In this document: positions 1 to 64,000 of the stretch, piece after piece | Numbering within the stretch: the stretch's first letter is position 1 | How the letters are laid out: each line of letters opens with the position of its first letter | Origin: an archaeon | Lineage (GTDB): Archaea > B1Sed10-29 > JAVZDC01 | Reading direction: 5' to 3' | NCBI GenBank assembly: GCA_038874115.1 | Contig: JAVZDC010000002.1 | Coordinates: 110,531 to 174,530, forward strand | Length of the DNA stretch: 64,000 nt | Position numbers and translations under genes: made by a program | The notes under the pieces: generated by a model | What the model saw: the letters and a program-made list of their open reading frames with translations, nothing else | What the model was told of the DNA's origin: nothing | Databases searched by the model: none

Positions 1-612
1 AAAAAATGATTTCCGGAACCAAGAGACCCAAGCTGAGGAATACCTCTCTTCTTTGCTTCAGAACTTACTTTTTTTGGATTTGCGAATTCTAAAGAGCCTT
101 TTGATTCGATAAACTCCAAATCTTTTTCATAACCGAACCCTTTTTCTACTGCCCACTTAGCCCCAAGTTTCAGAACATCATCCAACTCTTCTTCCCCACT
201 TAATTTTATTTTCCCTTTACTCCCAACTCCTGAAGGAACGTTTTTAGCTATCTTATCCACAATTTCTTTTATTTTAGGTTTAATTTCTTCAACTTTCAAG
301 TTTGTTCTTAAAATTCTAACGCCGCAATTAATATCATAACCAATTCCTCCAGGGGAGATACATCCCTGTTCATAATCAAAAGCAGCAACTCCTCCTATTG
401 GGAACCCATATCCTTCATGCCCATCTGGCAATATTATGGAGTATTTATATATCCCCGGCAGATAAGTGACATTTTTTCCCTGTATTATTGTTTTATCTTG
501 TTTCATTTTTTCCAATAATTTTTCACTTGCAAAAATCTTTACAGGAACTTTCATCCCTCCTTCTTTTTCTACAATCCAAACGTTTTCAGAAACTTTTCTT
601 ATCTCCATTTTT
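1..612 (-). CDS. rtcB: RNA-splicing ligase RtcB, N-terminal ~200 aa (gene runs off the window start)
   Basis: Minus-strand translation from ATG at 610-612 reads MEIRKVSENVWIVEKEGGMKVPVKIFASEKLL...PDGHEGYGFPIGGVAAFD...GYDINCGVR...GSLGSGNHF, matching conserved RtcB N-terminal motifs. Not in the ORF track because it is truncated by the window edge. Confidence 0.75.
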
Positions 613-620
613 TTCACCCT

Positions 621-1031
621 TCAAATATCCACTATGAAATGAATTTTATTTTCTTTTATCTCAATTTCATGAAAAGTAATCGCCTTAACCAGGGTTCTAC
701 TTTCATGTCTTTTTGGATCAAATTCTTCCCCAAAAGCAACAAATTCCAATTTATATTTCGTATTTTTCTTGATTTTTATTTTAAAAGTTTTAAATAAAAG
801 ATTATCTGAGTCATGGTATATCAAAAGTTTTTCTAAAAAAGAGTACAAAAGTTCCTCTAAGCTTTCGGAGCCTACAGAATCTTCTATCTTTTTTATTTCC
901 CGAACTTTTTCCGTGTTGGTCATTATTTCGAATAAAGCTAAGGCGCCATTCTCAAAGCATTCTTCCAAATTGTTTCCGTACGCTTCTATTCTCACATCGC
1001 TTGTGTGAGGAAAGAATTTGAATTTTTCCAT
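621..1031 (-). CDS. archease (RtcB cofactor)
   Basis: 136 aa; HTSDVRIEAYGNNLEECFENGALALFEIMT is an archease-like N-terminus; sits immediately upstream of rtcB, the usual archease-rtcB pairing. Confidence 0.7.
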   Translation of the reverse strand: MEKFKFFPHTSDVRIEAYGNNLEECFENGALALFEIMTNTEKVREIKKIEDSVGSESLEELLYSFLEKLLIYHDSDNLLFKTFKIKIKKNTKYKLEFVAFGEEFDPKRHESRTLVKAITFHEIEIKENKIHFIVDI

Positions 1032-1164
1032 AATTTATAATAATTCTTTGGTTTTTTAAAAAATTTATTTGTTTTGATAAACAAATGGAATTCTTTGAAA
1101 AACATGAAAAAATACAAGGACTGCGAAATTAATTGAAAATGGCAGAGAAACTTTAAACAAAAGA

Positions 1165-1246
1165 CGCTGAGGGTGGGATTTGAACCCACGATCCCCGAAG
1201 GGAACACGCTCTCCAGGCGTGCGCGTTACCGCTCCGCCACCTCAGC
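1165..1246 (-). tRNA. tRNA-Ser (anticodon GGA)
   Basis: Hand-folded cloverleaf: acceptor GCTGAGG/CCTCAGC, anticodon stem CACGC/GCGTG with loop CTGGAGA, long variable arm, T-loop TTCAAAT, discriminator G. Confidence 0.8.
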
Positions 1247-1332
1247 ATGACGATATATAATAAAAGAATAATAAAAATAAAGGTTTAAGTTTTTAACGCA
1301 TTAAAAATCGCAAGAGACTAGAAATAGACTAC

Positions 1333-1437
1333 TTACTCTTCTTTCTTATCTCCATCATTTTCTCCATACGTCGGGTCGTAAGCTCCCATTATCTCCAAGA
1401 TTACTACTTCTCCTTTTCTGTTAGGTTCTTCCTCCAT
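1333..1437 (-). CDS. hypothetical small acidic protein (34 aa), possibly translationally coupled to rps10
   Basis: ATG 5 nt downstream of the rps10 stop codon; translates MEEEPNRKGEVVILEIMGAYDPTYGENDGDKKEE. Below the ORF-track length cut-off; no homology recognised. Confidence 0.25.
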   Translation of the reverse strand: MEEEPNRKGEVVILEIMGAYDPTYGENDGDKKEE

Positions 1438-1441
1438 TCTT

Positions 1442-1762
1442 TCATTCCTCCTTTGTTTTTAATTCTATTTCTATGTGTACTTTTTCTGGAATTTGGATGC
1501 GCATGATTTGTCTAAGCACTCTTTCATCAGCGTCTATTCTAATCAACCTTTTATGAATTCTCATTTCATATTTATACCAAGTTTTCGAACCATCTCCGCA
1601 TGGCGTCCGAAGAGTAGATATCTGAAGTTTTTTTGTTGGCAATGGAATTGGTCCCGATATTTCTACCCCTGCCTTTCTAGCAATCTCCTTAATATCATTA
1701 CAAACTTTGTTTAAGCTTTCTAAATCAGTTCCAACCAATTTTATATCCGTCTTGTCTGGCAT
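1442..1762 (-). CDS. rps10: 30S ribosomal protein S10 (uS10)
   Basis: 106 aa, typical archaeal S10 sequence; lies directly downstream of EF-1alpha as in the archaeal str-like operon. Confidence 0.9.
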   Translation of the reverse strand: MPDKTDIKLVGTDLESLNKVCNDIKEIARKAGVEISGPIPLPTKKLQISTLRTPCGDGSKTWYKYEMRIHKRLIRIDADERVLRQIMRIQIPEKVHIEIELKTKEE

Positions 1763-1800
1763 AGTTATCTACATATAAAAATTAAAAAATAAAAAGGTTT

Positions 1801-3075
1801 TTACATTTGTTTCTTCTTGACATCAATAACCATTCCTGCAGCGATGGTTTTACCCATGTCTCTTATCGCAAATCTTGCTAATGGCGGGAATTCAGATACT
1901 TTTTCAACTACCATTGGCTTTAAAGGTTTAAACTTTACAACTGCTAAATCTCCTGTTTTGATGAATTCAGGGTGTTCTTGTAAAGTTTGTCCGGTTCTTG
2001 GATCCAATTTTTTCACAAGTTCTATGATTTGGCAAGCAACTTGTGCTGTATGACAGTGAATCACAGGCGTATATCCTACAGTTATTGCACTAGGGTGATT
2101 CAATACAGTAATTTGGGCCGTAAATTCTTCAGCTACAGTTGGAGGATTGTCTACTGGACCAACAACGTCTCCTCTTTTTATTAGTTTTTTATCCACTCCT
2201 TTTAAGTTAAAACCAATGTTGTCTCCAGGTTCGGCTTCTTGCATCTGTTGGTGGTGCATTTCAATGGATTTTACTTCTCCAACTACATTTGCAGGCATTA
2301 TAACAACTTTATCGTTTACTTTTAATTTCCCTGTTTCCACTCGCCCTACAGGTACTGTTCCAACTCCAGTAATTGAATATACATCTTGGATTGGCAATCT
2401 CAATGGTTTATCTATTTGTTTCTGTGGTTCTTTCAAATTATCTAAAGCTTCTAATAAGGTTGGCCCGTTGTACCATGGTAATTTATCGCTCTTTTTTGCA
2501 ATATTATCTCCAGCATATGCTGATATCGGGATAAATTGAACTTCTTCTATTTTGTATCCCACCATTTTTAATAAATTACTCACATCTTTTTTTACATCTT
2601 CAATTCTTACTCTATCGTAATTTATCGCGTCTATTTTGTTTAGAGCCACTATCATTTGGTTTACTCCCAAGGTTCTTGCTAAGAAAATGTGTTCTTTTGT
2701 TTGATCTTGTACGCCTTCTTTTGTTGAAACTACTAGAACTGCTGCATCAGCTTGACTCGTACCAGTAATCATATTTTTAACGAAGTCTCTGTGACCTGGT
2801 GCATCTATGATCGTAAAGTAATATTTTTTAGTATGAAAGTCTTTATGTGCAACATCAATCGTAACCCCTCTTTCTCTTTCTTCTTTTAATCTATCCATCG
2901 CGAAAGCGAATTCGAAAGTAGCTTTTCCAACCCTTGCTGCTTCCTCTTTCAATGTTCTAAGGTCAGTTTCAGATAATGCTCCAGTTTCATAAAGTAGTCT
3001 CCCAACAGTCGTTGATTTTCCATGATCTACGTGCCCTATAAATACCAAATTAACGTGTGGTTTTTTTTCAGCCAT
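1801..3075 (-). CDS. tuf: translation elongation factor 1-alpha (aEF-1A)
   Basis: GTPase motifs [18 protein letters not shown]; archaeal EF-1alpha over full length. Start placed at MAEKKPH (ATG at 3075); the ORF track extends to 3084. Confidence 0.95.
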
Positions 3076-3099
3076 CACATACACCTCCGAATATTAACA

Positions 3100-5280
3100 T
3101 TATTTTTCAAGTAGTTCTAATGGATTTGGAATCTCATCAGATAATCCTTTTCTTTTTCTTATTTGTTTTATGGTTTGATCTTGAAGTTCTTTTGGAAGTT
3201 TTTCATAACCATGATATTCAGTCGACCAAAGAGCTCTTCCATGAGTTACAGACCTTATACTTGCAGCAAACCCAAACATTTCAGCAACAGGAACCTTTGC
3301 CTCCAAAGTTGCTAAATCCTCGTCTTGTGAAACATCAAGAATAATTCCTCTTCTGTTTTGTATATTCGTAGAAACGTCTCCTATATATTCTTGAGGCGTA
3401 GTTATATATAACTTTTGCTTTGGTTCTAAGAGGATTGGATTAGCAAGCAAGATAGATGCATGAATTCCTCTTTTAATTGTTGGGATAACTTGAGCCGGTC
3501 CCCGGTGTACAGCGTCTTCATGTAAAAGTGCATCCGAAAGTACAACTTTTATCTTCAGCACTTTTTCTTTAGCTAAAGGCCCAGCTTCTACAGCTTCTAA
3601 AAATCCTTGTATTATCAACTCTTTTGCTTCATTTAAATATTGAATCCCTCTTGTCATGTCCACAAGAACGCATTTATTTTGAATAGCCCACACCCTTTTC
3701 GCTTGTTCATAATCCATTCCTTTTTCTTTAAGTTTATCCGCAATGAGTTTTGCATCTTTCACTTTACCTTCTTTAATTTCTCCTTTCGCCAACAATTCAT
3801 AAACTCCGTCTTCTAAAGGTTCAACATAAATGTAAAATTTATTGTGTTTATTTGGAGATTTGCTTTCTATCGGATCACTTTTCTTAGACACTGATTCCCG
3901 GTAAACTACAATCGGAGGGGATGTTTTAATCGGTATTTTTTTATCATGGGATATTTGGAAATTAATAGTCTCCAAATGTACTTCTCCCATCCCAGAAATT
4001 AGATGTTCTCCAGTTTCTTTGTTTATTTCGACATGTACTGTCGGATCTTCCTTAGTTAAATTTATTAAAGTATCTATCAATTTTGGTAAATCTCCAGGAT
4101 TTTGTGGCTCAACAGATTCCGTAATCACAGGTTCAGAATAGTGCTTTATTTCTTCAAAAGGAACGATTATTTCTTCACAAGCAGTTTCGCCAGCTCTTGC
4201 ATCTTTCAATCCAATTATTCCAGCGATATTTCCTGCCGGAACTTTTTCAACAGTGAATAAATCCGTTTTATTCATGTATATTCCAACTTGCTGAATTGTA
4301 ACTTCTTTTCCCATGCCTATTAAAATCACTTTTTTCCCTTTTTCCGCTATTCCAGATAAAACTCTTCCAATGGCGATTTCACCAACGTGAGGATCTATTT
4401 TTATACCTGTTATCATGATTGCTAATTTTCCTTTTGAATCACAGTTATACATTTGTTTTCCAATTTCGCTGTTTATGTCTCCTTTCCAAATTCTCGATAA
4501 TCTTATCTTTTGTGCATCTGTCGGAGTGGGTAATTTTGATACAATCATGTCGAGTAAAACTTTATCTAGAGGTATTTTTTTAGCTAAGTCTTTCTGTTTG
4601 TTTTCTTTGCAGGCATTATAAATATCTTTGAAAGTTATTTTCGTCTTTTGTAGATATGGCCAAGATATTGCCCAATTATTATAGGCTGAACCAAAGCATA
4701 CAGTTCCATTTTGTACACTAACTTGCCAAGAATCTTTAAATTCCTCTGGTGCGTATTTTTTTATTATACCATTTACTTTAGTAATTATTTTTGTAAATCT
4801 ATTCTGCATTTCTTCAGGCGTTATTTGTAATTCATTTATTAACCTATCGACCTTATTTATAAATAAAACAGGTTTTACCTTTTCTTTTAAAGCTTCTCTA
4901 AGAACCGTTTCAGTTTGAGGCATAACTCCTTCTACAGCGCAAACTACTACGATTGCCCCATCTATCGCTCTCAAAGCTCTAGTAACTTGTCCACCAAAAT
5001 CCACATGACCTGGAGTATCAATCAAGTTTATCAAGTAATCTTGATTTTCATAATTGTAAACTAAAGATATATTTCCAGCAAAAATTGTTATTCCTCTCTG
5101 GGATTCTAAAATATACGAGTCCATAACAACTGCTTTCCCAGCCAATTCTTCAGACATTAAACCTGCGCCTGCAATTAAATTGTCTGTAAGTGTTGTTTTC
5201 CCATGATCCACATGAGCGCAAATTCCGATGTTTCTAATTCTTTCTGGGAAGTTCATCAATTCTGAAGCTTTTTTAACCAT
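3100..5280 (-). CDS. fusA: translation elongation factor 2 (aEF-2)
   Basis: AHVDHGKTTLTD G-domain and C-terminal diphthamide-region motif HEDAVHRG. ATG for MVKKASEL at 5280 preferred; the track ORF begins at a GTG at 5307 that overlaps the rps7 stop. Confidence 0.95.
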   Translation of the reverse strand: MVKKASELMNFPERIRNIGICAHVDHGKTTLTDNLIAGAGLMSEELAGKAVVMDSYILESQRGITIFAGNISLVYNYENQDYLINLIDTPGHVDFGGQVTRALRAIDGAIVVVCAVEGVMPQTETVLREALKEKVKPVLFINKVDRLINELQITPEEMQNRFTKIITKVNGIIKKYAPEEFKDSWQVSVQNGTVCFGSAYNNWAISWPYLQKTKITFKDIYNACKENKQKDLAKKIPLDKVLLDMIVSKLPTPTDAQKIRLSRIWKGDINSEIGKQMYNCDSKGKLAIMITGIKIDPHVGEIAIGRVLSGIAEKGKKVILIGMGKEVTIQQVGIYMNKTDLFTVEKVPAGNIAGIIGLKDARAGETACEEIIVPFEEIKHYSEPVITESVEPQNPGDLPKLIDTLINLTKEDPTVHVEINKETGEHLISGMGEVHLETINFQISHDKKIPIKTSPPIVVYRESVSKKSDPIESKSPNKHNKFYIYVEPLEDGVYELLAKGEIKEGKVKDAKLIADKLKEKGMDYEQAKRVWAIQNKCVLVDMTRGIQYLNEAKELIIQGFLEAVEAGPLAKEKVLKIKVVLSDALLHEDAVHRGPAQVIPTIKRGIHASILLANPILLEPKQKLYITTPQEYIGDVSTNIQNRRGIILDVSQDEDLATLEAKVPVAEMFGFAASIRSVTHGRALWSTEYHGYEKLPKELQDQTIKQIRKRKGLSDEIPNPLELLEK

Positions 5281-5303
5281 TTCTTCTTTTCTACCCACAA
5301 AAA

Positions 5304-5903
5304 TCACCTAGCAGAAGCCGCGATTCTCTCAACTTCATTTTTTCTTGCGATAGCAAAACTTTGCGCATTATTTTCAGCTGCAAGTATAAGTTCTTCAGCT
5401 AACGCTTCTTCCAAAGTTTTTTTACAATCAAAAGAACGAATAGCAACAGCTTTTCCTATGTTTCTAATCGCGAAATCAACTCTTCTCTGAGGTGCAACAT
5501 CAACAGGTATGTGGTAAATTATTCCACCGTATTTTACTTTTGTTGTTTCTTCACAAGGAGCAGAGTTTTCTATCGCTTTTACTAAAACTTCCACCGGGTT
5601 TTTCTTAGTTTTTTGTTCAATTATTTCAAAAGCTTTTTTTACAGCATTATACATTTTTATTTTTTTTCCACAACCACCGCGATCTCTTATTACTTTTCCA
5701 CCTATCTTCCTCCCGGTCCCTCCACGCATCAAAGTATTAATCAACCTTTCTACAATGTGTACCTTACTTTTCAAAAAAGACTTTCTAGCTTGTCTTCCTT
5801 CATTAAATAAATGTATTTTTGCATCCAAGCAGATATATTTCTTTAAGCTTGGATCCACATTCGAAACTTCGCTTTTCCATCTTGAAAAAATGTAGTTTGA
5901 CAT
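5304..5903 (-). CDS. rps7: 30S ribosomal protein S7 (uS7)
   Basis: 199 aa with archaeal S7 features; position between rps12 and EF-2. Confidence 0.9.
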   Translation of the reverse strand: MSNYIFSRWKSEVSNVDPSLKKYICLDAKIHLFNEGRQARKSFLKSKVHIVERLINTLMRGGTGRKIGGKVIRDRGGCGKKIKMYNAVKKAFEIIEQKTKKNPVEVLVKAIENSAPCEETTKVKYGGIIYHIPVDVAPQRRVDFAIRNIGKAVAIRSFDCKKTLEEALAEELILAAENNAQSFAIARKNEVERIAASAR

Positions 5904-5905
5904 AC

Positions 5906-6337
5906 TTATCGCTTAGGTTTTTCTTTTTTACCAGTTCTGATTTGTTCCAAGTCAACACCATTAACAGCAACAACTTTATATTTTACCCCCCACATGGAAC
6001 CAACTGCGCCAGCCTGAGAACCACCAAGTCCTTCAATTATAACTTCGTCGTGTTCATCTATAAAGTTTATCGCCCCTTCTCTCGGAGCATGCGCGGTCAC
6101 AATTTTCCCATTTTTCAAAAGCTGCACTTTTACACATTTGATTAACCCAGAGTGAGGTTGTTTTTGTTCTCTAACTACTTTTTCCAAAACAATACCCGAA
6201 GCTCTTGGAGCACCTTCCAAAGGATCCTTACACCCTCTCAACCTTCTCTCTATTCTATTTACATAATATATATCTCCTTTTCTTCTAAATTTCTTCCTGT
6301 CCTTTTTCATTTTTCTTGCAGCAAATTCACCAGGCAA
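5906..6337 (-). CDS. rps12: 30S ribosomal protein S12 (uS12)
   Basis: 143 aa, conserved S12 core (…KQPHSGL…[12 protein letters not shown]…); operon position. Confidence 0.9.
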
Positions 6338-6347
6338 AATTTATCAC

Positions 6348-6767
6348 CTATTGCACAGTTATTTTATCAATGCCAAGATGTCGATTAATTATTTCCCTAA
6401 CTGCTTTTATTTTTTTTCCCCCGCCGCCTATTGCTCGTTTCTTCTCATTGGGGTCTACATATATTATTATCTCATCTGTTTTTATATCTATCTTTTCTAC
6501 CTTTATGGGGTAGAATAAATTTGCGACAAATTTTTGAGGATCTTCAGAGTGTTCGTATACGTGAATTTCTTTTCCAAGTAGTTGTTTTATTTTTTTTATT
6601 TTTTCACCTTTTTTGCCTAGAGCAAGACCAATTTGGCCTTCTTTAACTAAAAAAGTTATCTCATTATCATTTTGCAGTATGCAGTCTTTTACTAAAGTAC
6701 CGGTCTCTTTTTCAAACAAGCCAATGTATTTTATTTCTTCGGAAGATAATTTGATCAAATTAATCAC
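6348..6767 (-). CDS. nusA: archaeal NusA-like transcription termination factor (two KH domains)
   Basis: 139 aa with two GxxG KH-like signatures (LGKKGEKIK, IGGGGKKIK); conserved position between rpl30e and rps12. Confidence 0.85.
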   Translation of the reverse strand: MINLIKLSSEEIKYIGLFEKETGTLVKDCILQNDNEITFLVKEGQIGLALGKKGEKIKKIKQLLGKEIHVYEHSEDPQKFVANLFYPIKVEKIDIKTDEIIIYVDPNEKKRAIGGGGKKIKAVREIINRHLGIDKITVQ

Positions 6768-7026
6768 TTTTCAATACGGATAATACTGAACATATAAACG
6801 CTTTACCACAAGTGTGGCCAAGTTTCATACCACTTAAATTTGCTTCTAAAATTTCTATTTTATTTTTCATACATTTTTCTTTTACTTTGTTTTTTAAATC
6901 TTCTGGCAACTTAGTACTTAGAATTACCTTTTCAATTTTGCCTTTATCTGCATTTTTTAATACAAACTTGGCCCCTATTTCTATTTTTCCTTTTTCCATA
7001 AGTTCTTTAATTTCATCCACGTTCAT
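6760..7026 (-). CDS. rpl30e: 50S ribosomal protein L30e
   Basis: 88 aa, L30e-like; conserved position downstream of rpoA''. Confidence 0.85.
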   Translation of the reverse strand: MNVDEIKELMEKGKIEIGAKFVLKNADKGKIEKVILSTKLPEDLKNKVKEKCMKNKIEILEANLSGMKLGHTCGKAFICSVLSVLKSD

Positions 7027-8075
7027 TTCTCTCCCTTCTTTAATACGAGTTTAACAGTTCCGGTTCCAGCATAAATAGGTTTTCCAATTATTACATTTTC
7101 TATTATTCCTTTAAATTCATCTGCAAGTCCTTTAGTTGAAGCATTTGTTAAATGAGTTATTGGAACTTCGAAAGAAGCGCAAGCCAATGGAGATTTTTTT
7201 GCCCCTGCCATACCCGTCCTTCCAATACCTTGCATTCTTCCAGTCACACACATAGCATCCGCAACCAATAAAAGATGTCTTACATCCACATGTATTTTAT
7301 TTTGAATTAATACTTGTTCAACTTCTCTTAAAAATACTTCTCTTGCTGCTTCAAGCCCAAGAACTTTCTCTACTTCTCTCAAATTATTTGAATAAGTTCT
7401 TGTCGGATCCACTTCTGGAAGTTTCAAGATTTCCTCCAAATTATTTCCTTCCGCCTGAAGCATAACTTCATTATCTTTTTTTACAATAGCACACCTTTTT
7501 ATTTTAGATATTCCTTTGACTTTTACTTTTTCTAACCTTTCAGCCAGCTTTTTGATGTTTTTAATATCTTGTTTTTTAAGGTTTATGATGACTTCATTAT
7601 CCTGTAACTCCACTTTCGCCCCTGCAGCTTTTTCAACTTTCTTTATGATCTGCTCTGGAGTCAACTCTTCAGCTCGAATAGCCTCCTGCTTCATTTTCAA
7701 TATTATCCTCTCTTGTTCGTAGTCAGGTATTATGTCGACAAAATCACACAAACTTTTTTCCTCAATATCTTTGGCAAGTTTTTTTATTTTTTCTTCATCT
7801 TGTGTCTTTAAGAATATGTATGTTATTGGAGTCTTCGGTTCAGATCTCAAGTCCATAAGTTCTTTTAATCTGGGCAAACCTAACGAGGTTTTTAATTCTG
7901 CAACTCCGGCAAAGTGGAATGTGATCAAGGTCAACTGAGTTGCTCGCTCCCCGAAAGATTGAGCAGCAATAAGCCCAACAGATTCTCCATTATCGACCTT
8001 GGCTTTCTCATATTTTTCCAAATCTTTTTCACTTTTTATAAGATTTTTTATTTTTTCCGGAATGTCATTTTTCAT
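7023..8075 (-). CDS. rpoA2: DNA-directed RNA polymerase subunit A''
   Basis: 350 aa; C-terminal portion of the largest RNAP subunit, encoded as a separate gene downstream of rpoA' as in archaea. Confidence 0.9.
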   Translation of the reverse strand: MKNDIPEKIKNLIKSEKDLEKYEKAKVDNGESVGLIAAQSFGERATQLTLITFHFAGVAELKTSLGLPRLKELMDLRSEPKTPITYIFLKTQDEEKIKKLAKDIEEKSLCDFVDIIPDYEQERIILKMKQEAIRAEELTPEQIIKKVEKAAGAKVELQDNEVIINLKKQDIKNIKKLAERLEKVKVKGISKIKRCAIVKKDNEVMLQAEGNNLEEILKLPEVDPTRTYSNNLREVEKVLGLEAAREVFLREVEQVLIQNKIHVDVRHLLLVADAMCVTGRMQGIGRTGMAGAKKSPLACASFEVPITHLTNASTKGLADEFKGIIENVIIGKPIYAGTGTVKLVLKKGEK

Positions 8076-8084
8076 AATTCCCCT

Positions 8085-10604
8085 CTAGGTTAAATAAATT
8101 TGTTTATTCGGGAAGATTCCATCTTCTCCATACTTGAATTGTATTACCTGATTAGTGGAGTCCGTTACCAACCCATCTTTTCTCGCAGTGATATCTAATA
8201 ACGCATTTGCTAATCTTCTATAGAAATATCCTGAATCTGCAGTATTTAAACCTTTATCTATTGTTGAGTCTCTTCCTCCAGCCGCTTGCATGAAATATTC
8301 GATTGGATTTAAACCCTTCCTAAAACTGGATTTGATAAATCCGCGTGCAGCAGGAGAATAATCCTCTTGTTTGAAAAAAGTAAGTGTTCTTCCTCTAAAG
8401 CCCCTTTCTATTCTTTTTCCACCAACAGTTACTTGACCTTGAAGCCCCATCATTTGTACCAAATTTAATTCATTACCTTTTACCCCTCCTTTAACCATCT
8501 TGTAAGCAGCGTTGTTTTCTTTTAAATATCTTTCCAAAAGCTTTGCAGCTTTTATTCTCGCAGAATTAATCTTTAATAGTAAAGATACCTCTCTTGTTTC
8601 ATCCAAGGTTTTTCCAGGAAGTCTTTCCATCTGCCCATTCAAATAAGCATTTATTATTTCTTTTACCTCAGCGTTCATTTCATTAAGAATTTCTTCTACT
8701 TTTTGTACATATTCGGGATGGGCAAAATATTCATCAACCCCTATGGTTAGACCATACGAATGAGCAAAGTTCAAACCAAGTAAAGAACATTCATCTATAA
8801 ATTTAACAGTTGCTTCAGGGCCATATTTTTTATAAATTTCTTCAAGTATTTTCTTCAAAGATTCTTTATCCACTGTTCCAAATTTCAATTCTCCTTTTTT
8901 TATTACAACGTATGCATCATATGGACATTTTTCTTTTTCACAAGTACCACAAACTTTACACATTTTACTTTTACATTCAAGATCTATCGGAGGCAATATT
9001 GTGGAAAATATTTTTTTACCGCTAATCGCATTTGATTCGGAATCGTTTATAGTTTCTAGTTTGTTCATACAGCCGAGAAGTTTACCTGCAAGCTCTTTTG
9101 AAACTTTAGTATCTTTAGATGTTAAAAATATTATTCCAGATATCTCATCCAACTTTGGTTGAATTATGAATGACCCATCCCCAGAAGATATTAAATGATT
9201 TTTCACACTCAGTAGCATTTTTGCTTCTATTTGAGCTGGCAACGTCTGAGGAATGTGTATATTCATTTCGTCTCCATCAAAATCAGCGTTGTATGGAGTA
9301 GTCACGGCATCATTCATTCTAATCGCTTTTCCAGGAAGAACTTTTATCTTGTGGGCCATTAAAGACATTCTGTGAAGAGATGGTTGTCTGTTAAATAATG
9401 CGATATCTCCATCGATTATCTGCCTTTCGACGATGTAACCTGGTTTTAGTTCCTTTGCAATTTCTTCTTTGTTAAATTCAGTAACTATTTTTTTCTTTCC
9501 ATCCGGAAGTGTAATTGATATTGCTTTAGGGTACTCATTATTCAAAATAAACTTTTGCATATTTTCTAAATTAAACTGGGTAACGTACTCCGGAACTGTT
9601 AAAATTTTTGCGATTTCCAAAGGAATTCCAACTTCTTCAATGGACAAATTTGGATCGCAAATAATAACGCTTCGTGCAGAAAAATTTACTCTTTTTCCTA
9701 TCAAATAAGATCTAAATATCCCTTGTTTCCCTTTTAACCTTTGGAAAAGAGTTCTCAAAGGTCTGCCATTTCTATGTCTAGCCGGAGGAAGTCCAGGTAT
9801 CTCATTGTTCAAATATGTTGCAACATGATACTGGAGCAAGTCCCAAAGGTCTTCAATAATTACTTGTGGTGCCCCTGCAGATATGTTTTCTTCTACTCTT
9901 TGATTAATTCTAATAACGTCTACGAGTTTATGAGTCAAATCATCTTCAGATCTTTGCCCGGTTTCCAAAATTATGGAAGTTCTTACTGTCACCGGGGGTA
10001 CAGGTAAAACTGTAAGCACAAGCCATTCAGGGCGCATCACTTCAGGATTAAACCCTAAAATTTTCAAATCATCGTCGGGGATTTTCTCTAATCTCTCTCT
10101 AATCTGGTTTGGGAAAAGTCTTTGATCTTCTTCAAATATCAAATAAGGTTTCTCTAACTTCAGAGTTCCTTGTTGTGCTCCACAATGTGGGCATTTTTTT
10201 ATTTGCTTTGCAGAAGATATCAATTCTAACGCAACATCATCCGGATTTTCTAAAAGGGTTTGAATGTTTTTCACTTTTTCTTTCGGTACGAGAAGTCTTC
10301 CGCATTCTTTACAGGTTGATTTTAATAATGTAAGTATATGTTTTATGTAACCAACATGTAACACAGGTCTTGCAAGTTCGATGTGTCCGAAATGCCCTGT
10401 GCATACTCCTATTTTACCCCCACAAGTTTTACATCTAAGACCCGGATCTATGACCCCCATCCTTAAATCCATGAGCCCGCCATCGAATGGAAATCCATCC
10501 ATGTCATAAGTATCCGGTACAATCACTCTTACTGCTGACATTTTTCTAATTACATCTGGAGAAAGAATTCCAAACTCAATATTTTTTATTCTTTTTCTAT
10601 TCAC
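8085..10604 (-). CDS. rpoA1: DNA-directed RNA polymerase subunit A'
   Basis: 839 aa; catalytic NADFDGDEMN motif and N-terminal zinc-binding Cys clusters. Confidence 0.95.
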   Translation of the reverse strand: MNRKRIKNIEFGILSPDVIRKMSAVRVIVPDTYDMDGFPFDGGLMDLRMGVIDPGLRCKTCGGKIGVCTGHFGHIELARPVLHVGYIKHILTLLKSTCKECGRLLVPKEKVKNIQTLLENPDDVALELISSAKQIKKCPHCGAQQGTLKLEKPYLIFEEDQRLFPNQIRERLEKIPDDDLKILGFNPEVMRPEWLVLTVLPVPPVTVRTSIILETGQRSEDDLTHKLVDVIRINQRVEENISAGAPQVIIEDLWDLLQYHVATYLNNEIPGLPPARHRNGRPLRTLFQRLKGKQGIFRSYLIGKRVNFSARSVIICDPNLSIEEVGIPLEIAKILTVPEYVTQFNLENMQKFILNNEYPKAISITLPDGKKKIVTEFNKEEIAKELKPGYIVERQIIDGDIALFNRQPSLHRMSLMAHKIKVLPGKAIRMNDAVTTPYNADFDGDEMNIHIPQTLPAQIEAKMLLSVKNHLISSGDGSFIIQPKLDEISGIIFLTSKDTKVSKELAGKLLGCMNKLETINDSESNAISGKKIFSTILPPIDLECKSKMCKVCGTCEKEKCPYDAYVVIKKGELKFGTVDKESLKKILEEIYKKYGPEATVKFIDECSLLGLNFAHSYGLTIGVDEYFAHPEYVQKVEEILNEMNAEVKEIINAYLNGQMERLPGKTLDETREVSLLLKINSARIKAAKLLERYLKENNAAYKMVKGGVKGNELNLVQMMGLQGQVTVGGKRIERGFRGRTLTFFKQEDYSPAARGFIKSSFRKGLNPIEYFMQAAGGRDSTIDKGLNTADSGYFYRRLANALLDITARKDGLVTDSTNQVIQFKYGEDGIFPNKQIYLT

Positions 10605-12429
10605 AGATATCCCCCAAGTTAATTTTTGGATAAATTCCAGAAGCTAAAGACAACTCCAATAATAACTTAAACGCGTAGCCAGTATCCACTTCATAAACTT
10701 CTGAACCACCACATATCTTACAATATTTTCTTTTTCTAATTAAATCATTTATTGCAAAAGTCTTACAAGTCTTACATACATATAAAGTTGTTTTATCCGA
10801 TTCTTCCAAAAGTCTTTCCTTCAACAGTAGTGCAGCACCGTGGGCGATTAAGCAATGAGTTTCCATTTCTCCCACTCTAAGACCACCAGTTCTCTGCTTT
10901 CCTTCTGTCGGTTGTCTTGTTAACATTTGCACAGGTCCTTTAGCTCTTGCTTGCATTTTCAAACTTACTAAATGTCTTAATCTTAAATAATAAACTACTC
11001 CTGTGAAAACTTCTGCTTGCATCATTTGTCCAGTAACTCCATCATAAAATATTTCATAACCATTTGATTTAAATCCAAGTTTTTCCAATTCAGCTTTCAA
11101 ATCCACTTCTTTTTCTGAATCAAAGCAAGTGCCGTCTACCTCTCGTCCAGAAAGCGCACCTACTTTTCCTCCCAAAGTCTCCAATAAAAATCCATACGTC
11201 ATTCTAGAAGGAATCGCATGCGGGTTTATTAGTAAATCAGGAATTATTCCAGTTTCTGAGAAAGGCATATCACAAGCATCGACTAATGCAGCAACGACGC
11301 CTTTTTGCCCATGTCTGGCAGTGAATTTATCTCCTAACTCTGGTCTCATGTACCTACGAGTTCTTATTTTTATTTGTCTGTTACCTGATCCACTTTCAAC
11401 AATTAAAACAGCGTCTATAACTTCCTTTTCCCCTCCAGGGATTGAATCAATAGTTAAAGACGTATCTATTCTTTTCTCTTTTAAAACTTCCAATTCACTT
11501 ATTTCTTCTAAAAATCTTGGAGGCGATGTTTTTCCAACTAAAACATCTCCTTTTTCTACTTCACAACCCACATCGATTATTCCATTCTCATCCAGGTATC
11601 GGTATGCATTTTCTCCAAGATATCCTATAACATTTTCTTTAGGCTTTTCAATTTTATCTCTTTGCCCTCCAAAGTATATCATTTCCTCTGTTTTTAAAGT
11701 TTCATATTTTGTACTACAGCCCAACCCTCTTTCTACAGCAGCTTTATTCAAAATTACCGCATCGTTTGTGTTATATGGGTGAGATAAAACAGCAATTACA
11801 AAGTTTTGACCATTTGGTCTTTCTAAATGTTTTGTAAGTTGAGAATATTTAGTTTTAACAATAGGGGTTTGAGGATAATGTAGAACATGCACAGTTTTAT
11901 CAAATCTGGTTCTATAAGAATTAGAGTAAATTCCTATTGCTTGATTCATCATTTTTGCAGCCATTAAAATTCTTGTAGACGAATTGTGGTGTTGGAATGG
12001 AGCATTTATAGCACTTATCGAGTTGATACTAGCAGGATGGATTTCCAAATGAGTGTGTTCTGAAGTTAACTCAGATTCATCAAGCGCAACGTACGCATTT
12101 TCCTCTTCTTCTGCATCCAAAAATTCAATAATTCCATTTTTCAAAAGATCGTAAAATCCTAGAACTCCTTGTTTTATTAGTTTTATGTGCTCAGGAGTTA
12201 ATTTTGATTTCCCATTTTCAACGATTATTAAAGGTCTCAAAATTCTTCCAGGACCAGTGTTTATCCTAATTTCTCCATCAATATATGCTATATTCAATGT
12301 CCAATGTAATTTGCCCATTCTTCTTTTATCTCTAACTTGCCGTACGAATTCTATAGGGTTCGAATGGAAACCGATAAGTTTCCCATCTAAAAATATTGGA
12401 GTTTTCATTTTATCATTCAATTTTCTCAA
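10597..12429 (-). CDS. rpoB1: DNA-directed RNA polymerase subunit B' (C-terminal part of split RpoB)
   Basis: 610 aa; conserved RpoB C-terminal region with terminal Zn-ribbon (CKTCKT…CKICGG); 8-nt overlap with rpoA'. Confidence 0.95.
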   Translation of the reverse strand: MRKLNDKMKTPIFLDGKLIGFHSNPIEFVRQVRDKRRMGKLHWTLNIAYIDGEIRINTGPGRILRPLIIVENGKSKLTPEHIKLIKQGVLGFYDLLKNGIIEFLDAEEEENAYVALDESELTSEHTHLEIHPASINSISAINAPFQHHNSSTRILMAAKMMNQAIGIYSNSYRTRFDKTVHVLHYPQTPIVKTKYSQLTKHLERPNGQNFVIAVLSHPYNTNDAVILNKAAVERGLGCSTKYETLKTEEMIYFGGQRDKIEKPKENVIGYLGENAYRYLDENGIIDVGCEVEKGDVLVGKTSPPRFLEEISELEVLKEKRIDTSLTIDSIPGGEKEVIDAVLIVESGSGNRQIKIRTRRYMRPELGDKFTARHGQKGVVAALVDACDMPFSETGIIPDLLINPHAIPSRMTYGFLLETLGGKVGALSGREVDGTCFDSEKEVDLKAELEKLGFKSNGYEIFYDGVTGQMMQAEVFTGVVYYLRLRHLVSLKMQARAKGPVQMLTRQPTEGKQRTGGLRVGEMETHCLIAHGAALLLKERLLEESDKTTLYVCKTCKTFAINDLIRKRKYCKICGGSEVYEVDTGYAFKLLLELSLASGIYPKINLGDICE

Positions 12430-13876
12430 CCCCTAAAGACATTATTTCTTCTTCATACTTTTGGTCTCTAATTCCTGAAGAGATTACACCACATATTGCA
12501 AGATGTTTGGTAAGTCCAATACCTGCTCCTTCCGGAGTAGTCACAGGGCAAAGTCTTCCATAGTGAGTTCCATGCAGTTCTCGCATTTCTAAGTTTGTTC
12601 CAGACTTTTGAACTATGTTTTTTACTACTCTCAAATTACTCATGGCGGACATAAAACAGGTTCTATCCAAAATTTCTGCAATCCCTGTTCTTGTTTGACT
12701 CCATATTCCAGTAGCCATAGCTCTTTGAATATGTCCTGTAAATTTATCAGGTCTAACTATTGTTTTCAAAGTTATTTTTCTCTTTCTTAATTCTATTCTT
12801 TCCGCTTGGTAAACTAAATCGGTTTTTAATTCGTTTAATGCTCCAACAAATAAATTTTCTAAAAGATCACCGGCCCGTCTAACTCTTTTGTTTCCATAAT
12901 GATCTCTATCATCCTCTGGTGTAATGTTAAAGGCTACATTCATGCATTTTTCAGCAATTTTTAATAAAGTGTATGCTTTTTGTAGTCTTTTTTCTTTTGT
13001 AGTCCCTATGTGAGGTAAAACTCTAAAATCAAGCAAGTATTCTGTTAAATTTCTACGAACTGTTGCGGATTGTCCAGGAGCTATTCTTTTACCTATGTAT
13101 TCTATTGCTTGGCTCATCTTATCCATTTCTATTTCCTTTAAGTTAAAAATCAACTCGTTCTTTTTTAAAGTTGAATCAAACATTTTTTCCATTTCTTTTT
13201 GCGAGGTTAAGCCAAGTGCTAAAATGAGAATAAATAATTTTAGATTTTTTGGAGATCCGGGGAACTCAACGTAATATATTCCAGATGCATTTCTTGTGAC
13301 CGTTTGTTTAGCTGTGATGCCATTTCTTTCGCAAAATATAGTAGCTACGACTTCTCCTGGTTTTTCAGATTTATTTACAATTATTTTATTTGGAGCAGGG
13401 TCTTCGACCCCTACTATGAATTTTTCATTCCCATCTATTATGAAATACCCGCCAGGATCCTCAGGATCTTCTTTTACTTTAATTAATTCTTCACGGGATA
13501 AATTTTTTAAATAACATAAATTACTTTTTATCATTACAGGTATTTGGCCGCAATAAATTTCTTCATGCAATTTTTCAATTCCTTTTTCGTATAACCCCAT
13601 TTCAATGTAGAACGGAGCGGAATAAGTTATTCTTCTTAGCCTTGCTTCGAAAGGATAAATACTTCTTTTCGACCCATCTGCTTCCATAAACTTCGGTTGT
13701 TCGAGCCTGCACCTGTGGAATCTTATTTCCATGTCTCCCTCGGATAACTTTATGGGTTCAGAGTTCTCAATTATTTCTTGGATTCTAAAATTTACAAAAT
13801 CATTATATGAATCTAATTGATGTTTTATCAGAGGAACTTCTTTCAAGAATGCTTCCATTACTTCCCACATATCCAA
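12413..13876 (-). CDS. rpoB2: DNA-directed RNA polymerase subunit B'' (N-terminal part of split RpoB)
   Basis: 487 aa; RpoB N-terminal homology; overlaps rpoB' by 17 nt. Confidence 0.9.
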   Translation of the reverse strand: MDMWEVMEAFLKEVPLIKHQLDSYNDFVNFRIQEIIENSEPIKLSEGDMEIRFHRCRLEQPKFMEADGSKRSIYPFEARLRRITYSAPFYIEMGLYEKGIEKLHEEIYCGQIPVMIKSNLCYLKNLSREELIKVKEDPEDPGGYFIIDGNEKFIVGVEDPAPNKIIVNKSEKPGEVVATIFCERNGITAKQTVTRNASGIYYVEFPGSPKNLKLFILILALGLTSQKEMEKMFDSTLKKNELIFNLKEIEMDKMSQAIEYIGKRIAPGQSATVRRNLTEYLLDFRVLPHIGTTKEKRLQKAYTLLKIAEKCMNVAFNITPEDDRDHYGNKRVRRAGDLLENLFVGALNELKTDLVYQAERIELRKRKITLKTIVRPDKFTGHIQRAMATGIWSQTRTGIAEILDRTCFMSAMSNLRVVKNIVQKSGTNLEMRELHGTHYGRLCPVTTPEGAGIGLTKHLAICGVISSGIRDQKYEEEIMSLGVEKIE

Positions 13877-13887
13877 TCCTCGCGAGT

Positions 13888-14127
13888 TTATTCCACTAAT
13901 CTGTAATATTCAGCGGTACCAGCTGTTTTACTTTTTCGAGTTATTTTAATAACATCCCCTTTTTTAGCTCCAAGAGCCACAATAACAGGATCAGTAATCT
14001 TTATTTTTGGAAGCTGATCTATTGAGATCTTATACTTTTCCAAAATACTTTCAACTTCTTTTTTACTCAATATTTCATGTTTAGGTACTAAAACGTGATC
14101 CAAAACGTTCCAAGTAGGTTTACTCAA
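13888..14127 (-). CDS. rpoH: DNA-directed RNA polymerase subunit H (Rpb5 homologue)
   Basis: 79 aa, typical RpoH; first gene of the RNAP cluster; apparent TTG start preceded by GGTGA. Confidence 0.85.
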
Positions 14128-14167
14128 TCTTTCACCAAAAACAGCTTAGATTATTTTTATGCACTCA

Positions 14168-14177
14168 TATATTTAAA
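14168..14177 (-). promoter_or_regulatory. candidate archaeal TATA box (TTTAAATATA) with purine-rich BRE-like element upstream of rpoH
   Basis: Minus-strand TTTAAATATA about 40-50 nt upstream of the rpoH start, preceded by CGAAAAG; by eye only. Confidence 0.25.
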
Positions 14178-14186
14178 CTTTTCGAT

Positions 14187-15644
14187 TTAATTCGTTATCT
14201 TTTTTACTTTTTGCCCTTCTGGAGTATCCATTACTTCCCAACCAAGTTCTTTTAATTTATTTCTCAATTCATCGCTTTTCTTAAAATCTTTCTCTTTTCG
14301 TGCAAGTTCTCTCGCAGCTAATAGTTCTTTAATTTCTGCCGGAATTTCTTCAAGCCTTATAGAATCTATTTTTAAACCCAATACTTTATCAAACTTTAAA
14401 AATAAATCATAAATTAATTTTGCATCTGCTTTAGACAAACTTTTGTCATCTATTTTCATATTTACTTCTTTTTGAATCTCGTTTAGCAAAGCCATTATTT
14501 TTGGAGTATTCAAATCGTCAAAAAGATAATCTTCGAACTCTTGCAGCCATTTAGATACAATATCCTCGATTTTAGTATCCTCTTTTTCTTCTTTCTTTTC
14601 TTCAATTAATTCCAATAATCTTCTTATGAATTCGTACAATCTTTCTAAATTCTTTTGTGCAGCTTTTACCGCATCGAGCGAAAAAACAGATTGAGATCTA
14701 TAGTGCGAGGTTAAAGTCCAATACCTGTAACTTATCGGATTTATTCCTTCCTTTTCCAAATTTTCTAAAGTTATAATATTTCCTAAAGATTTGCTCATTT
14801 TTTCTTTTCCCATTTGTAGAAATTCAACATGCACCCAATACCTTGCAGGATTTTTACCATATGCTGCTCTTGATTGGGCTATTTCATTAGTATGATGTAT
14901 TGGAATATGATCCACTCCTCCGCAATGAATATCAAAGACTTCTCCCAAGTATTTCACACCCATTGCAGAACATTCTATATGCCACCCTGGGAATCCAACA
15001 CCCCATGGAGAATCCCATTCCATATCTCTTTTTTTATCCTTTGGTGAAAATTTCCACAAAGCGAAATCACAAGGGTTTCTTTTACCGACAGCAAATTCTA
15101 CTCTTGCACCAGGTTTTATTCTGGATTGATCGAAATTTGGAATAAGCTCACCATAGACAGGGAGTTTAGAAGTATCAAAATAAACTCCATCATTTTCTAT
15201 TATATACGTATATCCGTTCTCTTCAATTTTCTTTATAAATTCTACTTGTTCTTTAATGTGTTCTGTTGCTTTGCATATTATTGTCGGCTTTTCAATATTC
15301 AATTTTTCAATATCCGAGTAAAATTTTTTTGTATAGTATTCCGCAATTTCCCAAGCAGTTTTTCTTTTTTCTCTAGCGCTTTTTTCTATTTTATCTTCTC
15401 CTGTGTCCGCATCGGACGTAAGATGACCAACATCAGTTATATTTTGAACGTGTTTTACTTCATAACCCAAGTATTCCAAAGTTCTCCTCAGAATGTCTTC
15501 AAAAATATACGTCCTTAAATTTCCAATATGTGGGTCACTGTATACTGTCGGCCCGCAGGTATACATTCCTACTTTTCCTTTTTGCAATGGTACAAAATCT
15601 TGTTTCTGTCTTCCCAAAGTGTTATATATTCTCAAAGTTTTCAA
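14187..15644 (-). CDS. cysS: cysteinyl-tRNA synthetase
   Basis: 485 aa; class I motifs HIGN (in CGPTVYSDPHIGNLR) and KMSKS; CysRS-like throughout. Confidence 0.9.
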   Translation of the reverse strand: MKTLRIYNTLGRQKQDFVPLQKGKVGMYTCGPTVYSDPHIGNLRTYIFEDILRRTLEYLGYEVKHVQNITDVGHLTSDADTGEDKIEKSAREKRKTAWEIAEYYTKKFYSDIEKLNIEKPTIICKATEHIKEQVEFIKKIEENGYTYIIENDGVYFDTSKLPVYGELIPNFDQSRIKPGARVEFAVGKRNPCDFALWKFSPKDKKRDMEWDSPWGVGFPGWHIECSAMGVKYLGEVFDIHCGGVDHIPIHHTNEIAQSRAAYGKNPARYWVHVEFLQMGKEKMSKSLGNIITLENLEKEGINPISYRYWTLTSHYRSQSVFSLDAVKAAQKNLERLYEFIRRLLELIEEKKEEKEDTKIEDIVSKWLQEFEDYLFDDLNTPKIMALLNEIQKEVNMKIDDKSLSKADAKLIYDLFLKFDKVLGLKIDSIRLEEIPAEIKELLAARELARKEKDFKKSDELRNKLKELGWEVMDTPEGQKVKKITN

Positions 15645-16567
15645 ACTCTCAACCGCCCCAAAATTTCTTTTAAAGATTCCGACACAGCTTTTTTCAAATC
15701 AAGAGGATGTATTTTTTTCTCAAAAAACAATCTTTCCAAATCTTCATATTTTTCTATTTTCAAATCCCCTCCGTATTTTTCTGGCCTCTTTATTTCAAAT
15801 TCTTTTTCCATCGAGAAGATTATGTATTTGGCTATTTGTAAAACAGGGTTGTTTTCTCCGGCCGGGCAAAAAGCATTCATTATCGCTTTTTCTATTTTTT
15901 CATCAGAATCCGTGACAAATATACAACTTCCAGGGATCGATTTACTCATTTTTTGTCCAGGCCCAAGCAAAGAATCTAAAAGCGGCATGTGCAAATATAC
16001 GCATTCATGTCCAAAGTCTTTTAAATTTTCCAAAGCCAACATGTGTACTTTTCTTTGTTCCATGCCGCCAACTGCTAAATCCACTCCCAAATATTTTATA
16101 TCCATTACTTGCATTAACGGGTATATTATTTGCGAAATATGTGCGTTATCGAAATCTCTCGCAATCCCTTGCATTGATCTTAACCCTCGATCAATCGTAA
16201 TTTTTTGACTTAATCTCAAAACGTCGGACATGTAATCTTTTTCAAGTTGAAAAGAACTTCCAACAACGACTTCACAATTAAGCAATTTCTTTGAAAATTT
16301 TTTCCAATGCTCCATATTTTCTTCTATCTCCTGCAAATCCTTCATGTTTAAAAAAGCATGCAAGTCTGCGAGCAAAACTTTGACATGAAAACCGATTTCA
16401 CTTAAATCTTTTAGTTTTAATAAAGTTACTAAATGCCCCAAATGTACAGGGCCATTTGGCTCATATCCACAATAAGCAACCGGGTTTTCTTTTTTTAAAA
16501 TACTTTCTATTTTTTCTTCTGGCACTATTTCTAAGGAATTTCTTTTTAATATTTCCGCTTTTTCCAT
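15641..16567 (-). CDS. tyrS: tyrosyl-tRNA synthetase (archaeal type)
   Basis: 308 aa; aligns by eye along its length to archaeal TyrRS (recalled M. jannaschii sequence): EPNGPVHLGH, ADLHAFLN, GMEQRKVHML, KMSKS, KRPEKYGGDL. Confidence 0.9.
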   Translation of the reverse strand: MEKAEILKRNSLEIVPEEKIESILKKENPVAYCGYEPNGPVHLGHLVTLLKLKDLSEIGFHVKVLLADLHAFLNMKDLQEIEENMEHWKKFSKKLLNCEVVVGSSFQLEKDYMSDVLRLSQKITIDRGLRSMQGIARDFDNAHISQIIYPLMQVMDIKYLGVDLAVGGMEQRKVHMLALENLKDFGHECVYLHMPLLDSLLGPGQKMSKSIPGSCIFVTDSDEKIEKAIMNAFCPAGENNPVLQIAKYIIFSMEKEFEIKRPEKYGGDLKIEKYEDLERLFFEKKIHPLDLKKAVSESLKEILGRLRV

Positions 16568-16592
16568 ATTATTTCATCCAAAAAATGAAAAA

Positions 16593-16696
16593 TCCCGCGG
16601 GTGAGAGTTGAACTCACAACCTACCGGTGGCGACCTCCAAAGGCCGGTGCCTTATCGAGACTACAGCCGGTCGCTCTGCCATTGAGCTACCGCGGG
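16593..16696 (-). tRNA. tRNA-Tyr (anticodon GTA) with ~32-nt intron after position 37
   Basis: Acceptor CCCGCGG/CCGCGGG (C1-G72, as in archaeal tRNA-Tyr), anticodon stem ACCGG/CCGGT, loop CTGTAG then intron TCTCGATAAGGCACCGGCCTTTGGAGGTCGCC, T-arm GTGAG-TTCAACT-CTCAC. Confidence 0.8.
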
Positions 16697-16772
16697 TTAT
16701 GCCATCAAAAAATATTATATATTTAATTAGGAATAAAAACTTTTTTAAAGATATCCTTCAAAATGTAATATC

Positions 16773-17384
16773 ATGCTGGCCGGTTTTTTCTTTAATTTTA
16801 TAGTTTCCACGATACAGATTACTGGCTATATAGGTTTGTTTTTTCTTACCATGATTGAGAATATTTTTCCACCAATACCCTCGGAAGTTATTCTTCCTTT
16901 TGCAGGATACTTGTCTTATTTAGGGTTCTTGAATTTTATTTTGGTTATTATCATTGGTGCCTTGGGTAGCGCTTTGGGGTCGATCGTACTTTATTTGATC
17001 GGTCTTAGGTTTGGGAGGCCCTTTTTGGAAAAATATGGCAAATGCTTCTTAATTAATAATAAACAATTACTTAACGCTGAAAAATGGTTTTTAAAAAATG
17101 GAGATTCAGCAATTTTATTATCCAAGATTGTTCCTGGAGTAAGGAGTTTGATTTCAATTCCGGCAGGGATTGCAAAATATCGCATCAGCAATTTATTTTT
17201 TTATTCTTTTATTGGCTCTCTTTTCTGGTGTTTTTTATTGAGTTGGACTGGATTTGTTTTAGGTCCGTATTGGCCTAAAATAATTGAATTTTTGGACAGT
17301 TTGGACCCGCTTATATTTGCATTAATTTGTTTAATGTTTTTTTTAATTTTCAAAAATTCAAGAAATGGGTCCGCTGAGATTTGA
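16773..17384 (+). CDS. DedA/SNARE-associated family membrane protein
   Basis: 203 aa polytopic membrane protein; DedA-like region LFLTMIENIFPPIPSEVILPFAGYL. Its 3' end overlaps tRNA-Pro on the opposite strand by ~19 nt. Confidence 0.7.
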   Translation: MLAGFFFNFIVSTIQITGYIGLFFLTMIENIFPPIPSEVILPFAGYLSYLGFLNFILVIIIGALGSALGSIVLYLIGLRFGRPFLEKYGKCFLINNKQLLNAEKWFLKNGDSAILLSKIVPGVRSLISIPAGIAKYRISNLFFYSFIGSLFWCFLLSWTGFVLGPYWPKIIEFLDSLDPLIFALICLMFFLIFKNSRNGSAEI

Positions 17385-17439
17385 ACTCAGGTCTCCAGCT
17401 CCCGAAGCTGGAAGCCTAACCAGACTAGCCTACGGACCC
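17366..17439 (-). tRNA. tRNA-Pro (anticodon CGG)
   Basis: Acceptor GGGTCCG/CGGACCC, anticodon stem CCAGC/GCTGG with loop TTCGGGA, T-arm CTGAG-TTCAAAT-CTCAG. Confidence 0.75.
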
Positions 17440-17787
17440 TTAGTATTGGCTAAACATTGCTCCTATCCCCATAGCACTGCTTTCTTCTTCTTTCTTAAAT
17501 TCTTCTAACGCTTTCTTTAATTCCTCACCTTCTAACTTCTTTACTCCTTCAAAAAGAATTTCTTTTTCATGTTCTTTGAAAAACTCAGGTTCAGCTTCAA
17601 CTTTCAAATAGTAGAATCCTTTTTCCAGGTTCAAAATTTTTCCATCCCTCAGCGACAAACTTTTCCTAGACCATTCGTTTACGATAAACGTTTTCTTTCC
17701 TTCTTTTTCTTCAACACGATCCTGAGCTTCAATTATCTTCTTTACATTATTTACTGCTTTTTCATCTATTTTGTATACAACTTCCAT
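17440..17787 (-). CDS. hypothetical protein (115 aa)
   Basis: Clean ORF in a gene-dense AT-rich region; no family recognised. Shares a KGFY-containing segment with the 25935..26174 ORF. Confidence 0.55.
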   Translation of the reverse strand: MEVVYKIDEKAVNNVKKIIEAQDRVEEKEGKKTFIVNEWSRKSLSLRDGKILNLEKGFYYLKVEAEPEFFKEHEKEILFEGVKKLEGEELKKALEEFKKEEESSAMGIGAMFSQY

Positions 17788-17803
17788 GAGACCACCTTTT
17801 TGA

Positions 17804-17876
17804 AGCCCCGGGAGGGATTTGAACCCCCGACCTATTGCTTACGAGGCAATCGCTCTACCAGCTGAGCTACCGAGGC
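17804..17876 (-). tRNA. tRNA-Thr (anticodon CGT)
   Basis: 73-nt cloverleaf: acceptor GCCTCGG/CCGGGGC, D-arm GCTC-AGCTGGTA-GAGC, anticodon stem ATTGC/GCAAT with loop CTCGTAA, T-loop TTCAAAT. Confidence 0.85.
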
Positions 17877-17878
17877 AC

Positions 17879-20800
17879 TTAATTTATTAAATACAAATGC
17901 AATTTTTTATTAATTTCTTTTTTGTTATGCAGACATAAAAAGAAGATTGTAAGAAGTACAGTTAAGATGAATTCCAATTTATCTTCTGGAGCAGGGTATA
18001 AAATTTCGATTACTTCCGGAGTTGTAAAGTTATACCCTGAATAAGTGTGATTATTTCCAGCTTCGTCCCATATCGTAATATTATAGAAATATGTAACTCC
18101 GTCTCGGAGATTATTTAATGCTACCTGATGATAATAATCGAAATGTGAGCTACTTACAGACCATGATCCGTCTCCATCCGAGTATGTTATTGCGTAGTTT
18201 GTTAATTCATCAGTAATCCAAGATATTGTTGCAGAGTTAATTGTAGTTGTAACGTTTGGGCCATCCGTTATGTTTGGCGGAAGAATATCGAACCCCAGCG
18301 GGGCAAATATACTCCCGAATTCTGTTATGTTTGCGTACACTGCATTATGCTCCGCATCTACTTCATTAATGTTGAAGAACGAATCATTCCACCACGTACC
18401 GGTATACTTCCATATTCTCAATGTATTCTCATCAACATTTGTTATTTCGTCATCCGTATATGTAAAGTTAATGAATAACCAACTATCTAAGGAGTTGTTT
18501 GACGCATCAACCCATTTTCTAATGTTGTTATGTTTTGAAGGATTAGGAGGGACGTTTTCTTCGTTTAAACTTTTAACTGTAACATCTTTTCCTAAGAATG
18601 AGAACTTTATTTCACTGCTTTGTAAGTTGATTATCTCATTCTCCGATGAATTTTGAGCCGAATAAAAGTCTAAATCAGTACAATTGTTTATACTATTGTT
18701 TGCAAATGTGTTGTTCGATGATGAAATTAAATAGATACAATACTTGCTATCCTTGATAAAATTGTTAGATATATTCGAATTTGTAGTGTTTATAAGATTG
18801 ATTCCTTTTAATGTTGCATTTAAGATGTTGTTGTTTAAAATCGAAACAATCGATACGTTGTTTATTGTGAAGCCAATCACGACATTAGTGATGTTGTTTT
18901 TATAAAATGTAAAGTTTTCAGTGGTGTTGTCTCTTGCCCCACCAAAACCAATGATTTGTACGGCCCCTCCAGGATCGCTGATATTTTCAAAAATATTTTC
19001 TACAAAAGTTTGATTGAATGGCCCTCCTTCCATTTTTAATGGAAAGAATGAAAAACTGTTATTATTAAATTCATTATTTCTTGTCCAAGTCGATGTTGAG
19101 TAGAGAGAATATCCAGAAGATGGCGATATTTTGTTATCAACAAATATACTGGAAGTAAGTACATAAGAGTAAATTCCTGCATACTTTGTACCTGAAATAA
19201 TATTGGATGAAACGTTGTAATAGTTGTTTCCTTTTGTAGTTGCTGGAAAAGAAATACCGATTGAAGATGTGGGTAAATTTGTGCTTATTGTATTGTTGAA
19301 AATTGTAGAGTTAGATGCTGATGCTAAATAAACTCCATAATCGCGGAAATTATTTATTCTGTTATTTGTTATTTTTTGCTTGATGGGTGTTGTTACTCCA
19401 TCATGAGCAATATAAATTGCAGAAGAACAATTTACGCACTCAAAAACGTTGTTAGATATATTATTGTTCCAACTTGCGTTAAGCATCATGTGGATTTGAG
19501 AAATTGAATTTGAAGTAAAATTGAAAATGTTGTTATTTATTGTCATATTGCTGGAATAATAAGAAAAAAAGTGATAAGGCGTTGAAGTTAAACTACTTTT
19601 TATCGTATTATTTTCAAAGATAATTCCAGAACTATTATAAAGATAAATACTTTCATTTTGCATATTTTCGATTTTGTTGTTGTAGAAGTAATTTGGAAAA
19701 GTTACATTCCAAAACAAGATTCCTCGTGAAGAAGAGTAAATTGTATTGTTTACTATTGTATTGTTGTATGGACTCTCAGAAATGACTCTTGTAGATACAG
19801 TTATTACTGCACCACCGAGCCAAGGTTCAATTGTTGACTTGTAATTGTTGGCAAAAGTATTATTTGTAATGAGATTATCGTGCGGGCAACTACCAGAATT
19901 ATCGCACCTAATTAGAAGTAAAGCTAAATTACAGCTGACAGAAACATTTTCGCAAATAGAGTTATTTCTTATAACGTTAAACGCAGAACCACTGCTAATG
20001 GCTATTGAAGTTGAGCCGGAAACTTCTTTTAATCTGTTGTTCTCTATTAGATTGTAAGTCGAATAAGCAGTGCTTATCAAGGAGTTTGTAGATGCGTTGA
20101 TCTGGTTGCCAGTAACGTTATTGTAATGACTTGAAGATAAAAATATTCCATTGCTATAATATTCTCCACCAAGATAAAATTTAGGAGAAGTTGCGGGTTG
20201 GCATATAATCGTATTGTTATTTATTGTGTTGTTTTGAGAATCTTTAATATAAATTCCAGTTCCCCTCAAGGTATAAATAGAATTGTATTCGATGCGATTG
20301 TATAAACTATTCGCTTCAAGAAATATTCCGTAGGTTATGTTTGTGCTGTTCAATTCATTAAAACTTATATTCGTGGAATTTACTCCATACCCATAAATAT
20401 GAGCAATTGGCGGGGAAGAGTACGGAGTATAAAATTTATTGTTTTTTACGTTCAAATTTGCTGCAGAATTCAAATAAATTCCATAACCACTGTAATTTAA
20501 TATTGTGTTATTAATTATATTTATCCAATTTGAAGAATATATCTCGAGAATATTTATTGTCGAGCTTAAACCGAGCAAATTATTAGTTATATTGACGTAT
20601 GCTGAATTATTTATGAAAATACTTTCGTTATACTCAGAATAAGCTATTGATGTATATCCTGTATTATTATAAAAATCTACGTTTTGTGTACCGTTGACAT
20701 ATAGCCATCTAACAGTATAGTTGAATACATTATTGTAAATACTAATGTTTTGAGAATTTCTAAATCCAATAGCATATAAGCTTGCAGATCTTGTATCGAA

Positions 20801-21667
20801 TTTATTATTTCTTATTATGATATTGTATGCTACATAAGTACCTATGTCATTGGTGGCGTTTACATAATTATCTTCGATTGTTATGTTCCTTGATGAGTCG
20901 GTGATTAAAAATCCAGTATCATAATAAGGCAAAACTGTGTTGTTTTTTATTATAATATTTGATGATGAAGAAAAAATGCGAATTGCTTGTGGCCAGTACC
21001 CAGACCCCAAATTCCCCCCCAGGAATATATTTGATGTAATGTTAATTCCATTGGAAGAAGCCAACTCTACGTGTCTGACCCAGCTATTGTTAAAATAATT
21101 GTTGTCTATCTTAGAATTTTGAACAGAATTTAACGAAATTCCTTTACTTATGTTGACAGCAGTAAAATTATTGTTTTTAATTAAATTTCCATCACCAGTT
21201 GATATGTATGTGAATGTGTTTGAACCAAGCTGATAATCTTGGAATTTATTATTCGATATATTTGTGTTGTTTAAGTTGGTCGCATAAACATAATACGTGT
21301 TACTTGGTTGATCGTAAATAAAGCAGTTTTCTATAGAAGAACTTGTAACGTTCGTGATATGAATGCTGTATGCCCAATTACTAAGATTAATATTTTTTAT
21401 GGTGACATTTGTTATCGCTCCGCCGTACACTTTTATACCATATGTATTTGCGGCATTTATACCGTCAATCACATGATAGTTACCGTTTAAAATCACGTTT
21501 GATGTTGTTATTTCGATGCAAGTTGCAGAATCATTGTTCAATACATCAGCTATTAAGTTGTATTCTCCCGGATATGTAATTACAGTACAACCGCTTATAT
21601 CGACAGTACACCCAATAACCACTAATAAAACAAAAAGTAAGCACACAATAAATATCTTAAGTTTCAT
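17879..21667 (-). CDS. large cell-surface protein with right-handed parallel beta-helix repeats, signal peptide and C-terminal TM anchor/sorting signal
   Basis: Start moved to MKLKIFIVCLLFVLLVVIGC (signal-peptide-like). Periodic ~22-aa repeats of the NNxIxxN/IxNNxF type (IKNNTVL, IEDNYVN, IRNNKFD, IYNNVFN…), very many N-x-S/T sequons; C-terminus PEDKLEF-ILTVLLTIFFLCL-HNKKEINKK (motif + hydrophobic helix + basic tail). Confidence 0.8.
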   Translation of the reverse strand: MKLKIFIVCLLFVLLVVIGCTVDISGCTVITYPGEYNLIADVLNNDSATCIEITTSNVILNGNYHVIDGINAANTYGIKVYGGAITNVTIKNINLSNWAYSIHITNVTSSSIENCFIYDQPSNTYYVYATNLNNTNISNNKFQDYQLGSNTFTYISTGDGNLIKNNNFTAVNISKGISLNSVQNSKIDNNYFNNSWVRHVELASSNGINITSNIFLGGNLGSGYWPQAIRIFSSSSNIIIKNNTVLPYYDTGFLITDSSRNITIEDNYVNATNDIGTYVAYNIIIRNNKFDTRSASLYAIGFRNSQNISIYNNVFNYTVRWLYVNGTQNVDFYNNTGYTSIAYSEYNESIFINNSAYVNITNNLLGLSSTINILEIYSSNWINIINNTILNYSGYGIYLNSAANLNVKNNKFYTPYSSPPIAHIYGYGVNSTNISFNELNSTNITYGIFLEANSLYNRIEYNSIYTLRGTGIYIKDSQNNTINNNTIICQPATSPKFYLGGEYYSNGIFLSSSHYNNVTGNQINASTNSLISTAYSTYNLIENNRLKEVSGSTSIAISSGSAFNVIRNNSICENVSVSCNLALLLIRCDNSGSCPHDNLITNNTFANNYKSTIEPWLGGAVITVSTRVISESPYNNTIVNNTIYSSSRGILFWNVTFPNYFYNNKIENMQNESIYLYNSSGIIFENNTIKSSLTSTPYHFFSYYSSNMTINNNIFNFTSNSISQIHMMLNASWNNNISNNVFECVNCSSAIYIAHDGVTTPIKQKITNNRINNFRDYGVYLASASNSTIFNNTISTNLPTSSIGISFPATTKGNNYYNVSSNIISGTKYAGIYSYVLTSSIFVDNKISPSSGYSLYSTSTWTRNNEFNNNSFSFFPLKMEGGPFNQTFVENIFENISDPGGAVQIIGFGGARDNTTENFTFYKNNITNVVIGFTINNVSIVSILNNNILNATLKGINLINTTNSNISNNFIKDSKYCIYLISSSNNTFANNSINNCTDLDFYSAQNSSENEIINLQSSEIKFSFLGKDVTVKSLNEENVPPNPSKHNNIRKWVDASNNSLDSWLFINFTYTDDEITNVDENTLRIWKYTGTWWNDSFFNINEVDAEHNAVYANITEFGSIFAPLGFDILPPNITDGPNVTTTINSATISWITDELTNYAITYSDGDGSWSVSSSHFDYYHQVALNNLRDGVTYFYNITIWDEAGNNHTYSGYNFTTPEVIEILYPAPEDKLEFILTVLLTIFFLCLHNKKEINKKLHLYLIN

Positions 21668-21717
21668 ACGCCTCTTTATTTTAAACATGTTTAAAAAATA
21701 TATCTTTTTCGAAGAGT

Positions 21718-22110
21718 TTAACAACAATTAATATTAATTTCTATTTTATCTTCTGTTACGTTTTCTTTCCAATCAAGCCCGTTTTCTTGAATATAAACTT
21801 TTTCATAACTTGCTTTGTTATTTTCCACATGTATCGTTTTTTGTTGTTGCGCTAAACAACCTTTGTATTCTAAAGTATAGTTTTTTCCATTTTCAAATTT
21901 TAATAAAAGATAACCTGCGTCATCTGTTTCTTTTTTCTCCCCATTTACATATATTTCTGCTTTTTCAGGGAATGCCAAACATTTGCCGTTTGTTAGATGA
22001 TACTTTACTATTTTTACCGGAATTAGCCCAACTGAAATCTGAGCTTGGCTGAGATAATACGCAAAAGCAATTATTCCAAGGATCAAAATCAACAAAATGA
22101 CTTCTTTCAT
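21718..22110 (-). CDS. hypothetical membrane-anchored protein (130 aa)
   Basis: N-terminal TM helix (VILLILILGIIAFAYYL), C-terminal Cys pair; immediately upstream of the beta-helix protein on the same strand. Confidence 0.55.
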   Translation of the reverse strand: MKEVILLILILGIIAFAYYLSQAQISVGLIPVKIVKYHLTNGKCLAFPEKAEIYVNGEKKETDDAGYLLLKFENGKNYTLEYKGCLAQQQKTIHVENNKASYEKVYIQENGLDWKENVTEDKIEININCC

Positions 22111-22124
22111 ATAGCTCCCTTAGA

Positions 22125-22199
22125 TGGTGGAGGCGGGCTTTGAACCCGCGACCTTCAGATTATGAGTCTGACGCTCTAACCGGGCTGAGCTACTCCACC
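22125..22199 (-). tRNA. tRNA with anticodon CAT (elongator Met or Ile2)
   Basis: Acceptor GGTGGAG/CTCCACC, D-arm GCTC…GAGC, anticodon stem TCAGA/TCTGA with loop CTCATAA. G1-C72 argues against an initiator tRNA. Confidence 0.75.
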
Positions 22200-22201
22200 G
22201 A

Positions 22202-22274
22202 TGGGTCTGGCAGGATTTGAACCTGCGATCTCCGCCTTGTGAAAGCGGCGTCATAACCCCTAGACCACAGACCC
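22202..22274 (-). tRNA. tRNA-Val (anticodon CAC)
   Basis: Acceptor GGGTCTG/CAGACCC, anticodon stem CCGCT/GGCGG with loop TTCACAA, T-arm GCAGG-TTCAAAT-CCTGC. Confidence 0.8.
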
Positions 22275-22276
22275 TT

Positions 22277-22368
22277 TAGCCCCGGGAGGATTCGAACCTC
22301 CGTCTGAAGGTATCTCCTCAATAAAGCAATCCAGAGCCTTCCATCCTTGTCCACTAGACGACGGGGCT
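22277..22368 (-). tRNA. tRNA-Gln (anticodon CTG) with ~19-nt intron
   Basis: A1-U72 acceptor AGCCCCG/CGGGGCT (common in archaeal tRNA-Gln), anticodon stem GAAGG/CCTTC, loop CTCTGG + intron ATTGCTTTATTGAGGAGAT, T-arm GGAGG-TTCGAAT-CCTCC. Exact intron boundaries uncertain. Confidence 0.65.
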
Positions 22369-22393
22369 TTGAATATGATTATTCTTCCAAGAT

Positions 22394-23599
22394 TTATTTA
22401 TTTTTTATTTTTTGTATCATATTATACGTGAAATAAAATCCAACAAATACCGTTATTACACTCATTACTATTATTGATGAAAATTGCAAAGTATCTAGAA
22501 TGGCAAGTTGAAGACCTATTTGTGCGATAACTAGACCAAGCTCTCCTCTAGGTATCAATCCACAACCGACGATAAAGCTTTCTTTTTTATTCATGTTTAT
22601 TATTTTTCCTCCAAGATACGCACCCACGATTTTTCCCCATATAGCAGTTAAAACATAAAGGAAGACAAAAATAATTGCACTCGCTTCAACAAACAAACTA
22701 GAAATATTTACAGCAAGACCAAGAGTAAAAAAGAAGATTGGGAAAAACAAGCTTTCTCCAATCTCAGTTATTATTTTTAAAAGTTCTTCTTTATATTTTG
22801 GATAAATGCTACTCAATGCAACTCCAGCAAAAAAAGCGCCAAAAGGAGCATCGTAGAGAAATTGAGCAAAAATGGCGCTGAAGAAGAACATAAAGGAAAA
22901 AGCCAAAGTTATTCTTGTTTGAGGACCAGGATACCCAAACTTATCAAATATCCATCGAATTATTTTTGGCAGTACAAAATAAGCAGCTAAAATACATATA
23001 CCAAGTAAACCTATGACCCCAAGTATCGCAGGAAGATCTACATGTGAAATATGCATCCCTCTTCCGGTAGTTAGCACGCTTATCAAGAGAATTCCTATGA
23101 TATTGTCCAACATCGCAGCAGCGTGCAAGACATGTGCAACCTCTGTTTTTATTTTATGTGCGCTAATCGTTGCAGCCATGGTTGTTGAAGTTGCGGTAAC
23201 TATTGTAGCCGCGATTATGATAACGATTTGACTTATGGAAAAATAAAATAAAACTGAAATCATGAATACAAAAATTCCGGAGAAAAAAATTCCTAAAAAA
23301 GAAATCAAGATGGCTTTTTTTAAGTAAAACATCATTCTGGATGCGTGTGTTTCCAACCCGACTAAAAATAAGATTAGCATCGAACCCAATAAAGATAGAA
23401 AACTCAACCATTCAGGCATTTTTTGATATTCGATAAAACCTATTCCCGAACTTCCAAGCAAAATTCCAATTAGAATACATCCAAGCAAAGGAGAAATTTT
23501 TAATTTTTTTTGAAAAACAGAAAATACGAGAACCCCAGTTAATACAAGCAGAATCCCATAAAGACTTATCGCACTCTCACTAACCATATTCTTTTTCAA
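22394..23599 (-). CDS. monovalent cation:proton antiporter (CPA2/Kef-NapA type)
   Basis: 401 aa, ~11-12 predicted TM helices, glycine-rich helix pattern typical of Na+(K+)/H+ exchangers. Confidence 0.7.
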   Translation of the reverse strand: MKKNMVSESAISLYGILLVLTGVLVFSVFQKKLKISPLLGCILIGILLGSSGIGFIEYQKMPEWLSFLSLLGSMLILFLVGLETHASRMMFYLKKAILISFLGIFFSGIFVFMISVLFYFSISQIVIIIAATIVTATSTTMAATISAHKIKTEVAHVLHAAAMLDNIIGILLISVLTTGRGMHISHVDLPAILGVIGLLGICILAAYFVLPKIIRWIFDKFGYPGPQTRITLAFSFMFFFSAIFAQFLYDAPFGAFFAGVALSSIYPKYKEELLKIITEIGESLFFPIFFFTLGLAVNISSLFVEASAIIFVFLYVLTAIWGKIVGAYLGGKIINMNKKESFIVGCGLIPRGELGLVIAQIGLQLAILDTLQFSSIIVMSVITVFVGFYFTYNMIQKIKNK

Positions 23600-25826
23600 C
23601 CTTTCCTATCATTAATCTTGTTCTGTTAATAACGTCTGGGTTAACTGAAATAGCATCGATTTTATTTTTCACTAAAAATTCACAATATTCAGGATACTCG
23701 CTTGGAGCTTGCCCACAAATAGAAACAGTTTTTCCACACAAATGAGCTCTTTTTATAAGATCGGCAATAGCTTTTTTTACAGCTTCGTTTCTTTCATCAA
23801 AAACTCCTTTCTTTGCAAGCATTTCTGAGTCTCGATCAACCCCTAAAATTAACTGAGTTAAGTCATTACTTCCTATGGAAAAACCATCACAATATTTACT
23901 AAATTCTTCGACTAAAATAATGTTGGCTGGAGTTTCTGCCATTAAATAAAGATGCATTTTCTTTAAATCAAGCCCAGATTCTTCCAGAATTTCTCTTATT
24001 CTTTTAACTTCTGCAATAGTTCTTGGAAAAGGAAGCATAACATGTAAATTATCATACTTTTTTCTCACTTGTTTCACAATTTCGATCTCAAGTCTGAATG
24101 CTTTTTCATATTCTGGCGAAATATATCTCGAACAACCTCTCCAACCTATCATTGGATTTTGTTCTATAGGTTCATATTTTTCTCCGCCTTTTAAACTTCG
24201 ATACTCATTTGATTTTAAATCTGAAAACCTTAAAATTACTGGTCTTGGATAAAATGCTTTTGTTACTTTAGAAATCTCTCTGACCATGAATTTTATAAAT
24301 TTGTCTTCTTCATGTTTCTCTAAAATGTATAAAGGATGTTCTCCATATTGGGCAAGTAAGAATTCTAACCTAAATAAGCCCACCCCATCCACGTTTTCTT
24401 TTGCAATTTTCTCTGCAAGATCCGGTATCGCTAAATTAACGTACACTTTTGTCTTTGTTTTCAAAGTTACTTTTTCTTCTTTCTTTTCTTCAATTTTTAA
24501 AATTCCTCTGTACACCTTTCCCGACGTTCCATCTACAGTAACTTCTTCATTATCGGTCAGCATTTTTGTAGCATTTTCAGTTCCCGTGACGCATGGAATC
24601 CCTAACTCTCTAGATACAATCGCAGCATGACTTGTAACGCCACCAAGATCGGTTATTATTGCCGCAGCTTTTTTCATCACAGGTACCATGTCAGGATTTG
24701 TCATCGTAGTGACTAGTATGTCTCCCTTTTCTATTTTTATAATGTCTTTTATTGATCTTAGAATTTTTACTTTGCCAGCCGCAACTCCTGGAGAAGCCCC
24801 AAGACCTTGAATAATTACTTCTCCTTTCAGTTTTTCCGTAGTTATTTTTTCTTTTCTTTCACTCCAGACGGTTTCCGGTCTTGTTTGTAAGATATATATT
24901 TTATTTTTCTCTAAAGCCCATTCAATATCCTGTGGTACTCCATAATGTTTTTCTAAGAGCAAACCGTATTTTGCAAGTTCTTTTATTTTTTCATCAGGTA
25001 TGACTTGTTTCTTACTGATATTTTTTGGGACAGAGACTTGGATCGTTCCTTGCCCCTCTCTCCTGACTAGCGCAATTTTTTTATCAGAAATCTTCTTTTC
25101 GGTTATAGTTAAATCTTTTTTCCTAACTAAAAATAAATCAGGGATTACTTTTCCTTGTACTATGTATTCTCCAAGCCCATACGAGCCTTCTATAGATATT
25201 ACACTTTCATCCCCATTCTCCACGTTTAAGGTGAACATTACTCCTGAGCTTTCTGAAAAAACCATTTTTTGAACTATTGCACTTAAAGCAACTTTTTCAT
25301 GTGGGAAACCTTTTTGAATTCTATAAAATATGGCCCTATCTGTGAAAAGAGAAGCATAGCACATTAAAATTTTCTTTAAAACTTCTTTCCATCCTTTTAC
25401 GTTTAAATAAGTTTCTTGTTGTCCAGCAAAAGAAGCTCCAGGCAAATCTTCCGCAGTTGCAGAAGATCTGATTGCAACGTAAGGATCTTTCTCGTTGGCA
25501 ATTTTTCCTAATTTTTCATACGCAAGCTTTATTTCTTCCATTAATTCTTTTGGAATTCTGCAACTTAGAATCAAACTTCTTACTTTAGCTCCAACTTTCT
25601 TTATGGTTTTTGTATCGTTAGGGTCTTTTATTTTATCCAATTCTTTTTTTATTGCAGACCAAATCTTATTTCGTTTTAAGAAAAATCGATATGCTTCGGC
25701 AGTTGTTGCAAACCCAGGCGGAACAGGAAGTTTTAAAGATACCATTTCCCCTAAATTTGCTGTTTTCCCTCCAACAATTCCCACATCTTCTTTTGAAATT
25801 TCATTAAAAAAACGTATGTATCGCAT
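23580..25826 (-). CDS. ppsA: phosphoenolpyruvate synthase (pyruvate, water dikinase)
   Basis: 748 aa; N-terminal ATP-grasp region (GGKTANLGEM), phospho-histidine domain GGVTSHAAIVSRELGIPCVTG, C-terminal PEP-utilising domain. Confidence 0.9.
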   Translation of the reverse strand: MRYIRFFNEISKEDVGIVGGKTANLGEMVSLKLPVPPGFATTAEAYRFFLKRNKIWSAIKKELDKIKDPNDTKTIKKVGAKVRSLILSCRIPKELMEEIKLAYEKLGKIANEKDPYVAIRSSATAEDLPGASFAGQQETYLNVKGWKEVLKKILMCYASLFTDRAIFYRIQKGFPHEKVALSAIVQKMVFSESSGVMFTLNVENGDESVISIEGSYGLGEYIVQGKVIPDLFLVRKKDLTITEKKISDKKIALVRREGQGTIQVSVPKNISKKQVIPDEKIKELAKYGLLLEKHYGVPQDIEWALEKNKIYILQTRPETVWSERKEKITTEKLKGEVIIQGLGASPGVAAGKVKILRSIKDIIKIEKGDILVTTMTNPDMVPVMKKAAAIITDLGGVTSHAAIVSRELGIPCVTGTENATKMLTDNEEVTVDGTSGKVYRGILKIEEKKEEKVTLKTKTKVYVNLAIPDLAEKIAKENVDGVGLFRLEFLLAQYGEHPLYILEKHEEDKFIKFMVREISKVTKAFYPRPVILRFSDLKSNEYRSLKGGEKYEPIEQNPMIGWRGCSRYISPEYEKAFRLEIEIVKQVRKKYDNLHVMLPFPRTIAEVKRIREILEESGLDLKKMHLYLMAETPANIILVEEFSKYCDGFSIGSNDLTQLILGVDRDSEMLAKKGVFDERNEAVKKAIADLIKRAHLCGKTVSICGQAPSEYPEYCEFLVKNKIDAISVNPDVINRTRLMIGKVEKEYG

Positions 25827-25934
25827 CTATTAAATTTGAAACATGCGAACTTTATAAATTTTTTTATTGCTCAAGATAAATCTTTTTAAGTAAGAAATCA
25901 TTAAAAAATTAACAATGATTAAGAGGTGGATACG

Positions 25935-26174
25935 ATGGCTAACGAAAGCACAAAACCACAATATCAAACTCTTGATTCGAAAGAATATAAGTATGGAAAC
26001 AACTTTATCGAGGTTGCGAAGAAATTAGTCGTAGGTGAAAATGCGGAATTCATCTCCATTTCAAAAGGTTTCTATACAAAAGCGGGGATAAAAAAATACA
26101 CAACTACGATTGGGTTTCCTTCATCAGATGTTCAATTGAAGGAATTTTTAATTAACGCTTTGAATTCTTTTTAA
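25935..26174 (+). CDS. hypothetical protein (79 aa)
   Basis: ATG preceded by GAGGTG; no family recognised; KGFY segment resembles the 17440..17787 ORF. Confidence 0.5.
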   Translation: MANESTKPQYQTLDSKEYKYGNNFIEVAKKLVVGENAEFISISKGFYTKAGIKKYTTTIGFPSSDVQLKEFLINALNSF

Positions 26175-26445
26175 TTTTTTCTTTAGCTGCGATCTGCGAT
26201 CCATAAATTCCCAAAATTCCTACTGGAAGACTGAGAAATCCGCATATTAAAGCCAGGCCGGTTGCTAAATCTCTTTTCCAGTCCAATAAAAAAGCAGAGA
26301 TTATCGATATTATCCCTATAAAAGCAAGGCCAAGTCTAACATACGGAAAAGTAGTTACTCCCAAAAATAATATCAATAATATCATTAATAATGTCCAAAT
26401 CACACCGTTTGCTAAAATATAAACTGAAGCTTTTGAAAACCGCAT
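26152..26445 (-). CDS. hypothetical small membrane protein (97 aa, 3 TM)
   Basis: Three hydrophobic helices and a basic C-terminus; no homology recognised. Confidence 0.5.
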   Translation of the reverse strand: MRFSKASVYILANGVIWTLLMILLILFLGVTTFPYVRLGLAFIGIISIISAFLLDWKRDLATGLALICGFLSLPVGILGIYGSQIAAKEKIKKNSKR

Positions 26446-26493
26446 ATATTTTTTTGCTTTTTCAACTTTTTATAAATTTTCATTCTTGATTTT

Positions 26494-27258
26494 TTATTTC
26501 GACAAAAGCCGAAAAAATTCGATAGCGTTCTGCCCGCACCGTTCCCAAACAGTTTTATATTCCAATTTTTTTATTTTCGCAATCTCCTCGCACACTATCT
26601 TTATGTTAAGCGGAGTGCCTCGTTCAGATCCGCCAAACCAAGGAGAATCTGTTTCGAGTAGTATTCTTTCTAAAGGAAAATCTCTAGCAATTTTTTTATA
26701 ATCTTTAGATGTTTTTATTATCGGACCTATAGAGATATACCATCCTTCTTCAATAACTTCGTTTAAGAAATTTCTTTTTCCAAAAAGATGTAAAAGAACT
26801 TTTTTTACTTTGCCTTCCTTTAATATATTTAAAGCATCCGAAGCAACGTTTTCTTTTCCACGGATATGTACGACTAAAGGCTTATCCAATTTTTTTGAAA
26901 GCTCAATAGTTTCTTTAAAAAGAATTCTTTGTTTTTCTCTCCATTCTTCTTCTTGTATCCAATAATAATCCAAGCCAGTTTCTCCTATTCCAACGATTTT
27001 ATTTTTTTCTTTCTCTATTTTTTCAAAAAACTTCTTTTTTATTTCTTCATCTATATTTTTTATAAATTCAGGGTGTATCCCGGCGCAAAGAAAAACAAAG
27101 TCTGGATACTTCTTTATGATGTCTAGACTTTTTTCAAAGTCAGAAGGATGGGCACAGCAAGTTACCACAGCCATTAATTCTTTTTTCCATTCTTTTATTA
27201 ATTCATCCAAATCTTTATCAAAATCCTTTTGTTCAAGATGACAATGGGCATCAATCAT
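26494..27258 (-). CDS. tatD: TatD-family metal-dependent hydrolase/DNase
   Basis: 254 aa; N-terminal MIDAHCHL metal-binding motif and TatD-like conserved His/Asp/Glu pattern. Confidence 0.85.
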   Translation of the reverse strand: MIDAHCHLEQKDFDKDLDELIKEWKKELMAVVTCCAHPSDFEKSLDIIKKYPDFVFLCAGIHPEFIKNIDEEIKKKFFEKIEKEKNKIVGIGETGLDYYWIQEEEWREKQRILFKETIELSKKLDKPLVVHIRGKENVASDALNILKEGKVKKVLLHLFGKRNFLNEVIEEGWYISIGPIIKTSKDYKKIARDFPLERILLETDSPWFGGSERGTPLNIKIVCEEIAKIKKLEYKTVWERCGQNAIEFFRLLSK

Positions 27259-27324
27259 GTTTTTATTAAAAAAGCATATGTTTTTAAACTTTAATTTTTA
27301 TTATTTTTACTGAAAGGTGAGTTT

Positions 27325-27609
27325 TTGCAAATAAAAGATTTGAGTGCCGGACTTTGTGACGGCCCATTAGAAGCAACGGTTTCTAATCTCTCAGATAAGA
27401 AAAAAGTTCAAACAAGATATGGGGAAAGAACCGTTAGAACCGCCACTCTTTCTGACGAAAGTGGAGATATAGAGCTTACTCTTTGGGGAGATCAAGGAGA
27501 AGGATTGGAGATTGGAGATCAGGTCAAAATTACGAATTTTTTTGTCAAAGAGTGGAACGGAAAGCTTCAGATGAGCTTAGGAAAGTCTGGAGAACTCAAA
27601 AAAATTTAA
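27325..27609 (+). CDS. small OB-fold nucleic-acid-binding protein (SSB/RPA-like)
   Basis: 94 aa with OB-fold-like pattern (…TLSDESGDIELTLWGDQ…KITN…WNGKLQMSL); apparent TTG start preceded by AAAGGTGA. Confidence 0.55.
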   Translation: MQIKDLSAGLCDGPLEATVSNLSDKKKVQTRYGERTVRTATLSDESGDIELTLWGDQGEGLEIGDQVKITNFFVKEWNGKLQMSLGKSGELKKI

Positions 27610-27620
27610 AGGTGAATTTG

Positions 27621-27923
27621 ATGCAAGGGTTTGGTAGAAAATTTAGACAGAGAAGAAATTTTAGGATGCCTAAACCGGTTAACGTTGGAGATGAACTCGA
27701 CGTAGAAATTTTAGAGACCGGGGCCAAAGGAGATGGATTAGCAAAAAAAGATAATTTTGTAATCTTTGTCCCTGGAACTCAAAAAGGAGAAAAAGTTCAC
27801 ATCAGAATAGTAAAAGTATTGGATAAATCAGCGATTGGAGAGGTTGTTCAAGCAGAATCTTCTCAATCTGCGGAAAAATTGGATATAGAGAATCCAGAAT
27901 TTGAAGAAGAAATAGAAGAATAA
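27621..27923 (+). CDS. TRAM-domain protein
   Basis: MQGFGRKF…VGDELDVEILETGAKGDGLAKKDNFVIFVPGTQKGEKVHIRIVKV is a classical stand-alone TRAM domain; ATG at 27621 preceded by AGGTGA. The longer track ORF from 27483 is judged an upstream extension. Confidence 0.75.
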   Translation: MQGFGRKFRQRRNFRMPKPVNVGDELDVEILETGAKGDGLAKKDNFVIFVPGTQKGEKVHIRIVKVLDKSAIGEVVQAESSQSAEKLDIENPEFEEEIEE

Positions 27924-27964
27924 AACTTTTTTATTTTTCTTTTTCTATATTAATTAAATCAGTA

Positions 27965-28035
27965 GCGCCAATAGTCTAGTGGTAGGACGGAGGCTTCCCA
28001 AGCCTCTAACCCGGGTTCGAATCCCGGTTGGCGCA
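27965..28035 (+). tRNA. tRNA-Gly (anticodon CCC)
   Basis: Acceptor GCGCCAA/TTGGCGC, anticodon stem GAGGC/GCCTC with loop TTCCCAA, T-arm CCGGG-TTCGAAT-CCCGG. Confidence 0.8.
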
Positions 28036-28047
28036 TCTACAAAGCTA

Positions 28048-28941
28048 TTAGTTTGTTGAATTTTTTCTAATTTTAATATCAAAAACAACTTGCTCAACTC
28101 TTGGCGCATACGTTCTTACTATTCTTTTATTTGTAATTTCCCATTCAACATTTTTTAATTTCTCCTCAACCTTTTTTTCTAATTCTTCGAACGGATTTTC
28201 TTCAGAACCAAACCCATAAATGTGAATATATCCTACTTCTTTTAGGCATTCTAACGCACTTTCTAAAAAGTCAGGAGCATTTTTCGGTAAAGGCATTATT
28301 ACACGATCGCATTTTTCAATTTCTTTCGCTTTTTCTTTCACGTCTCCAAAAATAGGAACTATTTTTCCAACCATCTTATTTAATTTTATATTTTCTTCAA
28401 AGTACTTGTAAGCATCAGGATTTAATTCTATTCCATAAATTTTCGAGACAAGAGGTTGTTTTTTTCCAATCACCAAAGCAAAAGGACCAACTCCGGCAAA
28501 GAATACAGCTACTTTTTCACCAGGTTTTACTAGATTTGCTATCCTTTCCCGTTCGAAACTTAGTCTTGGGCTAAAATAAACCTTATTGACATCTAATTTC
28601 ATTAATACTCCTGATTCTTTGTGAATGGTTTCTGTTTTATTTTCTCCAGCAATAATCGTACAAGGCCGAATTCTAAACGGCCCTTCATGAATACCTGCTT
28701 TTTTACAAACAGTTTTTACATGTTTTAAATTTTCTAAAATCTTTTCCCCAATAATCTTCTCAAATTCTTTCAATTCATCTGGGATTTCAATCACTACGAT
28801 ATTCCCGATTATATCGAAACTTTGAACCAACTTTTCTAATTTTTCATCAGGTATGATCCCTTTCAAAGTTTCTTTCAATCTCATATTCTCATCCAAAAGC
28901 TTTTCGAAGCTCAACCCCTTTTTCCATACAAATTTTTTCAA
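28048..28941 (-). CDS. trm5: tRNA (guanine37-N1)-methyltransferase, Trm5/TYW2 family
   Basis: Class I SAM-MTase fold (VFFAGVGPFA) with NPDA/NLPK-type motif (IYGIELNPDAYKYFEENIKLNK…MPLPK). An internal ATG at 28884 would remove the overlap with the upstream gene. Confidence 0.75.
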   Translation of the reverse strand: MKKFVWKKGLSFEKLLDENMRLKETLKGIIPDEKLEKLVQSFDIIGNIVVIEIPDELKEFEKIIGEKILENLKHVKTVCKKAGIHEGPFRIRPCTIIAGENKTETIHKESGVLMKLDVNKVYFSPRLSFERERIANLVKPGEKVAVFFAGVGPFALVIGKKQPLVSKIYGIELNPDAYKYFEENIKLNKMVGKIVPIFGDVKEKAKEIEKCDRVIMPLPKNAPDFLESALECLKEVGYIHIYGFGSEENPFEELEKKVEEKLKNVEWEITNKRIVRTYAPRVEQVVFDIKIRKNSTN

Positions 28942-29641
28942 TCTCTTCTACTTTTTCTTTTGGAAACTTATTCAAAAAATCTAAGGTTTTTTCATCTTTT
29001 ATCGCGGACTTTATTCTTTCCCACAGAATAGGCTTTTTTCTAAATTTATCCACGTATACCAAGTCGATGAAATCAATGCATTTTTCCAAAATTTCTTTCG
29101 GGTTTGTGGATGGAAGAATGGGCCCAATAAAAAGAAAAGTTTTAATTCCAATATCATGAAAATTTTTTAAAACTTCTATTCTTTTTTCAGGCGTATCTGC
29201 TTTTGGTTCAAACGTTTGCCAATTTTCCAAACTTGTTATTGTGATCCCGATTTCAGAGTCCATCTCAGATATTATTTTTATGTCCCTAAGAATTAAACTA
29301 CTTTTTGTTTGAATACAAACCGGGATGTCAAATTCTTTCAAAATCTCTAAACACTTTCTCGTAATTTCGTATTTTTTTTCTACTGGTTGATAACAATCGG
29401 TCACTGTTCCAAAACCAATTACTCCCTTTTCCAATTTTTCTAAATCCTTTTTAAAAACCTCAAAAAAATTTATTTTTACATCCACAAATTTTCCCCATTC
29501 TCTTTTTTCGTGTAGTACGTCTTGGCTGTAGCAATAAATACATCCGTGTTCGCATCCGCGATAGGGATTACAAGCATAATTAAGGCCTGGAAGTTTGCTT
29601 TTAGAGATCGCACTTTTTACATTCACTTCTTTTATAATCAT
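28889..29641 (-). CDS. radical SAM protein (SplB/DNA-photolyase-like family)
   Basis: 250 aa; N-terminal CxxxCxxC cluster in NPYRGCEHGCIYCYSQ, as in SplB-like radical SAM enzymes. Confidence 0.7.
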   Translation of the reverse strand: MIIKEVNVKSAISKSKLPGLNYACNPYRGCEHGCIYCYSQDVLHEKREWGKFVDVKINFFEVFKKDLEKLEKGVIGFGTVTDCYQPVEKKYEITRKCLEILKEFDIPVCIQTKSSLILRDIKIISEMDSEIGITITSLENWQTFEPKADTPEKRIEVLKNFHDIGIKTFLFIGPILPSTNPKEILEKCIDFIDLVYVDKFRKKPILWERIKSAIKDEKTLDFLNKFPKEKVEEIEKICMEKGVELRKAFG

Positions 29642-30831
29642 AGGTACTCGACCAACTTTTTTTGATGAATCATATTTTTTAATATTTCACTTTTCATGAT
29701 CCATTCTCTATGCTTGATGCACATTTTTTCATCAATTTTCTTAAAAACATCTTTTAAATTCTCAACTTTTTCCGGATTTCTTTTCAAAGCTTCTCTTACG
29801 CTTTCTCTAACCAACCACACCCCTGCAGGAAGAGCATAACCCGGATGACTTTCTCTTAATATTACAACTCCTGCTTGTCTTTTTCTAGAAAATAAGAATT
29901 CTGAGACAGCTAATCTTGCAGCATAATAACAACCCCCTATTTCAGCATATGTTTTTCTTCCTTTATAAAATTCATGTGAACTAATTATTTCGATTTTTTT
30001 AGAAGGATTCCAAATTGTCCCAGGATACCAAGCTTCGATGAGCTCGTATTTCCATTCTCCCGGAATTAAAATCACAAGCCAAATATCATCGAATCCAACA
30101 TTTTTGTAAAAGTATAGCTCATATGAATCCAAAGTATCAAAAATTTTCAATTGTTTTATTAATTCAGAAGAGACTGTAGAGTCCACAGTTGTAATCGCCC
30201 ATCTTGTTGGGACAATTTTTCTCTCAACTCCAAAAGCACCTGCGCTCAACGCTTTTTGTATTTTAGAAACTTCGACTTTGTTTTTATATGCAAGCAGAAC
30301 TGCATCTTTTGCTTTCAAGCGGTTATCAAAATAGTATTTTTCTAAATATTTGTTCCATTTTGCGTTTCCGATTATTATTTTATTTGCTATCCCTGATGGA
30401 CCAAAAGGTTGACAGACAGGATCAAAAAACCTAGAATAATTTGGAGTTTTTTCAAAGTAAATTTCTGTTTCAAAGTACTTGTCCGCCAAAGCAAAATCAA
30501 TTAAATAATCTGGCGGTTTAGACACGTCTTCGATTTTCCTACCATGGAATAAACTCATTCTGATTTTTATAAATTCCATCAAGTTTATGTTGCTCCATTT
30601 TTCTGGCAAATCAAAGAACTCGGTTTCATCTGAAAATGGGGGGACAAGCGGGCCAGCAAAGACTTTTGGATAATTATACGATCCAACAAAAATACTTGGA
30701 GGACTATTCCCTTTAATTTCCTTTTTGATTTTAGGTACAAGATTTTCTCTAATTTTTAATTTTAAAAGGATGGGACAGAATTTTTTACTGCATAAAAGTT
30801 TTGCCCCTCTACACAAGGTACAAACTTGCAT
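29638..30831 (-). CDS. hypothetical protein with N-terminal Cys-rich Zn-finger-like motif (possibly Nre-like)
   Basis: 397 aa; N-terminus CTLCRGAKLLCSKKFC; family assignment is a weak recollection of archaeal Nre proteins, not verified. Confidence 0.5.
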   Translation of the reverse strand: MQVCTLCRGAKLLCSKKFCPILLKLKIRENLVPKIKKEIKGNSPPSIFVGSYNYPKVFAGPLVPPFSDETEFFDLPEKWSNINLMEFIKIRMSLFHGRKIEDVSKPPDYLIDFALADKYFETEIYFEKTPNYSRFFDPVCQPFGPSGIANKIIIGNAKWNKYLEKYYFDNRLKAKDAVLLAYKNKVEVSKIQKALSAGAFGVERKIVPTRWAITTVDSTVSSELIKQLKIFDTLDSYELYFYKNVGFDDIWLVILIPGEWKYELIEAWYPGTIWNPSKKIEIISSHEFYKGRKTYAEIGGCYYAARLAVSEFLFSRKRQAGVVILRESHPGYALPAGVWLVRESVREALKRNPEKVENLKDVFKKIDEKMCIKHREWIMKSEILKNMIHQKKLVEYL

Positions 30832-30850
30832 TTTTTAATATTATCTTTTC

Positions 30851-31405
30851 TTATATATATTCCAAACTTAACAAGATCGTTAAACTAAGAAAGAATACAA
30901 AGATAAGAATTAAAAGTATTACGAATAGTAGGACTGAGCCAACGCTTTTCCAAAAACTCATCCCAGGTATCTGTCTTAGATTCGAATACAATACGTACAT
31001 GAAATATAAAAATAAAATAAAGAAAAGAATCGCGAGTATTATTTCAAACCCGTTTAAAATTTGAAACAGATTATCCACTAACGCAAACAAAAATAAAAAG
31101 CAATATACTGGGATTGAAAAATGAGATATGAACTTTTTAAATTTTATTTCTGCCCCGCAAATTCGTGCAGCAGCCCATAGAACACCTAGTAATAAAGCCA
31201 AGTTTATGATAAAATAAGTAAACCCGTTGATTATTTCTTTCAACTGAAAGTTATTAAATATTAAAAATAAAAGACAGAACATTAGAGAGAACAATAAAAA
31301 AATAAATGTGTGATCCTGATATTTTATTTTTTCTATATCTTTCCAAGCTTTTTTCGGATTTGTTACACTTTTCCAACAAGATTTAATAATTTCTATAAGT
31401 TTCAT
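30851..31405 (-). CDS. hypothetical polytopic membrane protein (Yip1-like topology)
   Basis: 184 aa with ~5 TM helices; no specific motif recognised. Confidence 0.5.
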   Translation of the reverse strand: MKLIEIIKSCWKSVTNPKKAWKDIEKIKYQDHTFIFLLFSLMFCLLFLIFNNFQLKEIINGFTYFIINLALLLGVLWAAARICGAEIKFKKFISHFSIPVYCFLFLFALVDNLFQILNGFEIILAILFFILFLYFMYVLYSNLRQIPGMSFWKSVGSVLLFVILLILIFVFFLSLTILLSLEYI

Positions 31406-31505
31406 AAAATTTATATGACAACTTAATTTAAAAAATTTTGGTATTCCAGAATTGCGTATTAAAATTAAAAAAGTTTATTAAAAACATTTGATAACTATCA
31501 TCTAT

Positions 31506-31580
31506 GGGCTTATGGCGTAGTTTGGATAGCGCGCCAGGCTTCGGACCTGGAGGTCGGGGGTTCGAATCCCCCTAAGCCCG
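31506..31580 (+). tRNA. tRNA-Arg (anticodon TCG)
   Basis: Acceptor GGGCTTA/TAAGCCC, anticodon stem CCAGG/CCTGG with loop CTTCGGA, T-arm GGGGG-TTCGAAT-CCCCC. Confidence 0.75.
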
Positions 31581-31581
31581 T

Positions 31582-31665
31582 GCAAGGGTGGCAGAGTGGA
31601 CAAATGCGCCAGGTTCAGGGCCTGGTGGCTTAGTGCCTTCAAGGGTTCGAATCCCTTCCCTTGCA
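31582..31665 (+). tRNA. tRNA-Leu (anticodon CAG)
   Basis: Acceptor GCAAGGG/CCCTTGC, anticodon stem CCAGG/CCTGG with loop TTCAGGG, long variable arm TGGCTTAGTGCCTTC, T-arm AAGGG-TTCGAAT-CCCTT. Confidence 0.8.
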
Positions 31666-31673
31666 TTTTTTAA

Positions 31674-32648
31674 TTATTTCTTTCTTTTTCCTGAAGGACA
31701 CAACAAGCAAATTAAAAAGCAAGGAATTTGAATAAACACAATTCCAAAAACAGATAGTATCGACATCCAAACGAGTCCAATCCACAATGGCAAATATTTT
31801 ATTAATTCCTGGAAAATTGCAGTTTTTTCTAATATGGTCCCAATCATGCTTTTACTTTCTTCCTCAATCTTCCCAAGTTTTTCATAAAGAATTTCGGTCT
31901 GTTTTTCCAAATTTTTCTCTTGGTCTTCCCTAATTTTTTCAGCCAAAGAATTAATTATTCTTTGTTTTTCAGCTTCAGGTAGTTGCTCAAAGTTAGGTAC
32001 ATTTTTTGCTTGTTCCTCTGCTAAAGAATATATTTCACTTTCATTTAGTTTCATTCTTTCAACAATTCCCCGAACTTCTTCTTTTGTCATTGAAACTTTC
32101 ATTCCTTTTTGGACGATTTCAATTATACTGTTTTTAAAAACCTCTTGTTTTTCCATAAACTCCATTTGAGTTATTAAGATTCCACTTATTAATGCTGCTA
32201 AACATAGTGATAAAATAATTGTTTTCGAACAACCTGCACTGAAAAATATTTTTTTGATACCTGTTGGAATTTCTTCAATATTTATCGCAGATATGCCCAA
32301 CCCAAAAGCATACAGTATCCCAAAAATAAATACTGCAATCTTGTGATCGAAAAACATGCTACCAATCGCAAAGGCAACAAAGCTTGGTAAAAATGAAATT
32401 AAGAAAGCTTCTTTAGTACTAATCTCCAAAGAAAAGCGTTTTACTAGAACAACACTTATCGAAATTAGAATTCCTACAGATAGGAACAAAACGATTAAAG
32501 ACCAAATGTTATTTAAAAAATATTGAATTCCACTTACAAAATCGTAAATATAATTTATTTTTAATCCTGAGTTTGCAACTAATAGAATCCAACTTAAAGT
32601 TAAGATAAAGACACATGCGGATAATATAACCGACTTTCTATTAACCAT
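31674..32648 (-). CDS. hypothetical membrane protein with central coiled-coil/cytoplasmic segment
   Basis: 324 aa; N-terminal TM cluster, charged Glu/Lys-rich middle segment, C-terminal TM helices. Confidence 0.55.
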   Translation of the reverse strand: MVNRKSVILSACVFILTLSWILLVANSGLKINYIYDFVSGIQYFLNNIWSLIVLFLSVGILISISVVLVKRFSLEISTKEAFLISFLPSFVAFAIGSMFFDHKIAVFIFGILYAFGLGISAINIEEIPTGIKKIFFSAGCSKTIILSLCLAALISGILITQMEFMEKQEVFKNSIIEIVQKGMKVSMTKEEVRGIVERMKLNESEIYSLAEEQAKNVPNFEQLPEAEKQRIINSLAEKIREDQEKNLEKQTEILYEKLGKIEEESKSMIGTILEKTAIFQELIKYLPLWIGLVWMSILSVFGIVFIQIPCFLICLLCPSGKRKK

Positions 32649-32689
32649 GTAAATAAAAAATAACTTATTAAATATATACTTTTGCTTTA

Positions 32690-33571
32690 TTAGAATTCAA
32701 CAAGCGGCCTTGCTCCATCTTTTTCAATTAAAACTGTTTTTTCCGCCTGAGCAACAAAGCTACCCGGAACATCTTGAAGCCCAGGATAACTTTTTATTAT
32801 TTTATTTAATAAAAGCTCCCTTAAACCAAGATTTAATTCAAATTCCCCAAATTCTTTTCTTAACCATCTTTTTGCAAAAGGTAAATTATCATACTTCTCG
32901 ATTTTTGCTAAAAGTTCCCTTCCAGATTTTTGTCTAACCTGACTTTTTTTAACTATTTTAAAAATTTCTACAAAGTTTGTTTCCCTAACTAAACCGCTCC
33001 CTGTTGTAGCAAAAGGCTCTATAGCAAAGACTTGTCCCTCTTCCAATGTTTCTTCCCCTTCGGCAACGTTTGGAATTGAAATCCCGCTATGCAAGTTGTA
33101 CCTTGTAAGTAAATGTCCATGTAAATTTCTGATTGGTTTGAAACCTTTTTCATTTATCGTCCTTAGGATCTCAGCCCCAACTTCTTTTATCTTTATTCCT
33201 GGCTTTATCAATGCGATTGCGTTTTCTAACGCAACTTCACAAGCCTCAACCAAGTTTTGATACTCTCCAGACAAGTCAACAGTAAAAGCACAATCGCATA
33301 TGAAGCCATCGACTTGGGTTCCAATATCTATTTTTATAATATCTTTTTCGGAGAAAGAATACGATGAGCCAAATTCGGGAGTGAAATGCGCCGCTTGATT
33401 ATTTATTGAGATGTTTACAGGAAACGCAGGTTTACAAGTCTCCCAAATCTCCTTTTCTATGCTTTCCGCAATTTCTAAAGCAAATACGCCAGGTTTTATT
33501 TTTTCTTTATACTTTTTTATAATTCTACTTGCAACTTCTCCAGCTTTTAGGTAGCAAGCTAATTCATCCAT
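32690..33571 (-). CDS. map: methionine aminopeptidase, type 2 (archaeal)
   Basis: 293 aa; pita-bread fold metal ligands (…DIGTQVDGFICDCAFT…HGH…EPF) and archaeal MetAP2 C-terminal region. Confidence 0.85.
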   Translation of the reverse strand: MDELACYLKAGEVASRIIKKYKEKIKPGVFALEIAESIEKEIWETCKPAFPVNISINNQAAHFTPEFGSSYSFSEKDIIKIDIGTQVDGFICDCAFTVDLSGEYQNLVEACEVALENAIALIKPGIKIKEVGAEILRTINEKGFKPIRNLHGHLLTRYNLHSGISIPNVAEGEETLEEGQVFAIEPFATTGSGLVRETNFVEIFKIVKKSQVRQKSGRELLAKIEKYDNLPFAKRWLRKEFGEFELNLGLRELLLNKIIKSYPGLQDVPGSFVAQAEKTVLIEKDGARPLVEF

Positions 33572-35802
33572 TTTTCCAAACCTTGTTGTTTTTTAGGAAC
33601 TATATCTTCAGGTTTAACTCCCAATTCTTCTAAAATCTTTAAAACAGCAGGAAGGATTTGATTTTGAATGTAGTATTCTGGATCATATTTTTCATTTTTT
33701 AAAAGTTGTATTGGAATGCTTCGGTCAGATATGCTTCCAGGCCCTTTTACTACGATGTATTCAAGCATCATACCAGGAGTTATTTTATGCCCTGCTTCCA
33801 TGAGTCTTTTGGCAACTTTAACATGAGGAGCTTGCTGTTCGTACTTGGATATTTTCCTTTGTATTTGCGTCATGATTATCAAATCTTCTTTTTTCGCTTT
33901 CCCTTCCTGAACTTCTTTTATAATTTCTCTTAAAGTTTTAACCGCATCCTCTACATTTCCTTCTTTCAATATTTTTTCTATAACTACTTCTTGTGCTTTT
34001 TTAGCAATATTAGCCCAATCTCGCCTCACTAATTCAAAACCTTTTATTTCCAAAACTCCATCCTCTCGTATTAAAGCATACTTCTTTTTTGCAGCCCCGC
34101 CCTCTCTTTTTGTAACAAAAAGTCCACGTGGATAATACCCTTGAAATTCAAGTTCCATTTTTTCTGGAAGTTCTTTATTTATTTTCTCAATCATTTTTTT
34201 AGCATCTTCCAAAGGTTTATTTCCAAGAGTAAAAAAGCAACTATCAGTATCCGCGTAAATAACTTTAAACCCGTTTTCACTAACTTCTTTTATGACTTTT
34301 TGAATGTAATGACGTGCAAGAGCCGTTATAGATTCAGCACATTCTCTGGAATACCATCTGGAGCGAGCAAAACCAAGATATCCATAAAAAGAATTAAGAA
34401 GGATTTTGAGCGCAAATTGTTTGAAATAAAGCTTTTTATACTCTTTTGTTCCGCGATCGTACTTTTTCATCAAATTTTTCGTTTCTATTCTTTTTTCAAT
34501 CAACTCTTCCAAGACTTCCGGAATAAGACCTTTCTTTTTCGTACAAAATTTGTGGTTAACTTCTGGAACTTTAAAGCATTCTTCATGTTCGCAATTTAAC
34601 GTATCCGGGGAAATGTTATGTGCTATTATTATGCTGGGATATAAAGATCTAAAGTCACACACAACTATTTTTTCATGAAGCCCAGGCTCAGGAGATTTTA
34701 CAAAAGCTCCTTTTATAGGGTTTAGCATCCTTTGTTTGATTAAATTTTCAGTCGGTCTTTTCGGGATTAAAATATTTTGTTCAATCGCTTTCCTTATTAT
34801 TAGCCATTCCACAAGTTGCGATGCACTCATCTTTATTATTTCTTCCATCGGGAATCCAAGAAGTTTTGTAAGTTCTATATAAATCGGTAAAATTTCTTCA
34901 CAAAGTTCATATGTAGCCCTTACATCTTCTTGATTGTATCTTAATAATTCTTCAAAATGCTCTTCTTTTTCCCAATACTCTCCAATTTTCTCACAAGGTA
35001 TGTCGAATTTTTCTTTTTTAAAGAATTCTCTATATATTGAAGGAAGGTCGTTTTTTGGCAATCTAATTGCTCCAATACTTGCTAAAAAATCTACAGCATC
35101 GAATACATCTACATGAATCATGTTTGGAATCGTTAATTTCGTCCAAATAGACCTTTTTTTTATGTTTACTTTTTGTTCTTCTGACCCAAATTCAAATTTT
35201 ATTCCCAATTTTTTTGCCCTTTCACTTAAGTAAGGAAAATCAAAAACAGAGGAAGCGTAACCTGTTATTATGTCTGGTTGTTCTTTTGCTACAAAATCCA
35301 AGAATTCTTCTATTATCCTTTTTTCCCCATCTTCTTCCCCCTTTTTCCAATAAAACGTCTTTTCCAAATCTTTCGTTTTAACTCCAATCACGATTATTTG
35401 ATCGTTTTCTGGATTTGGTATTCCAGAAACATTATATACTTCGATATCAAAAGCCAAGATCTTTAAGTCTTTTTCTAATCCATCAAAAACATATTTTTTT
35501 GTATCTAAGAGATATCTAAACACAAAAGGGATATCATGCTCATAAGCTATCCCGCCTTTTTTCTCTATATGTTTGGAAAGTTCAACTACTTGATTCGAAT
35601 TATCACAAAGAATTTTCTTTACTTTTTGAACTTTCTCCCCAACTTTCTTCTCAACATCTTCTGTTCTGATTTCTTTTTCTATCGGCCCAATAGCGTAAAA
35701 ATAAGGAGTAAATTTTACTTTTTTAAATTCCTTTTTCGAATTTATATAAATTTCCCTGATCTCATCGTCCCCGCTTTTAAGAACGTCAAACAACACGGGC
35801 AT
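33559..35802 (-). CDS. polB: DNA polymerase, family B
   Basis: Exo I FDIE (ILAFDIEVY), motif A DFRSLYPSII, motif C YADTDS. Start moved to MPVLFDVLKSG (ATG at 35802), giving ~748 aa; no intein. Confidence 0.9.
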   Translation of the reverse strand: MPVLFDVLKSGDDEIREIYINSKKEFKKVKFTPYFYAIGPIEKEIRTEDVEKKVGEKVQKVKKILCDNSNQVVELSKHIEKKGGIAYEHDIPFVFRYLLDTKKYVFDGLEKDLKILAFDIEVYNVSGIPNPENDQIIVIGVKTKDLEKTFYWKKGEEDGEKRIIEEFLDFVAKEQPDIITGYASSVFDFPYLSERAKKLGIKFEFGSEEQKVNIKKRSIWTKLTIPNMIHVDVFDAVDFLASIGAIRLPKNDLPSIYREFFKKEKFDIPCEKIGEYWEKEEHFEELLRYNQEDVRATYELCEEILPIYIELTKLLGFPMEEIIKMSASQLVEWLIIRKAIEQNILIPKRPTENLIKQRMLNPIKGAFVKSPEPGLHEKIVVCDFRSLYPSIIIAHNISPDTLNCEHEECFKVPEVNHKFCTKKKGLIPEVLEELIEKRIETKNLMKKYDRGTKEYKKLYFKQFALKILLNSFYGYLGFARSRWYSRECAESITALARHYIQKVIKEVSENGFKVIYADTDSCFFTLGNKPLEDAKKMIEKINKELPEKMELEFQGYYPRGLFVTKREGGAAKKKYALIREDGVLEIKGFELVRRDWANIAKKAQEVVIEKILKEGNVEDAVKTLREIIKEVQEGKAKKEDLIIMTQIQRKISKYEQQAPHVKVAKRLMEAGHKITPGMMLEYIVVKGPGSISDRSIPIQLLKNEKYDPEYYIQNQILPAVLKILEELGVKPEDIVPKKQQGLEKWMN

Positions 35803-35866
35803 AAATATTAATAAATAGACGTATTTTAAATATTTGGAGGTGGATTTATTGCCATCTGATCGTGGC

Positions 35867-36301
35867 ATGTCTGCTTTGGATGCTTTAAATATGCAGGTTC
35901 AAACCTTAAATTCAAAGGTAGAAGTAGTAGCTCAAAGAATGAAAGTTATCGAGAAAAATGAACAGATAATTGGAAAAACTTTAATATCTCATAATAAAAC
36001 TTTGAAAGAATTGGAAGACGGGCTAGCTGCTTTAAAGGCAGAGAAGAAAGAAGAATTTCAGCAACAATTCGCTGCTGCTTTGGAAGAATTAAAAGAAAAG
36101 ATTGCTTCTTTTGAAGAAGATTTAAAAAGCTTAAAAAGTCAAGTCGAATATGCTCGTTTAGGAGTCGATGCTTTAAAATCTGATTTATCCAAATTGGAAT
36201 ATGCGTTAGAAGCCATAAACCCTGTTTTATACGTTACTATAGATCAAATTGGAGAATTAATAGAACAAAAGATCGAAGAAGCTTTATCTAAAAAGAAATA
36301 A
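35867..36301 (+). CDS. hypothetical coiled-coil protein
   Basis: ~145 aa of heptad-like Leu/Glu/Lys repeats. Start ambiguous (TTG 35849 after GGAGG, or ATG 35867). Confidence 0.55.
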   Translation: MSALDALNMQVQTLNSKVEVVAQRMKVIEKNEQIIGKTLISHNKTLKELEDGLAALKAEKKEEFQQQFAAALEELKEKIASFEEDLKSLKSQVEYARLGVDALKSDLSKLEYALEAINPVLYVTIDQIGELIEQKIEEALSKKK

Positions 36302-37750
36302 CTATTCACTCAAGAAAGGTCTAATCTTAAATCTGTATGGTTTTGAATTCTTTTCTTTTGCAGCCGCTTCGTTTTCAGTAATAAATTGTAAAATCATTGT
36401 TGAGTTTTGCATAATTTCTTGTGCTATATCGGATTCATGTGGAGTTCCGATGTGTACTCCAACTCCAACTTTTTGACAATCAAAAATACTTTTGAGAATT
36501 TCTTTCTCAATATTTTTTTGAATTTCCGGGGAGACTATCGGCTTTTCGATAAATACACTTGCTTTTAATGTATAGCTCTTGTCCACGACATAATAGAAAT
36601 AAAGTGTTTTTAAAAGGGATAAAAATACAAGTGGCAGCAATTCTTCCTGTTTTTCTAAAAATTCAACTCTGATCGCATTTCCTCCTGTTAAATATTTTGG
36701 TAAAATTTCAGAAATATTCATCTTTCCTTTGAAAATATCCGGGTATGCTTGCTCCAACGTAGACAATATCCTTAAAGCTTGGTAATATTGATTCTTAGTT
36801 GTAGCATCGAAAGCAAGATTAGTCTTTATATCCTCTATTGAACTTATCCCACCTTTTATCTTATTTAAAGCTTGATCAATCATTTCCCATGTCTTTTTCA
36901 CGCTTTCTGAATTCAATCCTAAAAATTCCTTCAAAGTTTCATTTGATATTAAGTTTAGGTCTACTCCAATTCTTTCAAGTGAAATGTTTTTTAAAGGCAA
37001 TCCAACAGGGCTTAAATCAGGGTAGTTCTCAAAATCAAACTTCGGGTTTGGTAGATTCATTGAAGCATAATCTTTTCCTTTATCGAAAAATATCGCCATT
37101 TTTCCACTTAATACGCAATTTTCGATTAAAACATGGAACATCTTTTTTATATCTTTTTGGCTTCCTATTACCACACAAAGCATAAATGAGTTTATCTCTT
37201 CCATGGCCTTTTCTCCAGTAATTTTTCTTCCAATTATCACCTTTGTTGGTTTAACTTCCTCAATTATCCTTTCTTTTTTGGAAACAAGAGCAAAGAATAG
37301 CGCAGGGTCCACAAACAATCTTTTAACCTCTTCTTCTTTTGCATATTTCAATTCCACTAAGTCGATTTTATAAAGTTTTGAAAGTCTGAGAAGATCTTTT
37401 GAAGAAGTTTCACATACATTTATCGATTTTTCTATCGCATCGTTTAATGCACTCATGTTGTATTCCACGTAAACAGGTCCAGAATTTATGATGAAGTATT
37501 TTGTTAAGCTTAAAGGTTCTTTTTTTTCAATTATTTGTGCGTAACCTACAATATTTTCTAAAGCACGAGCAAGAGAACCAACAGCTACGAATACCTTATT
37601 TACTTGCACCAATACTCCTTTAATTTCCTCCCCTTCTTTTTCATAAATACATATTAAAAGAATCCGGTCTGGGTTTTCGAAAATTTTAGTTTCGTATCCT
37701 TGCCAAAAACCTGAAAAGATTTCATTCCAAGGCCCATAAGCAGCTTCCAT
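36302..37750 (-). CDS. hypothetical protein (482 aa)
   Basis: Long uninterrupted ORF in AT-rich DNA; no Walker or other diagnostic motif found. Confidence 0.6.
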   Translation of the reverse strand: MEAAYGPWNEIFSGFWQGYETKIFENPDRILLICIYEKEGEEIKGVLVQVNKVFVAVGSLARALENIVGYAQIIEKKEPLSLTKYFIINSGPVYVEYNMSALNDAIEKSINVCETSSKDLLRLSKLYKIDLVELKYAKEEEVKRLFVDPALFFALVSKKERIIEEVKPTKVIIGRKITGEKAMEEINSFMLCVVIGSQKDIKKMFHVLIENCVLSGKMAIFFDKGKDYASMNLPNPKFDFENYPDLSPVGLPLKNISLERIGVDLNLISNETLKEFLGLNSESVKKTWEMIDQALNKIKGGISSIEDIKTNLAFDATTKNQYYQALRILSTLEQAYPDIFKGKMNISEILPKYLTGGNAIRVEFLEKQEELLPLVFLSLLKTLYFYYVVDKSYTLKASVFIEKPIVSPEIQKNIEKEILKSIFDCQKVGVGVHIGTPHESDIAQEIMQNSTMILQFITENEAAAKEKNSKPYRFKIRPFLSE

Positions 37751-37798
37751 ATTATCATTTAAAGCATAAATATATTTAAACTTGATTTATATCTAATT

Positions 37799-38386
37799 AT
37801 GCCTACCATGGATCCAAAAATGCAGGAAATTATCGACATTCTAAAAAACATGCTTCAGACTGGAGCATCGGATGAAGAAATATCGAATATTCTCCAATCT
37901 GCCGGGATTCCAAAAGAAGATGCAGACTTTTTAATATCTGAGGCAAAAAAATCTTTAGAATCAGAAAAAGCTGCTGCAAAAGCTGCTGAAGAAAAAGCTC
38001 CAACACAGGAAGCACCAACTCCACCTCCTGCGGCTGAAGAGGTAGAGGAAGGAGCAGAAGCTGAGGAAACCGAGGTTGAAGAAGCACCTGAAGGTCTTGG
38101 CGAGATTTTAGAAGAACAACAAAGCATTTTAGAAGAAATATTGTCTAAATTGGACGAACAGAATAAAGATATTTCCGAGTTAAAAACAATGATTACTGAG
38201 ATTAAAGAAAAACAAGCATTTTTAGAACAAAAGATAGAAGAAATAAGTATTCCAGCAGGAGATATACTTCAACTAAAAGAATTTGTTCTTCAGATGAAAC
38301 CTATGATTTCAAACGTAAAGGAATTAAATGAAAAACTTTTAGATATAAACCGAGAAGTATTGATGTGGTTAAAGAGTAAAAAATAA
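37799..38386 (+). CDS. hypothetical acidic coiled-coil protein
   Basis: 195 aa; Pro/Ala/Glu-rich acidic linker (APTQEAPTPPPAAEEVEEGAEAEETEVEEAPE) followed by a coiled-coil segment. Confidence 0.6.
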   Translation: MPTMDPKMQEIIDILKNMLQTGASDEEISNILQSAGIPKEDADFLISEAKKSLESEKAAAKAAEEKAPTQEAPTPPPAAEEVEEGAEAEETEVEEAPEGLGEILEEQQSILEEILSKLDEQNKDISELKTMITEIKEKQAFLEQKIEEISIPAGDILQLKEFVLQMKPMISNVKELNEKLLDINREVLMWLKSKK

Positions 38387-38387
38387 C

Positions 38388-38612
38388 TTATTTCTGAAAT
38401 ATTTTCATAATTTGAGTTAGAATGCTTTTGCTTTTCTTTCCTTTTTTAAAAAGTTTTAAAAACGGAGGTAGTATAGCTTCAATTTCTTTAGATTTACCTT
38501 TCTTATCTTCTTTACTTATGCTTTCAAATAAAATCCCTTCTGCTTCTCCTGGAATTGGAATTTCTTCTTTTGGTGGCTCAGAATAAATTATGATATGTTT
38601 CTTTTTTCCCAT
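38388..38612 (-). CDS. small protein with cationic amphipathic C-terminus (paralogue family member, no TM)
   Basis: 74 aa; HIIIYSEPPKEEIPIP core and tail ILPPFLKLFKKGKKSKSILTQIMKIFQK; related to the three upstream paralogues. Confidence 0.5.
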   Translation of the reverse strand: MGKKKHIIIYSEPPKEEIPIPGEAEGILFESISKEDKKGKSKEIEAILPPFLKLFKKGKKSKSILTQIMKIFQK

Positions 38613-38618
38613 GAAAAC

Positions 38619-38945
38619 TCACTTAAATAAGCTTTTAAATACTTTTCCAAAAGACTTTGATGCTTTAACCCACCAAGGCGGTTCTGCCTCTTCTTCAGGT
38701 TTGTATTTTAAACTTATTTTTTCAGGCATTACGTATGGCGCGGTTCTTTTGCTTTTAATGTAGATGGGATTTAACATTTCTTGTTTTGATTCTTTTTCTT
38801 CTTTTTTCTTAGAAATTAGACTAAATAACAATAAGATTATACTTAGTCCAAAAAGTAGATAAGATAATAACAAGTATTTTGCAATATACAAAAATAATGC
38901 AATTGTCATTAAAATTAATGCGTGATCAGCGTCCATATCAATCAA
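38619..38945 (-). CDS. small membrane protein, paralogue family with cationic amphipathic C-terminal tail
   Basis: 108 aa; two N-terminal TM helices, Lys/Glu linker, NPIYIKSKRTAPYVMPEK core, tail SKSFGKVFKSLFK. Confidence 0.6.
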   Translation of the reverse strand: MIDMDADHALILMTIALFLYIAKYLLLSYLLFGLSIILLLFSLISKKKEEKESKQEMLNPIYIKSKRTAPYVMPEKISLKYKPEEEAEPPWWVKASKSFGKVFKSLFK

Positions 38946-39279
38946 ATATTTTTTTAAAGAGTTTTATTATCGAACCACTCACTTTACCTAAAGACTCACC
39001 AGCCAACATGAAGGTTGAGCCGTGCTTTGGCCATTTTGTAATAATCTCTATCTTTCCTTTTTTCGGGTATAAATACGGAGGCTCTCCTATGTCTTCATAT
39101 ATCACTGGATGTAAAATCGTCTCCTCATCCTCTTTCTCCTTTTTTTCTGTTTTTTTATATTGTTTTTTAGGCCAAACTGCTATCAAAACGCTTAAAAATA
39201 ATAAAAATGCTGCGATGTAAACTTGTAACCAAAAAGCTATTATGAGCGCAACTATGAGTAATAAAAGAATTCTATCCAT
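38938..39279 (-). CDS. small membrane protein, paralogue family with cationic amphipathic C-terminal tail
   Basis: 113 aa; two TM helices, HPVIYEDIGEPPYLYPKK core, tail LGKVSGSIIKLFKKIFD. Confidence 0.6.
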   Translation of the reverse strand: MDRILLLLIVALIIAFWLQVYIAAFLLFLSVLIAVWPKKQYKKTEKKEKEDEETILHPVIYEDIGEPPYLYPKKGKIEIITKWPKHGSTFMLAGESLGKVSGSIIKLFKKIFD

Positions 39280-39321
39280 ACCTAAATTTTATTTTTTAAA
39301 GCTTAATAATCTTTCGCGAGT

Positions 39322-39636
39322 TCATTTAAACAGGCTTTTTAATATTTTTCCTAAATTCTTTCCAAGTTTATCAGCTTTAAGGGATAAGCCAGTAGGCCCA
39401 GGTTTTCCAACCTCAATCTCCAATTTTTCAGGATATATGCTTTTCGGCCCAACGTATTCTCTTTGTACAATTATTGGCTGAACTTTCACTTTTTCTGTAT
39501 GTTTTTTACTTTTGGATTGTTTTTTAAATTCTAAGAAAGCTACCCCAACTATCATAAGTATTACGGATAACCAAACTTGCTTTAGAAAAAAAGAGATGAT
39601 AGCACCAACGAAAGCAACAATACTAATTTTATTCAT
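39322..39636 (-). CDS. small membrane protein, paralogue family with cationic amphipathic C-terminal tail
   Basis: 104 aa; two TM helices, QPIIVQREYVGPKSIYPEK core, tail LGKNLGKILKSLFK. Confidence 0.6.
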   Translation of the reverse strand: MNKISIVAFVGAIISFFLKQVWLSVILMIVGVAFLEFKKQSKSKKHTEKVKVQPIIVQREYVGPKSIYPEKLEIEVGKPGPTGLSLKADKLGKNLGKILKSLFK

Positions 39637-39944
39637 CTATAGCCCCCAAGCATTCTTAATAATTCGTCATATCCTCCTTCTTCTGTTTGTTTTATTCCTT
39701 TTCTTTGAGCAAGTATGTAGATTATAGCTACTGCGATGATTATCGGAATAAACCAATTTTCTTTTAAATTGAGGAAATAAATGCTTGCTAAAGCTAACCA
39801 ACAAACCAAAGATATTGCAAAGCTTCTACTTATCAAAAGAATGAACAATGCACATGCGAACCCAAATACAGTTAGTTTAGCATTGATCAATATCGCAGAA
39901 AGCAATAATAAGATCAAGGTAGAATATAAATCAATCTCTGCCAT
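39633..39944 (-). CDS. hypothetical small polytopic membrane protein
   Basis: 103 aa, 3 TM helices; tightly packed with flanking genes on the same strand. Confidence 0.5.
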   Translation of the reverse strand: MAEIDLYSTLILLLLSAILINAKLTVFGFACALFILLISRSFAISLVCWLALASIYFLNLKENWFIPIIIAVAIIYILAQRKGIKQTEEGGYDELLRMLGGYR

Positions 39945-39964
39945 TTAAATCTTTCCCCCGCTTT

Positions 39965-40249
39965 TTATTTTTTTTCTTCTTTTTTCTCCGCTTTTTCACT
40001 CAAAGTTTCAGCCATTCCTTCTAAAAAGGCATAGCCGAAGAATAGTATTATTATCCAAATTATTAGCTCTGGATGCAGGTAAAACGTAAAATAACTTATT
40101 ATCGCAGCAAGGATTATTCCAATTTTTTTCGATCCAATAAAGTCCGATGCCCATTTGTATACGAATAAAAATAAAATAATTGTGAATACTATTCTTAAAT
40201 CATTCCAAATGTTACCCGCAACCCCAAACACAATTTCTTGCATCATCAT
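39965..40249 (-). CDS. hypothetical small membrane protein
   Basis: 94 aa, 2-3 TM helices, Lys/Glu-rich C-terminus. Confidence 0.5.
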   Translation of the reverse strand: MMMQEIVFGVAGNIWNDLRIVFTIILFLFVYKWASDFIGSKKIGIILAAIISYFTFYLHPELIIWIIILFFGYAFLEGMAETLSEKAEKKEEKK

Positions 40250-40280
40250 ACTTAATCCTTTCCATAATATATAAATTTTT

Positions 40281-40604
40281 TCAATATCTTTGTAGCATAA
40301 ACATTATTATTCCAGAAAAGCCCATCATAACGAGTAAATAAAAGGTGTAGGCTGGGACAAAAAGAAAATACAATTTTATTACAAAGATGTATATCAATAT
40401 TCCGCTAACGATATATGTTAAAATCCCTGGGCCCAAGAAATTCTTAACGAATGAATAAATTACAAATATGAAATATGCTATCATTAACCACTTAAATATT
40501 GGGAAAAGCTCTCCAAGAAGAAGAGGAAAGAGCATGATTGCTAAGAAAACAAGTAACAAGATAATCATGAACGGAGTGAAAAATAAAAATCCTTTTGTTT
40601 TCAA
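40281..40604 (-). CDS. hypothetical small polytopic membrane protein
   Basis: 107 aa, ~4 TM helices. Confidence 0.5.
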   Translation of the reverse strand: MKTKGFLFFTPFMIILLLVFLAIMLFPLLLGELFPIFKWLMIAYFIFVIYSFVKNFLGPGILTYIVSGILIYIFVIKLYFLFVPAYTFYLLVMMGFSGIIMFMLQRY

Positions 40605-40610
40605 AATTGT

Positions 40611-40973
40611 TCACCTCATCCTAGCCCTAGCTCTCATCATCGTATCTTCTGTTTCGATTCCCTCCATAGAAGGTTCTTTTCTCCAAGGTTTAACTATGGA
40701 TAGGTCGAATAAAACTTGTGTGAATCCAAATATAATGAATAAGTAAATGAACATCATCGGACCAAATATCTCAAAATGCTGGAATAGGAAGATATAAGCT
40801 AAAACCAAAGTAATGATTATTGTAACTGGCCCTCCACCAAACCTGTTTTTTACAAAACCAACAATAAACAGTAAAACCACGATTTTAAAAGCAAGAATAA
40901 GAAGGTCAAAATCAGATAAAACGTTCCCAAAAAGCTTTCCAATCAAAAATCCTTGAATATCTGGGAACCCCAT
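40611..40973 (-). CDS. hypothetical small membrane protein
   Basis: 120 aa, 3 TM helices, Arg-rich C-terminus (MMRARARMR); start 2 nt after the stop of the giant upstream gene. Confidence 0.5.
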   Translation of the reverse strand: MGFPDIQGFLIGKLFGNVLSDFDLLILAFKIVVLLFIVGFVKNRFGGGPVTIIITLVLAYIFLFQHFEIFGPMMFIYLFIIFGFTQVLFDLSIVKPWRKEPSMEGIETEDTMMRARARMR

Positions 40974-40974
40974 T

Positions 40975-43900
40975 TTAATCCTTGAAGTTACTTATTAAAG
41001 TTTCCAATTCTCCTGAATCTTTTGCGAATATCTTGTATCCTTGTGAATCAGACCAAATTATTCCGCTTTTAGGAATGTCTGCTGTACTGCCCCACTTATT
41101 TTTAAATATTGTTTGCGCATTTTGTTCGCACGTAGAGATACTTGTACAAATTGCCACAAATACACTTTTTATGTTGTCTGGGGGCGTAGTTCCAGATTTC
41201 CATAAGAAATTAACTTCTGCAGGAGATACTTTTTCAATCTTCGCAATTAAATTTATTATATTATTGTTAAGTTTCTCCTTTACATCTCGCGAGCATTCTC
41301 CGTTTCCTTGAACGCAGATTCCTTGAATTGTTGAGGATGTTAATGTAAGATAATTCTCCCCTATAGAGTCTTCATCAATGTATTTTAAAGATAGTGTTCC
41401 TCTAAGAGTTTTTTCTAAATTACTTATTAATTCCTCTAATTCCCCTTTATTTTTTCCAATGATGTATGTGTTCCATCCTTTTCTAAATATTATGTTAGCT
41501 TCGTACCTTCCAAGTTTATCAGATACTAGATGACATGGAGCTTTCTTATCTTCTCCTTCATTGATTATAGCTGATTCGTTGCATATCTTCACTATGATAG
41601 TAGGACCCAACTCGATTTCATTTTTTTGAGTTATTTCTTTTAAAGTTACATCCGTGTTCCATTGTGCTTTTAAAGCTTTTCCTAACTTCTGCAAAATACC
41701 GTCCTTTTCCGAGCCCCCTATTCCTTCAAAGTACACATGTACATAGATTGCTGGTGTTGTCGAAGAACTTAACGATTCGTTAAGTACAGGCCAAAATGCT
41801 TGTACTCCTCTCACATCATTTTCATTTTCATCCACAATTTCCAATCCTGAAAGTCTTCCTGTAGAATCAAACGAATTTATTTCAACGCAGGAATCAGTTA
41901 TTTTATTTATTTTAAGCTGATATTCCCCTGCCCCTTCAATTCTAGCCCCATTGTTTATTAATACACATTTTTCTTTTCCAGAGGTACAATAACCGCATGA
42001 GCTCTGAGATGCCATTTCACTTATTATCACAAACTCCGCTTTAGAATATATTTCTGTAAATATTCTTTGAATATCTTGCGGTGTCGCGCCTTTTAAAGCC
42101 ACAGATTTGAAAGTCACTGGATTTGGACTTGAGAAATTGTCCGTTTTCTCTATAATAAATGCTAAAATTTGATCAAGAGAGCAAAAGTTTGTTTCACAGT
42201 CAAGAGGAAGACCATACTTCTGAATCTTTAAAGGTTTAAAGTATCCTTCAGAAATTTCTTCAACACTCGGAGCTTTTGCCATTATCGTAAGTCGAATCGT
42301 GTATGCGGAGCTTATTTTTTTATTTGACTTAAACTCCTTTGACGCGTTAATAGTAATGTTTATGTTATTTATTTCAGACGCGCCAGCTTCCAATGTTTTC
42401 CCAAAACTATATTTTATCTCCGCTCCTTGTGTGTATTGAGAAAATGAAGAAATATATCCACTTGGGGATGCTCCTCCAGTCCCTTCGACTACCACTTTGG
42501 TAATGTCCACTTCTACATCCGGGTCGCATTTTTTGAGAGTTAGAGATACGGGATTAGATTCGGTACAATTATTGTCACGTGGTGCTTCAAAGCTTGCTTC
42601 TTTTGTCATAACTTTAGATACTGAGATCAAACAAGAATGAGTTTCCCTTGTTGAAACGTCTAGATTGATTGATTTGGTTGTTGGAATTTCTAGACAAGGA
42701 CTTGCTACTTTTTTTATCTGGCCTTCCTTTAAATTATCTCCTGAAAGATTTATTTCTATTTTTGTTCCTGGGTATGCTCGTACTTGGTCATCAAAATAAA
42801 TCTCTATCCGATCTCTCTTATATTTGTAATTATTCGAATATTCTGAACTTTTAATTTGAATCGTTCTTCCATCCATTGTAATTTTTCCTTCTACATGGTA
42901 TTGTTTTGGATTTATAGGGGTATTCAAACCCTCTTTATATACTTTTATCGAAAAGTTAGTAGTTAAATCAGTTATTTTTTCAGGTTCTATTTCAATTCTT
43001 ATCGAAGCTTGTGCAGAATAGTTTATTTTGGTCTCAGCTACTTTGTTATTGTCGACAAAAGAATGAATTATCACTTGCGGAGGTATTTTAGCCTCTGCTT
43101 CAATCTTTACAATTATTTTTTCCCCAGTTCTCCAATCTTTTAAACTTAATTTAACATCTGTTTCATTCGCTTCGTATTCCGATTCATCAATAGTCGTAAG
43201 AGTATTGTTAAATTCTCTTAATACCATCGTGGTTAAAAATTCAGTAGTAATTCCAGATAAAGTATTGCTTGTAATACTTATCTCAGATGAACTTCTGGTT
43301 GAACCCTCGTTTATAAATGAAATTGTTAAGTTGTACTTAGGTTCATTTTCTTTAATCTCTACAGCGTTTGGAGAATAGGAGTTACCTTTATAGTTCACTT
43401 CTGCTTTAACCATTATTGTTTTGTCCTCCAAACCTGGCTCCAAATTGCTTTCTCGTGAGATATAAAAGAATATCTTTTTCGTCCCCTTTTTCGGATCGCT
43501 AACTTTCGCGTCTCCTTTATACCAAGTAGCAGAGTATTCCAAAGTTACATTATCGTTGAAACAAGTTGTTTTTACTCTTATAGGTACACGCACCTCTAAA
43601 GTAGTATTTCTATATTCATCTGGGTATCCGGATATTACATACGTTACGCCAGACACCTCTGTCGATTGTGTGAAATCAGTCGGCTCGACTCTTCCAAATT
43701 CTAAACATCCACTACGTTCCTTTATAGAAAATTCTGCTTTATCTACAGGTTCATTATTTAAATCTGGGAGGGAAACTAAGAAATGTAAAACATATTGTTC
43801 TCCTACTGAAAGACTTTCTTCAACATTCCCATTGGTTGCTCTATCAAAATAGACTGTAAAGTTTACGAATGCAAGCTTCAAATCTATTGAAACATCTTTA

Positions 43901-45684
43901 GTTAACATACCTACGTCAATAATCCCTCCATATATTTTTCCTGTTGAAGTATTTCTCCAAGTTCCTTTTACTATTATGTTCGAGTATTCTGGAACTTCAA
44001 ATTCTACGTACCCATCGATCGATGTTTTACCGCTTGTAAGTTGAACGAGTTCTTGTTCTTCCCCAACTCTTTTATCAAAAAGTACTACTTCTGCATTCGA
44101 AAGTACTTCTTCGCTCTCTTTTTCTAAAACAGTTATTCCTATGGTATATTTTTTCCTTTCAATTTCTATAACTTTCCTAACAAGGGACCCTCCTTTCACT
44201 GTAACTTGGACGCAACTACTTGAATCATTAAACCTTATTGCTTTTACACAATATTCTCCGATAGGCACACCATTAAACATAACTTTTCCATCCACCCCTG
44301 TTTTTTCAGGTATGGAAGGAATTCCAAGTAATTGAGACTCATCTTTTGAAAATAATTTTACTTCAGCATCCTTTACAGGTATTTCAGTTCCTTTAAAAAT
44401 TACAGTTACCTTTATGTCTCCATACTCTCCAGAAGTAAGTTCCGTCAAATATATTTTTTTACTTTCGCCCCCAACTATTTCGAATTCAGTATAATTGTAT
44501 CCTTGTAAAAATACGCTAGCTCGGTAAGTTTCTCTCTTTTTTAATGCAATCTTTGCGACACCAGTTTCATCAGATTCTGCCTTACTAATTATATCGTTTC
44601 CTTTGAATACTGTAATATATGCTCCTCCAACCGGAACTTCCCCACTTTGAGTTTGCTTAAAAGTATAGATGTAAGTTGGAGATGTTGTATTTACTTGAAT
44701 TAAAATCTCTAAAGTTCCGCCAGTTATGTTAGCAACCCAAGTTTTGTTTTCATCAATGTAACTGTCATAATTTGTATTATTTTCCCCTGCTTCAACTTTT
44801 ACTGAGAAGTTAGCATTCTTTGGAACTTTGAGGTTTGCAATTCCCAAATAACCTTGAGAATACCCTGTTGTCTCTGAAGAATAAGTGTAGTTAGTTAATG
44901 GATTTACAAGTTTTACCGTGACTCCAGCCAAAGGATTATTATTTTCATCAACAACTTTTACTTTGACTTTCACATATTCTTCTTTTATTTCTTTCCGATC
45001 TAGTTTGATGCAAACTCCAGAATCTATTTTATTTTTTATGTACTCTCCAGGCAGTAAATCAGTCTCATAGTTCAAAGTTTCAAATTTATAAGAATAATTT
45101 ATTACAAAATTACTCATTACACAAGTAGCATTTTCCTCACAAGAAAGAACGTCTTTTTCTTTAACCACTCTTTCTCCATCATAGGCGGAGTATTTAATTG
45201 AACTTATGCTTAATTCTGAAAAATCTGCTGTTTCAAAGCAAAGTTGTACTGATGTTCTTGAAAGCTCGCCTTGGCATTTTAAATATATTGGAATCTGGTA
45301 CGTATCTGATTCTACAGTTATCGTAGATTCGTAATTTAAACATCCTGTTTTTTCCACCTGAATAGAATATTCACCAGGTTCTGCTGAGAGTTCAACGATC
45401 CCATCAACAGTTTCTCCACTATATACTGTTTTCCCATTCAAATCCTTTAAAGTTATTGATGCGCCAGATATTCCTATTTTTGTAATGTTGTCTTTTACAA
45501 ATATGGAAAATTGTATTTCTTTTGGGGTAGGTGCTCCTCCTCCCCCTCCAGCCAGCATTAAATAAATTCCAACAAGTATTGCAACGAATATTCCAGCAAA
45601 AACAGGTAAAGAAGGTATTCCCTTTTTTTCCAAAGGATCTATAATTGAATAGATTGGAACACCTTTCGAATCTAAAAAATCCAA
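40975..45684 (-). CDS. giant (1569 aa) surface adhesin-like protein with prepilin-like N-terminal anchor and Ig-like/prealbumin-like beta-sandwich repeats
   Basis: N-terminus EKKGIPSLPVFAGIFVAILVGIYLML (basic, KG, hydrophobic helix) then Gly5 linker; many beta-rich repeats (e.g. VKVKVVDENNNPLAGVTVKLVNPLTNYTY); last long gene of the pilus-like operon. Confidence 0.8.
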   Translation of the reverse strand: MDFLDSKGVPIYSIIDPLEKKGIPSLPVFAGIFVAILVGIYLMLAGGGGGAPTPKEIQFSIFVKDNITKIGISGASITLKDLNGKTVYSGETVDGIVELSAEPGEYSIQVEKTGCLNYESTITVESDTYQIPIYLKCQGELSRTSVQLCFETADFSELSISSIKYSAYDGERVVKEKDVLSCEENATCVMSNFVINYSYKFETLNYETDLLPGEYIKNKIDSGVCIKLDRKEIKEEYVKVKVKVVDENNNPLAGVTVKLVNPLTNYTYSSETTGYSQGYLGIANLKVPKNANFSVKVEAGENNTNYDSYIDENKTWVANITGGTLEILIQVNTTSPTYIYTFKQTQSGEVPVGGAYITVFKGNDIISKAESDETGVAKIALKKRETYRASVFLQGYNYTEFEIVGGESKKIYLTELTSGEYGDIKVTVIFKGTEIPVKDAEVKLFSKDESQLLGIPSIPEKTGVDGKVMFNGVPIGEYCVKAIRFNDSSSCVQVTVKGGSLVRKVIEIERKKYTIGITVLEKESEEVLSNAEVVLFDKRVGEEQELVQLTSGKTSIDGYVEFEVPEYSNIIVKGTWRNTSTGKIYGGIIDVGMLTKDVSIDLKLAFVNFTVYFDRATNGNVEESLSVGEQYVLHFLVSLPDLNNEPVDKAEFSIKERSGCLEFGRVEPTDFTQSTEVSGVTYVISGYPDEYRNTTLEVRVPIRVKTTCFNDNVTLEYSATWYKGDAKVSDPKKGTKKIFFYISRESNLEPGLEDKTIMVKAEVNYKGNSYSPNAVEIKENEPKYNLTISFINEGSTRSSSEISITSNTLSGITTEFLTTMVLREFNNTLTTIDESEYEANETDVKLSLKDWRTGEKIIVKIEAEAKIPPQVIIHSFVDNNKVAETKINYSAQASIRIEIEPEKITDLTTNFSIKVYKEGLNTPINPKQYHVEGKITMDGRTIQIKSSEYSNNYKYKRDRIEIYFDDQVRAYPGTKIEINLSGDNLKEGQIKKVASPCLEIPTTKSINLDVSTRETHSCLISVSKVMTKEASFEAPRDNNCTESNPVSLTLKKCDPDVEVDITKVVVEGTGGASPSGYISSFSQYTQGAEIKYSFGKTLEAGASEINNINITINASKEFKSNKKISSAYTIRLTIMAKAPSVEEISEGYFKPLKIQKYGLPLDCETNFCSLDQILAFIIEKTDNFSSPNPVTFKSVALKGATPQDIQRIFTEIYSKAEFVIISEMASQSSCGYCTSGKEKCVLINNGARIEGAGEYQLKINKITDSCVEINSFDSTGRLSGLEIVDENENDVRGVQAFWPVLNESLSSSTTPAIYVHVYFEGIGGSEKDGILQKLGKALKAQWNTDVTLKEITQKNEIELGPTIIVKICNESAIINEGEDKKAPCHLVSDKLGRYEANIIFRKGWNTYIIGKNKGELEELISNLEKTLRGTLSLKYIDEDSIGENYLTLTSSTIQGICVQGNGECSRDVKEKLNNNIINLIAKIEKVSPAEVNFLWKSGTTPPDNIKSVFVAICTSISTCEQNAQTIFKNKWGSTADIPKSGIIWSDSQGYKIFAKDSGELETLISNFKD

Positions 45685-45797
45685 GAGATCAAACCATTTG
45701 TCCTCTATCGAATAATAAATTTCTTTTAAATTCGTAAGACCACCTTTATCATGTTCTATTTTCTAATGCCACCATAGTATATAAAATTTTTTCTTTT

Positions 45798-46601
45798 TTA
45801 GCAACTTGATGGTGTAATCGATATCGTGGTTGTTATGTATTCAATTGTTTGGTCTGGATTGGAATAACGGAATATTATTTTAGTTAATCCTTCTATTCCT
45901 TGGGAAATTCCAACTATTTCAACTCTTGATGCTTCGGCCTCTGCTTTCATTTGTCCGCAACTACCATCATTTTTAGCTGCAATGTATGATTTCTCCAATC
46001 TCTTACAAAGAGGAGCACTAGAAACCCAAGTTCTGCTTTCCGGCCCAATAAAGATCGTTAATTTATCTTTCTCATTATTTTTATTTTTAAAAGTAACTTT
46101 AAAAATGTCTTTCCCTTTAAATTTACTTCCATCTATTTCTATTTTAACCTTTCCTTCCGAGTCACAACTTAGTGTTATAGGTTTAATTTCACCTAAAGTC
46201 TTTGAAAGTTGGTCATAAAAATTAGCCGGATATTCTGGAGAATATTCTGTCGCACTTTCAACGCTAGACCCCATACCTTGATAGATTCCGTTTCCCCCTA
46301 AGGTTAAATCATTTTCTAACTTTCTTATAATCATGTATTTTAAATTCTCCGAGCTGCCATACTTGGAAAGGTCGAGCGTAAAATTAGAAGCTATCGCATT
46401 TTCAATTTGAGCGTAAATGTGGCTTTCAACAGTTGCTTTTATCATCTTTGCAGAATTACTTTGAAAAGAGTTTTCTTGGAAATTAATTAGACTTTTTGAT
46501 ACTCTTACATTATTCTCCACGACTACTACTGCTGTAAAACTTGCTATCAAAACCAGCAAGGTTCCAATCAAGGCACTAAAAAGAGAAAAACCTCTTCTCA
46601 T
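45798..46601 (-). CDS. prepilin-like protein (class III signal peptide), 267 aa
   Basis: N-terminus MRRGFSLFSALIGTLLVLIASFTAVVVV (basic, RG, hydrophobic helix), as in archaeal type IV pilin precursors. Confidence 0.6.
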   Translation of the reverse strand: MRRGFSLFSALIGTLLVLIASFTAVVVVENNVRVSKSLINFQENSFQSNSAKMIKATVESHIYAQIENAIASNFTLDLSKYGSSENLKYMIIRKLENDLTLGGNGIYQGMGSSVESATEYSPEYPANFYDQLSKTLGEIKPITLSCDSEGKVKIEIDGSKFKGKDIFKVTFKNKNNEKDKLTIFIGPESRTWVSSAPLCKRLEKSYIAAKNDGSCGQMKAEAEASRVEIVGISQGIEGLTKIIFRYSNPDQTIEYITTTISITPSSC

Positions 46602-46752
46602 GAATATTTCTCTAATGCATGAAAATAAAGGAAGGGGTTTGTGCGAATTGTGCTGCGCCTGAAAACATTGGTTTTATGACTGCAAATAAAAGTATTGTTG
46701 CAATGATGATTATTATTAAGATATAAAGTGGAGTCCATTCCATGGAAATTAC

Positions 46753-47175
46753 CTAACATCCCTGTGGTAAAGTAGGTGTACCGCCTATGCCTACGACACA
46801 TTTATTAGTTCCACAAACAGCATAGACATCCACAGGTACATTTTTCTGCGGGGAGAATGTATTCTCATCGCAGTTTGCAATATTATTATTGATATTACTC
46901 GCGCATTCGAATTCTATATCTTTTCCCGCAGCTTCAACAAACTTTGAGGATCTAGCTGAATACGAGGTTCCAGTTTTTAATTTTACTGGAGTTGAACTTT
47001 TTTGAATATTGCAAGGTGAATTTGCTGCAGACTGAAGCAATGCTGCTACGGTTGTATCGAACTCTTGGCCAGGTACTGTTATTCCTCCAAGAATACTTAA
47101 TAAAATCGCTAAAATCATTACCGCAACTACCGCAGCAATCATAAGTTGGAACGTATCGAATGCTTGTCCTTTCAC
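46753..47175 (-). CDS. archaeal type IV pilin-like protein (class III signal peptide)
   Basis: N-terminus MKGQAFDTFQLMIAAVVAVMILAILLSILGG: KGQ motif then hydrophobic helix, matching the archaeal prepilin signal; Cys-containing C-terminal domain. Confidence 0.7.
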   Translation of the reverse strand: MKGQAFDTFQLMIAAVVAVMILAILLSILGGITVPGQEFDTTVAALLQSAANSPCNIQKSSTPVKLKTGTSYSARSSKFVEAAGKDIEFECASNINNNIANCDENTFSPQKNVPVDVYAVCGTNKCVVGIGGTPTLPQGC

Positions 47176-47190
47176 GCATTCACCTCCAAT

Positions 47191-47403
47191 TCACCATTTA
47201 TAATACGGACATATCTTACATTCTTCAGGTACTTGTTCAACAGTCCAAGGTTTTCCTATTAATTCTTTAACTTGCGGTGGGCAATCAGGGAAAGAACCAT
47301 AACAATTTGGAAACTTTTTTGCTTTTTTTATTTCTTCATAAATTTTTTCTCCTTCTTTTTTTCTTTTTATGATCGGTGTCCTTCTTCTTTTACCTCCACC
47401 CAT
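47191..47403 (-). CDS. hypothetical small basic Cys4 protein (70 aa)
   Basis: Highly basic N-terminus (GGGKRRRTPIIKRKK), four Cys (C-x5-C…C-x2-C); sits between two pilin genes. Confidence 0.45.
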   Translation of the reverse strand: MGGGKRRRTPIIKRKKEGEKIYEEIKKAKKFPNCYGSFPDCPPQVKELIGKPWTVEQVPEECKICPYYKW

Positions 47404-47443
47404 AACTTCACTACGTGTTTTTTATATAAAAATCTTTCTTTTT

Positions 47444-47842
47444 TTAAGAACAACTATCTGAGCAAAGATATATTGTACATCCTTGTTGTGAGTCGCACTT
47501 TGTAGATATTGGAATTTTCATATTGTATTTTGCAGTACAAAGGAATCCTTCACAATCTACTTTATTTCCGCACCTGTTCCTAATTCCTATAGATGTATCT
47601 GGGAAAAAATGTTGTATGCTTTTAGATGATATTGTTTCTCCTTTTTTTAGTTCAAAATCCCGAGATATGCATTGGGATGCTACTCTTACAGAATAAGCTT
47701 CCCCAACAATCTCTTTTAATAATGCTCCTGTTTCAAAAGGTTTTGGAGTAGAACTTATATATGCAAAGATTATTGCTGCTAAAGCGATAGCAAAAATTCC
47801 AGCAAGCATCATTTCAAAAATCGTAAAAGCTTGTCCTTTCAT
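47444..47842 (-). CDS. archaeal type IV pilin-like protein (class III signal peptide)
   Basis: N-terminus MKGQAFTIFEMMLAGIFAIALAAIIFAYI; paralogue of 46753..47175; overlaps the platform gene stop by 4 nt. Confidence 0.7.
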   Translation of the reverse strand: MKGQAFTIFEMMLAGIFAIALAAIIFAYISSTPKPFETGALLKEIVGEAYSVRVASQCISRDFELKKGETISSKSIQHFFPDTSIGIRNRCGNKVDCEGFLCTAKYNMKIPISTKCDSQQGCTIYLCSDSCS

Positions 47843-49881
47843 GCGATCCCTGTAATTAATAAAGAACTAAAGTACGTTGCGGCAAGGAAAAGAATGACAG
47901 ATATTGGTAAAGTCTTTGCAATGTTTATCTTTAAAGCAAGGTCGTTTTCCCCTTCCTCTATTTTACTTGTAAAATAGGTTAAAAGCAAAGTAATTTCAAC
48001 AACATAGATTCCAAGTAAAATTATGAAGAATTCAACACTTGGTAACTGCGAGACTTCAAACTTTCCAATACTAAAGAATCCAGGAATGTTTTTCATTTTG
48101 ATTCCAGTTTGTTGAGCAGACAAACCAGAAAGAGATTGAATTATTAATTTCTGCATGCTTCCAGTGATTCCAAGTACTAAAGGAGCAATTAGAAAAGCAA
48201 TCGATTTCATCATGGCAGTTATTTCTTCCAACATGTTTTTTATTTTTGTTTGTAATTTTCTCAAATCTTTTATTTGTAAAGAAAGAGATATAAGAGCTTT
48301 TGCTGCTTGTTGAACTCCTAAACTAGCAGCATCTAAAACAATCCTAAAACTGTTTTTTATAAAGTCTGAGTATACTTCTCTTAAAGATCCGTATGCAGGG
48401 TCAAAAAAAGCACTCTGAACAGTCATTCCCAAGTTTCTTATGTTTTCACTAGTTTTTGCAAAAACTTTTGCAATTTTTGTGTGTTTTAAAAAGTTAGCTG
48501 AATATTCCATCGCTTCTTCCAAAGGTCTATTTTCCCCAAGTCTTGAAGCAACAACATAGATCCCATCTTCAAATTCTCCTTCCATTGTCATTATTTCTAA
48601 CTGCAGTTTTCTTCTTTCGATAGAAATTCCGTAAAGATAGATTGAAACAAAAGCACTAAAACTTAAGAATACCCCTGCAATCCAACCAAAATGAACGTAT
48701 CCAGTCAAATCAGCATGAGTTTGTGAGTATTGCATAGCAAGGAATGGTTCCAAAATAAAGAAACAACAAAAGAAAATAGTAAATGCAACAATGGATGCAA
48801 TAAAGACAGCAGGTACTTCAGACTTACCTATCCTCATGTAACCTTTTTTTGGAAGTTTGGGAAGATTTTCCGGAATTTTTGGTGGCACGTATACAGGAGG
48901 TCTCATACTTAAAATGTTTTTAGCAAAGATCATCGTTCCAAAAGGAATCGCAGCAACATAAAGCCCAGTTATAAGCAAAGGATTGCTTAAAAAAGGCAAG
49001 TTTCCAATCATCGCTCCTATCGGTAAAAGAATTATAAGCATTAAAGGCAGTAGGACTCCAACATAGTAAAGGTAGATCGTTGGTTGTCTCATCTTTGTTA
49101 TGTACCCGTTCATTTCTTCAGAAAGGCCAGCTAAAACATCTTCTAAAGCCTTATCTAAAATTGCATGTCTCTTTCCTTCGTCTATTTCTATTATCGAAGA
49201 TCTTATTAACATCAAGGCATGTTTAAACTGTTCACTATAGTTTCCCCATTTATACGCTAAAGCATCTAACGCTTCCTCCATAGATCTATATATTCCAAAT
49301 TTTACATCCCAACTTAATTTCTTTAAATCTTCTGCAATCTTTCCCCTTCCATGCATTCCTGCAAACTCAACTGCCTTTTCCAAGTTTGGCGTTAGTTTCA
49401 TCGAAATTATAAGATAATTTACTATCTCGGGTATACTTAGCAAAGCTTCTATCTTTTGAGCTTTTGCTGCGTTTATTATATATCGGTTATAATAGTTTGC
49501 AAGAATGAAAGGAATTAATATTAAAACTGGAGCACACATCGTAAAAATAAACATGTCTAGCTCTTGGGTAATAAAAACCATGTATCCAAGAAAACCCAGG
49601 ATTGGCAAAACAAGTATTAAAGAGATTTGTGTTACAAAGATAGGAACAGCATTTACTTCCGCAGGAGTTAAAGGCCAACCTAAAAACTCTAGAGCAGAAG
49701 CAAATTCTTTATTTTTAAACTCATTTTTTGCTTTTACGTATTTTGCAGCCATTTTTGCCAATCTTATGTAAGAATTTTCTTTGATTTGTACTTTTGGTTT
49801 TTCTATAAGCTCTTTTGAAAATGCTTCTGCAAAACCTCCAAGCGTATTTTCTTCTTCAAACCTTCTTCTTCGCTCTCTCAA
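47839..49881 (-). CDS. type IV pilus / secretion membrane platform protein (FlaJ/TadC-like, two T2SS-F-type domains)
   Basis: 680 aa polytopic membrane protein with two cytoplasmic helical domains each followed by TM helices; immediately downstream of and overlapping the secretion ATPase gene. Confidence 0.7.
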   Translation of the reverse strand: MRERRRRFEEENTLGGFAEAFSKELIEKPKVQIKENSYIRLAKMAAKYVKAKNEFKNKEFASALEFLGWPLTPAEVNAVPIFVTQISLILVLPILGFLGYMVFITQELDMFIFTMCAPVLILIPFILANYYNRYIINAAKAQKIEALLSIPEIVNYLIISMKLTPNLEKAVEFAGMHGRGKIAEDLKKLSWDVKFGIYRSMEEALDALAYKWGNYSEQFKHALMLIRSSIIEIDEGKRHAILDKALEDVLAGLSEEMNGYITKMRQPTIYLYYVGVLLPLMLIILLPIGAMIGNLPFLSNPLLITGLYVAAIPFGTMIFAKNILSMRPPVYVPPKIPENLPKLPKKGYMRIGKSEVPAVFIASIVAFTIFFCCFFILEPFLAMQYSQTHADLTGYVHFGWIAGVFLSFSAFVSIYLYGISIERRKLQLEIMTMEGEFEDGIYVVASRLGENRPLEEAMEYSANFLKHTKIAKVFAKTSENIRNLGMTVQSAFFDPAYGSLREVYSDFIKNSFRIVLDAASLGVQQAAKALISLSLQIKDLRKLQTKIKNMLEEITAMMKSIAFLIAPLVLGITGSMQKLIIQSLSGLSAQQTGIKMKNIPGFFSIGKFEVSQLPSVEFFIILLGIYVVEITLLLTYFTSKIEEGENDLALKINIAKTLPISVILFLAATYFSSLLITGIA

Positions 49882-52144
49882 GAGCTTCCCTCCTAGCGAT
49901 AAGCGGTTTTACCTGGTTTTCTAAAAACCAGTCTTTCCATTCTTGAATTGCCATTTGATAATCAACCATTCCCAAATCTTCTCTCTGTCTTTCCAGTATT
50001 AAAAGCCAAGCATCATTAGCTGGAACAGTGTATTTCGCTTCCAATAATTCTGGTATTTGGTATTTATTCTTTTGGTCTACTGCAAATTGTTTTATTTCTG
50101 CCCTTGCGTTTATGTCTTCCCAGATTTGTTCAAAAGTTAGTCCTCTTCTTGCACTAATTCTTTTAAAAATCTCAGACTTTCTACAATTTTCTTCTAAAAC
50201 CTTAAAAGAATCTTTATCTACATTGTATTCTATAAGTTGCAAGAAACCATTTTCTTTTTCCGGATCTGAATACCAATGTTTTTCCACACTCGTTATTTCC
50301 ACAACTCTCCTATGTCTTTTCAAAGACCCCTTAAACCTTATTGGAGCACAAACTACACAAACGTCTGTTGCTTTGAAAGAAGTATTTGGAACTCCTAAAT
50401 CGTTTACGATTCTGTCCCATACTGAATATGCGGATTCTCCGTGGATAGTTCCCATAACTACGTTACCTACAGCACCAACTCTCATAGCTTCGTACAAAAC
50501 TAAAGCTTCTTTAGATCTAACTTCTCCAACTATCAATACTGAATCTCCAAGCCTTAAAGCAGTCCTTAATGCTTCTTCTGGCGGTACTTCAGCACTTGTT
50601 CTAGATACTGCTATTGCTGATTGCGTTTTTAATCTTTGAATGTTAAATCCAAGCCCTTTCATGAATTCGACTGGAAGTTCTAAAGTGTCTTCTAGAGTTA
50701 GAATTCTTAAACTTGGCAATATTTCCAACATTAAAGCTTGAAGAAGAGATGTTTTCCCTGCCCCTCTTGAACCAACAACAAGAGTGGATGCTTGCGCATC
50801 TATTAAATAAGATAATAAACCAGCTACTTTGCTATCTATCATTTTTACATCTATAAATTGTTGTAATGTCCACGGAGTTTCTTTATGCAATCTTAGTGCA
50901 AACGCAGTACCATCAGGGGATAAAGGTGGTCCAATAACTGCAATTCTTGTTTGTAAATCTCTTAAATCAAAATCCAAGACCGGATGGGCTTCATCAAAAG
51001 GTCTTCCAGAAAGGGCTCTAAACCTAGATACCAAAGTTTTTGCTTCTTCTTCAGTAAAAACAACGTTTGTTTGGCAAGAACCATATTCTCCATGCACAAC
51101 GTAGACAGGTTTGGTTCCAAGAGGAGCATCGATATAGACATCAGTTAACTTTCTATCAGAAAGCAACAATTCCAATATCCCGTAACCAACAGTATATCTG
51201 CAAACAATTCCAGCAATTTCCGAAGCTTCTTTTCCAGTAATTTTTATTCCATGTTTATTGGCCAAATCTATAATCGTTGTTTCATAAACTCCAAGCAAAT
51301 AGTTCCTTAGTTCTTCCGGATTAGCAAAATGTAATCCTTCAGGAGAATAAGTTGAAACAATATCTTTAGTCTTCGAAAGTAAAAAGTATTTTTCTGGAGG
51401 CAAGTTGTATTCTGGAGGGGCAATATAATAAAGATATTGAACTTTTGCTGGATGTTTGTATATATTTACAGTCGCATCTTTTACATAATATTGGTCCACT
51501 AATTCTATTTCTTCTGGAGTTGCGAAAAAAACTCTGGATGCAACAAAAGCAGGTTTTATTTGAGCTTCAAATAAACTATGATAAATAGTTCTTCCTGGCG
51601 GAATTCTCCCAAGCTTTTTTATAATTTCTTTTGTTTTTTGAATTAGAGTAGTTTTTTCAAAAGCAGCTAACATGAAATATAGTGTATTTAAGTATATGTC
51701 GCTACATTCTTTTTCTATTCCTTGAAGGCCGGCATTCCTTTCATTCTCTCTTTTCAAAGCTTCAACCAAAGTTAAATATGCTCGGAGAGGGTCTGTTTTT
51801 AAAAGATCTTGAGCAATGGAGACGACTAATGAATACCGTCCAGGAATTTCTCCTTCGCATTGAGGATGGCCAAGTCTTGAAGAATTCCACACTCCTTCCC
51901 TATAAAATAAGTTCCCCAATTCTCCGATTTCTTTAAGCATTTTTGTTTGTTCTTCAGAATATATTATTTCATAAACTTCAGCTAGAACAACCATGTCTGC
52001 ATTTGTTCTAGCCAACTTTTCTATAACTTCCCTCATGCATTGTGGAAAATCAGCAACAGAAGGGCCCCACTCGCTTCCTCTATAATCAATGATTAAATAC
52101 CTCTTTGTTCCTTCTGTTTTTATTGTGAAATCATGCGCAGCCAT
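49856..52144 (-). CDS. type II/IV secretion-system ATPase (FlaI/VirB11/PilB superfamily) with long N-terminal extension
   Basis: 762 aa; Walker A VVGSRGAGKTSLLQAL, downstream conserved Asp/Glu and His boxes typical of secretion ATPases. Confidence 0.85.
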   Translation of the reverse strand: MAAHDFTIKTEGTKRYLIIDYRGSEWGPSVADFPQCMREVIEKLARTNADMVVLAEVYEIIYSEEQTKMLKEIGELGNLFYREGVWNSSRLGHPQCEGEIPGRYSLVVSIAQDLLKTDPLRAYLTLVEALKRENERNAGLQGIEKECSDIYLNTLYFMLAAFEKTTLIQKTKEIIKKLGRIPPGRTIYHSLFEAQIKPAFVASRVFFATPEEIELVDQYYVKDATVNIYKHPAKVQYLYYIAPPEYNLPPEKYFLLSKTKDIVSTYSPEGLHFANPEELRNYLLGVYETTIIDLANKHGIKITGKEASEIAGIVCRYTVGYGILELLLSDRKLTDVYIDAPLGTKPVYVVHGEYGSCQTNVVFTEEEAKTLVSRFRALSGRPFDEAHPVLDFDLRDLQTRIAVIGPPLSPDGTAFALRLHKETPWTLQQFIDVKMIDSKVAGLLSYLIDAQASTLVVGSRGAGKTSLLQALMLEILPSLRILTLEDTLELPVEFMKGLGFNIQRLKTQSAIAVSRTSAEVPPEEALRTALRLGDSVLIVGEVRSKEALVLYEAMRVGAVGNVVMGTIHGESAYSVWDRIVNDLGVPNTSFKATDVCVVCAPIRFKGSLKRHRRVVEITSVEKHWYSDPEKENGFLQLIEYNVDKDSFKVLEENCRKSEIFKRISARRGLTFEQIWEDINARAEIKQFAVDQKNKYQIPELLEAKYTVPANDAWLLILERQREDLGMVDYQMAIQEWKDWFLENQVKPLIARREALERAKKKV

Positions 52145-52657
52145 TTTAACATTCCTCGTTCCGAATTCGTGAAAGCGACTTTTTTTACTTTTAAAATCTT
52201 GCTATTTTTTTCTATTTTTATAACTCTACTCTCTTTTATAAATCTTTATCCTCTTAAAGTCTTTGTGGCTAAAGGCGTCTCTTTTTTATTAACTCTTTTT
52301 GGTGTACCGCATGTTTTAATCTTCTCAAGCCCAGAGCCAAGCATTTTTGTAGATAATGTCGAAGCCCAAATAAAGGACTTATGTGTTGGACATATGGAAA
52401 TTGCGTTGATTTGTTCGATAATCTTAGCTTGTGATGATCGTTCTGTTAAATCTCGAGTTCTTGGTGCCTTTTGTTCTATTCCTTTTGTTTTTTTCTTAAA
52501 TCCTTTAAGAATCTCGGTCGTTTTGTTTTTTGGGCATTATTTCTCCTGGCCTTTTGCAGACTTTATTCATGATGTTCTTTTCAGGCTCACTCTTTTTATT
52601 GTAATTCTTATTTACTTTCTGATTTGGTATGTTTTATCCTGGAAGTTTAAGTTATAA
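52133..52657 (+). CDS. possible small polytopic membrane protein with Cys-Ser / Asn-x-x-Arg motifs (exosortase/archaeosortase-like?), or non-coding
   Basis: 174-aa ORF in the 550-bp divergent intergenic region; TM helices, EIALICSIILAC and FLNPLRISV. May be spurious (AT-rich DNA gives hydrophobic ORFs) or may start internally. Confidence 0.3.
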   Translation: MRSHFNIPRSEFVKATFFTFKILLFFSIFITLLSFINLYPLKVFVAKGVSFLLTLFGVPHVLIFSSPEPSIFVDNVEAQIKDLCVGHMEIALICSIILACDDRSVKSRVLGAFCSIPFVFFLNPLRISVVLFFGHYFSWPFADFIHDVLFRLTLFIVILIYFLIWYVLSWKFKL

Positions 52658-52696
52658 CTAAGAAAAAATTTAAATAGTTTTAGGCATTAGAAAATT

Positions 52697-53833
52697 ATGT
52701 CAAAGAAAATAATTTCAAATGCTTTCTTACTTTTGGTTTTGGCGAGTGTAGGATTCGCTGGATTCCAGACAATTTCTCCTTCCGAAGGAGGGTTTGTTTT
52801 TACTGACTTTCAAGAAATGACGATGTCTGGGTTTGCAGATTTTCTTGCTGAGAAAGCTTTGGAAAAGAAAGGAACGTATTTTGTTCATATAACTTCTGCA
52901 GATTGTAAAATTAATTTAGATAACTTCCGCGACTTTGCTTCTTCTACAAACTATGTAACAGTTTCCAAATATTCTATTGAAGATACTTCTTCTGGCAAAT
53001 CGCAAGATACTTTTTATCCAGGGTATTATGTTTTTAGTGTGAAAGATAAGGGAAAGGAAACTGTAAGTATTTCTGGCAAGGCTTTGAAAAAGGAGAGTAC
53101 TAGTTTACCGGATAAAGAATGCATTAGCAAATACCAAGGAGTTAGAGCAGATCAATGGGCGGGTTTCGGAAAAGAAAATGCCGGAATTCTCTATAGTGCC
53201 AGTAATCTTGTATACCCTGAGGATCAAGGAGAGGAATGCGGAAATATAGTTGCATGGTGGGGGGCGGCACAGAGACTCACCGGTATGGGGGCTGATCGGG
53301 CGGGGTGCGATACCAATGAGGGTGTGCCTATGCCAAGAGTCTATTACCGAGTGGTGCAAGATATTTTAGGGTTAGAACCTAAAGATTGTAGTGGCACCTT
53401 GGAAGATTGTTGTATATCTCATGCTACAGAGTGGATGAAGAACAATATTCGATATGATTCTTTCAGCGTTTTAAAGTACAACGATACCGCGATTTATTAT
53501 GACGGTGTTAATATTCCTTTAACTTATTATAATTATTATGCCACGGTTAAACCAAAAGTAGATAAAGGAACAGAAATGAATCCCAAGTGTTTTGGTTCGG
53601 GAATTCAGCGCTTTTGGTGGATCGTGGATTATTTATACTGTGTAAAGGGTTCAAAATGCATGGAGTCTGATGGTTCAAGGTTCGTTGCGCCTTGCAGTGC
53701 TAAATCCGGTTATGGAACATGCTGTCATGGAGATGTCCTTTATAGTGATGATGGAAAACCGCACTGTTGCCCAAGCGGTTACTCCAAAGTCATAGATTTT
53801 GGAAATGGAAATGTTCGGTGCTTTAAGAGTTAA
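52697..53833 (+). CDS. secreted cysteine-rich protein (378 aa)
   Basis: N-terminal signal peptide (KKIISNAFLLLVLASVGFAG), many Cys including CC pairs (DCCISHA, TCCHGD, PHCCPSG); locally elevated GC. Confidence 0.7.
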   Translation: MSKKIISNAFLLLVLASVGFAGFQTISPSEGGFVFTDFQEMTMSGFADFLAEKALEKKGTYFVHITSADCKINLDNFRDFASSTNYVTVSKYSIEDTSSGKSQDTFYPGYYVFSVKDKGKETVSISGKALKKESTSLPDKECISKYQGVRADQWAGFGKENAGILYSASNLVYPEDQGEECGNIVAWWGAAQRLTGMGADRAGCDTNEGVPMPRVYYRVVQDILGLEPKDCSGTLEDCCISHATEWMKNNIRYDSFSVLKYNDTAIYYDGVNIPLTYYNYYATVKPKVDKGTEMNPKCFGSGIQRFWWIVDYLYCVKGSKCMESDGSRFVAPCSAKSGYGTCCHGDVLYSDDGKPHCCPSGYSKVIDFGNGNVRCFKS

Positions 53834-53864
53834 TCTTTAAATTCTTATTTTCCCTTGTTTATTC

Positions 53865-54407
53865 ATGAAAGGACAAGAATCTGCACCAATTGAGCTTCTT
53901 TTAGGGACGATAATCCTAAGCTTTGTGTTAGTTTTGGTTTATTTTACTTACCAAAATCTTTCTGGAAAGCAATATTCTGCAGCATTACAAGTTGCATTTT
54001 CAAAACTTGGAAGTGAGTTGGAATTTGTGTACCAAGGAGCTGTGGGTACAAAAAGAGTACTTTCTTTAGATTTTTCTCCTTTAGAGGGCACAGGAAAAAA
54101 GACAGCGATAAAAATTCTTCATGGGCACAAGGAGACATGTTTAAAACAAACTGGAAAAGAAAACTGTTGGCAATTGATCGCCGTACAAGGTGAAGAAGGA
54201 CAAGCAGGAGTTTTATATTCTTTAGCATTAAACATTCCAACATCAATCGCGATAAAATTCAAGAATGCAACAGGAGACGAAGCGGTATGTGAAAATGAAT
54301 ACAGTTCTTGGAGCTCTCCTATACCTTGCCAATGGAAACCTACAAGATATACTTTGACTATAGAAAAGACAAGCAATAATGAAATAATAATTAGTCAAGT
54401 GAGTTAA
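53865..54407 (+). CDS. prepilin-like protein (class III signal peptide)
   Basis: N-terminus MKGQESAPIELLLGTIILSFVLVLVYF (KGQ + hydrophobic helix). Confidence 0.6.
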   Translation: MKGQESAPIELLLGTIILSFVLVLVYFTYQNLSGKQYSAALQVAFSKLGSELEFVYQGAVGTKRVLSLDFSPLEGTGKKTAIKILHGHKETCLKQTGKENCWQLIAVQGEEGQAGVLYSLALNIPTSIAIKFKNATGDEAVCENEYSSWSSPIPCQWKPTRYTLTIEKTSNNEIIISQVS

Positions 54408-54408
54408 T

Positions 54409-54921
54409 TTGCGAGGAATATCTGTCTGGCTTTTTTCAAAAATAATAATGCTTCTTTTCGTATTTTTAGCATTCGCATTAATGACGTCTTTTTATGTCTC
54501 AGTGAAAGAAAAAGAATTTACAGATTCTGCATATTTCTTTACTGAACAATTAAAAGAAAGAATTCAGATGATTGCTTTTGCAGACGTTCTTGAATCTCAG
54601 ACTCAGTTTTATTTACCAAAAACTCTTCCAGAAGAAAGGCAAGAAAAAGGAAGATTTTATACTTTAACTATAGGGAAAAAAGAAGATGTTTTCTATATTC
54701 TTCTTTCTTGGGGGACAGAAAAATCTCCGAAAAAATATTTAGTTGCTCAAGGTTTTAATATAAGTAAGGAATATAAGGTTAATAAGCAAGATTCTTGTAA
54801 GATAACTGTCCAATCATCGGAATATATTTGGTTAAATATCTCTAAGAAAGAAAAAGAGTTGACAATCCAAAAATGTAAGTCATCGACATCCTGTGACCAA
54901 CCAAAATGTGAGGGTTCATGA
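54409..54921 (+). CDS. prepilin-like protein (class III signal peptide)
   Basis: N-terminus MRGISVWLFSKIIMLLFVFLAFALM (RG + hydrophobic helix). Confidence 0.55.
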   Translation: MRGISVWLFSKIIMLLFVFLAFALMTSFYVSVKEKEFTDSAYFFTEQLKERIQMIAFADVLESQTQFYLPKTLPEERQEKGRFYTLTIGKKEDVFYILLSWGTEKSPKKYLVAQGFNISKEYKVNKQDSCKITVQSSEYIWLNISKKEKELTIQKCKSSTSCDQPKCEGS

Positions 54922-55304
54922 AAGGGTACATTGGTCCTTTAGGGGATGATATTCCAGGAATAATTTCCATAGTTTTAGCATTCTCAATTTTCTTTGCTGG
55001 TTTTTCTATAGCAATGACTACTTTGAATGAAAAAACTGTTGTTATTCAAAAGTTTAAGGGAACCATGGAAATTGCGAAAGCAATAAATTCAAAAACCGTT
55101 CTTCCAGAGAATTTGGAAGATTTACGGAAAGATGCACAGAGAATTGCAACTACAAGAGCTTTACAGTTTAATCTTTCTTATAAAGATACAAGAAGTCAAA
55201 TGGTTTGTGGAGAAAAAGCATTTTATCTTACATACTTTGTTGCAAGATATAATCAAGGTCAAACAGAAATAGTTCCAGATATATTGACAATTTGCGTTTG
55301 GTGA
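54918..55304 (+). CDS. prepilin-like protein (class III signal peptide)
   Basis: N-terminus MKGYIGPLGDDIPGIISIVLAFSIFFAGF; start overlaps the preceding gene stop by 4 nt. Confidence 0.5.
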   Translation: MKGYIGPLGDDIPGIISIVLAFSIFFAGFSIAMTTLNEKTVVIQKFKGTMEIAKAINSKTVLPENLEDLRKDAQRIATTRALQFNLSYKDTRSQMVCGEKAFYLTYFVARYNQGQTEIVPDILTICVW

Positions 55305-55308
55305 ATGA

Positions 55309-55824
55309 ATGAATAAAGCCCAAGCAGCTCTTTTCGACGCTCTTTTCTTTATGTTTTTAGCAGCTGGAGCAGCTTACTTATTACTTTTCGTGGCTGCAAA
55401 CTATGCTGCGGATACACAAAATCAAGTAGCTTTCACGTATAATTATGATTATCTCTCAAACGTTTTTGTAGCGTTACATTATTTAAAAGATGATTCTGGA
55501 AACTTTTTTTGGTTAAAATTTGAAGAAAAATTGGGGAAAGAAGAACAAAGTTGCAATTATTTGAAAGATTATTTTGGTTTGACAAAGGTTACTTATGATC
55601 CAAACGATCATGAAAAAGCAAAACCTATTTTAGAACTTTTGAATGCTTCAAGTCCAAGTGATTGTTTTGTTTTGGAAATAAGGGAAAATGGGTGCAAGAT
55701 ATACGTTTCCGGAAGTGAGGCTACTTGCGAAGAAAGCAAAGAAAGAAATCAAGTAATTGCTTATTCCACCGGAATTTCTAAAGGTCTTAAATCTTATACT
55801 TTAACTTTGAAGGTTTTGCGCTGA
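55309..55824 (+). CDS. prepilin-like protein (class III signal peptide)
   Basis: N-terminus MNKAQAALFDALFFMFLAAGAAYLLLF (K-A-Q + hydrophobic helix). Confidence 0.5.
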   Translation: MNKAQAALFDALFFMFLAAGAAYLLLFVAANYAADTQNQVAFTYNYDYLSNVFVALHYLKDDSGNFFWLKFEEKLGKEEQSCNYLKDYFGLTKVTYDPNDHEKAKPILELLNASSPSDCFVLEIRENGCKIYVSGSEATCEESKERNQVIAYSTGISKGLKSYTLTLKVLR

Positions 55825-58800
55825 GAATCTTTTTCTTATTATAAGAATTCCTAAAATTACTGCAATCAGGAAAGGTAAGAATTCTATCCCTTCAGGAACG
55901 CTTGGTAACTGAGCCAAGATGCTTGGTTTTTCAGAAGGTTTTGTTGGCCCACCGCCAGCTACTCTACTCGTGCCTAAGAAGTTTTGCATAGGTATTATTC
56001 CTCCCCCAGCCCAACCGCCTCCAAGAGTCTGGAAACTTGGGTTTAAGTTAAGTGGGAATTCATTACTAATCGATATTTTTCCTGATTCAGCATTGAATAT
56101 TATGGACCCTTGCGGGCTTCCAAACAACCATACTGGGAATGAACTAACAGGCTTTCCGTCTTTTGAAATTTCTACAACTGGTTCTCCGTTTGGTCCAGTT
56201 TTAACTTTTAATTCCATCCCATCGTCAAATTTTATTACCCCATCTTTTATCTCTTTTATATCATGACATTCTTCTTTGCCTTCTTTGTTCCAGCATAATT
56301 GATTATCTTTTATGTAAATAGATTCGTTTTTGTCTAATGAAACAATCCTGTCAAAGCACATTTCTTCCAACAATGCTTGCAGTTGAGCTCTTTCATCCGG
56401 GTCTCTTGTTTCAGCTACAAGTTTAAATCCTTTTAACCCATCAGTTTCGCAAGGATCTGTAATTCTCCAATTCTCAAAGTTTGTGCTTTCATCAACGTAT
56501 AAATCATAGAAGAATAAGTGCATTACATTCCTTCCATATGTTTTAGATTCTTCTTTTGCCCTGCCGATTACTGTTTTCTCGTTTTCAAACTCAATATAGC
56601 TTCTAGAGTCCATAGTAAATAAACAAGAACCTGCTTGTATGCTTCCATTCCTATAAACAGTTATTTCTTGGCCAACAGACAATACTTTTCCAAGCCCGTG
56701 AACTTCTTCTCCACATTTTGATTCTTTCAAAAATCTAACATAAAATCCATCTTTTTCTTTCCAAATGTACCCTTCTTTTGTGTTTATGAATTGGAATCCT
56801 CCAAAGGCGTTTTTAATTATTTTTTCTTTGTATGCTTCTTTTGCGTTTACTCCTCCAAACAATTTCAAAATAGCATTTTTAACGCAATCATTCTCGATAG
56901 TTACAGTATCATCAGAACGTATTTTGAATAATGTATCATCTTTCATGAATACGTTTATTACTTGGAGTGGTAATCCTAAATATCCTCGATCGTTGTGCCA
57001 TCTTAATCCTAATAACTCTGGCCCTTCAAGGATCAAATTACCCTTTTCATCATAAAGGTAATATCCTTTTCCTTCTATGCATTTGAATTTCCCTTCTTCT
57101 ACTTGTTGGCAAAATTGTATTGGGCAGTCTTCGCCAGTATTGAAGTCAAATATTGTGTCTGGATCAAAGTGGAATTGATAGATTTCAGGCATGAAATAAT
57201 TCATGTTGTTTGGAGGGTTTATTTTTCCTTGAATGTTTAAAATTTGAGTATAAGTAGATGCGCTCACAATCTCAGATATTTTATTTGCCGCTTCTGGTGC
57301 AAAGCCTTGGAGTAAAGTTCCTAAACTTTGTACTGCAGGTTTAAGTTGTGAAGATAATTGAGCTGTTAAGTCATCAGCCTCTTCCTTCAATTCTCCTCTG
57401 TCAACTTGTTGGAATGCTAAAAGAGAAAACTTAGTTTCTTTACATCTTTTTAAGCGTTCTAATCCTTCTGCTTTTGCTTCTTCATATTGTCTTTGGGCTT
57501 CATAAGACCATAGACTAGTAGCTATTGATGCAATTGTTGTAGCAGGTTTCACTATAGCTCCGACTCCACTGTACGTAGCTACCGTATCTACGCTTGTCGC
57601 AGCAAGGTCAGCTATAATGGCCGCATAGTACCATCCGAACTTCTCATCTACTTTTCCTTCAACATCCACAAGAGTTTTTTCACAATCTTCTCCAGATGCG
57701 TATGCTGCCAATGGATCAGAGATTGGCGCCCATCTAACTTCTTTCATATGTTCTGATATTTCTTGCATAACTCTACCTTGTTGTTGTAGACCAGCGGCAA
57801 TAGCGATAGCGACAAGTGCTCTTGATGCAGGAGTGATTCCTCCAAAGGTAGGTAGTGGGACTATAAAAGAGGTTAAAAGAATCGATTTTCCAACATCCCC
57901 CCAGTTAGGCATTTGTGCAGCCACTTTCGAAGCAGGTAATTGAGCCCAATCTTCTGTTGATGGGGCCCAACCACTCATGTTTACATTCGTGATATCCATC
58001 CCAATACTTGAGACAAACGTTTTTCCAAAATAGAATAAGCTCGATGGATGTTCATACAAATAATAAGCTGTTTCTAACGGATTTCCTACGGTAGCGAACA
58101 TTATTTTTCCCGGGCTTGCTTCTGTTATTCCGAAAACATTAAGTGGTCTTGCAGAAGTTAAAGCAGTTGTAAGTCCTTGTTCTTGGTCTGCTATAAAAAC
58201 ATAAGATTGCTTTCCACTTTGTACCTTTTGTGCAATTAATGGTATATCTTTCCATTCAATACCAAATACAAGGTTAGTGGATTTTATCCAAGCACTTGGA
58301 GGTCTGAAATCTTCTCCTTCAATTCCATCTTCGGCAGCATATTTTAGTTTTGTTACAACGATGTCAAGATATGAAGATTGATTTATGAGTTTTCGAGTAG
58401 GAGTTAACTCAAATTCTAAAGCATGAACTAATATTTCTCCTTTTGGTTCTTGGGTAAGAGCCCAAGCTCCAACAAGCAACATTGCAGCTCTGTGCATCAA
58501 AGCTTGAGCATGCGCCAGAGTTAAAGCGTTTAGCACATACCTACCTCCATTTATCAGGAACGTCACCCCAGCTCTGTAAAGACCTTCCTCAGCTTTAATG
58601 ATTATACCCTTTTTCGTACCTTTTTCAACTTCTAGATACCTGCTCAAATCGATAGTTTTCTTTCCTATAGAAATTTTAGATCTCCCTTCAGCAATGAGTT
58701 TTATCTCTTCATCCGATGGTTGCTCAATTATTTTTCTAACAAATTTGAGTCTAGGGTCCTTCACCAACCCACCCTCAGAGTTTTTCAGTTCCGATATATA

Positions 58801-60126
58801 ACCTTGTATTTTGTCCAAGCAACCTTCTTTAACACAAAATTCTTTCTCATATTCTCCTACGAGTCCATTTTCTATAGCATTTTTCATATCCTTTGGCATC
58901 TTTCCTTCTTTTATAAGCTCTTGTAGTTCTTTTTCAGATAGCCCTAATTCTTTTTCTGTTAGTGTTTTTATTCCTGAATACTCTACAAAAGCCTTTTCCA
59001 TAAGCTTATCATTATTTTTAAGCTCTTCTTCCAAACTCGTCATTTCTTTTTCCAACCTGGAAAGCCTCCATTTACCAATCCGCCCCAACTTCCCCGATCC
59101 TTCAAGTTCTTTCAATCCTTTTACTTTTTCACTAATCTCCATGTACTTTTTAGCCTGTGCTGCAATACCAGACTTTGTAACAGTCGTCCCCTTTTTCATC
59201 CCTCCTTTCAAAGAGGCAAACCCAACAGCAGTGCTTACCCATCCAGCAATTTCAGCATATTCTTCCAACCCTGCTTTTCCAGCAAGGAAATGAGTATAAG
59301 CTAATAGAGTTTTTGGTATCAAAAATCCAAAATCCATTTGAGAAAGAAGTCCAGTTGTTCTATTGCTTTCAATTATGTTCATCCTTCCTGTTTGTTGTAT
59401 GTCCATTATTTTTGTCGATAAATCCATTATTGCCATTGCAGCTTTATCTTTTTCCCCTCCTTTTATAGCATTCATGCTTTCTTCATATATTTCTTTATAC
59501 TGTTCTTTCCACCCGCTTTCACTCCATGCTCTCTCCAAATCTTGTTCTGAATTCTTTTCTATTGCGTTTAGCAATGCTTGGATTTTTCCATAATTCTGAG
59601 CATTTGTTTCTTTCTGAGCTTCACTTAAGTATCCATTTTCACAAGCAGGGTCATGAATTTCAGAACAGATTCTTGTATTCCAATCTATTTTTCCAGCAAA
59701 GCTTATTGCTCCCCTATAAAAAGCATCAGTAAGGTAACATTGAGACCCAGCAGGAACTATCTTATGTTGAAGAGTATCAAAAAGGAGTATTGGCTTTCCT
59801 CCAGGACCAAGAATAAATAAGTCCTTTACATTATTTACAGAAGAATCAGGAGAAACGCCTGCTTTATTATATGTATCTGCTCTTTTTTGAGCTTCCGTAT
59901 TTCCATAAAAGTCAATAGTTATCGAATTATTCAAAAGCCTTTCATATTCGCTCGCATTCAATGTGACAATCTCAACTTCCTTTTCACAATTTTGTACATT
60001 TTTTATTTTATACATCGAAGTAATATTAATCTCTTTTGAAATTGCAAAACTTATCGGTTCTAACGTTGAGAAAAATAATATTCCAAAAAACAAAATCGCT
60101 ATTAATTTATCTCGCATATCTTCCAA
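55801..60126 (-). CDS. giant (1441 aa) secreted/surface protein with C-terminal PEF/PGF-CTERM-like sorting signal
   Basis: N-terminal signal/TM (LIAILFFGILFFSTLEPISFA); no recognised catalytic domain; C-terminus PSVPEGIEFLPF-LIAVILGILII-RKRF (motif, TM helix, basic cluster); GC above local background. Confidence 0.8.
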   Translation of the reverse strand: MEDMRDKLIAILFFGILFFSTLEPISFAISKEINITSMYKIKNVQNCEKEVEIVTLNASEYERLLNNSITIDFYGNTEAQKRADTYNKAGVSPDSSVNNVKDLFILGPGGKPILLFDTLQHKIVPAGSQCYLTDAFYRGAISFAGKIDWNTRICSEIHDPACENGYLSEAQKETNAQNYGKIQALLNAIEKNSEQDLERAWSESGWKEQYKEIYEESMNAIKGGEKDKAAMAIMDLSTKIMDIQQTGRMNIIESNRTTGLLSQMDFGFLIPKTLLAYTHFLAGKAGLEEYAEIAGWVSTAVGFASLKGGMKKGTTVTKSGIAAQAKKYMEISEKVKGLKELEGSGKLGRIGKWRLSRLEKEMTSLEEELKNNDKLMEKAFVEYSGIKTLTEKELGLSEKELQELIKEGKMPKDMKNAIENGLVGEYEKEFCVKEGCLDKIQGYISELKNSEGGLVKDPRLKFVRKIIEQPSDEEIKLIAEGRSKISIGKKTIDLSRYLEVEKGTKKGIIIKAEEGLYRAGVTFLINGGRYVLNALTLAHAQALMHRAAMLLVGAWALTQEPKGEILVHALEFELTPTRKLINQSSYLDIVVTKLKYAAEDGIEGEDFRPPSAWIKSTNLVFGIEWKDIPLIAQKVQSGKQSYVFIADQEQGLTTALTSARPLNVFGITEASPGKIMFATVGNPLETAYYLYEHPSSLFYFGKTFVSSIGMDITNVNMSGWAPSTEDWAQLPASKVAAQMPNWGDVGKSILLTSFIVPLPTFGGITPASRALVAIAIAAGLQQQGRVMQEISEHMKEVRWAPISDPLAAYASGEDCEKTLVDVEGKVDEKFGWYYAAIIADLAATSVDTVATYSGVGAIVKPATTIASIATSLWSYEAQRQYEEAKAEGLERLKRCKETKFSLLAFQQVDRGELKEEADDLTAQLSSQLKPAVQSLGTLLQGFAPEAANKISEIVSASTYTQILNIQGKINPPNNMNYFMPEIYQFHFDPDTIFDFNTGEDCPIQFCQQVEEGKFKCIEGKGYYLYDEKGNLILEGPELLGLRWHNDRGYLGLPLQVINVFMKDDTLFKIRSDDTVTIENDCVKNAILKLFGGVNAKEAYKEKIIKNAFGGFQFINTKEGYIWKEKDGFYVRFLKESKCGEEVHGLGKVLSVGQEITVYRNGSIQAGSCLFTMDSRSYIEFENEKTVIGRAKEESKTYGRNVMHLFFYDLYVDESTNFENWRITDPCETDGLKGFKLVAETRDPDERAQLQALLEEMCFDRIVSLDKNESIYIKDNQLCWNKEGKEECHDIKEIKDGVIKFDDGMELKVKTGPNGEPVVEISKDGKPVSSFPVWLFGSPQGSIIFNAESGKISISNEFPLNLNPSFQTLGGGWAGGGIIPMQNFLGTSRVAGGGPTKPSEKPSILAQLPSVPEGIEFLPFLIAVILGILIIRKRFSAQNLQS

Positions 60127-60697
60127 CCTTTTTAGTACTTCTCTTAAACCTCCACACCACGATTAATCCAGTAATTATTGCACTTAATATTACTATCGCA
60201 ATTATATTTTCAGTGAGAAATCCTCCTTTTATTTCCTCGTATAAAATTAAATCATAGCCATCGAATAAACCAACGAATTTCCCCCCAGTCATATAACTAC
60301 AATTATAACTTGTAGCATTTTCCTCTCTTTCAAGAATCTTGCATTTTTTAAAGTCTACTAATTCTGGAGCAAGATAAAACTCATCGATGTCTGAAGCCGG
60401 AATCGTAAAACTTTCTCTCGAAGTTTTGTTAGCTTTAAGAGACTTAACCAAAAAATTCCAAGAAATTTCCGTAGGTTCTAATATTTTACCTTCTGCTACG
60501 CACCCAATCTCTGATCCTTCAATTTTTGTACAAGTTACAGAATTCAACTCAACGCTTACAGTTATATTGCCTAATTCAGGGCAATATATGTTATCAGAAT
60601 CATTAAAGCAGATATCTTCAACTAATAAATCCATCGCACTTTTGCTCTGCGCAAAACATATTCCAATAAGAAACATCAACAAAATGTATTTTTTCAT
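60107..60697 (-). CDS. secreted protein with signal peptide and C-terminal TM anchor + basic tail (196 aa)
   Basis: N-terminus MKKYILLMFLIGICFAQS, several Cys pairs, C-terminus IIAIVILSAIITGLIVVW-RFKRSTKK; overlaps the start of the giant gene by 20 nt. Confidence 0.65.
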   Translation of the reverse strand: MKKYILLMFLIGICFAQSKSAMDLLVEDICFNDSDNIYCPELGNITVSVELNSVTCTKIEGSEIGCVAEGKILEPTEISWNFLVKSLKANKTSRESFTIPASDIDEFYLAPELVDFKKCKILEREENATSYNCSYMTGGKFVGLFDGYDLILYEEIKGGFLTENIIAIVILSAIITGLIVVWRFKRSTKKVGRYAR

Positions 60698-61155
60698 TAT
60701 CCCAAACCCATATCAATTAATATTAACTGCAGCAAGATTTTTAAAAATATTGCAAAAACAGCCCAAAAAATTAAACTTACAAAGAGACAAACAAGCAAAA
60801 TCTTTAATATTCTATTTATTTTCCACTCTATTTTCGAATAAACCCAAGAACCAAGAAACGTGAAAGGCAAGCATATGAGAGAACAAATTATGAGTGCAGG
60901 TATGAAGGAAGCTTCTAAAGAAAATCCGTAAAATAGTGCATAATATATTCTTAAGATTATTGCTCCAATTGCAACTCCGATAAAAGTTAATAAAACGTTT
61001 TTTAAAATTTTATTTTTTATATTTTTCCCTAATTCTGCACACATTATCGCTATTACCCAAGAGAAGATTCCAGTTAAAAGTACGACAGTTGGAAAAGTTA
61101 AAGGATTAAAACCAAAAAGCAAGATTGTTAACCCTAAGTATGAAAGTGGATCCAT
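60697..61155 (-). CDS. small polytopic membrane protein with conserved Cys (candidate sorting/processing enzyme, family unknown)
   Basis: 152 aa, ~4-5 TM helices, contains ALIICSLICLPF and WKINRILK; first gene of the three-gene operon ending in the giant protein. Confidence 0.5.
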   Translation of the reverse strand: MDPLSYLGLTILLFGFNPLTFPTVVLLTGIFSWVIAIMCAELGKNIKNKILKNVLLTFIGVAIGAIILRIYYALFYGFSLEASFIPALIICSLICLPFTFLGSWVYSKIEWKINRILKILLVCLFVSLIFWAVFAIFLKILLQLILIDMGLG

Positions 61156-61203
61156 GTTTTTAAAAAAGATAATTTAATATATATACATTTTGTTATTACA
61201 TGC

Positions 61204-62145
61204 ATGTTTGATATTTTTTGGTACTCAGCTTATGCATTTTTCTTACTAGGAAGTACAAGTTTCGGTTATTTTATTCTCAGATTTGCTTTTCCAGAAATAA
61301 GAGCAACGTCAAAGGAACATAAAACTGGCTTTTCAATAATCTTGGGAACAGGGGTTTTTGTTGTAAGTGCTTTGGTCAGCCTTCTTTTGGGCCAGATTCT
61401 TCTCCCGGTCTTAATGCTTGTTTTTACTTTCGTCTCAATAGGTTTGGCTTATTTTAAAGTAATCTTTTTTGCCCCAAACGTTGTGCGCGTTGCTATCCCT
61501 CAAGCAAGAATAGCGCCTGCTGAAGCACCTAAAACTCCTAAAGAAGAAAGATTGGAAGAAGAACTTGAAAAAATTAAGGCTGAGGAAAAACATGAAGAAT
61601 TAAAGGAAGAAAAGAAACCGGAAGGAGTGAAAGAAGAAATAAAAATTGAGGAAAAATATGCTGCTTTGCTTGATGTTTTAAAGAAAAAGAAAATTGAAAA
61701 GGTTGAAGAAAAACCGTTAGAGGTTCCAAAACCGGTTGAAGAAGTAAGGCCGCGTGGAAGAGAAAGATACATGAGAAAAAGAGAAGAATTAAAGAAAGAA
61801 TCGATGTTGGAAGAGGCTAAGAGAAGCATATCTTATGAAGAGCCTTCATCTTTAACCGTTTCAGATCTACCTTCAGTTACTTTGGAAGATTTAGGTATTT
61901 CTTTTGAGTCTGAAGAAATGAAGACTTTAGAAGACCTTGCTGGTTTAGTTTCTGAAGAAAAAATAGAAAAAGAAAAAACTCCTAGATGTCCAAACTGCCA
62001 TGCAATAACTTCCACTATAATTTATTGTCCTTATTGTGGAAAACCTTTCTGTTCAAACTGTGCTTTAACCGTTAAAACAAGAGGAAATTTGATTTTTTAT
62101 TCTTGCCCGCACTGTAAAAAAGAAGTTATAATGAAAAAAGAATAA
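61204..62145 (+). CDS. membrane protein with Lys/Glu-rich linker and C-terminal double zinc ribbon
   Basis: 313 aa; N-terminal TM helices, long charged linker, C-terminus CPNC…CPYCGKPFCSNC…CPHC. Confidence 0.6.
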   Translation: MFDIFWYSAYAFFLLGSTSFGYFILRFAFPEIRATSKEHKTGFSIILGTGVFVVSALVSLLLGQILLPVLMLVFTFVSIGLAYFKVIFFAPNVVRVAIPQARIAPAEAPKTPKEERLEEELEKIKAEEKHEELKEEKKPEGVKEEIKIEEKYAALLDVLKKKKIEKVEEKPLEVPKPVEEVRPRGRERYMRKREELKKESMLEEAKRSISYEEPSSLTVSDLPSVTLEDLGISFESEEMKTLEDLAGLVSEEKIEKEKTPRCPNCHAITSTIIYCPYCGKPFCSNCALTVKTRGNLIFYSCPHCKKEVIMKKE

Positions 62146-62147
62146 AT

Positions 62148-62516
62148 TCATTCTAATACGTAGAAAGGTTCGACCTCTACTTCTATTCCAAAACCAGGAC
62201 CCAAATCCTTAAATTTCTTTACTATCCCTACGTTTATGTATTTTATTTGGATTCTTGTTGTTAAAACTTCTTTTTCATCAAACTCTTCAGGGACGGTTCT
62301 CCAATAATCGGTTTTTACATTAACAACTTGACCTATTATTCCCTCGGTTCCTTTTGAAATGTCTGCTTTGCTTACGTTTGTTATAAATATCGAATCCCCT
62401 TTCTTTATTTTCTGAGAAGTTATTACATGGTCCGTACACGTTAGCTCAAATGTTTTAATTTTTAATCTTCTTAAATCTTGCATTTCAGGCCAAGATATCG
62501 CAAACAAGGCAAACAT
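62148..62516 (-). CDS. hypothetical protein (122 aa)
   Basis: ORF without recognised motifs; true start possibly at the internal MQDLRRL. Confidence 0.45.
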   Translation of the reverse strand: MFALFAISWPEMQDLRRLKIKTFELTCTDHVITSQKIKKGDSIFITNVSKADISKGTEGIIGQVVNVKTDYWRTVPEEFDEKEVLTTRIQIKYINVGIVKKFKDLGPGFGIEVEVEPFYVLE

Positions 62517-62520
62517 TTTT

Positions 62521-63240
62521 TCACCCGTACATTGAAGGAATAAGTTCTTCTTTTGGTTCTTTTCTAACCTTCATTTTCTGTAACATTTTTATTTTTTGTT
62601 CAATTTCTGCTTCAGCTTGCTCTAAAGCTTTAATATTAAATTGAATTCCTAAATATTCTCCTGCTTTTTTCAAAAGTTTTGCAGCCCCTCTCGGATCTGC
62701 AGGATATTCGGAGTGACTTTCAATTATTAGATTTAAAGCCTTTAAATTTGCCAAACTAAGTTTTAAAAGCAGTACACCAACAAAACCAGTAATTATGCCT
62801 TCTGAAATTATATCCACATTAATCTTCTTTAATTCTTTCTTTAATTCTTCATTTGTTGCAACTCCGAAAATTCTATCCCCTTCAGAACTCATTCCAGATA
62901 AAAGTAAAACTTCTTTAATCTTATTTTTTTGACAAAACTCCACGATTTTATTTGCTAAAACTTCAGAGTAATTAATTGGGATCGATTGTTCAGATAAAAG
63001 TACGCATAGTTTCTCTTTGGGATCATGATAAATTCTTATTGAAGGCAAAGGTTTTCCTTCATATATCCCAACATAATTTGTAATCCCTTCGATTTCCAAG
63101 AAACCAACGTATTCCATTTTTCTCTCATCAACCATATGTCCTGTAGCCAAAGTAGAAACTAACCCAACTCCTGGAAAAGCAGCGACAAGAGTGTGTCCTT
63201 CCAAGTTAACTTTTTTTATTAATTTTATCTCTAAAAGCAT
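62521..63240 (-). CDS. PAC2-family proteasome assembly chaperone
   Basis: 239 aa; N-terminal LVAAFPGVGLVSTLA glycine-rich motif typical of PAC2/DUF75; C-terminus …PSMYG resembles an HbYX proteasome-docking motif. Confidence 0.65.
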   Translation of the reverse strand: MLLEIKLIKKVNLEGHTLVAAFPGVGLVSTLATGHMVDERKMEYVGFLEIEGITNYVGIYEGKPLPSIRIYHDPKEKLCVLLSEQSIPINYSEVLANKIVEFCQKNKIKEVLLLSGMSSEGDRIFGVATNEELKKELKKINVDIISEGIITGFVGVLLLKLSLANLKALNLIIESHSEYPADPRGAAKLLKKAGEYLGIQFNIKALEQAEAEIEQKIKMLQKMKVRKEPKEELIPSMYG

Positions 63241-63275
63241 AATTAATTAAAAGGGATTTATTTAAAAACTTTTAC

Positions 63276-63944
63276 TTAAACTTTTATTGTTTGGGCTAAA
63301 GAAAATATTATTTGAGTTATTGGGACCAAAAATATCAAATAAATTAAAAACTTATTCTTTCTTCCATCGATAAAGCTTAAAAAGGCCGAGGTTATAACTG
63401 CATAAAATCCTAAATAAATTCTATTTCCAAGTACTATATTTTCTATAACCCCTTCAGAAATTGAGAAATCGTCTAGTCCGGAAAAATCAAGTTGAGATAC
63501 GATTGAGAGCATTAAACCAAGTATGGTTGGAACTAAAATGCATCCAGCAAGCAAAGTTAGCTTTTCAATAGTTAAAATGCTTTTTCTTTGATTTTGGATT
63601 TTTATATACTCTGAAATTTCATCAGCACAACTTTTCAATGCTTTTGAAATGTCTGCCCCAGTTGAATATCCAGATATTAAGATGTCAAGAGCTCTTTTAA
63701 AATATTCAGACTTAGTTTCTTCCCTGATTTGCATTAGAGCTTTATCTACCGATTCTCCTTTCGAAACTCTGATAAAAGCTTTGTTAAATTCTTTTCCAAT
63801 CTCCCCTTCCTTCCCCAAATTCTTTAAAACATCTTCAAAAGGCAAAAAAGTTGAAAGTGCAGCTGCAGCATACAATGTACCAACAAGTTCTTTTTCCAAT
63901 TTTTCTATCTTCCCAATTTCTTTAAGGGTTTCCATAAATTGCAA
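63276..63944 (-). CDS. T2SS-F-domain (FlaJ/TadB-like) membrane protein, single domain
   Basis: 222 aa; cytoplasmic helical N-domain followed by TM helices, the GspF/TadB-like architecture. Weak call. Confidence 0.45.
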   Translation of the reverse strand: MQFMETLKEIGKIEKLEKELVGTLYAAAALSTFLPFEDVLKNLGKEGEIGKEFNKAFIRVSKGESVDKALMQIREETKSEYFKRALDILISGYSTGADISKALKSCADEISEYIKIQNQRKSILTIEKLTLLAGCILVPTILGLMLSIVSQLDFSGLDDFSISEGVIENIVLGNRIYLGFYAVITSAFLSFIDGRKNKFLIYLIFLVPITQIIFSLAQTIKV

Positions 63945-64000
63945 TCGACATCACCAATAAATTTAAAACAGGGAATATAACTGCAGGAATCAAGAATGCA

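What the first reader, a model, noticed from the sequence alone, without database searches (positions are those of the whole stretch)
17879..22110. 1282-aa beta-helix glycoprotein candidate bracketed by tRNA genes
The protein has a signal peptide, dozens of ~22-residue parallel beta-helix repeats, an extremely high density of N-x-S/T sequons (candidate N-glycosylation), and a C-terminal motif + TM + basic tail. Its 3' end is 2 nt from tRNA-Thr, and a three-tRNA cluster (CAT, Val, Gln) lies upstream beyond a small membrane protein. It may be the S-layer or major surface glycoprotein; the tRNA bracketing suggests a variable or exchangeable surface locus.
Basis: partly seen in the sequence, partly recalled or inferred. 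Interest (0 to 1): 0.5.

Follow-up and report, generated by a model that had tools for sequence, protein, structure and literature searches.

The report
Sugar-coated beta-helix surface protein, DPANN archaeon
This gene encodes a large membrane-anchored, probably heavily glycosylated beta-helix surface protein of a tiny symbiotic-type (DPANN) archaeon; similar proteins are already described in such organisms, and it is probably not the cell's S-layer.

Summary
The ORF at 17879-21727(-) most likely starts at the ATG at 21667, giving 1262 aa. It has a signal peptide, about 35-43 parallel beta-helix rungs, a beta-sandwich, an FN3-like module, a TM helix and a basic tail. It carries 70 N-x-S/T sequons against 40±5 expected from its own composition, roughly ten times the density of neighbouring genes.

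NCBI already annotates it as a "right-handed parallel beta-helix repeat-containing protein". Comparable sequon-rich pectin-lyase-fold surface proteins are described in the cultivated DPANN archaeon Nanobdella.

It matches no S-layer family, and proposed DPANN S-layer proteins are Ig-like or beta-sandwich. The tRNA "bracketing" fits an extremely compact genome (median gap 6.5 nt). There are no att repeats and no integrase, and every available copy is identical.

Three further points:
- The same species has at least three beta-helix paralogues sharing the C-terminal cassette, which ends in "APED" + TM + basic residues.
- The window also encodes an archaeosortase-family protein (52133-52657).
- The only true orthologue (47% identity) sits on a contig that looks like a mobile element.

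Verdict: a new member of a known kind. It is most likely an adhesin or glycan-binding spike.

The parts
17879..21667 (-). Coding sequence of the beta-helix surface protein. It is 1262 aa from the ATG at 21667; the maximal ORF from the TTG at 21727 gives 1282 aa. The stop codon is at 17879-17881.
21608..21667 (-). Signal peptide MKLKIFIVCLLFVLLVVIGC. Its last four residues, VIGC, fit the lipobox pattern, but the Cys is not conserved in the orthologue.
   Evidence: lipobox pattern from PMC12462473
18608..21607 (-). Right-handed parallel beta-helix region of about 1000 aa and roughly 35-43 rungs. Two blocks are modelled confidently, with a low-confidence stretch between them. It carries most of the 70 sequons.
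18278..18607 (-). Beta-sandwich module following the helix. Homologous modules occur in many giant surface proteins.
18020..18277 (-). FN3-like module. The Pfam fn3 match is below threshold (E=4e-4, 20.9 bits against a cutoff of 25).
17969..17992 (-). Juxtamembrane motif APEDKLEF. 'APED' is shared with the paralogues BH517 and DUF2341-BH.
17882..17968 (-). C-terminal TM helix (ILTVLLTIFFLCL) and basic tail (HNKKEINKKLHLYLIN).
21718..22110 (-). 130-aa ORFan with an N-terminal TM helix. It starts 14 nt after tRNA-Met and ends 50 nt before the beta-helix gene.
22125..22368 (-). tRNA cluster: Gln (CTG, with intron) at 22277-22368, Val(CAC) at 22202-22274 and Met(CAT) at 22125-22199, separated by 2-nt spacers.
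17804..17876 (-). tRNA-Thr(CGT), starting 2 nt after the stop codon.
17366..17787 (-). 115-aa hypothetical protein (17440-17787) abutting tRNA-Pro(CGG) (17366-17439). T-runs follow tRNA-Pro, so this may be the end of one tRNA-mRNA transcription unit (inferred).
52133..52657 (+). 174-aa exosortase/archaeosortase-family protein with Cys82, Arg126 and His146. It is a candidate processing enzyme for the C-terminal signals.
55801..60126 (-). 1441-aa secreted protein ending VPEGIEF + TM + RKR, a second candidate substrate 3.1 kb from the archaeosortase-like gene.

Best explanation
The gene encodes a Sec-exported cell-surface protein of a DPANN archaeon related to Woesearchaeota/Pacearchaeota.

Architecture: a rod of about 1000 residues of right-handed parallel beta-helix, densely studded with N-glycosylation sequons, is held away from the membrane by a beta-sandwich and an FN3-like module. 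It is anchored by a C-terminal TM helix with a positive-inside tail.

Proposed role (inferred): an adhesin or glycan-binding 'spike' that contacts host-cell envelopes or extracellular polysaccharide. It is one member of a small paralogous family in this species that re-uses the same C-terminal anchor cassette. It is not the lattice-forming S-layer protein.

Possible processing (inferred): the conserved 'APED' motif before the TM helix, together with an archaeosortase-family gene in the same window, suggests that the TM anchor may be cleaved and replaced by a lipid anchor.

The flanking tRNAs: they most likely reflect a compact, co-oriented tRNA-mRNA transcription unit, not an integration site.

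Shown: domain architecture, fold, sequon excess, paralogue family, presence of an archaeosortase homologue. Inferred: glycosylation, adhesion role, sortase processing, co-transcription.
For: - Beta-helix: Pfam and TIGR matches. The AF2 model is all-beta-helix, with Foldseek hits to adhesin PfbA, tailspikes, PL6 lyases and AlgE epimerases.
- Topology: signal peptide plus a single C-terminal TM helix and basic tail.
- Sequons: 70 against 40±5 expected, and about 10x the neighbours. Density is kept in the 47% orthologue (71 sequons) with positional turnover: 33 shared, and 16 of the 37 lost have a replacement within 4 columns. This fits selection for a glycan coat.
- C-terminal modules are shared with thousands of giant surface proteins.
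- Paralogues BH517 and DUF2341-BH in the same species share the cassette and the sequon density.
- Archaeosortase-family protein above both curated cutoffs.
- PE[DG] lies just before the TM helix in 4 of the 5 secreted C-terminally anchored proteins of the species.
- Precedent: Nanobdella aerobiophila has three pectin-lyase-like surface proteins of 908-1320 aa with 36-52 sequons.
- Compact genome: median gap 6.5 nt, 93% coding.
Against: - No experimental data exist on expression, localisation or glycans, and no AglB gene lies in the window.
- Fold matches are generic (10-14% identity) and do not separate binding from catalysis.
- The C-terminus hits no curated CTERM sorting model. 'APED' conservation could simply reflect common descent of the cassette, and the 47% orthologue lacks it.
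- Codon usage is slightly shifted towards that of EF-1alpha, which would also fit a very abundant (S-layer-like) protein.
Confidence: 0.6

Rival explanations
1. It is the S-layer, or the major envelope glycoprotein, of this archaeon.
For: - It is large, secreted, C-terminally anchored and sequon-rich, like classical archaeal S-layer glycoproteins.
- It may be an archaeosortase substrate, as the Haloferax S-layer glycoprotein is.
- Its share of C-ending codons (0.38) is second only to EF-1alpha (0.42) in the window.
- Beta-helix S-layer proteins exist in bacteria.
Against: - No S-layer family match.
- Predicted DPANN S-layer proteins are MSTP-like beta-sandwich or Ig-like.
- At least three paralogues of very different length share the anchor.
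- Only one orthologue was found in 5.8 billion proteins, and none in the JGI metagenome scan.
- That orthologue sits on a mobile-element-like contig.
Confidence: 0.12
2. It is a surface-anchored polysaccharide-degrading enzyme (lyase, hydrolase or epimerase) that attacks host or environmental glycans.
For: - The best PDB fold matches are two-beta-helix PL6 alginate lyases, capsule depolymerase tailspikes, GH110 and AlgE/AlgG epimerases.
- The same idea was proposed for the Nanobdella pectin-lyase-like proteins.
Against: - Identities are only 8-14%, and TM-scores are low.
- No Pfam or NCBIfam lyase or hydrolase family was hit, and there is no PDB sequence homologue.
- No catalytic motif was identified.
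- The non-enzymatic adhesin PfbA scores equally well.
Confidence: 0.18
3. The 130-aa gene plus the beta-helix gene form a horizontally acquired, exchangeable cassette that inserted into a tRNA cluster and came from a virus or plasmid.
For: - The only orthologue (47% identity, 89% coverage) lies on a 23.6-kb contig (L083). That contig carries small ORFans, two P-loop ATPases, wHTH/AbrB-like genes, an S26 peptidase and a second beta-helix protein, with no tRNA or housekeeping genes.
- p130 is an ORFan.
- The paralogue BH517 also sits just downstream of tRNAs.
- Only 2.4% of ORFs in sampled DPANN loci lie within 150 nt of a tRNA.
Against: - No att-like direct repeats, no integrase, and only 2-14 nt of spacer.
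- GC is 31.5% against 33.9% for the window, whereas L083 is 26%.
- Nothing else is shared with L083.
- No relatives in IMG/VR or in the phage collection.
- All copies are identical.
- BH517 is conserved (94%) and syntenic between strains.
Confidence: 0.1

Closest known systems
[quoted passage not shown]
   Same: Both come from DPANN hosts. Both are about 900-1300 aa, with a parallel beta-helix (pectin-lyase fold), added Ig/FN3-like domains and dozens of N-x-S/T sequons (36-52 there, 70 here). Both are proposed to act in the symbiont-host surface interaction rather than as the S-layer.
   Different: This protein has a defined C-terminal cassette ending in APED + TM + basic residues.
Pfam Beta_helix (PF13229) / NosD (PF05048) / PbH1 'CASH' repeat proteins
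   Same: Significant repeat matches and the predicted fold.
   Different: It is not a NosD orthologue: TIGR04247 scores 40 bits against a cutoff of 300, and there is no nos gene context.
Haloquadratum walsbyi 'major variable surface proteins' (HQ1205 family) in the cell-wall genomic island (PMC4535781)
   Same: Membrane proteins of 1260-1626 aa with a pectin-lyase fold or parallel beta-helix repeats, on the surface of an archaeon.
   Different: Those lie in a demonstrably hypervariable metagenomic island. Here no variation could be shown, and the organism is unrelated.
[quoted passage not shown]
   Same: A tripartite C-terminus (short motif, TM helix, basic cluster) and an archaeosortase-family gene in the genome.
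   Different: The motif (APED...) matches no curated CTERM model. The enzyme matches only the family signature, not a named subfamily. Processing is untested.
Phage tailspikes/depolymerases, PL6 alginate lyases and the pneumococcal adhesin PfbA (structural neighbours)
   Same: Right-handed parallel beta-helix fold.
   Different: Identity is 8-17%, with no sequence-level homology. This protein is membrane-anchored and monomer-length, with two helix blocks.

Membership tests
Right-handed parallel beta-helix repeat proteins (PF13229 / TIGR03804) | Significant match to the repeat models | tested here: met
   PF13229 E=1.4e-42 in 6 stretches; TIGR03804 31.7 bits against a cutoff of 19.45
Right-handed parallel beta-helix repeat proteins (PF13229 / TIGR03804) | Predicted three-strand-per-rung beta-helix fold | tested here: met
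   In the AF2 model, blocks 1-470 and 680-1000 are mostly at pLDDT 70-95. Foldseek gives probability 1.0 to many beta-helix structures.
NosD (nitrous-oxide reductase maturation, TIGR04247) | Score above the family cutoff | tested here: not met
   40 bits against a cutoff of 300
NosD (nitrous-oxide reductase maturation, TIGR04247) | nosZ/nosF/nosY gene neighbourhood | tested here: not met
   The neighbours are tRNAs, an ORFan, a Na/H antiporter, PEP synthase, DedA and aminoacyl-tRNA synthetases.
Archaeal S-layer (glyco)proteins | Match to a known S-layer family (MSTP/DUF1608, S_layer_N/C, halo major surface glycoprotein) | tested here: not met
   No such family appeared in the Pfam or NCBIfam scans.
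Archaeal S-layer (glyco)proteins | Most abundant envelope protein forming a 2-D lattice | not testable with these tools
   The only proxy is codon usage: C-ending fraction 0.38 against 0.42 for EF-1alpha.
Archaeal N-glycoproteins | Exported protein with N-x-S/T sequons in excess | tested here: met
   70 sequons, z=5.7 against shuffles, about 10x the neighbours
Archaeal N-glycoproteins | AglB oligosaccharyltransferase in the genome; glycans attached | not tested
   No STT3/AglB was seen among the window proteins scanned. The rest of the genome was not available.
Archaeosortase/exosortase substrates | C-terminal tripartite signal: motif + TM helix + basic cluster | tested here: met
   APEDKLEF / ILTVLLTIFFLCL / HNKKEINKK. 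PE[DG] lies before the TM helix in 4 of 5 such proteins of the species.
Archaeosortase/exosortase substrates | Match to a curated CTERM sorting-domain model | tested here: not met
   No hit for this protein or its paralogues. For the 1441-aa protein, only E=0.13-1.7 to Heimdall-CTERM and PEF-CTERM.
Archaeosortase/exosortase substrates | Cognate sortase encoded in the genome | tested here: met
   Window 52133-52657: PF09721 38.7 bits (cutoff 25.7) and TIGR04178 42.2 bits (cutoff 23), with Cys/Arg/His present.
Archaeosortase/exosortase substrates | C-terminal cleavage and lipid attachment | not testable with these tools
   Needs mass spectrometry or genetics.
tRNA-integrated mobile element / genomic island | Direct repeats (att) duplicating part of a tRNA at the borders | tested here: not met
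   Only the generic T-arm similarity among the tRNAs was found.
tRNA-integrated mobile element / genomic island | Integrase or other mobility gene | tested here: not met
   None lies between 16.5 and 26 kb.
tRNA-integrated mobile element / genomic island | Presence/absence or replacement among close strains | tested here: inconclusive
   All same-strain copies are identical. In the strain at about 96% identity, contigs stop at window positions 17028 and 23815.
Polysaccharide lyases / glycoside hydrolases with a beta-helix fold | Sequence-family membership or a catalytic motif | tested here: not met
   No PL or GH Pfam family and no PDB sequence homologue; the similarity is in fold only.
Archaeal lipobox lipoproteins | [LVI][ASTVI][GAS]C at the end of the signal peptide, conserved in orthologues | tested here: inconclusive
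   VIGC fits the pattern (pattern from PMC12462473), but the orthologue has SYA|SD with no Cys.

The most novel reading that the evidence does not exclude
The 'APED/PEG(I/L)EF + TM + basic' C-termini of this protein, its two paralogues and the 1441-aa neighbour are a previously undescribed sorting signal. The signal would be recognised by the small (174-aa) archaeosortase-family enzyme encoded in the same window. This DPANN lineage would then lipid-anchor a family of glycosylated beta-helix 'spikes'. Their genes would be exchanged with mobile elements, and partly expressed from tRNA promoters as tRNA-mRNA co-transcripts.
Probability: 0.25. Interest if true: 0.5.

Novelty: new member of a known kind. 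Interest (0 to 1): 0.3.

Why it matters
DPANN archaea depend on physical contact with host cells, and the molecules that mediate that contact are largely unknown. This protein and its paralogues are concrete candidates: glycan-coated beta-helix rods on a shared anchor cassette.

Two links could be tested experimentally. One is the co-occurrence with a small archaeosortase homologue. The other is an orthologue on a mobile-element-like contig.

As it stands, the gene is already annotated generically, and the protein class has been described in a cultivated DPANN archaeon. The result mainly refines that picture. It shows that neither the S-layer reading nor the variable-locus reading is supported.

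Tried and rejected
- Synteny in GTDB representative genomes, using TyrRS as the anchor. The best relatives are only 52-57% identical and share no neighbouring genes.
- JGI metagenome scans with the protein alignment and with PEP synthase. There were no relatives of the protein, and only PEP synthases at 43% identity or less over long matches.
- IMG/VR scans and tblastn against phage records, for both the protein and the ATPase of the mobile-element-like contig. Nothing was found.
- PHROGs and Pfam on the mobile-element-like contig. There were no hallmark capsid or integrase genes, only weak P-loop ATPase hits and an S26 peptidase.
- Look-up of the exact 1262-aa product in the contig index failed. 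The 1269-aa start variant worked, and its contig is 100% identical to the window.
- Strain comparison through 90%-identity cluster members. This found a same-species strain (GCA_038885235.1), but its contigs end on both sides of the locus.
- AFDB fold search: the library was unavailable.
- Sequon positions against DSSP. Half of the sequon Asn lie in strands, against a quarter of the other Asn. Without coordinates, exposure could not be judged.
- NosD function was rejected on score and gene context. A lipoprotein reading was left open but is not conserved in the orthologue. Curated CTERM models gave no significant hit.


Full report
**1. What is there**

The minus strand carries an ORF at 17879-21727, 1282 aa from a TTG. 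NCBI annotates the identical product from the ATG at 21667, 1262 aa, as [quoted passage not shown] (P0001). That ATG is preceded by AGAGG and by an AT-rich TATA-like stretch (read by eye).

The protein starts with a classical signal peptide, MKLKIFIVCLLFVLLVVIGC. Its only other hydrophobic helix is at the extreme C-terminus and is followed by HNKKEINKK.

Pfam gives Beta_helix E=1.4e-42 and NosD E=5e-31. NCBIfam gives the parallel beta-helix repeat in 7 stretches. The NosD equivalog model scores only 40 bits against a cutoff of 300.

An AlphaFold2 model of residues 41-1240 has mean pLDDT 69.7. It is all-beta and contains:
- two confidently modelled helix blocks, of about 20 and 14 rungs;
- a poorly modelled stretch between them, up to 9 more rungs;
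- a beta-sandwich;
- a low-confidence FN3-like region.

The Pfam fn3 match to that last region is below threshold (E=4e-4). Asn positions autocorrelate at lag 23.

Foldseek against the PDB and against viral models returns only generic beta-helix neighbours at 8-17% identity. These include PL6 alginate lyases, tailspikes and depolymerases, the adhesin PfbA and AlgE/AlgG epimerases. No PDB chain is a sequence homologue.

**2. Sequons**

The 1262-aa protein has 70 N-x-S/T sequons, or 5.5 per 100 aa. Nearly all other ORFs in the window have 0-1.7 per 100; one small 196-aa protein reaches 2.55.

Shuffling the protein's own residues gives 40.4±5.2 (z=5.7), and the reversed pattern [ST]-x-N occurs 42 times. 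The excess is therefore real and directional. It is not just a consequence of 16% Asn.

It is not forced by the fold either, because some beta-helix homologues show no excess (P0004 z=0.2, P0009 z=-1.2). The density is nevertheless typical of archaeal beta-helix surface proteins in general, which range from 1.3 to 8.4 per 100.

Against the 47% orthologue, total density is preserved (70 versus 71) but positions turn over. 33 sequons are shared, and 16 of the 37 lost have a replacement within 4 columns. Sequon Asn are no better conserved (66%) than other Asn (74%). This is what one expects if a dense glycan coat, not any particular site, is under selection. Glycosylation itself remains inferred.

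**3. Organism and neighbourhood**

The window is a housekeeping stretch of an archaeal genome. It holds:
- RNA polymerase subunits, EF-2, EF-1alpha and ribosomal proteins S7 and S10;
- PolB, CysRS, TyrRS and PEP synthase;
- a type-IV-pilus-like locus.

TyrRS is at most 57% identical to any GTDB species representative. The best hits are Woesearchaeota, Pacearchaeota and Nanoarchaeota MAGs. The organism is therefore a DPANN archaeon with no close representative there.

Coding density is 93% and the median intergenic gap is 6.5 nt.

On the minus strand the order is as follows, with the gap to the next element shown for each:

| Element | Gap to the next element |
|---|---|
| tRNA-Gln (intron) | 2 nt |
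| tRNA-Val | 2 nt |
| tRNA-Met | 14 nt |
| p130 | 50 nt |
| beta-helix gene | 2 nt |
| tRNA-Thr | 16 nt |
| p115 | 0 nt |
| tRNA-Pro | T-runs follow |

. This looks like one compact tRNA-mRNA transcription unit, which is an inference.

No att-like direct repeats were found, only the common T-arm similarity among the tRNAs. There is no integrase. The gene's GC (31.5%) is close to the window's (33.9%).

**4. Relatives**

Among 5.8 billion proteins there is only one true orthologue cluster: P0002/P0025, 47-49% identity over 89% of the length. It has two extra rungs inserted and a different C-terminal domain. All other hits share only helix repeats.

That orthologue lies on a 23.6-kb contig, L083 (GC 26%). 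The contig contains:
- co-oriented small ORFans and two P-loop ATPases;
- wHTH, AbrB-like and Zn-ribbon genes;
- several secreted or membrane proteins;
- an S26 signal-peptidase homologue;
- a second 828-aa beta-helix protein.

It carries no tRNA or housekeeping genes. This looks like a virus or plasmid of another DPANN archaeon, but no hallmark gene was identified and nothing similar is in IMG/VR or the phage collection. Apart from the helix proteins, nothing is shared with the window.

The 130-aa upstream protein is an ORFan.

**5. Strains and paralogues**

All copies of the gene that could be found are identical: 7 NCBI contigs, plus a Logan contig that is 100% identical over 13.8 kb.

Cluster look-ups revealed a second strain of the same species, GCA_038885235.1. 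It is 97.4% and 95.5% nt-identical to the window on the two sides of the locus. Its short contigs end at window positions 17028 and 23815, so the locus itself cannot be compared.

The comparison did reveal that the C-terminal 263 aa is a re-used cassette. In the same species it also ends two other proteins:
- a 517-aa beta-helix protein, 94% identical between strains and syntenic;
- an 819-824-aa DUF2341 + beta-helix protein, 88% identical between strains.

Both carry about 5 sequons per 100 aa. The 1441-aa neighbour is 86% identical between strains. Surface proteins therefore diverge faster than housekeeping genes, as usual, but are not replaced.

The 517-aa paralogue also lies 100 nt downstream of two tRNAs. 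In the sampled DPANN loci, only 2.4% of ORFs lie within 150 nt of a tRNA. This is suggestive, but it is only one independent case.

**6. The C-terminal motif and an archaeosortase**

The sequences just before the TM helix are:

| Protein | Sequence before the TM helix |
|---|---|
| this protein | APEDKLEF |
| 517-aa paralogue | APEDDLEF |
| DUF2341 paralogue | APEDREIF or APEDSTQV |
| 1441-aa neighbour | VPEGIEF |

Each is followed by a TM helix and basic residues. Four of the five signal-peptide plus C-terminal-TM proteins seen in about 106 kb of this species carry PE[DG] there.

The window also encodes a 174-aa exosortase/archaeosortase-family protein at 52133-52657. It scores above the curated cutoffs of PF09721 (38.7 against 25.7) and TIGR04178 (42.2 against 23), and has Cys82, Arg126 and His146 in the expected order. 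It stays below the cutoffs of the ArtB, ArtD and pacearchaeosortase subfamilies.

Archaeosortases cleave such tripartite C-termini and attach a lipid, as in Haloferax ArtA (PMC6098224). However, none of the C-termini reaches significance against curated CTERM models. The best are E=0.13 (Heimdall-CTERM) and E=0.87 (PEF-CTERM), both for the 1441-aa protein. The 47% orthologue lacks the motif. Within the paralogues, the conservation may simply be inherited. I rate sortase processing as plausible but unproven.

**7. Comparison with what is known**

[quoted passage not shown] They have 36-52 sequons and Ig-like domains, and are discussed as host-interaction factors. Its S-layer candidates, like NEQ300 and Micr_00292, are Ig-like proteins.

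A structural survey predicts MSTP-like beta-sandwich S-layer proteins for the DPANN phyla and finds beta-helix S-layer proteins only in bacteria.

Haloquadratum has variable beta-helix surface proteins in a genomic island.

The present protein is therefore a new member of a known kind. The S-layer reading is unlikely, and the variable-locus reading is unproven.

**8. Verdict**

- The best explanation is a glycan-coated, membrane-anchored adhesin or glycan-binding spike belonging to a paralogous family with a shared anchor cassette (confidence 0.6).
- Interest is 0.3.
- The most novel reading not excluded is a new archaeosortase and sorting-signal pair in DPANN archaea (probability about 0.25).

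Noticed in passing
window 52133-52657 (+): A 174-aa exosortase/archaeosortase-family protein. It scores above the Pfam PF09721 and TIGR04178 cutoffs but below every named subfamily cutoff, including pacearchaeosortase. It sits between the pilus ATPase gene and a run of secreted or pilin-like genes.
   Followed up: partly
window 55801-60126 (-): A 1441-aa secreted protein with no Pfam family, ending VPEGIEF + TM + RKR. Its best NCBIfam hits, both sub-threshold, are Heimdall-CTERM and PEF-CTERM. It is 86% identical to its orthologue in the second strain, against about 96-97% nt identity for flanking housekeeping DNA.
   Followed up: partly
L083 1-22262 (NCBI JAVZBT010000009.1, GCA_038999735.1); L001 is the same DNA: A 23.6-kb, 26% GC contig of ORFans with two P-loop ATPases, wHTH/AbrB-like genes, an S26 signal-peptidase homologue and two beta-helix surface proteins (1329 and 828 aa). 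It looks like an unclassified DPANN virus or plasmid. Nothing related is in IMG/VR, the phage collection or PHROGs.
   Followed up: partly
L100 5471-5543 versus L101 4337-4412: Two MAGs of the window's species are 99.98% identical until 72 nt before the stop of the DUF2341-beta-helix gene. From there they diverge completely. The break falls right after the codons for 'SAPED', giving different TM tails and different downstream genes. The cause is either recombination at the cassette or a chimeric assembly.
   Followed up: no
L096 970-3522: The 517-aa paralogue with the same C-terminal cassette is also flanked by tRNAs: Pro(TGG) and Leu(TAA) 100 nt upstream, and Thr(GGT) after the next gene. Only 2.4% of ORFs in the sampled DPANN loci lie within 150 nt of a tRNA.
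   Followed up: partly
window 17366-22368 (-): Five tRNAs and three protein genes lie on one strand with spacers of 0-50 nt, and T-runs appear only after tRNA-Pro. There is no room for a promoter before p130, tRNA-Thr, p115 or tRNA-Pro, which suggests a tRNA-mRNA co-transcript processed by RNase P/Z.
   Followed up: no
window 16593-16696 (-) and 22277-22368 (-): Two intron-containing tRNAs. The first is found by Rfam but missed by ARAGORN. The second is mis-read by ARAGORN; its anticodon, read by eye, is CTG (Gln) with an intron of about 19 nt.
   Followed up: partly
window 40975-55824: A type-IV-pilus/archaellum-like locus: T2SSE ATPase, T2SSF-like membrane protein and several small proteins starting MKGQ + hydrophobic (pilin-type signal). 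Next to it is a 1569-aa CarboxypepD_reg/SpaA-fold protein with 27 sequons (z=3.2). That protein is another surface-protein candidate and a more plausible Ig-like envelope protein.
   Followed up: partly
window 21608-21619 (-): The signal peptide ends in VIGC, which fits the archaeal/bacterial lipobox pattern. The orthologue has an AXA-type site without the Cys.
   Followed up: partly
window 17879-21667 versus 1801-3084: The beta-helix gene has the second-highest share of C-ending codons for Asn/Phe/Tyr/His/Asp in the window (0.38), after EF-1alpha (0.42). EF-2 and the RNA polymerase genes are at 0.26-0.32. This is a weak hint of high expression or of a different origin.
   Followed up: no

What the first reader, a model, noticed from the sequence alone, without database searches (positions are those of the whole stretch)
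35867..38386. Two coiled-coil proteins flanking a 482-aa uncharacterised protein
A ~145-aa heptad-repeat protein (+), a 482-aa protein with no recognisable motifs (-), and a 195-aa acidic protein with a Pro/Ala/Glu linker plus coiled coil (+) sit together between polB and the surface island. Coiled-coil proteins of this type are candidates for cytoskeletal, cell-division or membrane-remodelling roles, which are poorly defined in small-genome archaea.
Basis: inference. Interest (0 to 1): 0.4.

Follow-up and report, generated by a model that had tools for sequence, protein, structure and literature searches.

The report
ATPase-dead HerA ring with coiled-coil neighbours
The "uncharacterised" 482-aa protein is a HerA-type ring protein that has lost all its ATP-hydrolysis motifs, and it sits with two coiled-coil proteins in a gene arrangement conserved across at least 90 small-genome (DPANN) archaeal species, so it is a real, undescribed protein family whose function is still only inferred.

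Summary
The central 482-aa protein (B) has no Pfam or NCBIfam hit. A 106-member family profile matches HerA in the PDB (E 8e-7). Its AlphaFold model (pLDDT 94.9) matches only HerA structures among the top 50 hits.

None of the 106 members keeps a Walker A motif at the P-loop. The Walker B and arginine-finger positions are not conserved either. B is therefore a catalytically dead HerA derivative.

The family has about 220 clusters at 50% identity. It was found in 93 species genomes, mostly labelled Iainarchaeum/Diapherotrites, some Micrarchaeota.

The flanking proteins are also conserved. A is a two-helix hairpin of 144–150 aa. C has a small three-helix head, an acidic Pro/Ala/Glu linker and a coiled coil. 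Neither belongs to a known family.

The conserved gene order is: giant surface protein, four to eight small membrane proteins, C&lt;, B&gt;, A&lt;, PolB&gt;, MAP&gt;. C is adjacent to B in 66/74 loci, A to B in 50/64, and A to PolB in 41/42.

Best reading: a non-enzymatic HerA ring acting as a structural hub with coiled-coil partners. This is an inference. No ESCRT, Cdv or SMC homology was found.

The parts
35849..36301 (+). Gene A, a helical-hairpin coiled-coil protein. It is 144 aa from ATG 35867. TTG 35849 gives 150 aa starting 'MP', as in the family consensus, and has GGAGGTG 6 nt upstream.
   Evidence: ORF. Start region. Family of 66 homologues, alignment A5. Heptads. Single-sequence AlphaFold model has helices 3-58 and 62-142, pLDDT 86.7.
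36302..37750 (-). Gene B, a 482-aa HerA-fold protein without ATPase motifs.
37463..37750 (-). N-terminal beta-barrel domain of B (residues 1-96). It carries the near-invariant GPW...N(P) motif (G6, P7, W8, N26).
   Evidence: Secondary structure. Column counts.
37139..37174 (-). Degenerate P-loop of B (residues 193-204, VVIGSQKDIKKM). The family consensus is T-h-h-x-G-G-x-E-x-R-K-H, aligned with HerA AILAATGSGKSNT.
   Evidence: HMM alignment to 4d2i. Column frequencies, and 0/106 sequences with GK[ST] at this site.
36542..36562 (-). Degenerate Walker B site of B (residues 397-403, ASVFIEK). The acidic pair of HerA (E355/E356) corresponds to P/E/D and a variable residue in the family.
36308..36337 (-). 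Conserved C-terminal motif of B, Y-R-x-x-h-R-P-x-L-S (residues 472-481). R477 is invariant and R473 is present in 101/106.
37751..37798 (.). 48-nt AT-rich divergent intergenic region between B and C, with TATA-like runs in both directions.
   Evidence: C is divergent from and adjacent to B in 66/74 loci.
37799..38386 (+). Gene C, a 195-aa acidic protein. Residues 5-52 are a conserved three-helix head (37811-37954). Residues 53-100 are the Pro/Ala/Glu linker. Residues 98-151 are heptad coiled coil. The C-terminal helix is conserved (...LLDINREVLMWLKSKK).
35803..35848 (.). AT-rich divergent region between A and PolB, assuming PolB starts at M23 (35802).
   Evidence: A is adjacent to PolB in 41/42 loci.
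33559..35868 (-). Family B DNA polymerase, the conserved neighbour of A.
   Evidence: Pfam domains on the L001 orthologue. Neighbour cluster 4 is present in 54 loci.
38388..40973 (-). Eight small membrane-protein genes, conserved in the same order upstream of C. The s10/s11-type products end in basic amphipathic tails.
40975..45684 (-). 1569-aa surface protein with CarboxypepD_reg and SpaA-like Ig-type domains. A giant protein occupies this position in 38 loci.

Best explanation
B is a diverged HerA-type ring protein (HerA/FtsK superfamily) that cannot hydrolyse ATP in the canonical way. It is kept as a structural hub.

Shown: B has the HerA fold. The Walker A, Walker B and arginine-finger signatures are replaced throughout the family. 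Other positions stay invariant, namely the N-terminal GPW motif, E210, R327 and the C-terminal YRxxxRPxLS. The family is widespread in Iainarchaeota/Diapherotrites and Micrarchaeota-labelled genomes. Its position next to C and A is conserved.

Inferred: B still forms a ring. It acts as a passive assembly platform, as active HerA does for NurA, Sir2 or DUF4297. C is its most faithful neighbour, sharing a 48-nt divergent promoter region, and would bind through its conserved head or tail, with the acidic linker as a spacer. The hairpin protein A is a second, looser partner.

The small membrane proteins encoded just upstream of C have short tails with basic amphipathic ends. Together with the giant surface protein, they make the cytoplasmic face of a cell-envelope complex the most likely location.
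For: HerA homology:
- The profile of 106 family members hits Sulfolobus HerA 4d2i at E 7.8e-7 over residues 167-468. It also hits YjgR and other HerA chains.
- The AlphaFold model has pLDDT 94.9.
- The top 50 Foldseek PDB hits are all HerA, the best at 2.5e-12.
- The best hit in the viral structure library is also HerA-like.
- One family member carries a weak precomputed PF01935/DUF87 hit.

Loss of catalysis:
- 0/106 sequences have GK[ST] at the P-loop.
- The two P-loop glycines are mostly E/D, and the Lys position is R in 84/106.
- The Walker B position is P 55, E 21, D 9.
- The column aligned to HerA R381 is S/K/E/A/Q.

Selection:
- 222 clusters match at E<=1e-3, nearly all full length at 470-520 aa.
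- Five columns are invariant.

Linkage:
- 93 of 97 genome hits carry B.
- C is adjacent and divergent in 66/74 loci, and A is adjacent and convergent in 50/64.
- The order big8-tmX-tmX-tm6-tm7-s5-C-B-A persists down to 20% identity in B.

Charge pattern:
- The C family is acidic (median -12).
- The s5/s10/s11 tails are basic, at +2 to +3.
Against: - No interaction was tested.
- The three genes lie on alternating strands, so they are not an operon.
- When insertions occur they fall between B and A, and A stays with PolB (41/42). A may therefore not belong with B at all.
- Gene order in this lineage is conserved beyond obvious functional links. PolB-MAP, for example, is conserved in 20+ loci, so synteny is weaker evidence here than usual.
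- Ring formation and membrane proximity are inferred only.
- A non-canonical nucleotide site cannot be excluded, given conserved R201, H203, H206 and E210.
Confidence: 0.4

Rival explanations
1. DNA-linked role. The dead HerA ring encircles DNA passively, as a clamp, tether or segregation/replication accessory. It would work with PolB, with A as a PolB-associated factor.
For: - HerA rings thread dsDNA (established knowledge of the family), and B's best matches are the DNA-end-resection HerA proteins of archaea.
- A-PolB is the tightest adjacency, at 41/42 loci, with a short shared divergent promoter region.
- PolB is present in 54 loci.
Against: - In the L003-type clade the triad sits among pilin-like surface proteins with no PolB nearby.
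- C is strongly acidic, and its head domain has an acidic third helix, which is unlike DNA-binding modules.
- B has a median net charge of -5.
- No nuclease, Mre11 or Rad50 neighbour was seen.
Confidence: 0.25
2. There is no common function. Three unrelated lineage-specific genes are adjacent only because gene order is inherited in these compact genomes. Very short bidirectional promoter regions (C/B and A/PolB) are hard to split.
For: - The genes lie on alternating strands.
- Insertions between B and A occur in about 9 loci.
- Unrelated neighbours such as PolB-MAP are conserved as well.
Against: - Adjacency survives to about 20% identity in B across two phylum labels.
- C-B adjacency is 89%.
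- The family was only found where A and C were also found.
Confidence: 0.2
3. B is still an NTPase or nucleotide sensor using a re-built site, with conserved R201, K202, H203, H206 and E210 in place of the P-loop signature.
For: Several polar and basic residues around the former P-loop are conserved: R201 in 84/106, and E210 is invariant.
Against: - Both P-loop glycines are replaced by acidic residues.
- Walker B and the Arg finger are lost.
- The window's own protein has I at position 201.
Confidence: 0.1
4. A is an ESCRT-III/PspA-type membrane-remodelling protein, and the set is a division or membrane-repair module.
For: The best structural matches of the A hairpin include Vipp1/PspA, with TM 0.76-0.81.
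Against: - No hit reached E<=0.001 in that search; the best were 0.02-0.08.
- PI3K p85 iSH2 and other unrelated hairpins score equally well.
- A has only two helices. From established knowledge of the PspA/ESCRT-III fold, it lacks helices alpha0, alpha4 and alpha5.
- Neither PspA_IM30 nor Snf7 is among the 25 Pfam families that most of the 60 scanned members match (the only ones listed).
Confidence: 0.05

Closest known systems
Archaeal HerA (HerA-NurA end-resection helicase; PDB 4d2i, 9x1m)
   Same: - Overall fold: an N-terminal beta-barrel, a RecA-like core with a helical insert, and a similar length.
- These are the best sequence-profile and structure matches.
   Different: - Walker A, Walker B and the Arg finger are all lost.
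- There is an extra long helix (residues 99-126) after the barrel.
- No NurA, Mre11 or Rad50 neighbours were seen; the neighbours are coiled-coil proteins.
- The window protein does not reach the PF01935 threshold.
HerA as an assembly hub in defence systems (Sir2-HerA, DUF4297-HerA; PDB 8uae, 8zir)
   Same: A HerA ring used as a platform for a partner protein. These structures are among the top structural hits.
   Different: - Those HerA proteins are active ATPases with enzymatic effectors, and they are patchily distributed.
- B is inactive. It is present once in every locus that carries it and sits in a conserved chromosomal position next to housekeeping genes.
- No PADLOC search was run.
Ring ATPase with coiled-coil stalks (FliI-FliH-FliJ; A/V-type ATPase A3B3 with D and E/G). 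Analogy recalled from general knowledge.
   Same: A RecA-type ring with an F1-like N-terminal barrel, a roughly 145-aa antiparallel hairpin, and a longer coiled-coil protein with a separate head.
   Different: No homology was detected for A or C to FliJ, FliH, D or E. The ring here is inactive. No interaction was tested.
Ced DNA-import system of Crenarchaeota (CedB HerA/VirB4-like ATPase with small membrane proteins CedA, A1, A2). Recalled from general knowledge.
   Same: A HerA-superfamily protein encoded next to several small multi-TM proteins.
   Different: - CedB is an active ATPase.
- None of the top 50 structural matches of B is a VirB4- or CedB-type protein; all are HerA.
- No homology of the small membrane proteins to CedA was tested.
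PspA/Vipp1 hairpin (ESCRT-III superfamily)
   Same: A's two-helix hairpin superposes on their alpha1-alpha2/3 hairpin, with TM about 0.8.
   Different: The E-values are not significant, there is no sequence-family match, and the flanking helices are missing.

Membership tests
HerA (HerA/FtsK superfamily) | HerA fold: N-terminal barrel plus RecA-like core with helical insert | tested here: met
   Model pLDDT is 94.9. The top 50 PDB matches are all HerA, with E down to 2.5e-12. The family profile matches 4d2i at E 7.8e-7.
HerA (HerA/FtsK superfamily) | Walker A P-loop GxxGxGK[ST] | tested here: not met
   0/106 sequences have it at the aligned site. The window protein has VVIGSQKDIKK. The family consensus is GGxExRKH.
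HerA (HerA/FtsK superfamily) | Walker B acidic pair (HerA E355/E356) | tested here: not met
   The first position is P 55, E 21, D 9 out of 106. The second position is variable.
HerA (HerA/FtsK superfamily) | Trans-acting arginine finger. HerA R381 is my recollection of the 4d2i paper; the residue number was checked against the alignment. | tested here: not met
   The aligned column (residue 426) is S16/K13/E12/A11/Q10, with no conserved R.
HerA (HerA/FtsK superfamily) | Passes the Pfam PF01935 (DUF87/HerA central domain) threshold | tested here: not met
   The window protein gives no hit. One distant member (P0144) has a weak precomputed hit.
HerA (HerA/FtsK superfamily) | Hexameric ring | not testable with these tools
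   No multimer prediction was available. The conserved C-terminal motif is compatible with ring formation but is not proof.
HerA (HerA/FtsK superfamily) | NurA/Mre11/Rad50 gene neighbourhood | tested here: not met
   None of these appears among the recurrent neighbour clusters in 99 loci.
ESCRT-III / PspA / Vipp1 (for protein A) | Sequence-family match (PF03357 Snf7, PF04012 PspA_IM30) | tested here: not met
   Neither is among the 25 families that most of the 60 scanned members match, which are the only ones listed. The window protein gives only generic coiled-coil hits below cut-off.
ESCRT-III / PspA / Vipp1 (for protein A) | Five- to six-helix architecture: hairpin plus alpha4/alpha5 and an N-terminal amphipathic helix | tested here: not met
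   The model has only two helices, 3-58 and 62-142. Structural matches to Vipp1/PspA have E 0.02-0.08.
SMC / Rad50-like (for A and C) | ABC ATPase head domains flanking a long coiled coil | tested here: not met
   The proteins are 144 and 195 aa and have no ATPase domain. The NCBIfam SMC/Rad50 hits score far below cut-off (13-23 bits against cut-offs of 300 to about 1090) and cover coiled-coil segments only.
CdvA/CdvB/CdvC | Homology to the Cdv proteins | tested here: inconclusive
   No Cdv or Vps4 family appears in the Pfam or NCBIfam output for A, B or C. No dedicated profile-profile comparison was run.

The most novel reading that the evidence does not exclude
The dead HerA ring, the hairpin protein A and the stalk-like acidic protein C form a static assembly shaped like a rotary ATPase, with ring, central hairpin and peripheral stalk. 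This assembly docks onto the basic cytoplasmic tails of the neighbouring small membrane proteins. It would form the inner base of a previously unknown envelope apparatus with its giant surface protein, specific to Iainarchaeota and Micrarchaeota.
Probability: 0.15. Interest if true: 0.75.

Novelty: new variant of a known kind. Interest (0 to 1): 0.5.

Why it matters
DPANN archaea have tiny genomes, yet this lineage keeps a 480-500-aa HerA derivative that can no longer work as a motor. Two dedicated coiled-coil proteins sit in a fixed chromosomal position beside it. That points to an important and entirely uncharacterised piece of their cell biology.

The work gives a hypothetical protein family a fold, an evolutionary origin and clear experiments: ring formation, partners and location. 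It adds a case of a HerA/FtsK-type motor re-used as a non-catalytic protein. I found no description of this family in the searchable literature.

Tried and rejected
- Single-sequence Pfam, NCBIfam and PDB searches of A, B and C gave nothing above cut-off.
- The word-index homology search found only 2 relatives of B. It added little when given the 106-sequence profile or the C head-domain profile.
I wrote a degenerate DNA pattern instead. The first version was one base too long and matched nothing. I corrected it and ran it.
A was folded from a single sequence only.
- The C head domain matched only designed helical-repeat proteins in the PDB. I considered an HeH/SAP, HTH or UBA-like reading from the sequence pattern and dropped it. 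There is no supporting hit, and the third helix is acidic.
- Profile comparison of A against C gave 45% probability, which is shared coiled-coil character rather than paralogy.
- The viral-contig scan gave one hit, which translation showed to be chance.
- The small membrane proteins have no Pfam family.
- Four literature searches found no description of the family.
Full report
**Observation.**
- A is at 35867-36301 (+), 144 aa from the ATG.
- B is at 36302-37750 (-), 482 aa.
- C is at 37799-38386 (+), 195 aa.

PolB (33559-35868, -) lies on one side. A run of small membrane-protein genes and a 1569-aa surface protein (38388-45684, -) lies on the other.

A simple heptad test supports the coiled-coil call. 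In A, residues 1-62 and 66-118 score, and 0 of 500 shuffles reach the observed value. In C, residues 98-151 score, and 1 of 500 shuffles does. C has a net charge of -24 and a Pro/Ala/Glu linker at residues 53-100.

The start of A is ambiguous. TTG at 35849 gives an 'MP...' N-terminus like the family consensus, and it has GGAGGTG 6 nt upstream. PolB probably starts at its M23 (35802). That would leave 46 nt of AT-rich sequence between the PolB start and TTG 35849, or 64 nt to ATG 35867. The stop codons of A and B abut with no base between them.

**What B is.** Single-sequence searches gave nothing: Pfam, NCBIfam and PDB were all empty. The word-index search found only a 98%-identical MAG protein and one 36%-identical relative.

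An exhaustive HMMER search with that small profile found 222 cluster representatives at E<=1e-3. Of these, 121 were at E<=1e-30, and nearly all were 470-520 aa and matched end to end.

A profile of 106 members hit Sulfolobus HerA (4d2i) at E 7.8e-7 over residues 167-468. It also hit YjgR and several other HerA chains.

The AlphaFold model built on that alignment is very confident, with pLDDT 94.9. Its best 50 PDB matches are all HerA. The archaeal HerA of the NurA complex comes first, at 2.5e-12 and 3.5e-12. The best match in the viral structure library is also HerA-like. One family member carries a weak precomputed PF01935 (DUF87) hit.

**Loss of the ATPase site.** I used the HMM alignment to 4d2i and column counts over the 106 sequences.
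- P-loop: HerA AATGSGKS corresponds to G-G-x-E-x-R-K in the family and to GSQKDIKK in the window protein. None of the 106 sequences has GK[ST] there.
- P-loop glycines: both are mostly Glu or Asp. The Lys position is Arg in 84/106, and Ile in the window protein.
- Walker B: the pair E355/E356 corresponds to P 55, E 21, D 9 and then a variable residue.
- Arginine finger: the column aligned with R381 shows no conserved Arg. That R381 is the arginine finger is my recollection of the 4d2i paper.

Other positions are fixed. W8, G174, E210, R327 and R477 are invariant. G6, P7, N26, P149, G250, P252, G357 and R473 are nearly so.

B is therefore a strongly constrained but catalytically disabled HerA derivative. 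The conserved GPW...N motif lies in the N-terminal barrel. The YRxxxRPxLS motif is at the extreme C-terminus. From memory of the HerA structure, the barrel face binds partners and the C-terminal segment braces the neighbouring subunit. I take this as compatible with a retained ring and a retained docking face, but I did not test it.

**The flanking proteins.** Both are conserved. In the contig of the 36% relative, the A orthologue is 42% identical (E 6e-38) and the C orthologue 28% identical (E 6e-18). Iterated HMM searches on all fetched loci found 66 A homologues and 88 C homologues, with no overlap between the two sets.

A has conserved ends and a variable middle. The conserved ends are ...LNS..L.I.QKMK.L.RNEKILGRNL... 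and ...KYVIDSINPLEF.TL.QV.ELI...

A single-sequence model gives two long helices, 3-58 and 62-142, forming a hairpin (pLDDT 86.7). Its structural matches are generic hairpins such as Vipp1/PspA and PI3K p85 iSH2, and none has E<=0.001.

C has a well conserved 48-residue head (MV..VV..TIK.M..SGIDD..I..TL.DIGL...E), a variable acidic linker and a conserved C-terminal helix. The head matched only designed helical-repeat proteins.

Profile searches against the PDB, and member-by-member Pfam scans, gave only coiled-coil noise. The most frequent hits were DUF7310 for C (31/66) and NPV_P10 for A (30/60), all below cut-off.

**Distribution and synteny.** The locus-finding tool rejected the alignments as too divergent. 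I therefore built a degenerate DNA pattern from the N-terminal motif. It matches 46 of the 106 family proteins at the protein level.

The pattern found 97 stretches in the species-representative genome collection, and 93 of them encode a true B. Of the 80 listed titles, 34 say Iainarchaeum, ainarchaeum or Diapherotrites. One is the complete AR10 genome. Five say Micrarchaeota. Most of the rest say 'archaeon'.

The window's own B is closest to Micrarchaeota-labelled genomes, at 31-37% identity, and shares their s10-s10-s11 gene pattern. None was found on viral contigs; the single hit was a chance match.

With B drawn on the + strand, the typical gene order is:
- giant surface protein >
- tmX > tmX > tm6 > tm7 >
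- s5 > (or s10 > s10 > s11 >)
- C <
- B >
- A <
- PolB >
- MAP >

| Adjacent pair | Loci with the pair adjacent | Note |
|---|---|---|
| C next to B | 66/74 | |
| A next to B | 50/64 | A elsewhere in the locus in 9, not found in 5 |
| A next to PolB | 41/42 | |
| s5 before C | 36/61 | |

Insertions occur mainly between B and A. When they do, A stays with PolB and C stays with B. In a distant clade where B is 20% identical to the window protein, the triad and the membrane and giant-protein genes are kept. There, PolB is replaced by pilin-like surface proteins.

The 'triad' is therefore better described as two divergent gene pairs, C/B and A/PolB, that usually lie back to back.

**Surroundings.**
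- The small membrane proteins have no Pfam family.
- The s5/s10/s11 types have one or two N-terminal TM helices and a tail that ends in a basic amphipathic segment, with mean tail charge +2 to +3.
- The C family is acidic (median -12) and B mildly so (median -5).
- Further out the window encodes a T2SSE-type ATPase, a weak T2SSF-like platform and an exosortase-like protein.
- The region is a cell-surface island on an ordinary archaeal chromosome that also carries RNA polymerase, EF-1A, EF-2 and aminoacyl-tRNA synthetase genes.

**Interpretation.**

Shown:
- B is an ATPase-dead HerA-fold protein.
- It defines a sizeable, undescribed family in two DPANN phylum labels.
- A and C are conserved lineage-specific coiled-coil proteins, and the neighbourhood is conserved.

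Inferred, at about 0.4 confidence: B keeps the ring and serves as a passive hub for coiled-coil partners. C is the firmest candidate partner. The location is probably the cytoplasmic face of the envelope complex encoded next door.

Rivals:
- A DNA- or PolB-linked passive ring, with A as a PolB partner (0.25).
- No shared function, with synteny preserved by inheritance and short bidirectional promoters (0.2).
- A rebuilt nucleotide site (0.1).
- An ESCRT-III/PspA-like role for A (0.05).

The architecture recalls ring ATPases with coiled-coil stalks, such as FliI-FliH-FliJ and A/V-ATPases. That is an analogy from general knowledge, with no homology found.

**Novelty.** Four full-text searches found no description of this family. 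I rate it a new variant of a known kind: a non-catalytic branch of HerA with its own partners and genomic setting.

Noticed in passing
window 38388-40973 (-): Eight small membrane-protein genes with no Pfam family. Their order (tmX, tmX, tm6, tm7, then s5 or s10/s10/s11) is conserved in 40+ genomes. The last group ends in basic amphipathic tails such as ..LGKILKSLFK.
   Followed up: partly
window 40975-45684 (-): A 1569-aa surface protein with an N-terminal hydrophobic anchor and CarboxypepD_reg and SpaA-like Ig-type domains. A giant protein (up to >2500 aa in L003) occupies the same position in 38 loci.
   Followed up: partly
window 47839-52657: Genes of a type IV filament-like assembly system: a T2SSE ATPase (762 aa, E 5e-20) and a weak T2SSF-like platform (680 aa). 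An exosortase/archaeosortase-like gene on the other strand follows.
   Followed up: no
window 36299-36304: The stop codon of A (TAA, + strand) directly abuts the stop codon of B (TAG, - strand). The two transcripts must therefore overlap or end inside each other's gene. Near-zero gaps recur in many loci.
   Followed up: partly
window 35803-35866 and 33559-35868: The PolB ORF as listed overlaps the start of A. PolB more likely starts at M23 (35802). A more likely starts at TTG 35849, preceded by GGAGGTG.
   Followed up: partly
window 22277-22368 (-): ARAGORN calls a 92-nt tRNA of undetermined type with a four-base anticodon 'tgga', next to tRNA-Val and tRNA-Met. It may be an intron-containing tRNA.
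   Followed up: no
window 7023-13876 (-): RNA polymerase genes are split in the archaeal manner. The Rpb1-type subunit is in two ORFs (8085-10604 and 7023-8075). The Rpb2-type subunit is in two ORFs (12413-13876 and 10597-12429).
   Followed up: no
L003 12210-14600 and 15267-17153; L025, L006, L063, L078: In one clade, large Glug-repeat proteins flank or interrupt the C-B-A set in place of PolB. They have an archaeal pilin-like N-terminus (...AQGTIEYLVIIAVVVVI...).
   Followed up: no
L007, L021, L065, L085: Contigs carrying a genuine B gene are filed under bacterial or Thaumarchaeota MAG names (Falkowbacteria, Chloroflexota, Chloroflexi, Thaumarchaeota). These are probably binning errors.
   Followed up: no
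window 17879-21727 (-) and 55801-60126 (-): Two more very large proteins. One is 1282 aa with beta-helix/NosD repeats. The other is 1441 aa with no Pfam hit.
   Followed up: no

Follow-up and report, generated by a model that had tools for sequence, protein, structure and literature searches.

A family of small tandem proteins in a predicted DPANN type IV pilus-like locus: candidate cytoplasm-facing subunits of a pilus/adhesin machine

Four consecutive small genes, here called A, B, C, and D, close a run that begins with a giant surface protein. Their products appear to be an anciently diverged, DPANN-specific family that would act as small subunits in the cell's own membrane, facing the cytoplasm and serving a pilus/adhesin machine. 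We consider the chances of this reading to be evenly balanced. DPANN archaea need physical contact with a host, and the machinery at the contact site is annotated nearly entirely as "hypothetical protein." The family defined here comprises ∼100 sequence clusters in three ancient orthologue groups, together with a fourth member. A-D hold their place in a type IV pilus/giant-adhesin locus across deeply diverged genomes and are concrete candidates for the membrane-proximal part of the host-contact apparatus. An earlier reading of the proteins as antimicrobial-like effectors, attractive but probably wrong, is corrected below.

Gene content of the locus

The window analysed here is a stretch of 64,000 nucleotides. 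Four small open reading frames occupy 38388-39636, as a first-pass annotation of it had reported; all are on the minus strand, and each peptide quoted in that annotation was found. The reported two transmembrane helices in three of the proteins, and none in the fourth, likewise hold for this genome. These genes and the neighbours discussed below are as follows:

36302..37750, minus strand: cytoplasmic protein of 482 aa whose fold is HerA/VirB4-like; lies two genes beyond D, in a transcription unit of its own
38388..38612, minus strand: gene D, 74 aa, without a membrane helix; core 38550-38597 (HIIIYSEPPKEEIPIP), followed by a C-terminal part that is basic and amphipathic (38391-38462, FLKLFKKGKKSKSILTQIMKIFQK)
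38619..38936, minus strand: gene C, 105 aa counted from ATG; core 38700-38771 (NPIYIKSKRTAPYVMPEKISLKYK), between a membrane hairpin (38814-38921) and an amphipathic tail (38622-38660, SKSFGKVFKSLFK)
38938..39279, minus strand: gene B, 113 aa; core 39040-39111 (HPVIYEDIGEPPYLYPKKGKIEII), between a membrane hairpin (39172-39273) and an amphipathic tail (38941-38991, LGKVSGSIIKLFKKIFD)
39322..39636, minus strand: gene A, 104 aa; core 39409-39480 (QPIIVQREYVGPKSIYPEKLEIEV), between a membrane hairpin (39520-39630) and an amphipathic helix at the C-terminus (39325-39390, residues 83-104)
39633..40973, minus strand: four genes for small multi-pass membrane proteins of 120, 107, 94, and 103 aa, with A following directly
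40975..45684, minus strand: giant surface protein, 1569 aa as listed; its conserved N-terminus extends upstream in frame
45798..47842, minus strand: three pilin-like proteins (267, 140, and 132 aa), by sequence reading
47839..52144, minus strand: TadC/T2SSF-type platform protein (680 aa) and T2SSE/FlaI-type secretion ATPase (762 aa)

Gene A begins before the 103-aa gene ahead of it has ended, the start and stop codons overlapping within 4 nt (ATGA), and the gaps within A-D are 42, 1, and 6 nt; among the orthologous genes elsewhere, 4-nt overlaps are frequent. An alternative start for gene C is possible at a TTG (38945). The product of gene B is identical to a database protein (P0001) that bears only the name "hypothetical protein." The giant surface protein, the four small multi-pass membrane proteins, and A-D form a nine-gene run in which the gaps from the giant gene to D are ≤42 nt, which makes A-D the apparent end of the operon. 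Their earlier placement "directly downstream" of the pilus/adhesin operon was therefore too weak a claim.

The four small multi-pass genes are co-oriented, with a spacing of ≤31 nt, and their order is unchanged in all the related loci examined; Pfam and PHROGs scans returned no family match for their products. The giant protein carries a membrane anchor near its N-terminus together with CarboxypepD_reg and SpaA-type Ig-like domains. Further upstream, the pilin-like proteins have N-termini resembling class III signal peptides (RRGFSLF..., KGQAF...), and the platform protein matches PF00482 at 20.0 bits, which lies under the Pfam gathering cutoff of 25.2. Judging from its sequence, the locus is type IV pilus-like.

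Two identities were considered for the small proteins themselves and rejected. Archaeal type IV pilins are set apart by a class III signal (a [KR]-G/A site and one hydrophobic helix), which is missing from the N-termini found here (MNKISIV, MDRILLL, and MDADHAL); two helices are present instead. An archaeosortase sorting signal was discarded as well, as the order of elements in these proteins (membrane helices, basic cluster, motif) runs opposite to it.

Paralogy and distribution of the family

A, B, and C are clear paralogues. The parts that follow their membrane helices align with Smith-Waterman scores of 53-61, compared with 24-26 ± 5 in shuffles (z = 6.4-7.4), and none of the 500 shuffles reached the real scores; the similarity is thus far above chance. 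The core motif that the first-pass annotation had assigned to all four genes is borne out for A, B, and C by this shuffle test. D, in contrast, shows no significant pairwise similarity to A, B, or C (z = -0.7 to 1.3) and scored ≤10 bits with the family HMM, a test too weak for the purpose. When seven D orthologues were compared with the 120-sequence family by profile-profile alignment, precisely the claimed core motif did align (80% probability, E = 1.4e-5, 17 columns). What ties D to A-C is therefore the core motif alone, recovered by profile-profile alignment and by no other comparison.

Among D orthologues, the motif H..PP..P.P is invariant. A hairpin of the same N-terminal two-helix type is present in D in four of the eight other lineages (L011, L012, L014, and L016) and is missing in the window, L001, L006, and L013. 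A fifth copy of the core was sought in the giant protein, at its N-terminus, which is cytoplasmic and conserved (IPVY..VDPLEK.GIPS); this candidate was rejected because the family HMM aligned just the membrane helix.

An exhaustive profile search of 1.84 billion proteins retrieved 103 representative clusters at E ≤ 1e-3. With the exception of P0124, the clusters are 66-146 aa long, and full-length members span 94-146 aa. Every match comes from a DPANN/Micrarchaeota genome and is labelled "hypothetical." When A-D and the adjoining genes were scanned against Pfam, NCBIfam, PADLOC, and PHROGs, only sub-threshold membrane-helix and coiled-coil noise came up, and searches of PDB sequences with the family, D, and HerA-like profiles returned nothing significant. 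The literature on DPANN/Micrarchaeota pili, HerA, and VirB4 does not describe the family. A viral contig collection searched with the C-group motif [LM]EPIVIES contained no relative; this pattern was drawn from the C group, the full family alignment being too diverse for one. At the level of sequence, then, the family appears to be both new to description and specific to DPANN archaea.

The family splits into three orthologue groups, with the signatures V[QR]PIIVKRKYVGPESIYPEKM (A), ILHPVIYEDVGEPPYLYP (B), and LEPIVIESTRGAPYRIP (C). The C group is the most conserved, and its invariant residues are E57, P58, I59, I61, E62, S63, T64, R65, P68, Y69, I71, and P72. In general, the Pro-bracketed core is the best-conserved part of these proteins, ahead of the tail and the membrane helices. 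Each of A, B, C, and D has one orthologue per genome, and the seven loci scanned each contained three HMM-positive genes, which were adjacent every time.

The order giant gene, four small membrane protein genes, and A, B, C, D is kept in 9 of 10 lineages. In the rearranged lineage (L016), B-C-D are inverted and lie apart from A and the small membrane genes, with no adjoining HerA-like gene; A has kept its place beside these small genes and the giant gene. Sequence identity between genomes is 44-54% for DNA polymerase B, about 30-45% for A-D, and 32-34% for the HerA-like protein. Conserved gene order within the clade also reaches housekeeping genes (DNA polymerase B and M24 peptidase); thus, neighbourhood is weaker evidence here than it usually would be.

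Predicted structure and proposed role

Across 120 family members, the 20 residues past the second membrane helix contain a mean of 3.9 Lys/Arg, compared with 0.5 in the inter-helix loop and 0.08 at the N-terminus. By the positive-inside rule alone, this bias predicts that the core and the tail are cytoplasmic. D is without a signal peptide or membrane helix in five of the nine lineages in which its sequence was read; therefore, its motif must meet a cytoplasmic partner.

The earlier description of all four tails as cationic and amphipathic was supported by moment plots, shuffling, and the helix in an AlphaFold2 model of A. The best 14-mer hydrophobic moments at 100 degrees are 0.75 (A), 0.67 (B), and 0.70 (C), values reached by ≤0.4% of shuffles, and the last 12 residues of D have a moment of 0.67, equalled by 0.5% of shuffles. 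In each of the four tails, the periodicity optimum falls at 95-100 degrees; the net charge of the tails is +4. The same calculation gives 0.61 for magainin 2 and 0.62 for the FtsA anchor. Family-wide, the maximum tail moment averages 0.60 (0.46 when shuffled), and 92% of tails are net cationic. The C orthologues of L001 and L006 have tails that are weakly amphipathic or not cationic, and many orthologues carry a Lys/Glu-rich extension after the amphipathic stretch or have a weak cationic charge.

The AlphaFold2 model of A, built from a 120-sequence alignment (mean pLDDT 82), places membrane helices at residues 3-17 and 21-39, an extended segment at 40-82, and a C-terminal helix at 83-103. Across the core, pLDDT is 81-86, and the core is drawn as coil with no folded domain; "docking strand," the term used for it below, is therefore an interpretation. 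Strain differences in A concentrate in the linker (codons 73-83), and the core and tail are identical.

We propose that a tight N-terminal hairpin of two helices anchors each protein, with D having lost the hairpin in this lineage. The cytoplasmic chain would start with a membrane-proximal Lys-rich segment and continue into an extended, Pro-bracketed core of ∼25 residues (P-hydrophobic x3 ... P..hydrophobic-P-x-K, with an alternating strand after it). A variable linker and a basic, Gly/Ser-rich amphipathic C-terminal helix would follow. Most likely, the core would be a docking strand, pairing either with fellow paralogues or with some partner in the cytoplasm, and the tail helix would lie along the surface of the inner leaflet and provide a second attachment, by analogy with the targeting helices of MinD and FtsA. 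With hairpin and tail helix both attached, the docking loop would thus be pinned to the membrane at both ends.

The analogy with MinD and FtsA concerns a short, basic, amphipathic C-terminal helix on the (here predicted) cytoplasmic side, with a moment comparable to that of FtsA. In the window, L001, L006, and L013, the tail would be the sole membrane attachment of the hairpin-less D. A-C, in contrast, already possess two membrane helices, so that the helix would be a second anchor. A-D also lack the ATPase and actin-like domains of MinD and FtsA and are unrelated to them in sequence; the likeness is one of functional class rather than homology, and membrane binding is putative. Should lipid binding by the tail helices prove true, archaea would offer a case in which a membrane protein has a second, in-plane anchor.

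A-D and the products of the four small multi-pass genes upstream may form a hetero-oligomeric platform that serves the probably co-transcribed giant adhesin and the type IV pilus-like machine, and perhaps tethers the HerA/VirB4-like protein. A more ambitious version of this model can be put forward only tentatively, and we are doubtful that it holds. In it, the degenerate HerA/VirB4-like protein would join A-D and their four small multi-pass neighbours in a DPANN-specific inner-membrane platform, new to description, that couples a pilus-like motor to the giant adhesin. The platform would be the core of an apparatus by which these ultra-small archaea attach to their hosts and possibly exchange material with them, with the paralogues as stoichiometric, "double-pinned" docking subunits. 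Were the platform model true, A-D would be good handles for finding where the host-contact machine lies, whether through tagging, with antibodies, or in tomography.

Small membrane-anchored accessory scaffold proteins are likewise encoded in the pilus-type operons of PilN/PilO (bacterial type IVa pili) and FlaX/FlaH (archaellum), where a conserved cytoplasmic docking peptide also occurs; in A-D, this peptide is putative. The N-terminus of PilN docks PilM, and FlaH forms a non-catalytic RecA-fold ring, to which the degenerate HerA-like protein may be a parallel. There is no homology in these comparisons. PilN and PilO are single-pass proteins with a large external domain, whereas A-D are predicted to be nearly all cytoplasmic, and the window encodes four paralogues versus one or two in the known systems.

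Alternative readings

The HerA/VirB4-like gene raises the possibility that A-D are unrelated to the pilus. They would instead tether to the membrane a module of this protein and two coiled-coil proteins that handles DNA, segregates chromosomes, or acts in division, like VirB3-VirB4 or CedA1/A2-CedB. The 482-aa gene lies between two opposite-strand coiled-coil genes (37799-38386 and 35834-36301), with DNA polymerase B beyond. In 8 of 10 loci it lies near A-D, two genes further downstream; the rearranged L016 is without it, and the contig of L017 ends first. A scan of GTDB genomes with the HerA-like protein gave two loci only, because the search patterns were narrow. VirB4 is bound by VirB3, a small protein of ∼100 aa with a hairpin, and A-C share with VirB3 and with CedA1/CedA2 the size, the membrane hairpin, and a gene position near a HerA/VirB4-type ATPase-fold protein.

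Several observations nevertheless make this reading unlikely. VirB3 (PF05101), VirB2, and Ced profiles gave no Pfam match to A-D at E ≤ 1, and none was found in NCBIfam or among PDB sequences. The hairpin of A-C sits at the extreme N-terminus and precedes a long cytoplasmic C-terminal part, a layout that differs from those of VirB3 and the Ced proteins, and the locus is pilus-type rather than conjugation-type. A-D are packed into the operon of the giant protein, whereas the HerA-like gene is separated from them by a convergent coiled-coil gene and belongs to a different transcription unit. In L016, A stays with the giant and small membrane genes, and B-C-D are not beside a HerA-like gene. The Walker A motif of the 482-aa protein is degenerate, so this protein is unlikely to be a working translocase.

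A second alternative, which we regard as quite unlikely, is that the C-terminal helices pack together (A:B:C:D) as a cytoplasmic bundle, their amphipathicity marking a protein-protein interface with no lipid binding. Small residues at positions i and i+4 (LGKNLGK, LGKVSGS, and FGKVFKS) would suit helix packing, and every genome keeps all orthologue groups, which suggests a hetero-oligomer. However, helices carrying a charge of +4 each would repel one another, and the hairpin-less D keeps a C-terminal hydrophobic-plus-polybasic stretch of the lipid-binding type.

It is very unlikely that A-D form holin-like or other channel-forming pores, for example as a cytoplasmic bridge to the host or for release of cell contents. 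Class II holins are ∼100 aa long, span the membrane with two helices, keep both termini inside, and are charged at the C-terminus, which is also the predicted plan of A-C; several paralogues and four further small membrane proteins are present. Cytoplasmic connections between DPANN archaea and their hosts have been reported (PMC5498576). Against this, no holin match was found in PHROGs or Pfam, and neither a lysin nor viral genes lie nearby, the setting being a conserved chromosomal housekeeping region. The search of viral contigs, made with the most conserved motif, produced no relative. The conserved element is the cytoplasmic Pro-rich core rather than the membrane helices, and D does without membrane helices in several lineages.

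The first-pass annotation had suggested that the tails act on a partner or host membrane, or are secreted or processed, as exposed or released cationic peptides of the antimicrobial type. Magainin and PGLa are Gly/Lys-rich, and the last 13-22 residues of A-D resemble them in composition and moment (0.67-0.75 at a charge of +4, near magainin 2). The genes also share one operon with a giant surface adhesin, in an archaeon from a group known for a host-attached lifestyle (PMC5498576, PMC6393860). We nonetheless judge this reading highly improbable: the tails are attached to membrane proteins, the charge distribution predicts that they are cytoplasmic, and D has no export signal. No leader was found, nor was a conserved cleavage motif ahead of the tails among the orthologues compared, and no exporter, protease, or immunity gene was found near A-D. 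Strict one-to-one orthology and fixed order, with no viral relative, contrast with toxins, which are patchy and fast-changing. Finally, conservation ranks the core above the tail, the extended or weakly charged tails of many orthologues fit poorly with such a function, and part of the Lys content is explained by a proteome that is itself 8.6% Lys.

Four tandem genes and their family

The window comes from an archaeal chromosome and is poor in GC (about 33%); its genes include intron-containing tRNAs and encode split subunits of RNA polymerase, EF-1alpha, EF-2, and aminoacyl-tRNA synthetases. Four consecutive minus-strand ORFs at 38388-39636 are present as reported by the first-pass annotation, with every peptide that it quoted, and gene callers predict the same four genes in public assemblies of near-identical strains:

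39322-39636, minus strand: gene A, 104 aa
38938-39279, minus strand: gene B, 113 aa
38619-38936, minus strand: gene C, 105 aa counted from ATG
38388-38612, minus strand: gene D, 74 aa

The proposal that all four share a core motif held directly for A, B, and C. The parts of these proteins following the membrane helices gave local alignment scores of 53 to 61 versus 24 to 26 +/- 5 for shuffled sequences (z 6.4 to 7.4), and 0/500 shuffles scored as high. For D, pairwise similarity to A, B, or C was not significant against shuffles, and D scored 10 bits or less with the family HMM. Support for D came instead from a profile of seven D orthologues, which matched the 120-sequence family profile (80% probability, E 1.4e-5) over 17 columns that coincide exactly with the core motif (KH-I-V-I-Q-x-x-PP in D aligned with P-I-I-V-E-x-x-x-P in the family). 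In addition, D orthologues from four other lineages (loci L011, L012, L014, and L016) possess the N-terminal two-helix hairpin of the family, followed by a linker and the motif. In the window and loci L001, L006, and L013, D has no signal peptide or membrane helix, and the motif is kept. Based on the profile match and the hairpin-bearing orthologues, the best reading of D is as a fourth family member, more diverged than the others, whose hairpin appears to have been lost in these four lineages.

A word-indexed search of 5.8 billion proteins retrieved the window's own proteins, one distant relative, and nothing else; adding orthologues as queries gave 30 matches. Many more relatives came to light when 1.84 billion cluster representatives were searched exhaustively with a HMMER profile, which matched 103 proteins at E <= 1e-3. 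Members are 94 to 146 aa long, excepting a few fragments and one 276-aa repetitive match that is probably spurious, and all have an identical architecture. Source records that give a name call them "hypothetical protein" and list the organism as "Candidatus Micrarchaeota archaeon," "DPANN group archaeon," or "archaeon." The family splits into three orthologue groups with the motifs V[QR]PIIVKRKYVGPESIYPEKM (A type), ILHPVIYEDVGEPPYLYP (B type), and LEPIVIESTRGAPYRIP (C type). Nearly all invariant residues of the C group lie in the core (E57, P58, I59, I61, E62, S63, T64, R65, P68, Y69, I71, and P72); outside it, a Gly-Tyr pair where the hairpin turns and a single tail Gly are invariant. Genes A to D represent a real, conserved small-protein family, typical of the small-membrane-protein "dark matter" in these genomes. 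The family is undescribed in comparative-genomics papers that deal with type IV pili of archaea, with membrane "dark matter," or with Micrarchaeota (PMC4858521, PMC5898192, PMC6393860, and PMC5498576).

Conserved gene order

Gene order was compared in ten lineages (the window and loci L001, L006, and L011 to L017). In nine of them, a pilin-like gene is followed by the giant surface protein gene (40975-45684, minus strand, in the window), four small multi-pass membrane protein genes, and A-B-C-D; where this part is visible, a secretion ATPase and an archaeosortase-like gene precede the pilin-like gene. After D come an opposite-strand coiled-coil gene, a 480- to 500-aa protein (the HerA-like protein described below), a second opposite-strand coiled-coil gene, DNA polymerase B, and an M24 peptidase. 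The compared genomes are far apart, with DNA polymerase B only 44 to 54% identical to that of the window; identity is about 30 to 45% for A to D. At all seven loci scanned, the family HMM detected exactly three members, always adjacent. From the giant gene through D, the window's intergenic gaps are 1, 6, 31, 20, -4, 42, 1, and 6 nt, and D stops 1 nt from the stop of the convergent gene; therefore, A to D appear to close the giant-protein operon.

The single rearranged locus is L016 (8221-14979), where A keeps its place beside the four small membrane genes and the giant gene, all on a single strand. There, B-C-D are inverted, lie 2.2 kb from that group across radical SAM and FtsJ genes, and have no adjoining HerA-like gene; D at this locus has the hairpin. 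Genes of toxin-antitoxin type are inserted into or beside the conserved cluster at two loci: L001 has an RHH-ParE pair after the HerA-like gene (13084-13569), and in L013 an RHH gene separates A from the fourth small membrane gene (7593-7769).

The HerA-like protein downstream of A to D (36302-37750, minus strand, 482 aa) had no sequence-family match and is 32 to 34% identical to its counterparts in the compared genomes. Its orthologues keep a Walker-B-like hhhhD[DE]xxxY, and the Walker A position is not conserved (VVIGSQKD, IVIGDSAQ, VVIGSKQD, VIFGEAAQ, or VIIGKEER). The protein probably belongs to the FtsK-HerA superfamily as a non-catalytic member, an assignment that we regard as likely rather than certain because model confidence is moderate.

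Topology and a possible scaffold role

The amphipathic character attributed to the tails was borne out. Hydrophobic moments (100 degrees) were 0.75, 0.67, and 0.70 for the best 14-mers of A, B, and C (reached by <=0.4% of shuffles) and 0.67 for the last 12 residues of D (0.5%), with the best periodicity at 95 to 100 degrees, as in an alpha helix. An AlphaFold2 model of A (120 homologues, mean pLDDT 82) places a hairpin at helices 3-17 and 21-39 and a C-terminal helix at 83-103; residues 40-82 are extended without regular structure, yet pLDDT is 81 to 86 across the core. Among strains 99.3 to 99.8% identical, seven tightly clustered, mostly non-synonymous substitutions fall in codons 73-83 of A (39388-39419). 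Within A, the variation thus falls in the core-tail linker, sparing core and tail, and no differences occur in B, C, D, or the HerA-like gene.

While these sequence observations were right, the extracellular, membrane-attacking role proposed with them is unlikely on predicted topology. Across 120 family members, the 20-residue stretch that follows the second membrane helix averages 3.9 Lys/Arg, versus 0.5 at the hairpin centre and 0.08 at the N terminus. By the positive-inside rule, both termini are predicted to be cytoplasmic, leaving nothing but a loop of at most 5 residues outside. Independently, as D in the four hairpin-less lineages keeps the motif without a signal peptide or membrane helix, whatever recognizes the motif should be cytoplasmic. 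It is mainly this predicted sidedness that opposes a host-directed or secreted role. Context and predicted topology likewise speak against antimicrobial peptides and holins, and the proteins lack a pilin signal.

We give about an even chance to A to D being cytoplasm-facing scaffold proteins. Each would be held at the cytoplasmic face of the membrane by two anchors, the hairpin and a basic amphipathic tail helix that runs in-plane within the inner leaflet, with the conserved Pro-bracketed segment between the anchors serving as a docking strand. A lipid-binding role for the tails would fit hairpin-less D, whose hydrophobic-plus-polybasic C terminus (e.g., FDWKTFLLGGLFLKGKKKEK) may be its sole membrane attachment. 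A hetero-oligomer of fixed composition is suggested by the retention of all three or four orthologue groups in every genome, the frequent 4-nt overlaps between adjacent genes, and the operon that also encodes four other small membrane proteins. It could plausibly partner the co-transcribed giant adhesin and the pilus machine, with the HerA-like ring as a possible further partner.

In action, such proteins would most resemble the small accessory subunits that act as scaffolds or tethers in filament and secretion machines, for example PilN (a peptide of which docks PilM), VirB3 (which tethers VirB4), and FlaX/FlaH around FlaI, and the tail resembles a MinD/FtsA-type membrane-targeting helix. The likeness does not extend to membership: profile matches were sought and none was found. 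The family is of interest because it may give a handle on the apparatus through which DPANN archaea contact their hosts.

Pilus-type neighbours and other features

Upstream of A to D lie, in order, the following genes:

Upstream: T2SSE/FlaI-type ATPase, 762 aa
Upstream: TadC/T2SSF-type platform protein, 680 aa (PF00482, 20.0 bits, under the Pfam gathering cutoff)
45798-46601, 46753-47175, and 47444-47842, minus strand: three proteins with pilin-like class III signal N termini
52133-52657, plus strand: archaeosortase/exosortase-like gene, short (174 aa; PF09721, E 1e-9), divergent from the pilus ATPase

The three pilin-like proteins end in or beside Cys (..TPSSC, ..LPQGC, and ..CSDSCS), as do orthologues of the large one (..KTGSC or ..TPISC); this residue may be a site of C-terminal modification or cross-linking. 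The archaeosortase-like gene, which occurs also in L011, L015, and L017, encodes Cys, Arg, and His within the aligned region that might form a catalytic triad. The locus showed no evident substrate bearing a sorting signal at its C terminus.

At 45685-45750 (minus strand), in frame with the giant gene and upstream of its first ATG/GTG/TTG, lies coding sequence for a conserved stretch of the giant protein's N terminus (..EIYYSIEDKWFDLLDFLDSKGVPIYSIIDPLEKKGIPSLPV, followed by a membrane helix). Orthologues begin MADLGRITEFYYKIEDKWFD..., which implies either that translation starts at a non-canonical codon or that the sequence contains an error. The 103-aa multi-pass protein upstream of A (39633-39944, minus strand) carries the C-terminal motif Y-(D/S)-(E/P)-E-L-x-R/K-x-L-G-G at all loci (e.g., ..YDELLRMLGGYR and ..YYSPELMRLLGGG). 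Two long tRNA genes, 16593-16696 and 22277-22368 (both minus strand; 104 and 92 nt), probably contain introns; ARAGORN missed the former and gave the latter a 4-base anticodon. Finally, a second T2SSF/TadC-type gene at the window edge (63276-63944, minus strand; PF00482, E 4.5e-12) suggests a second type IV pilus-like system.
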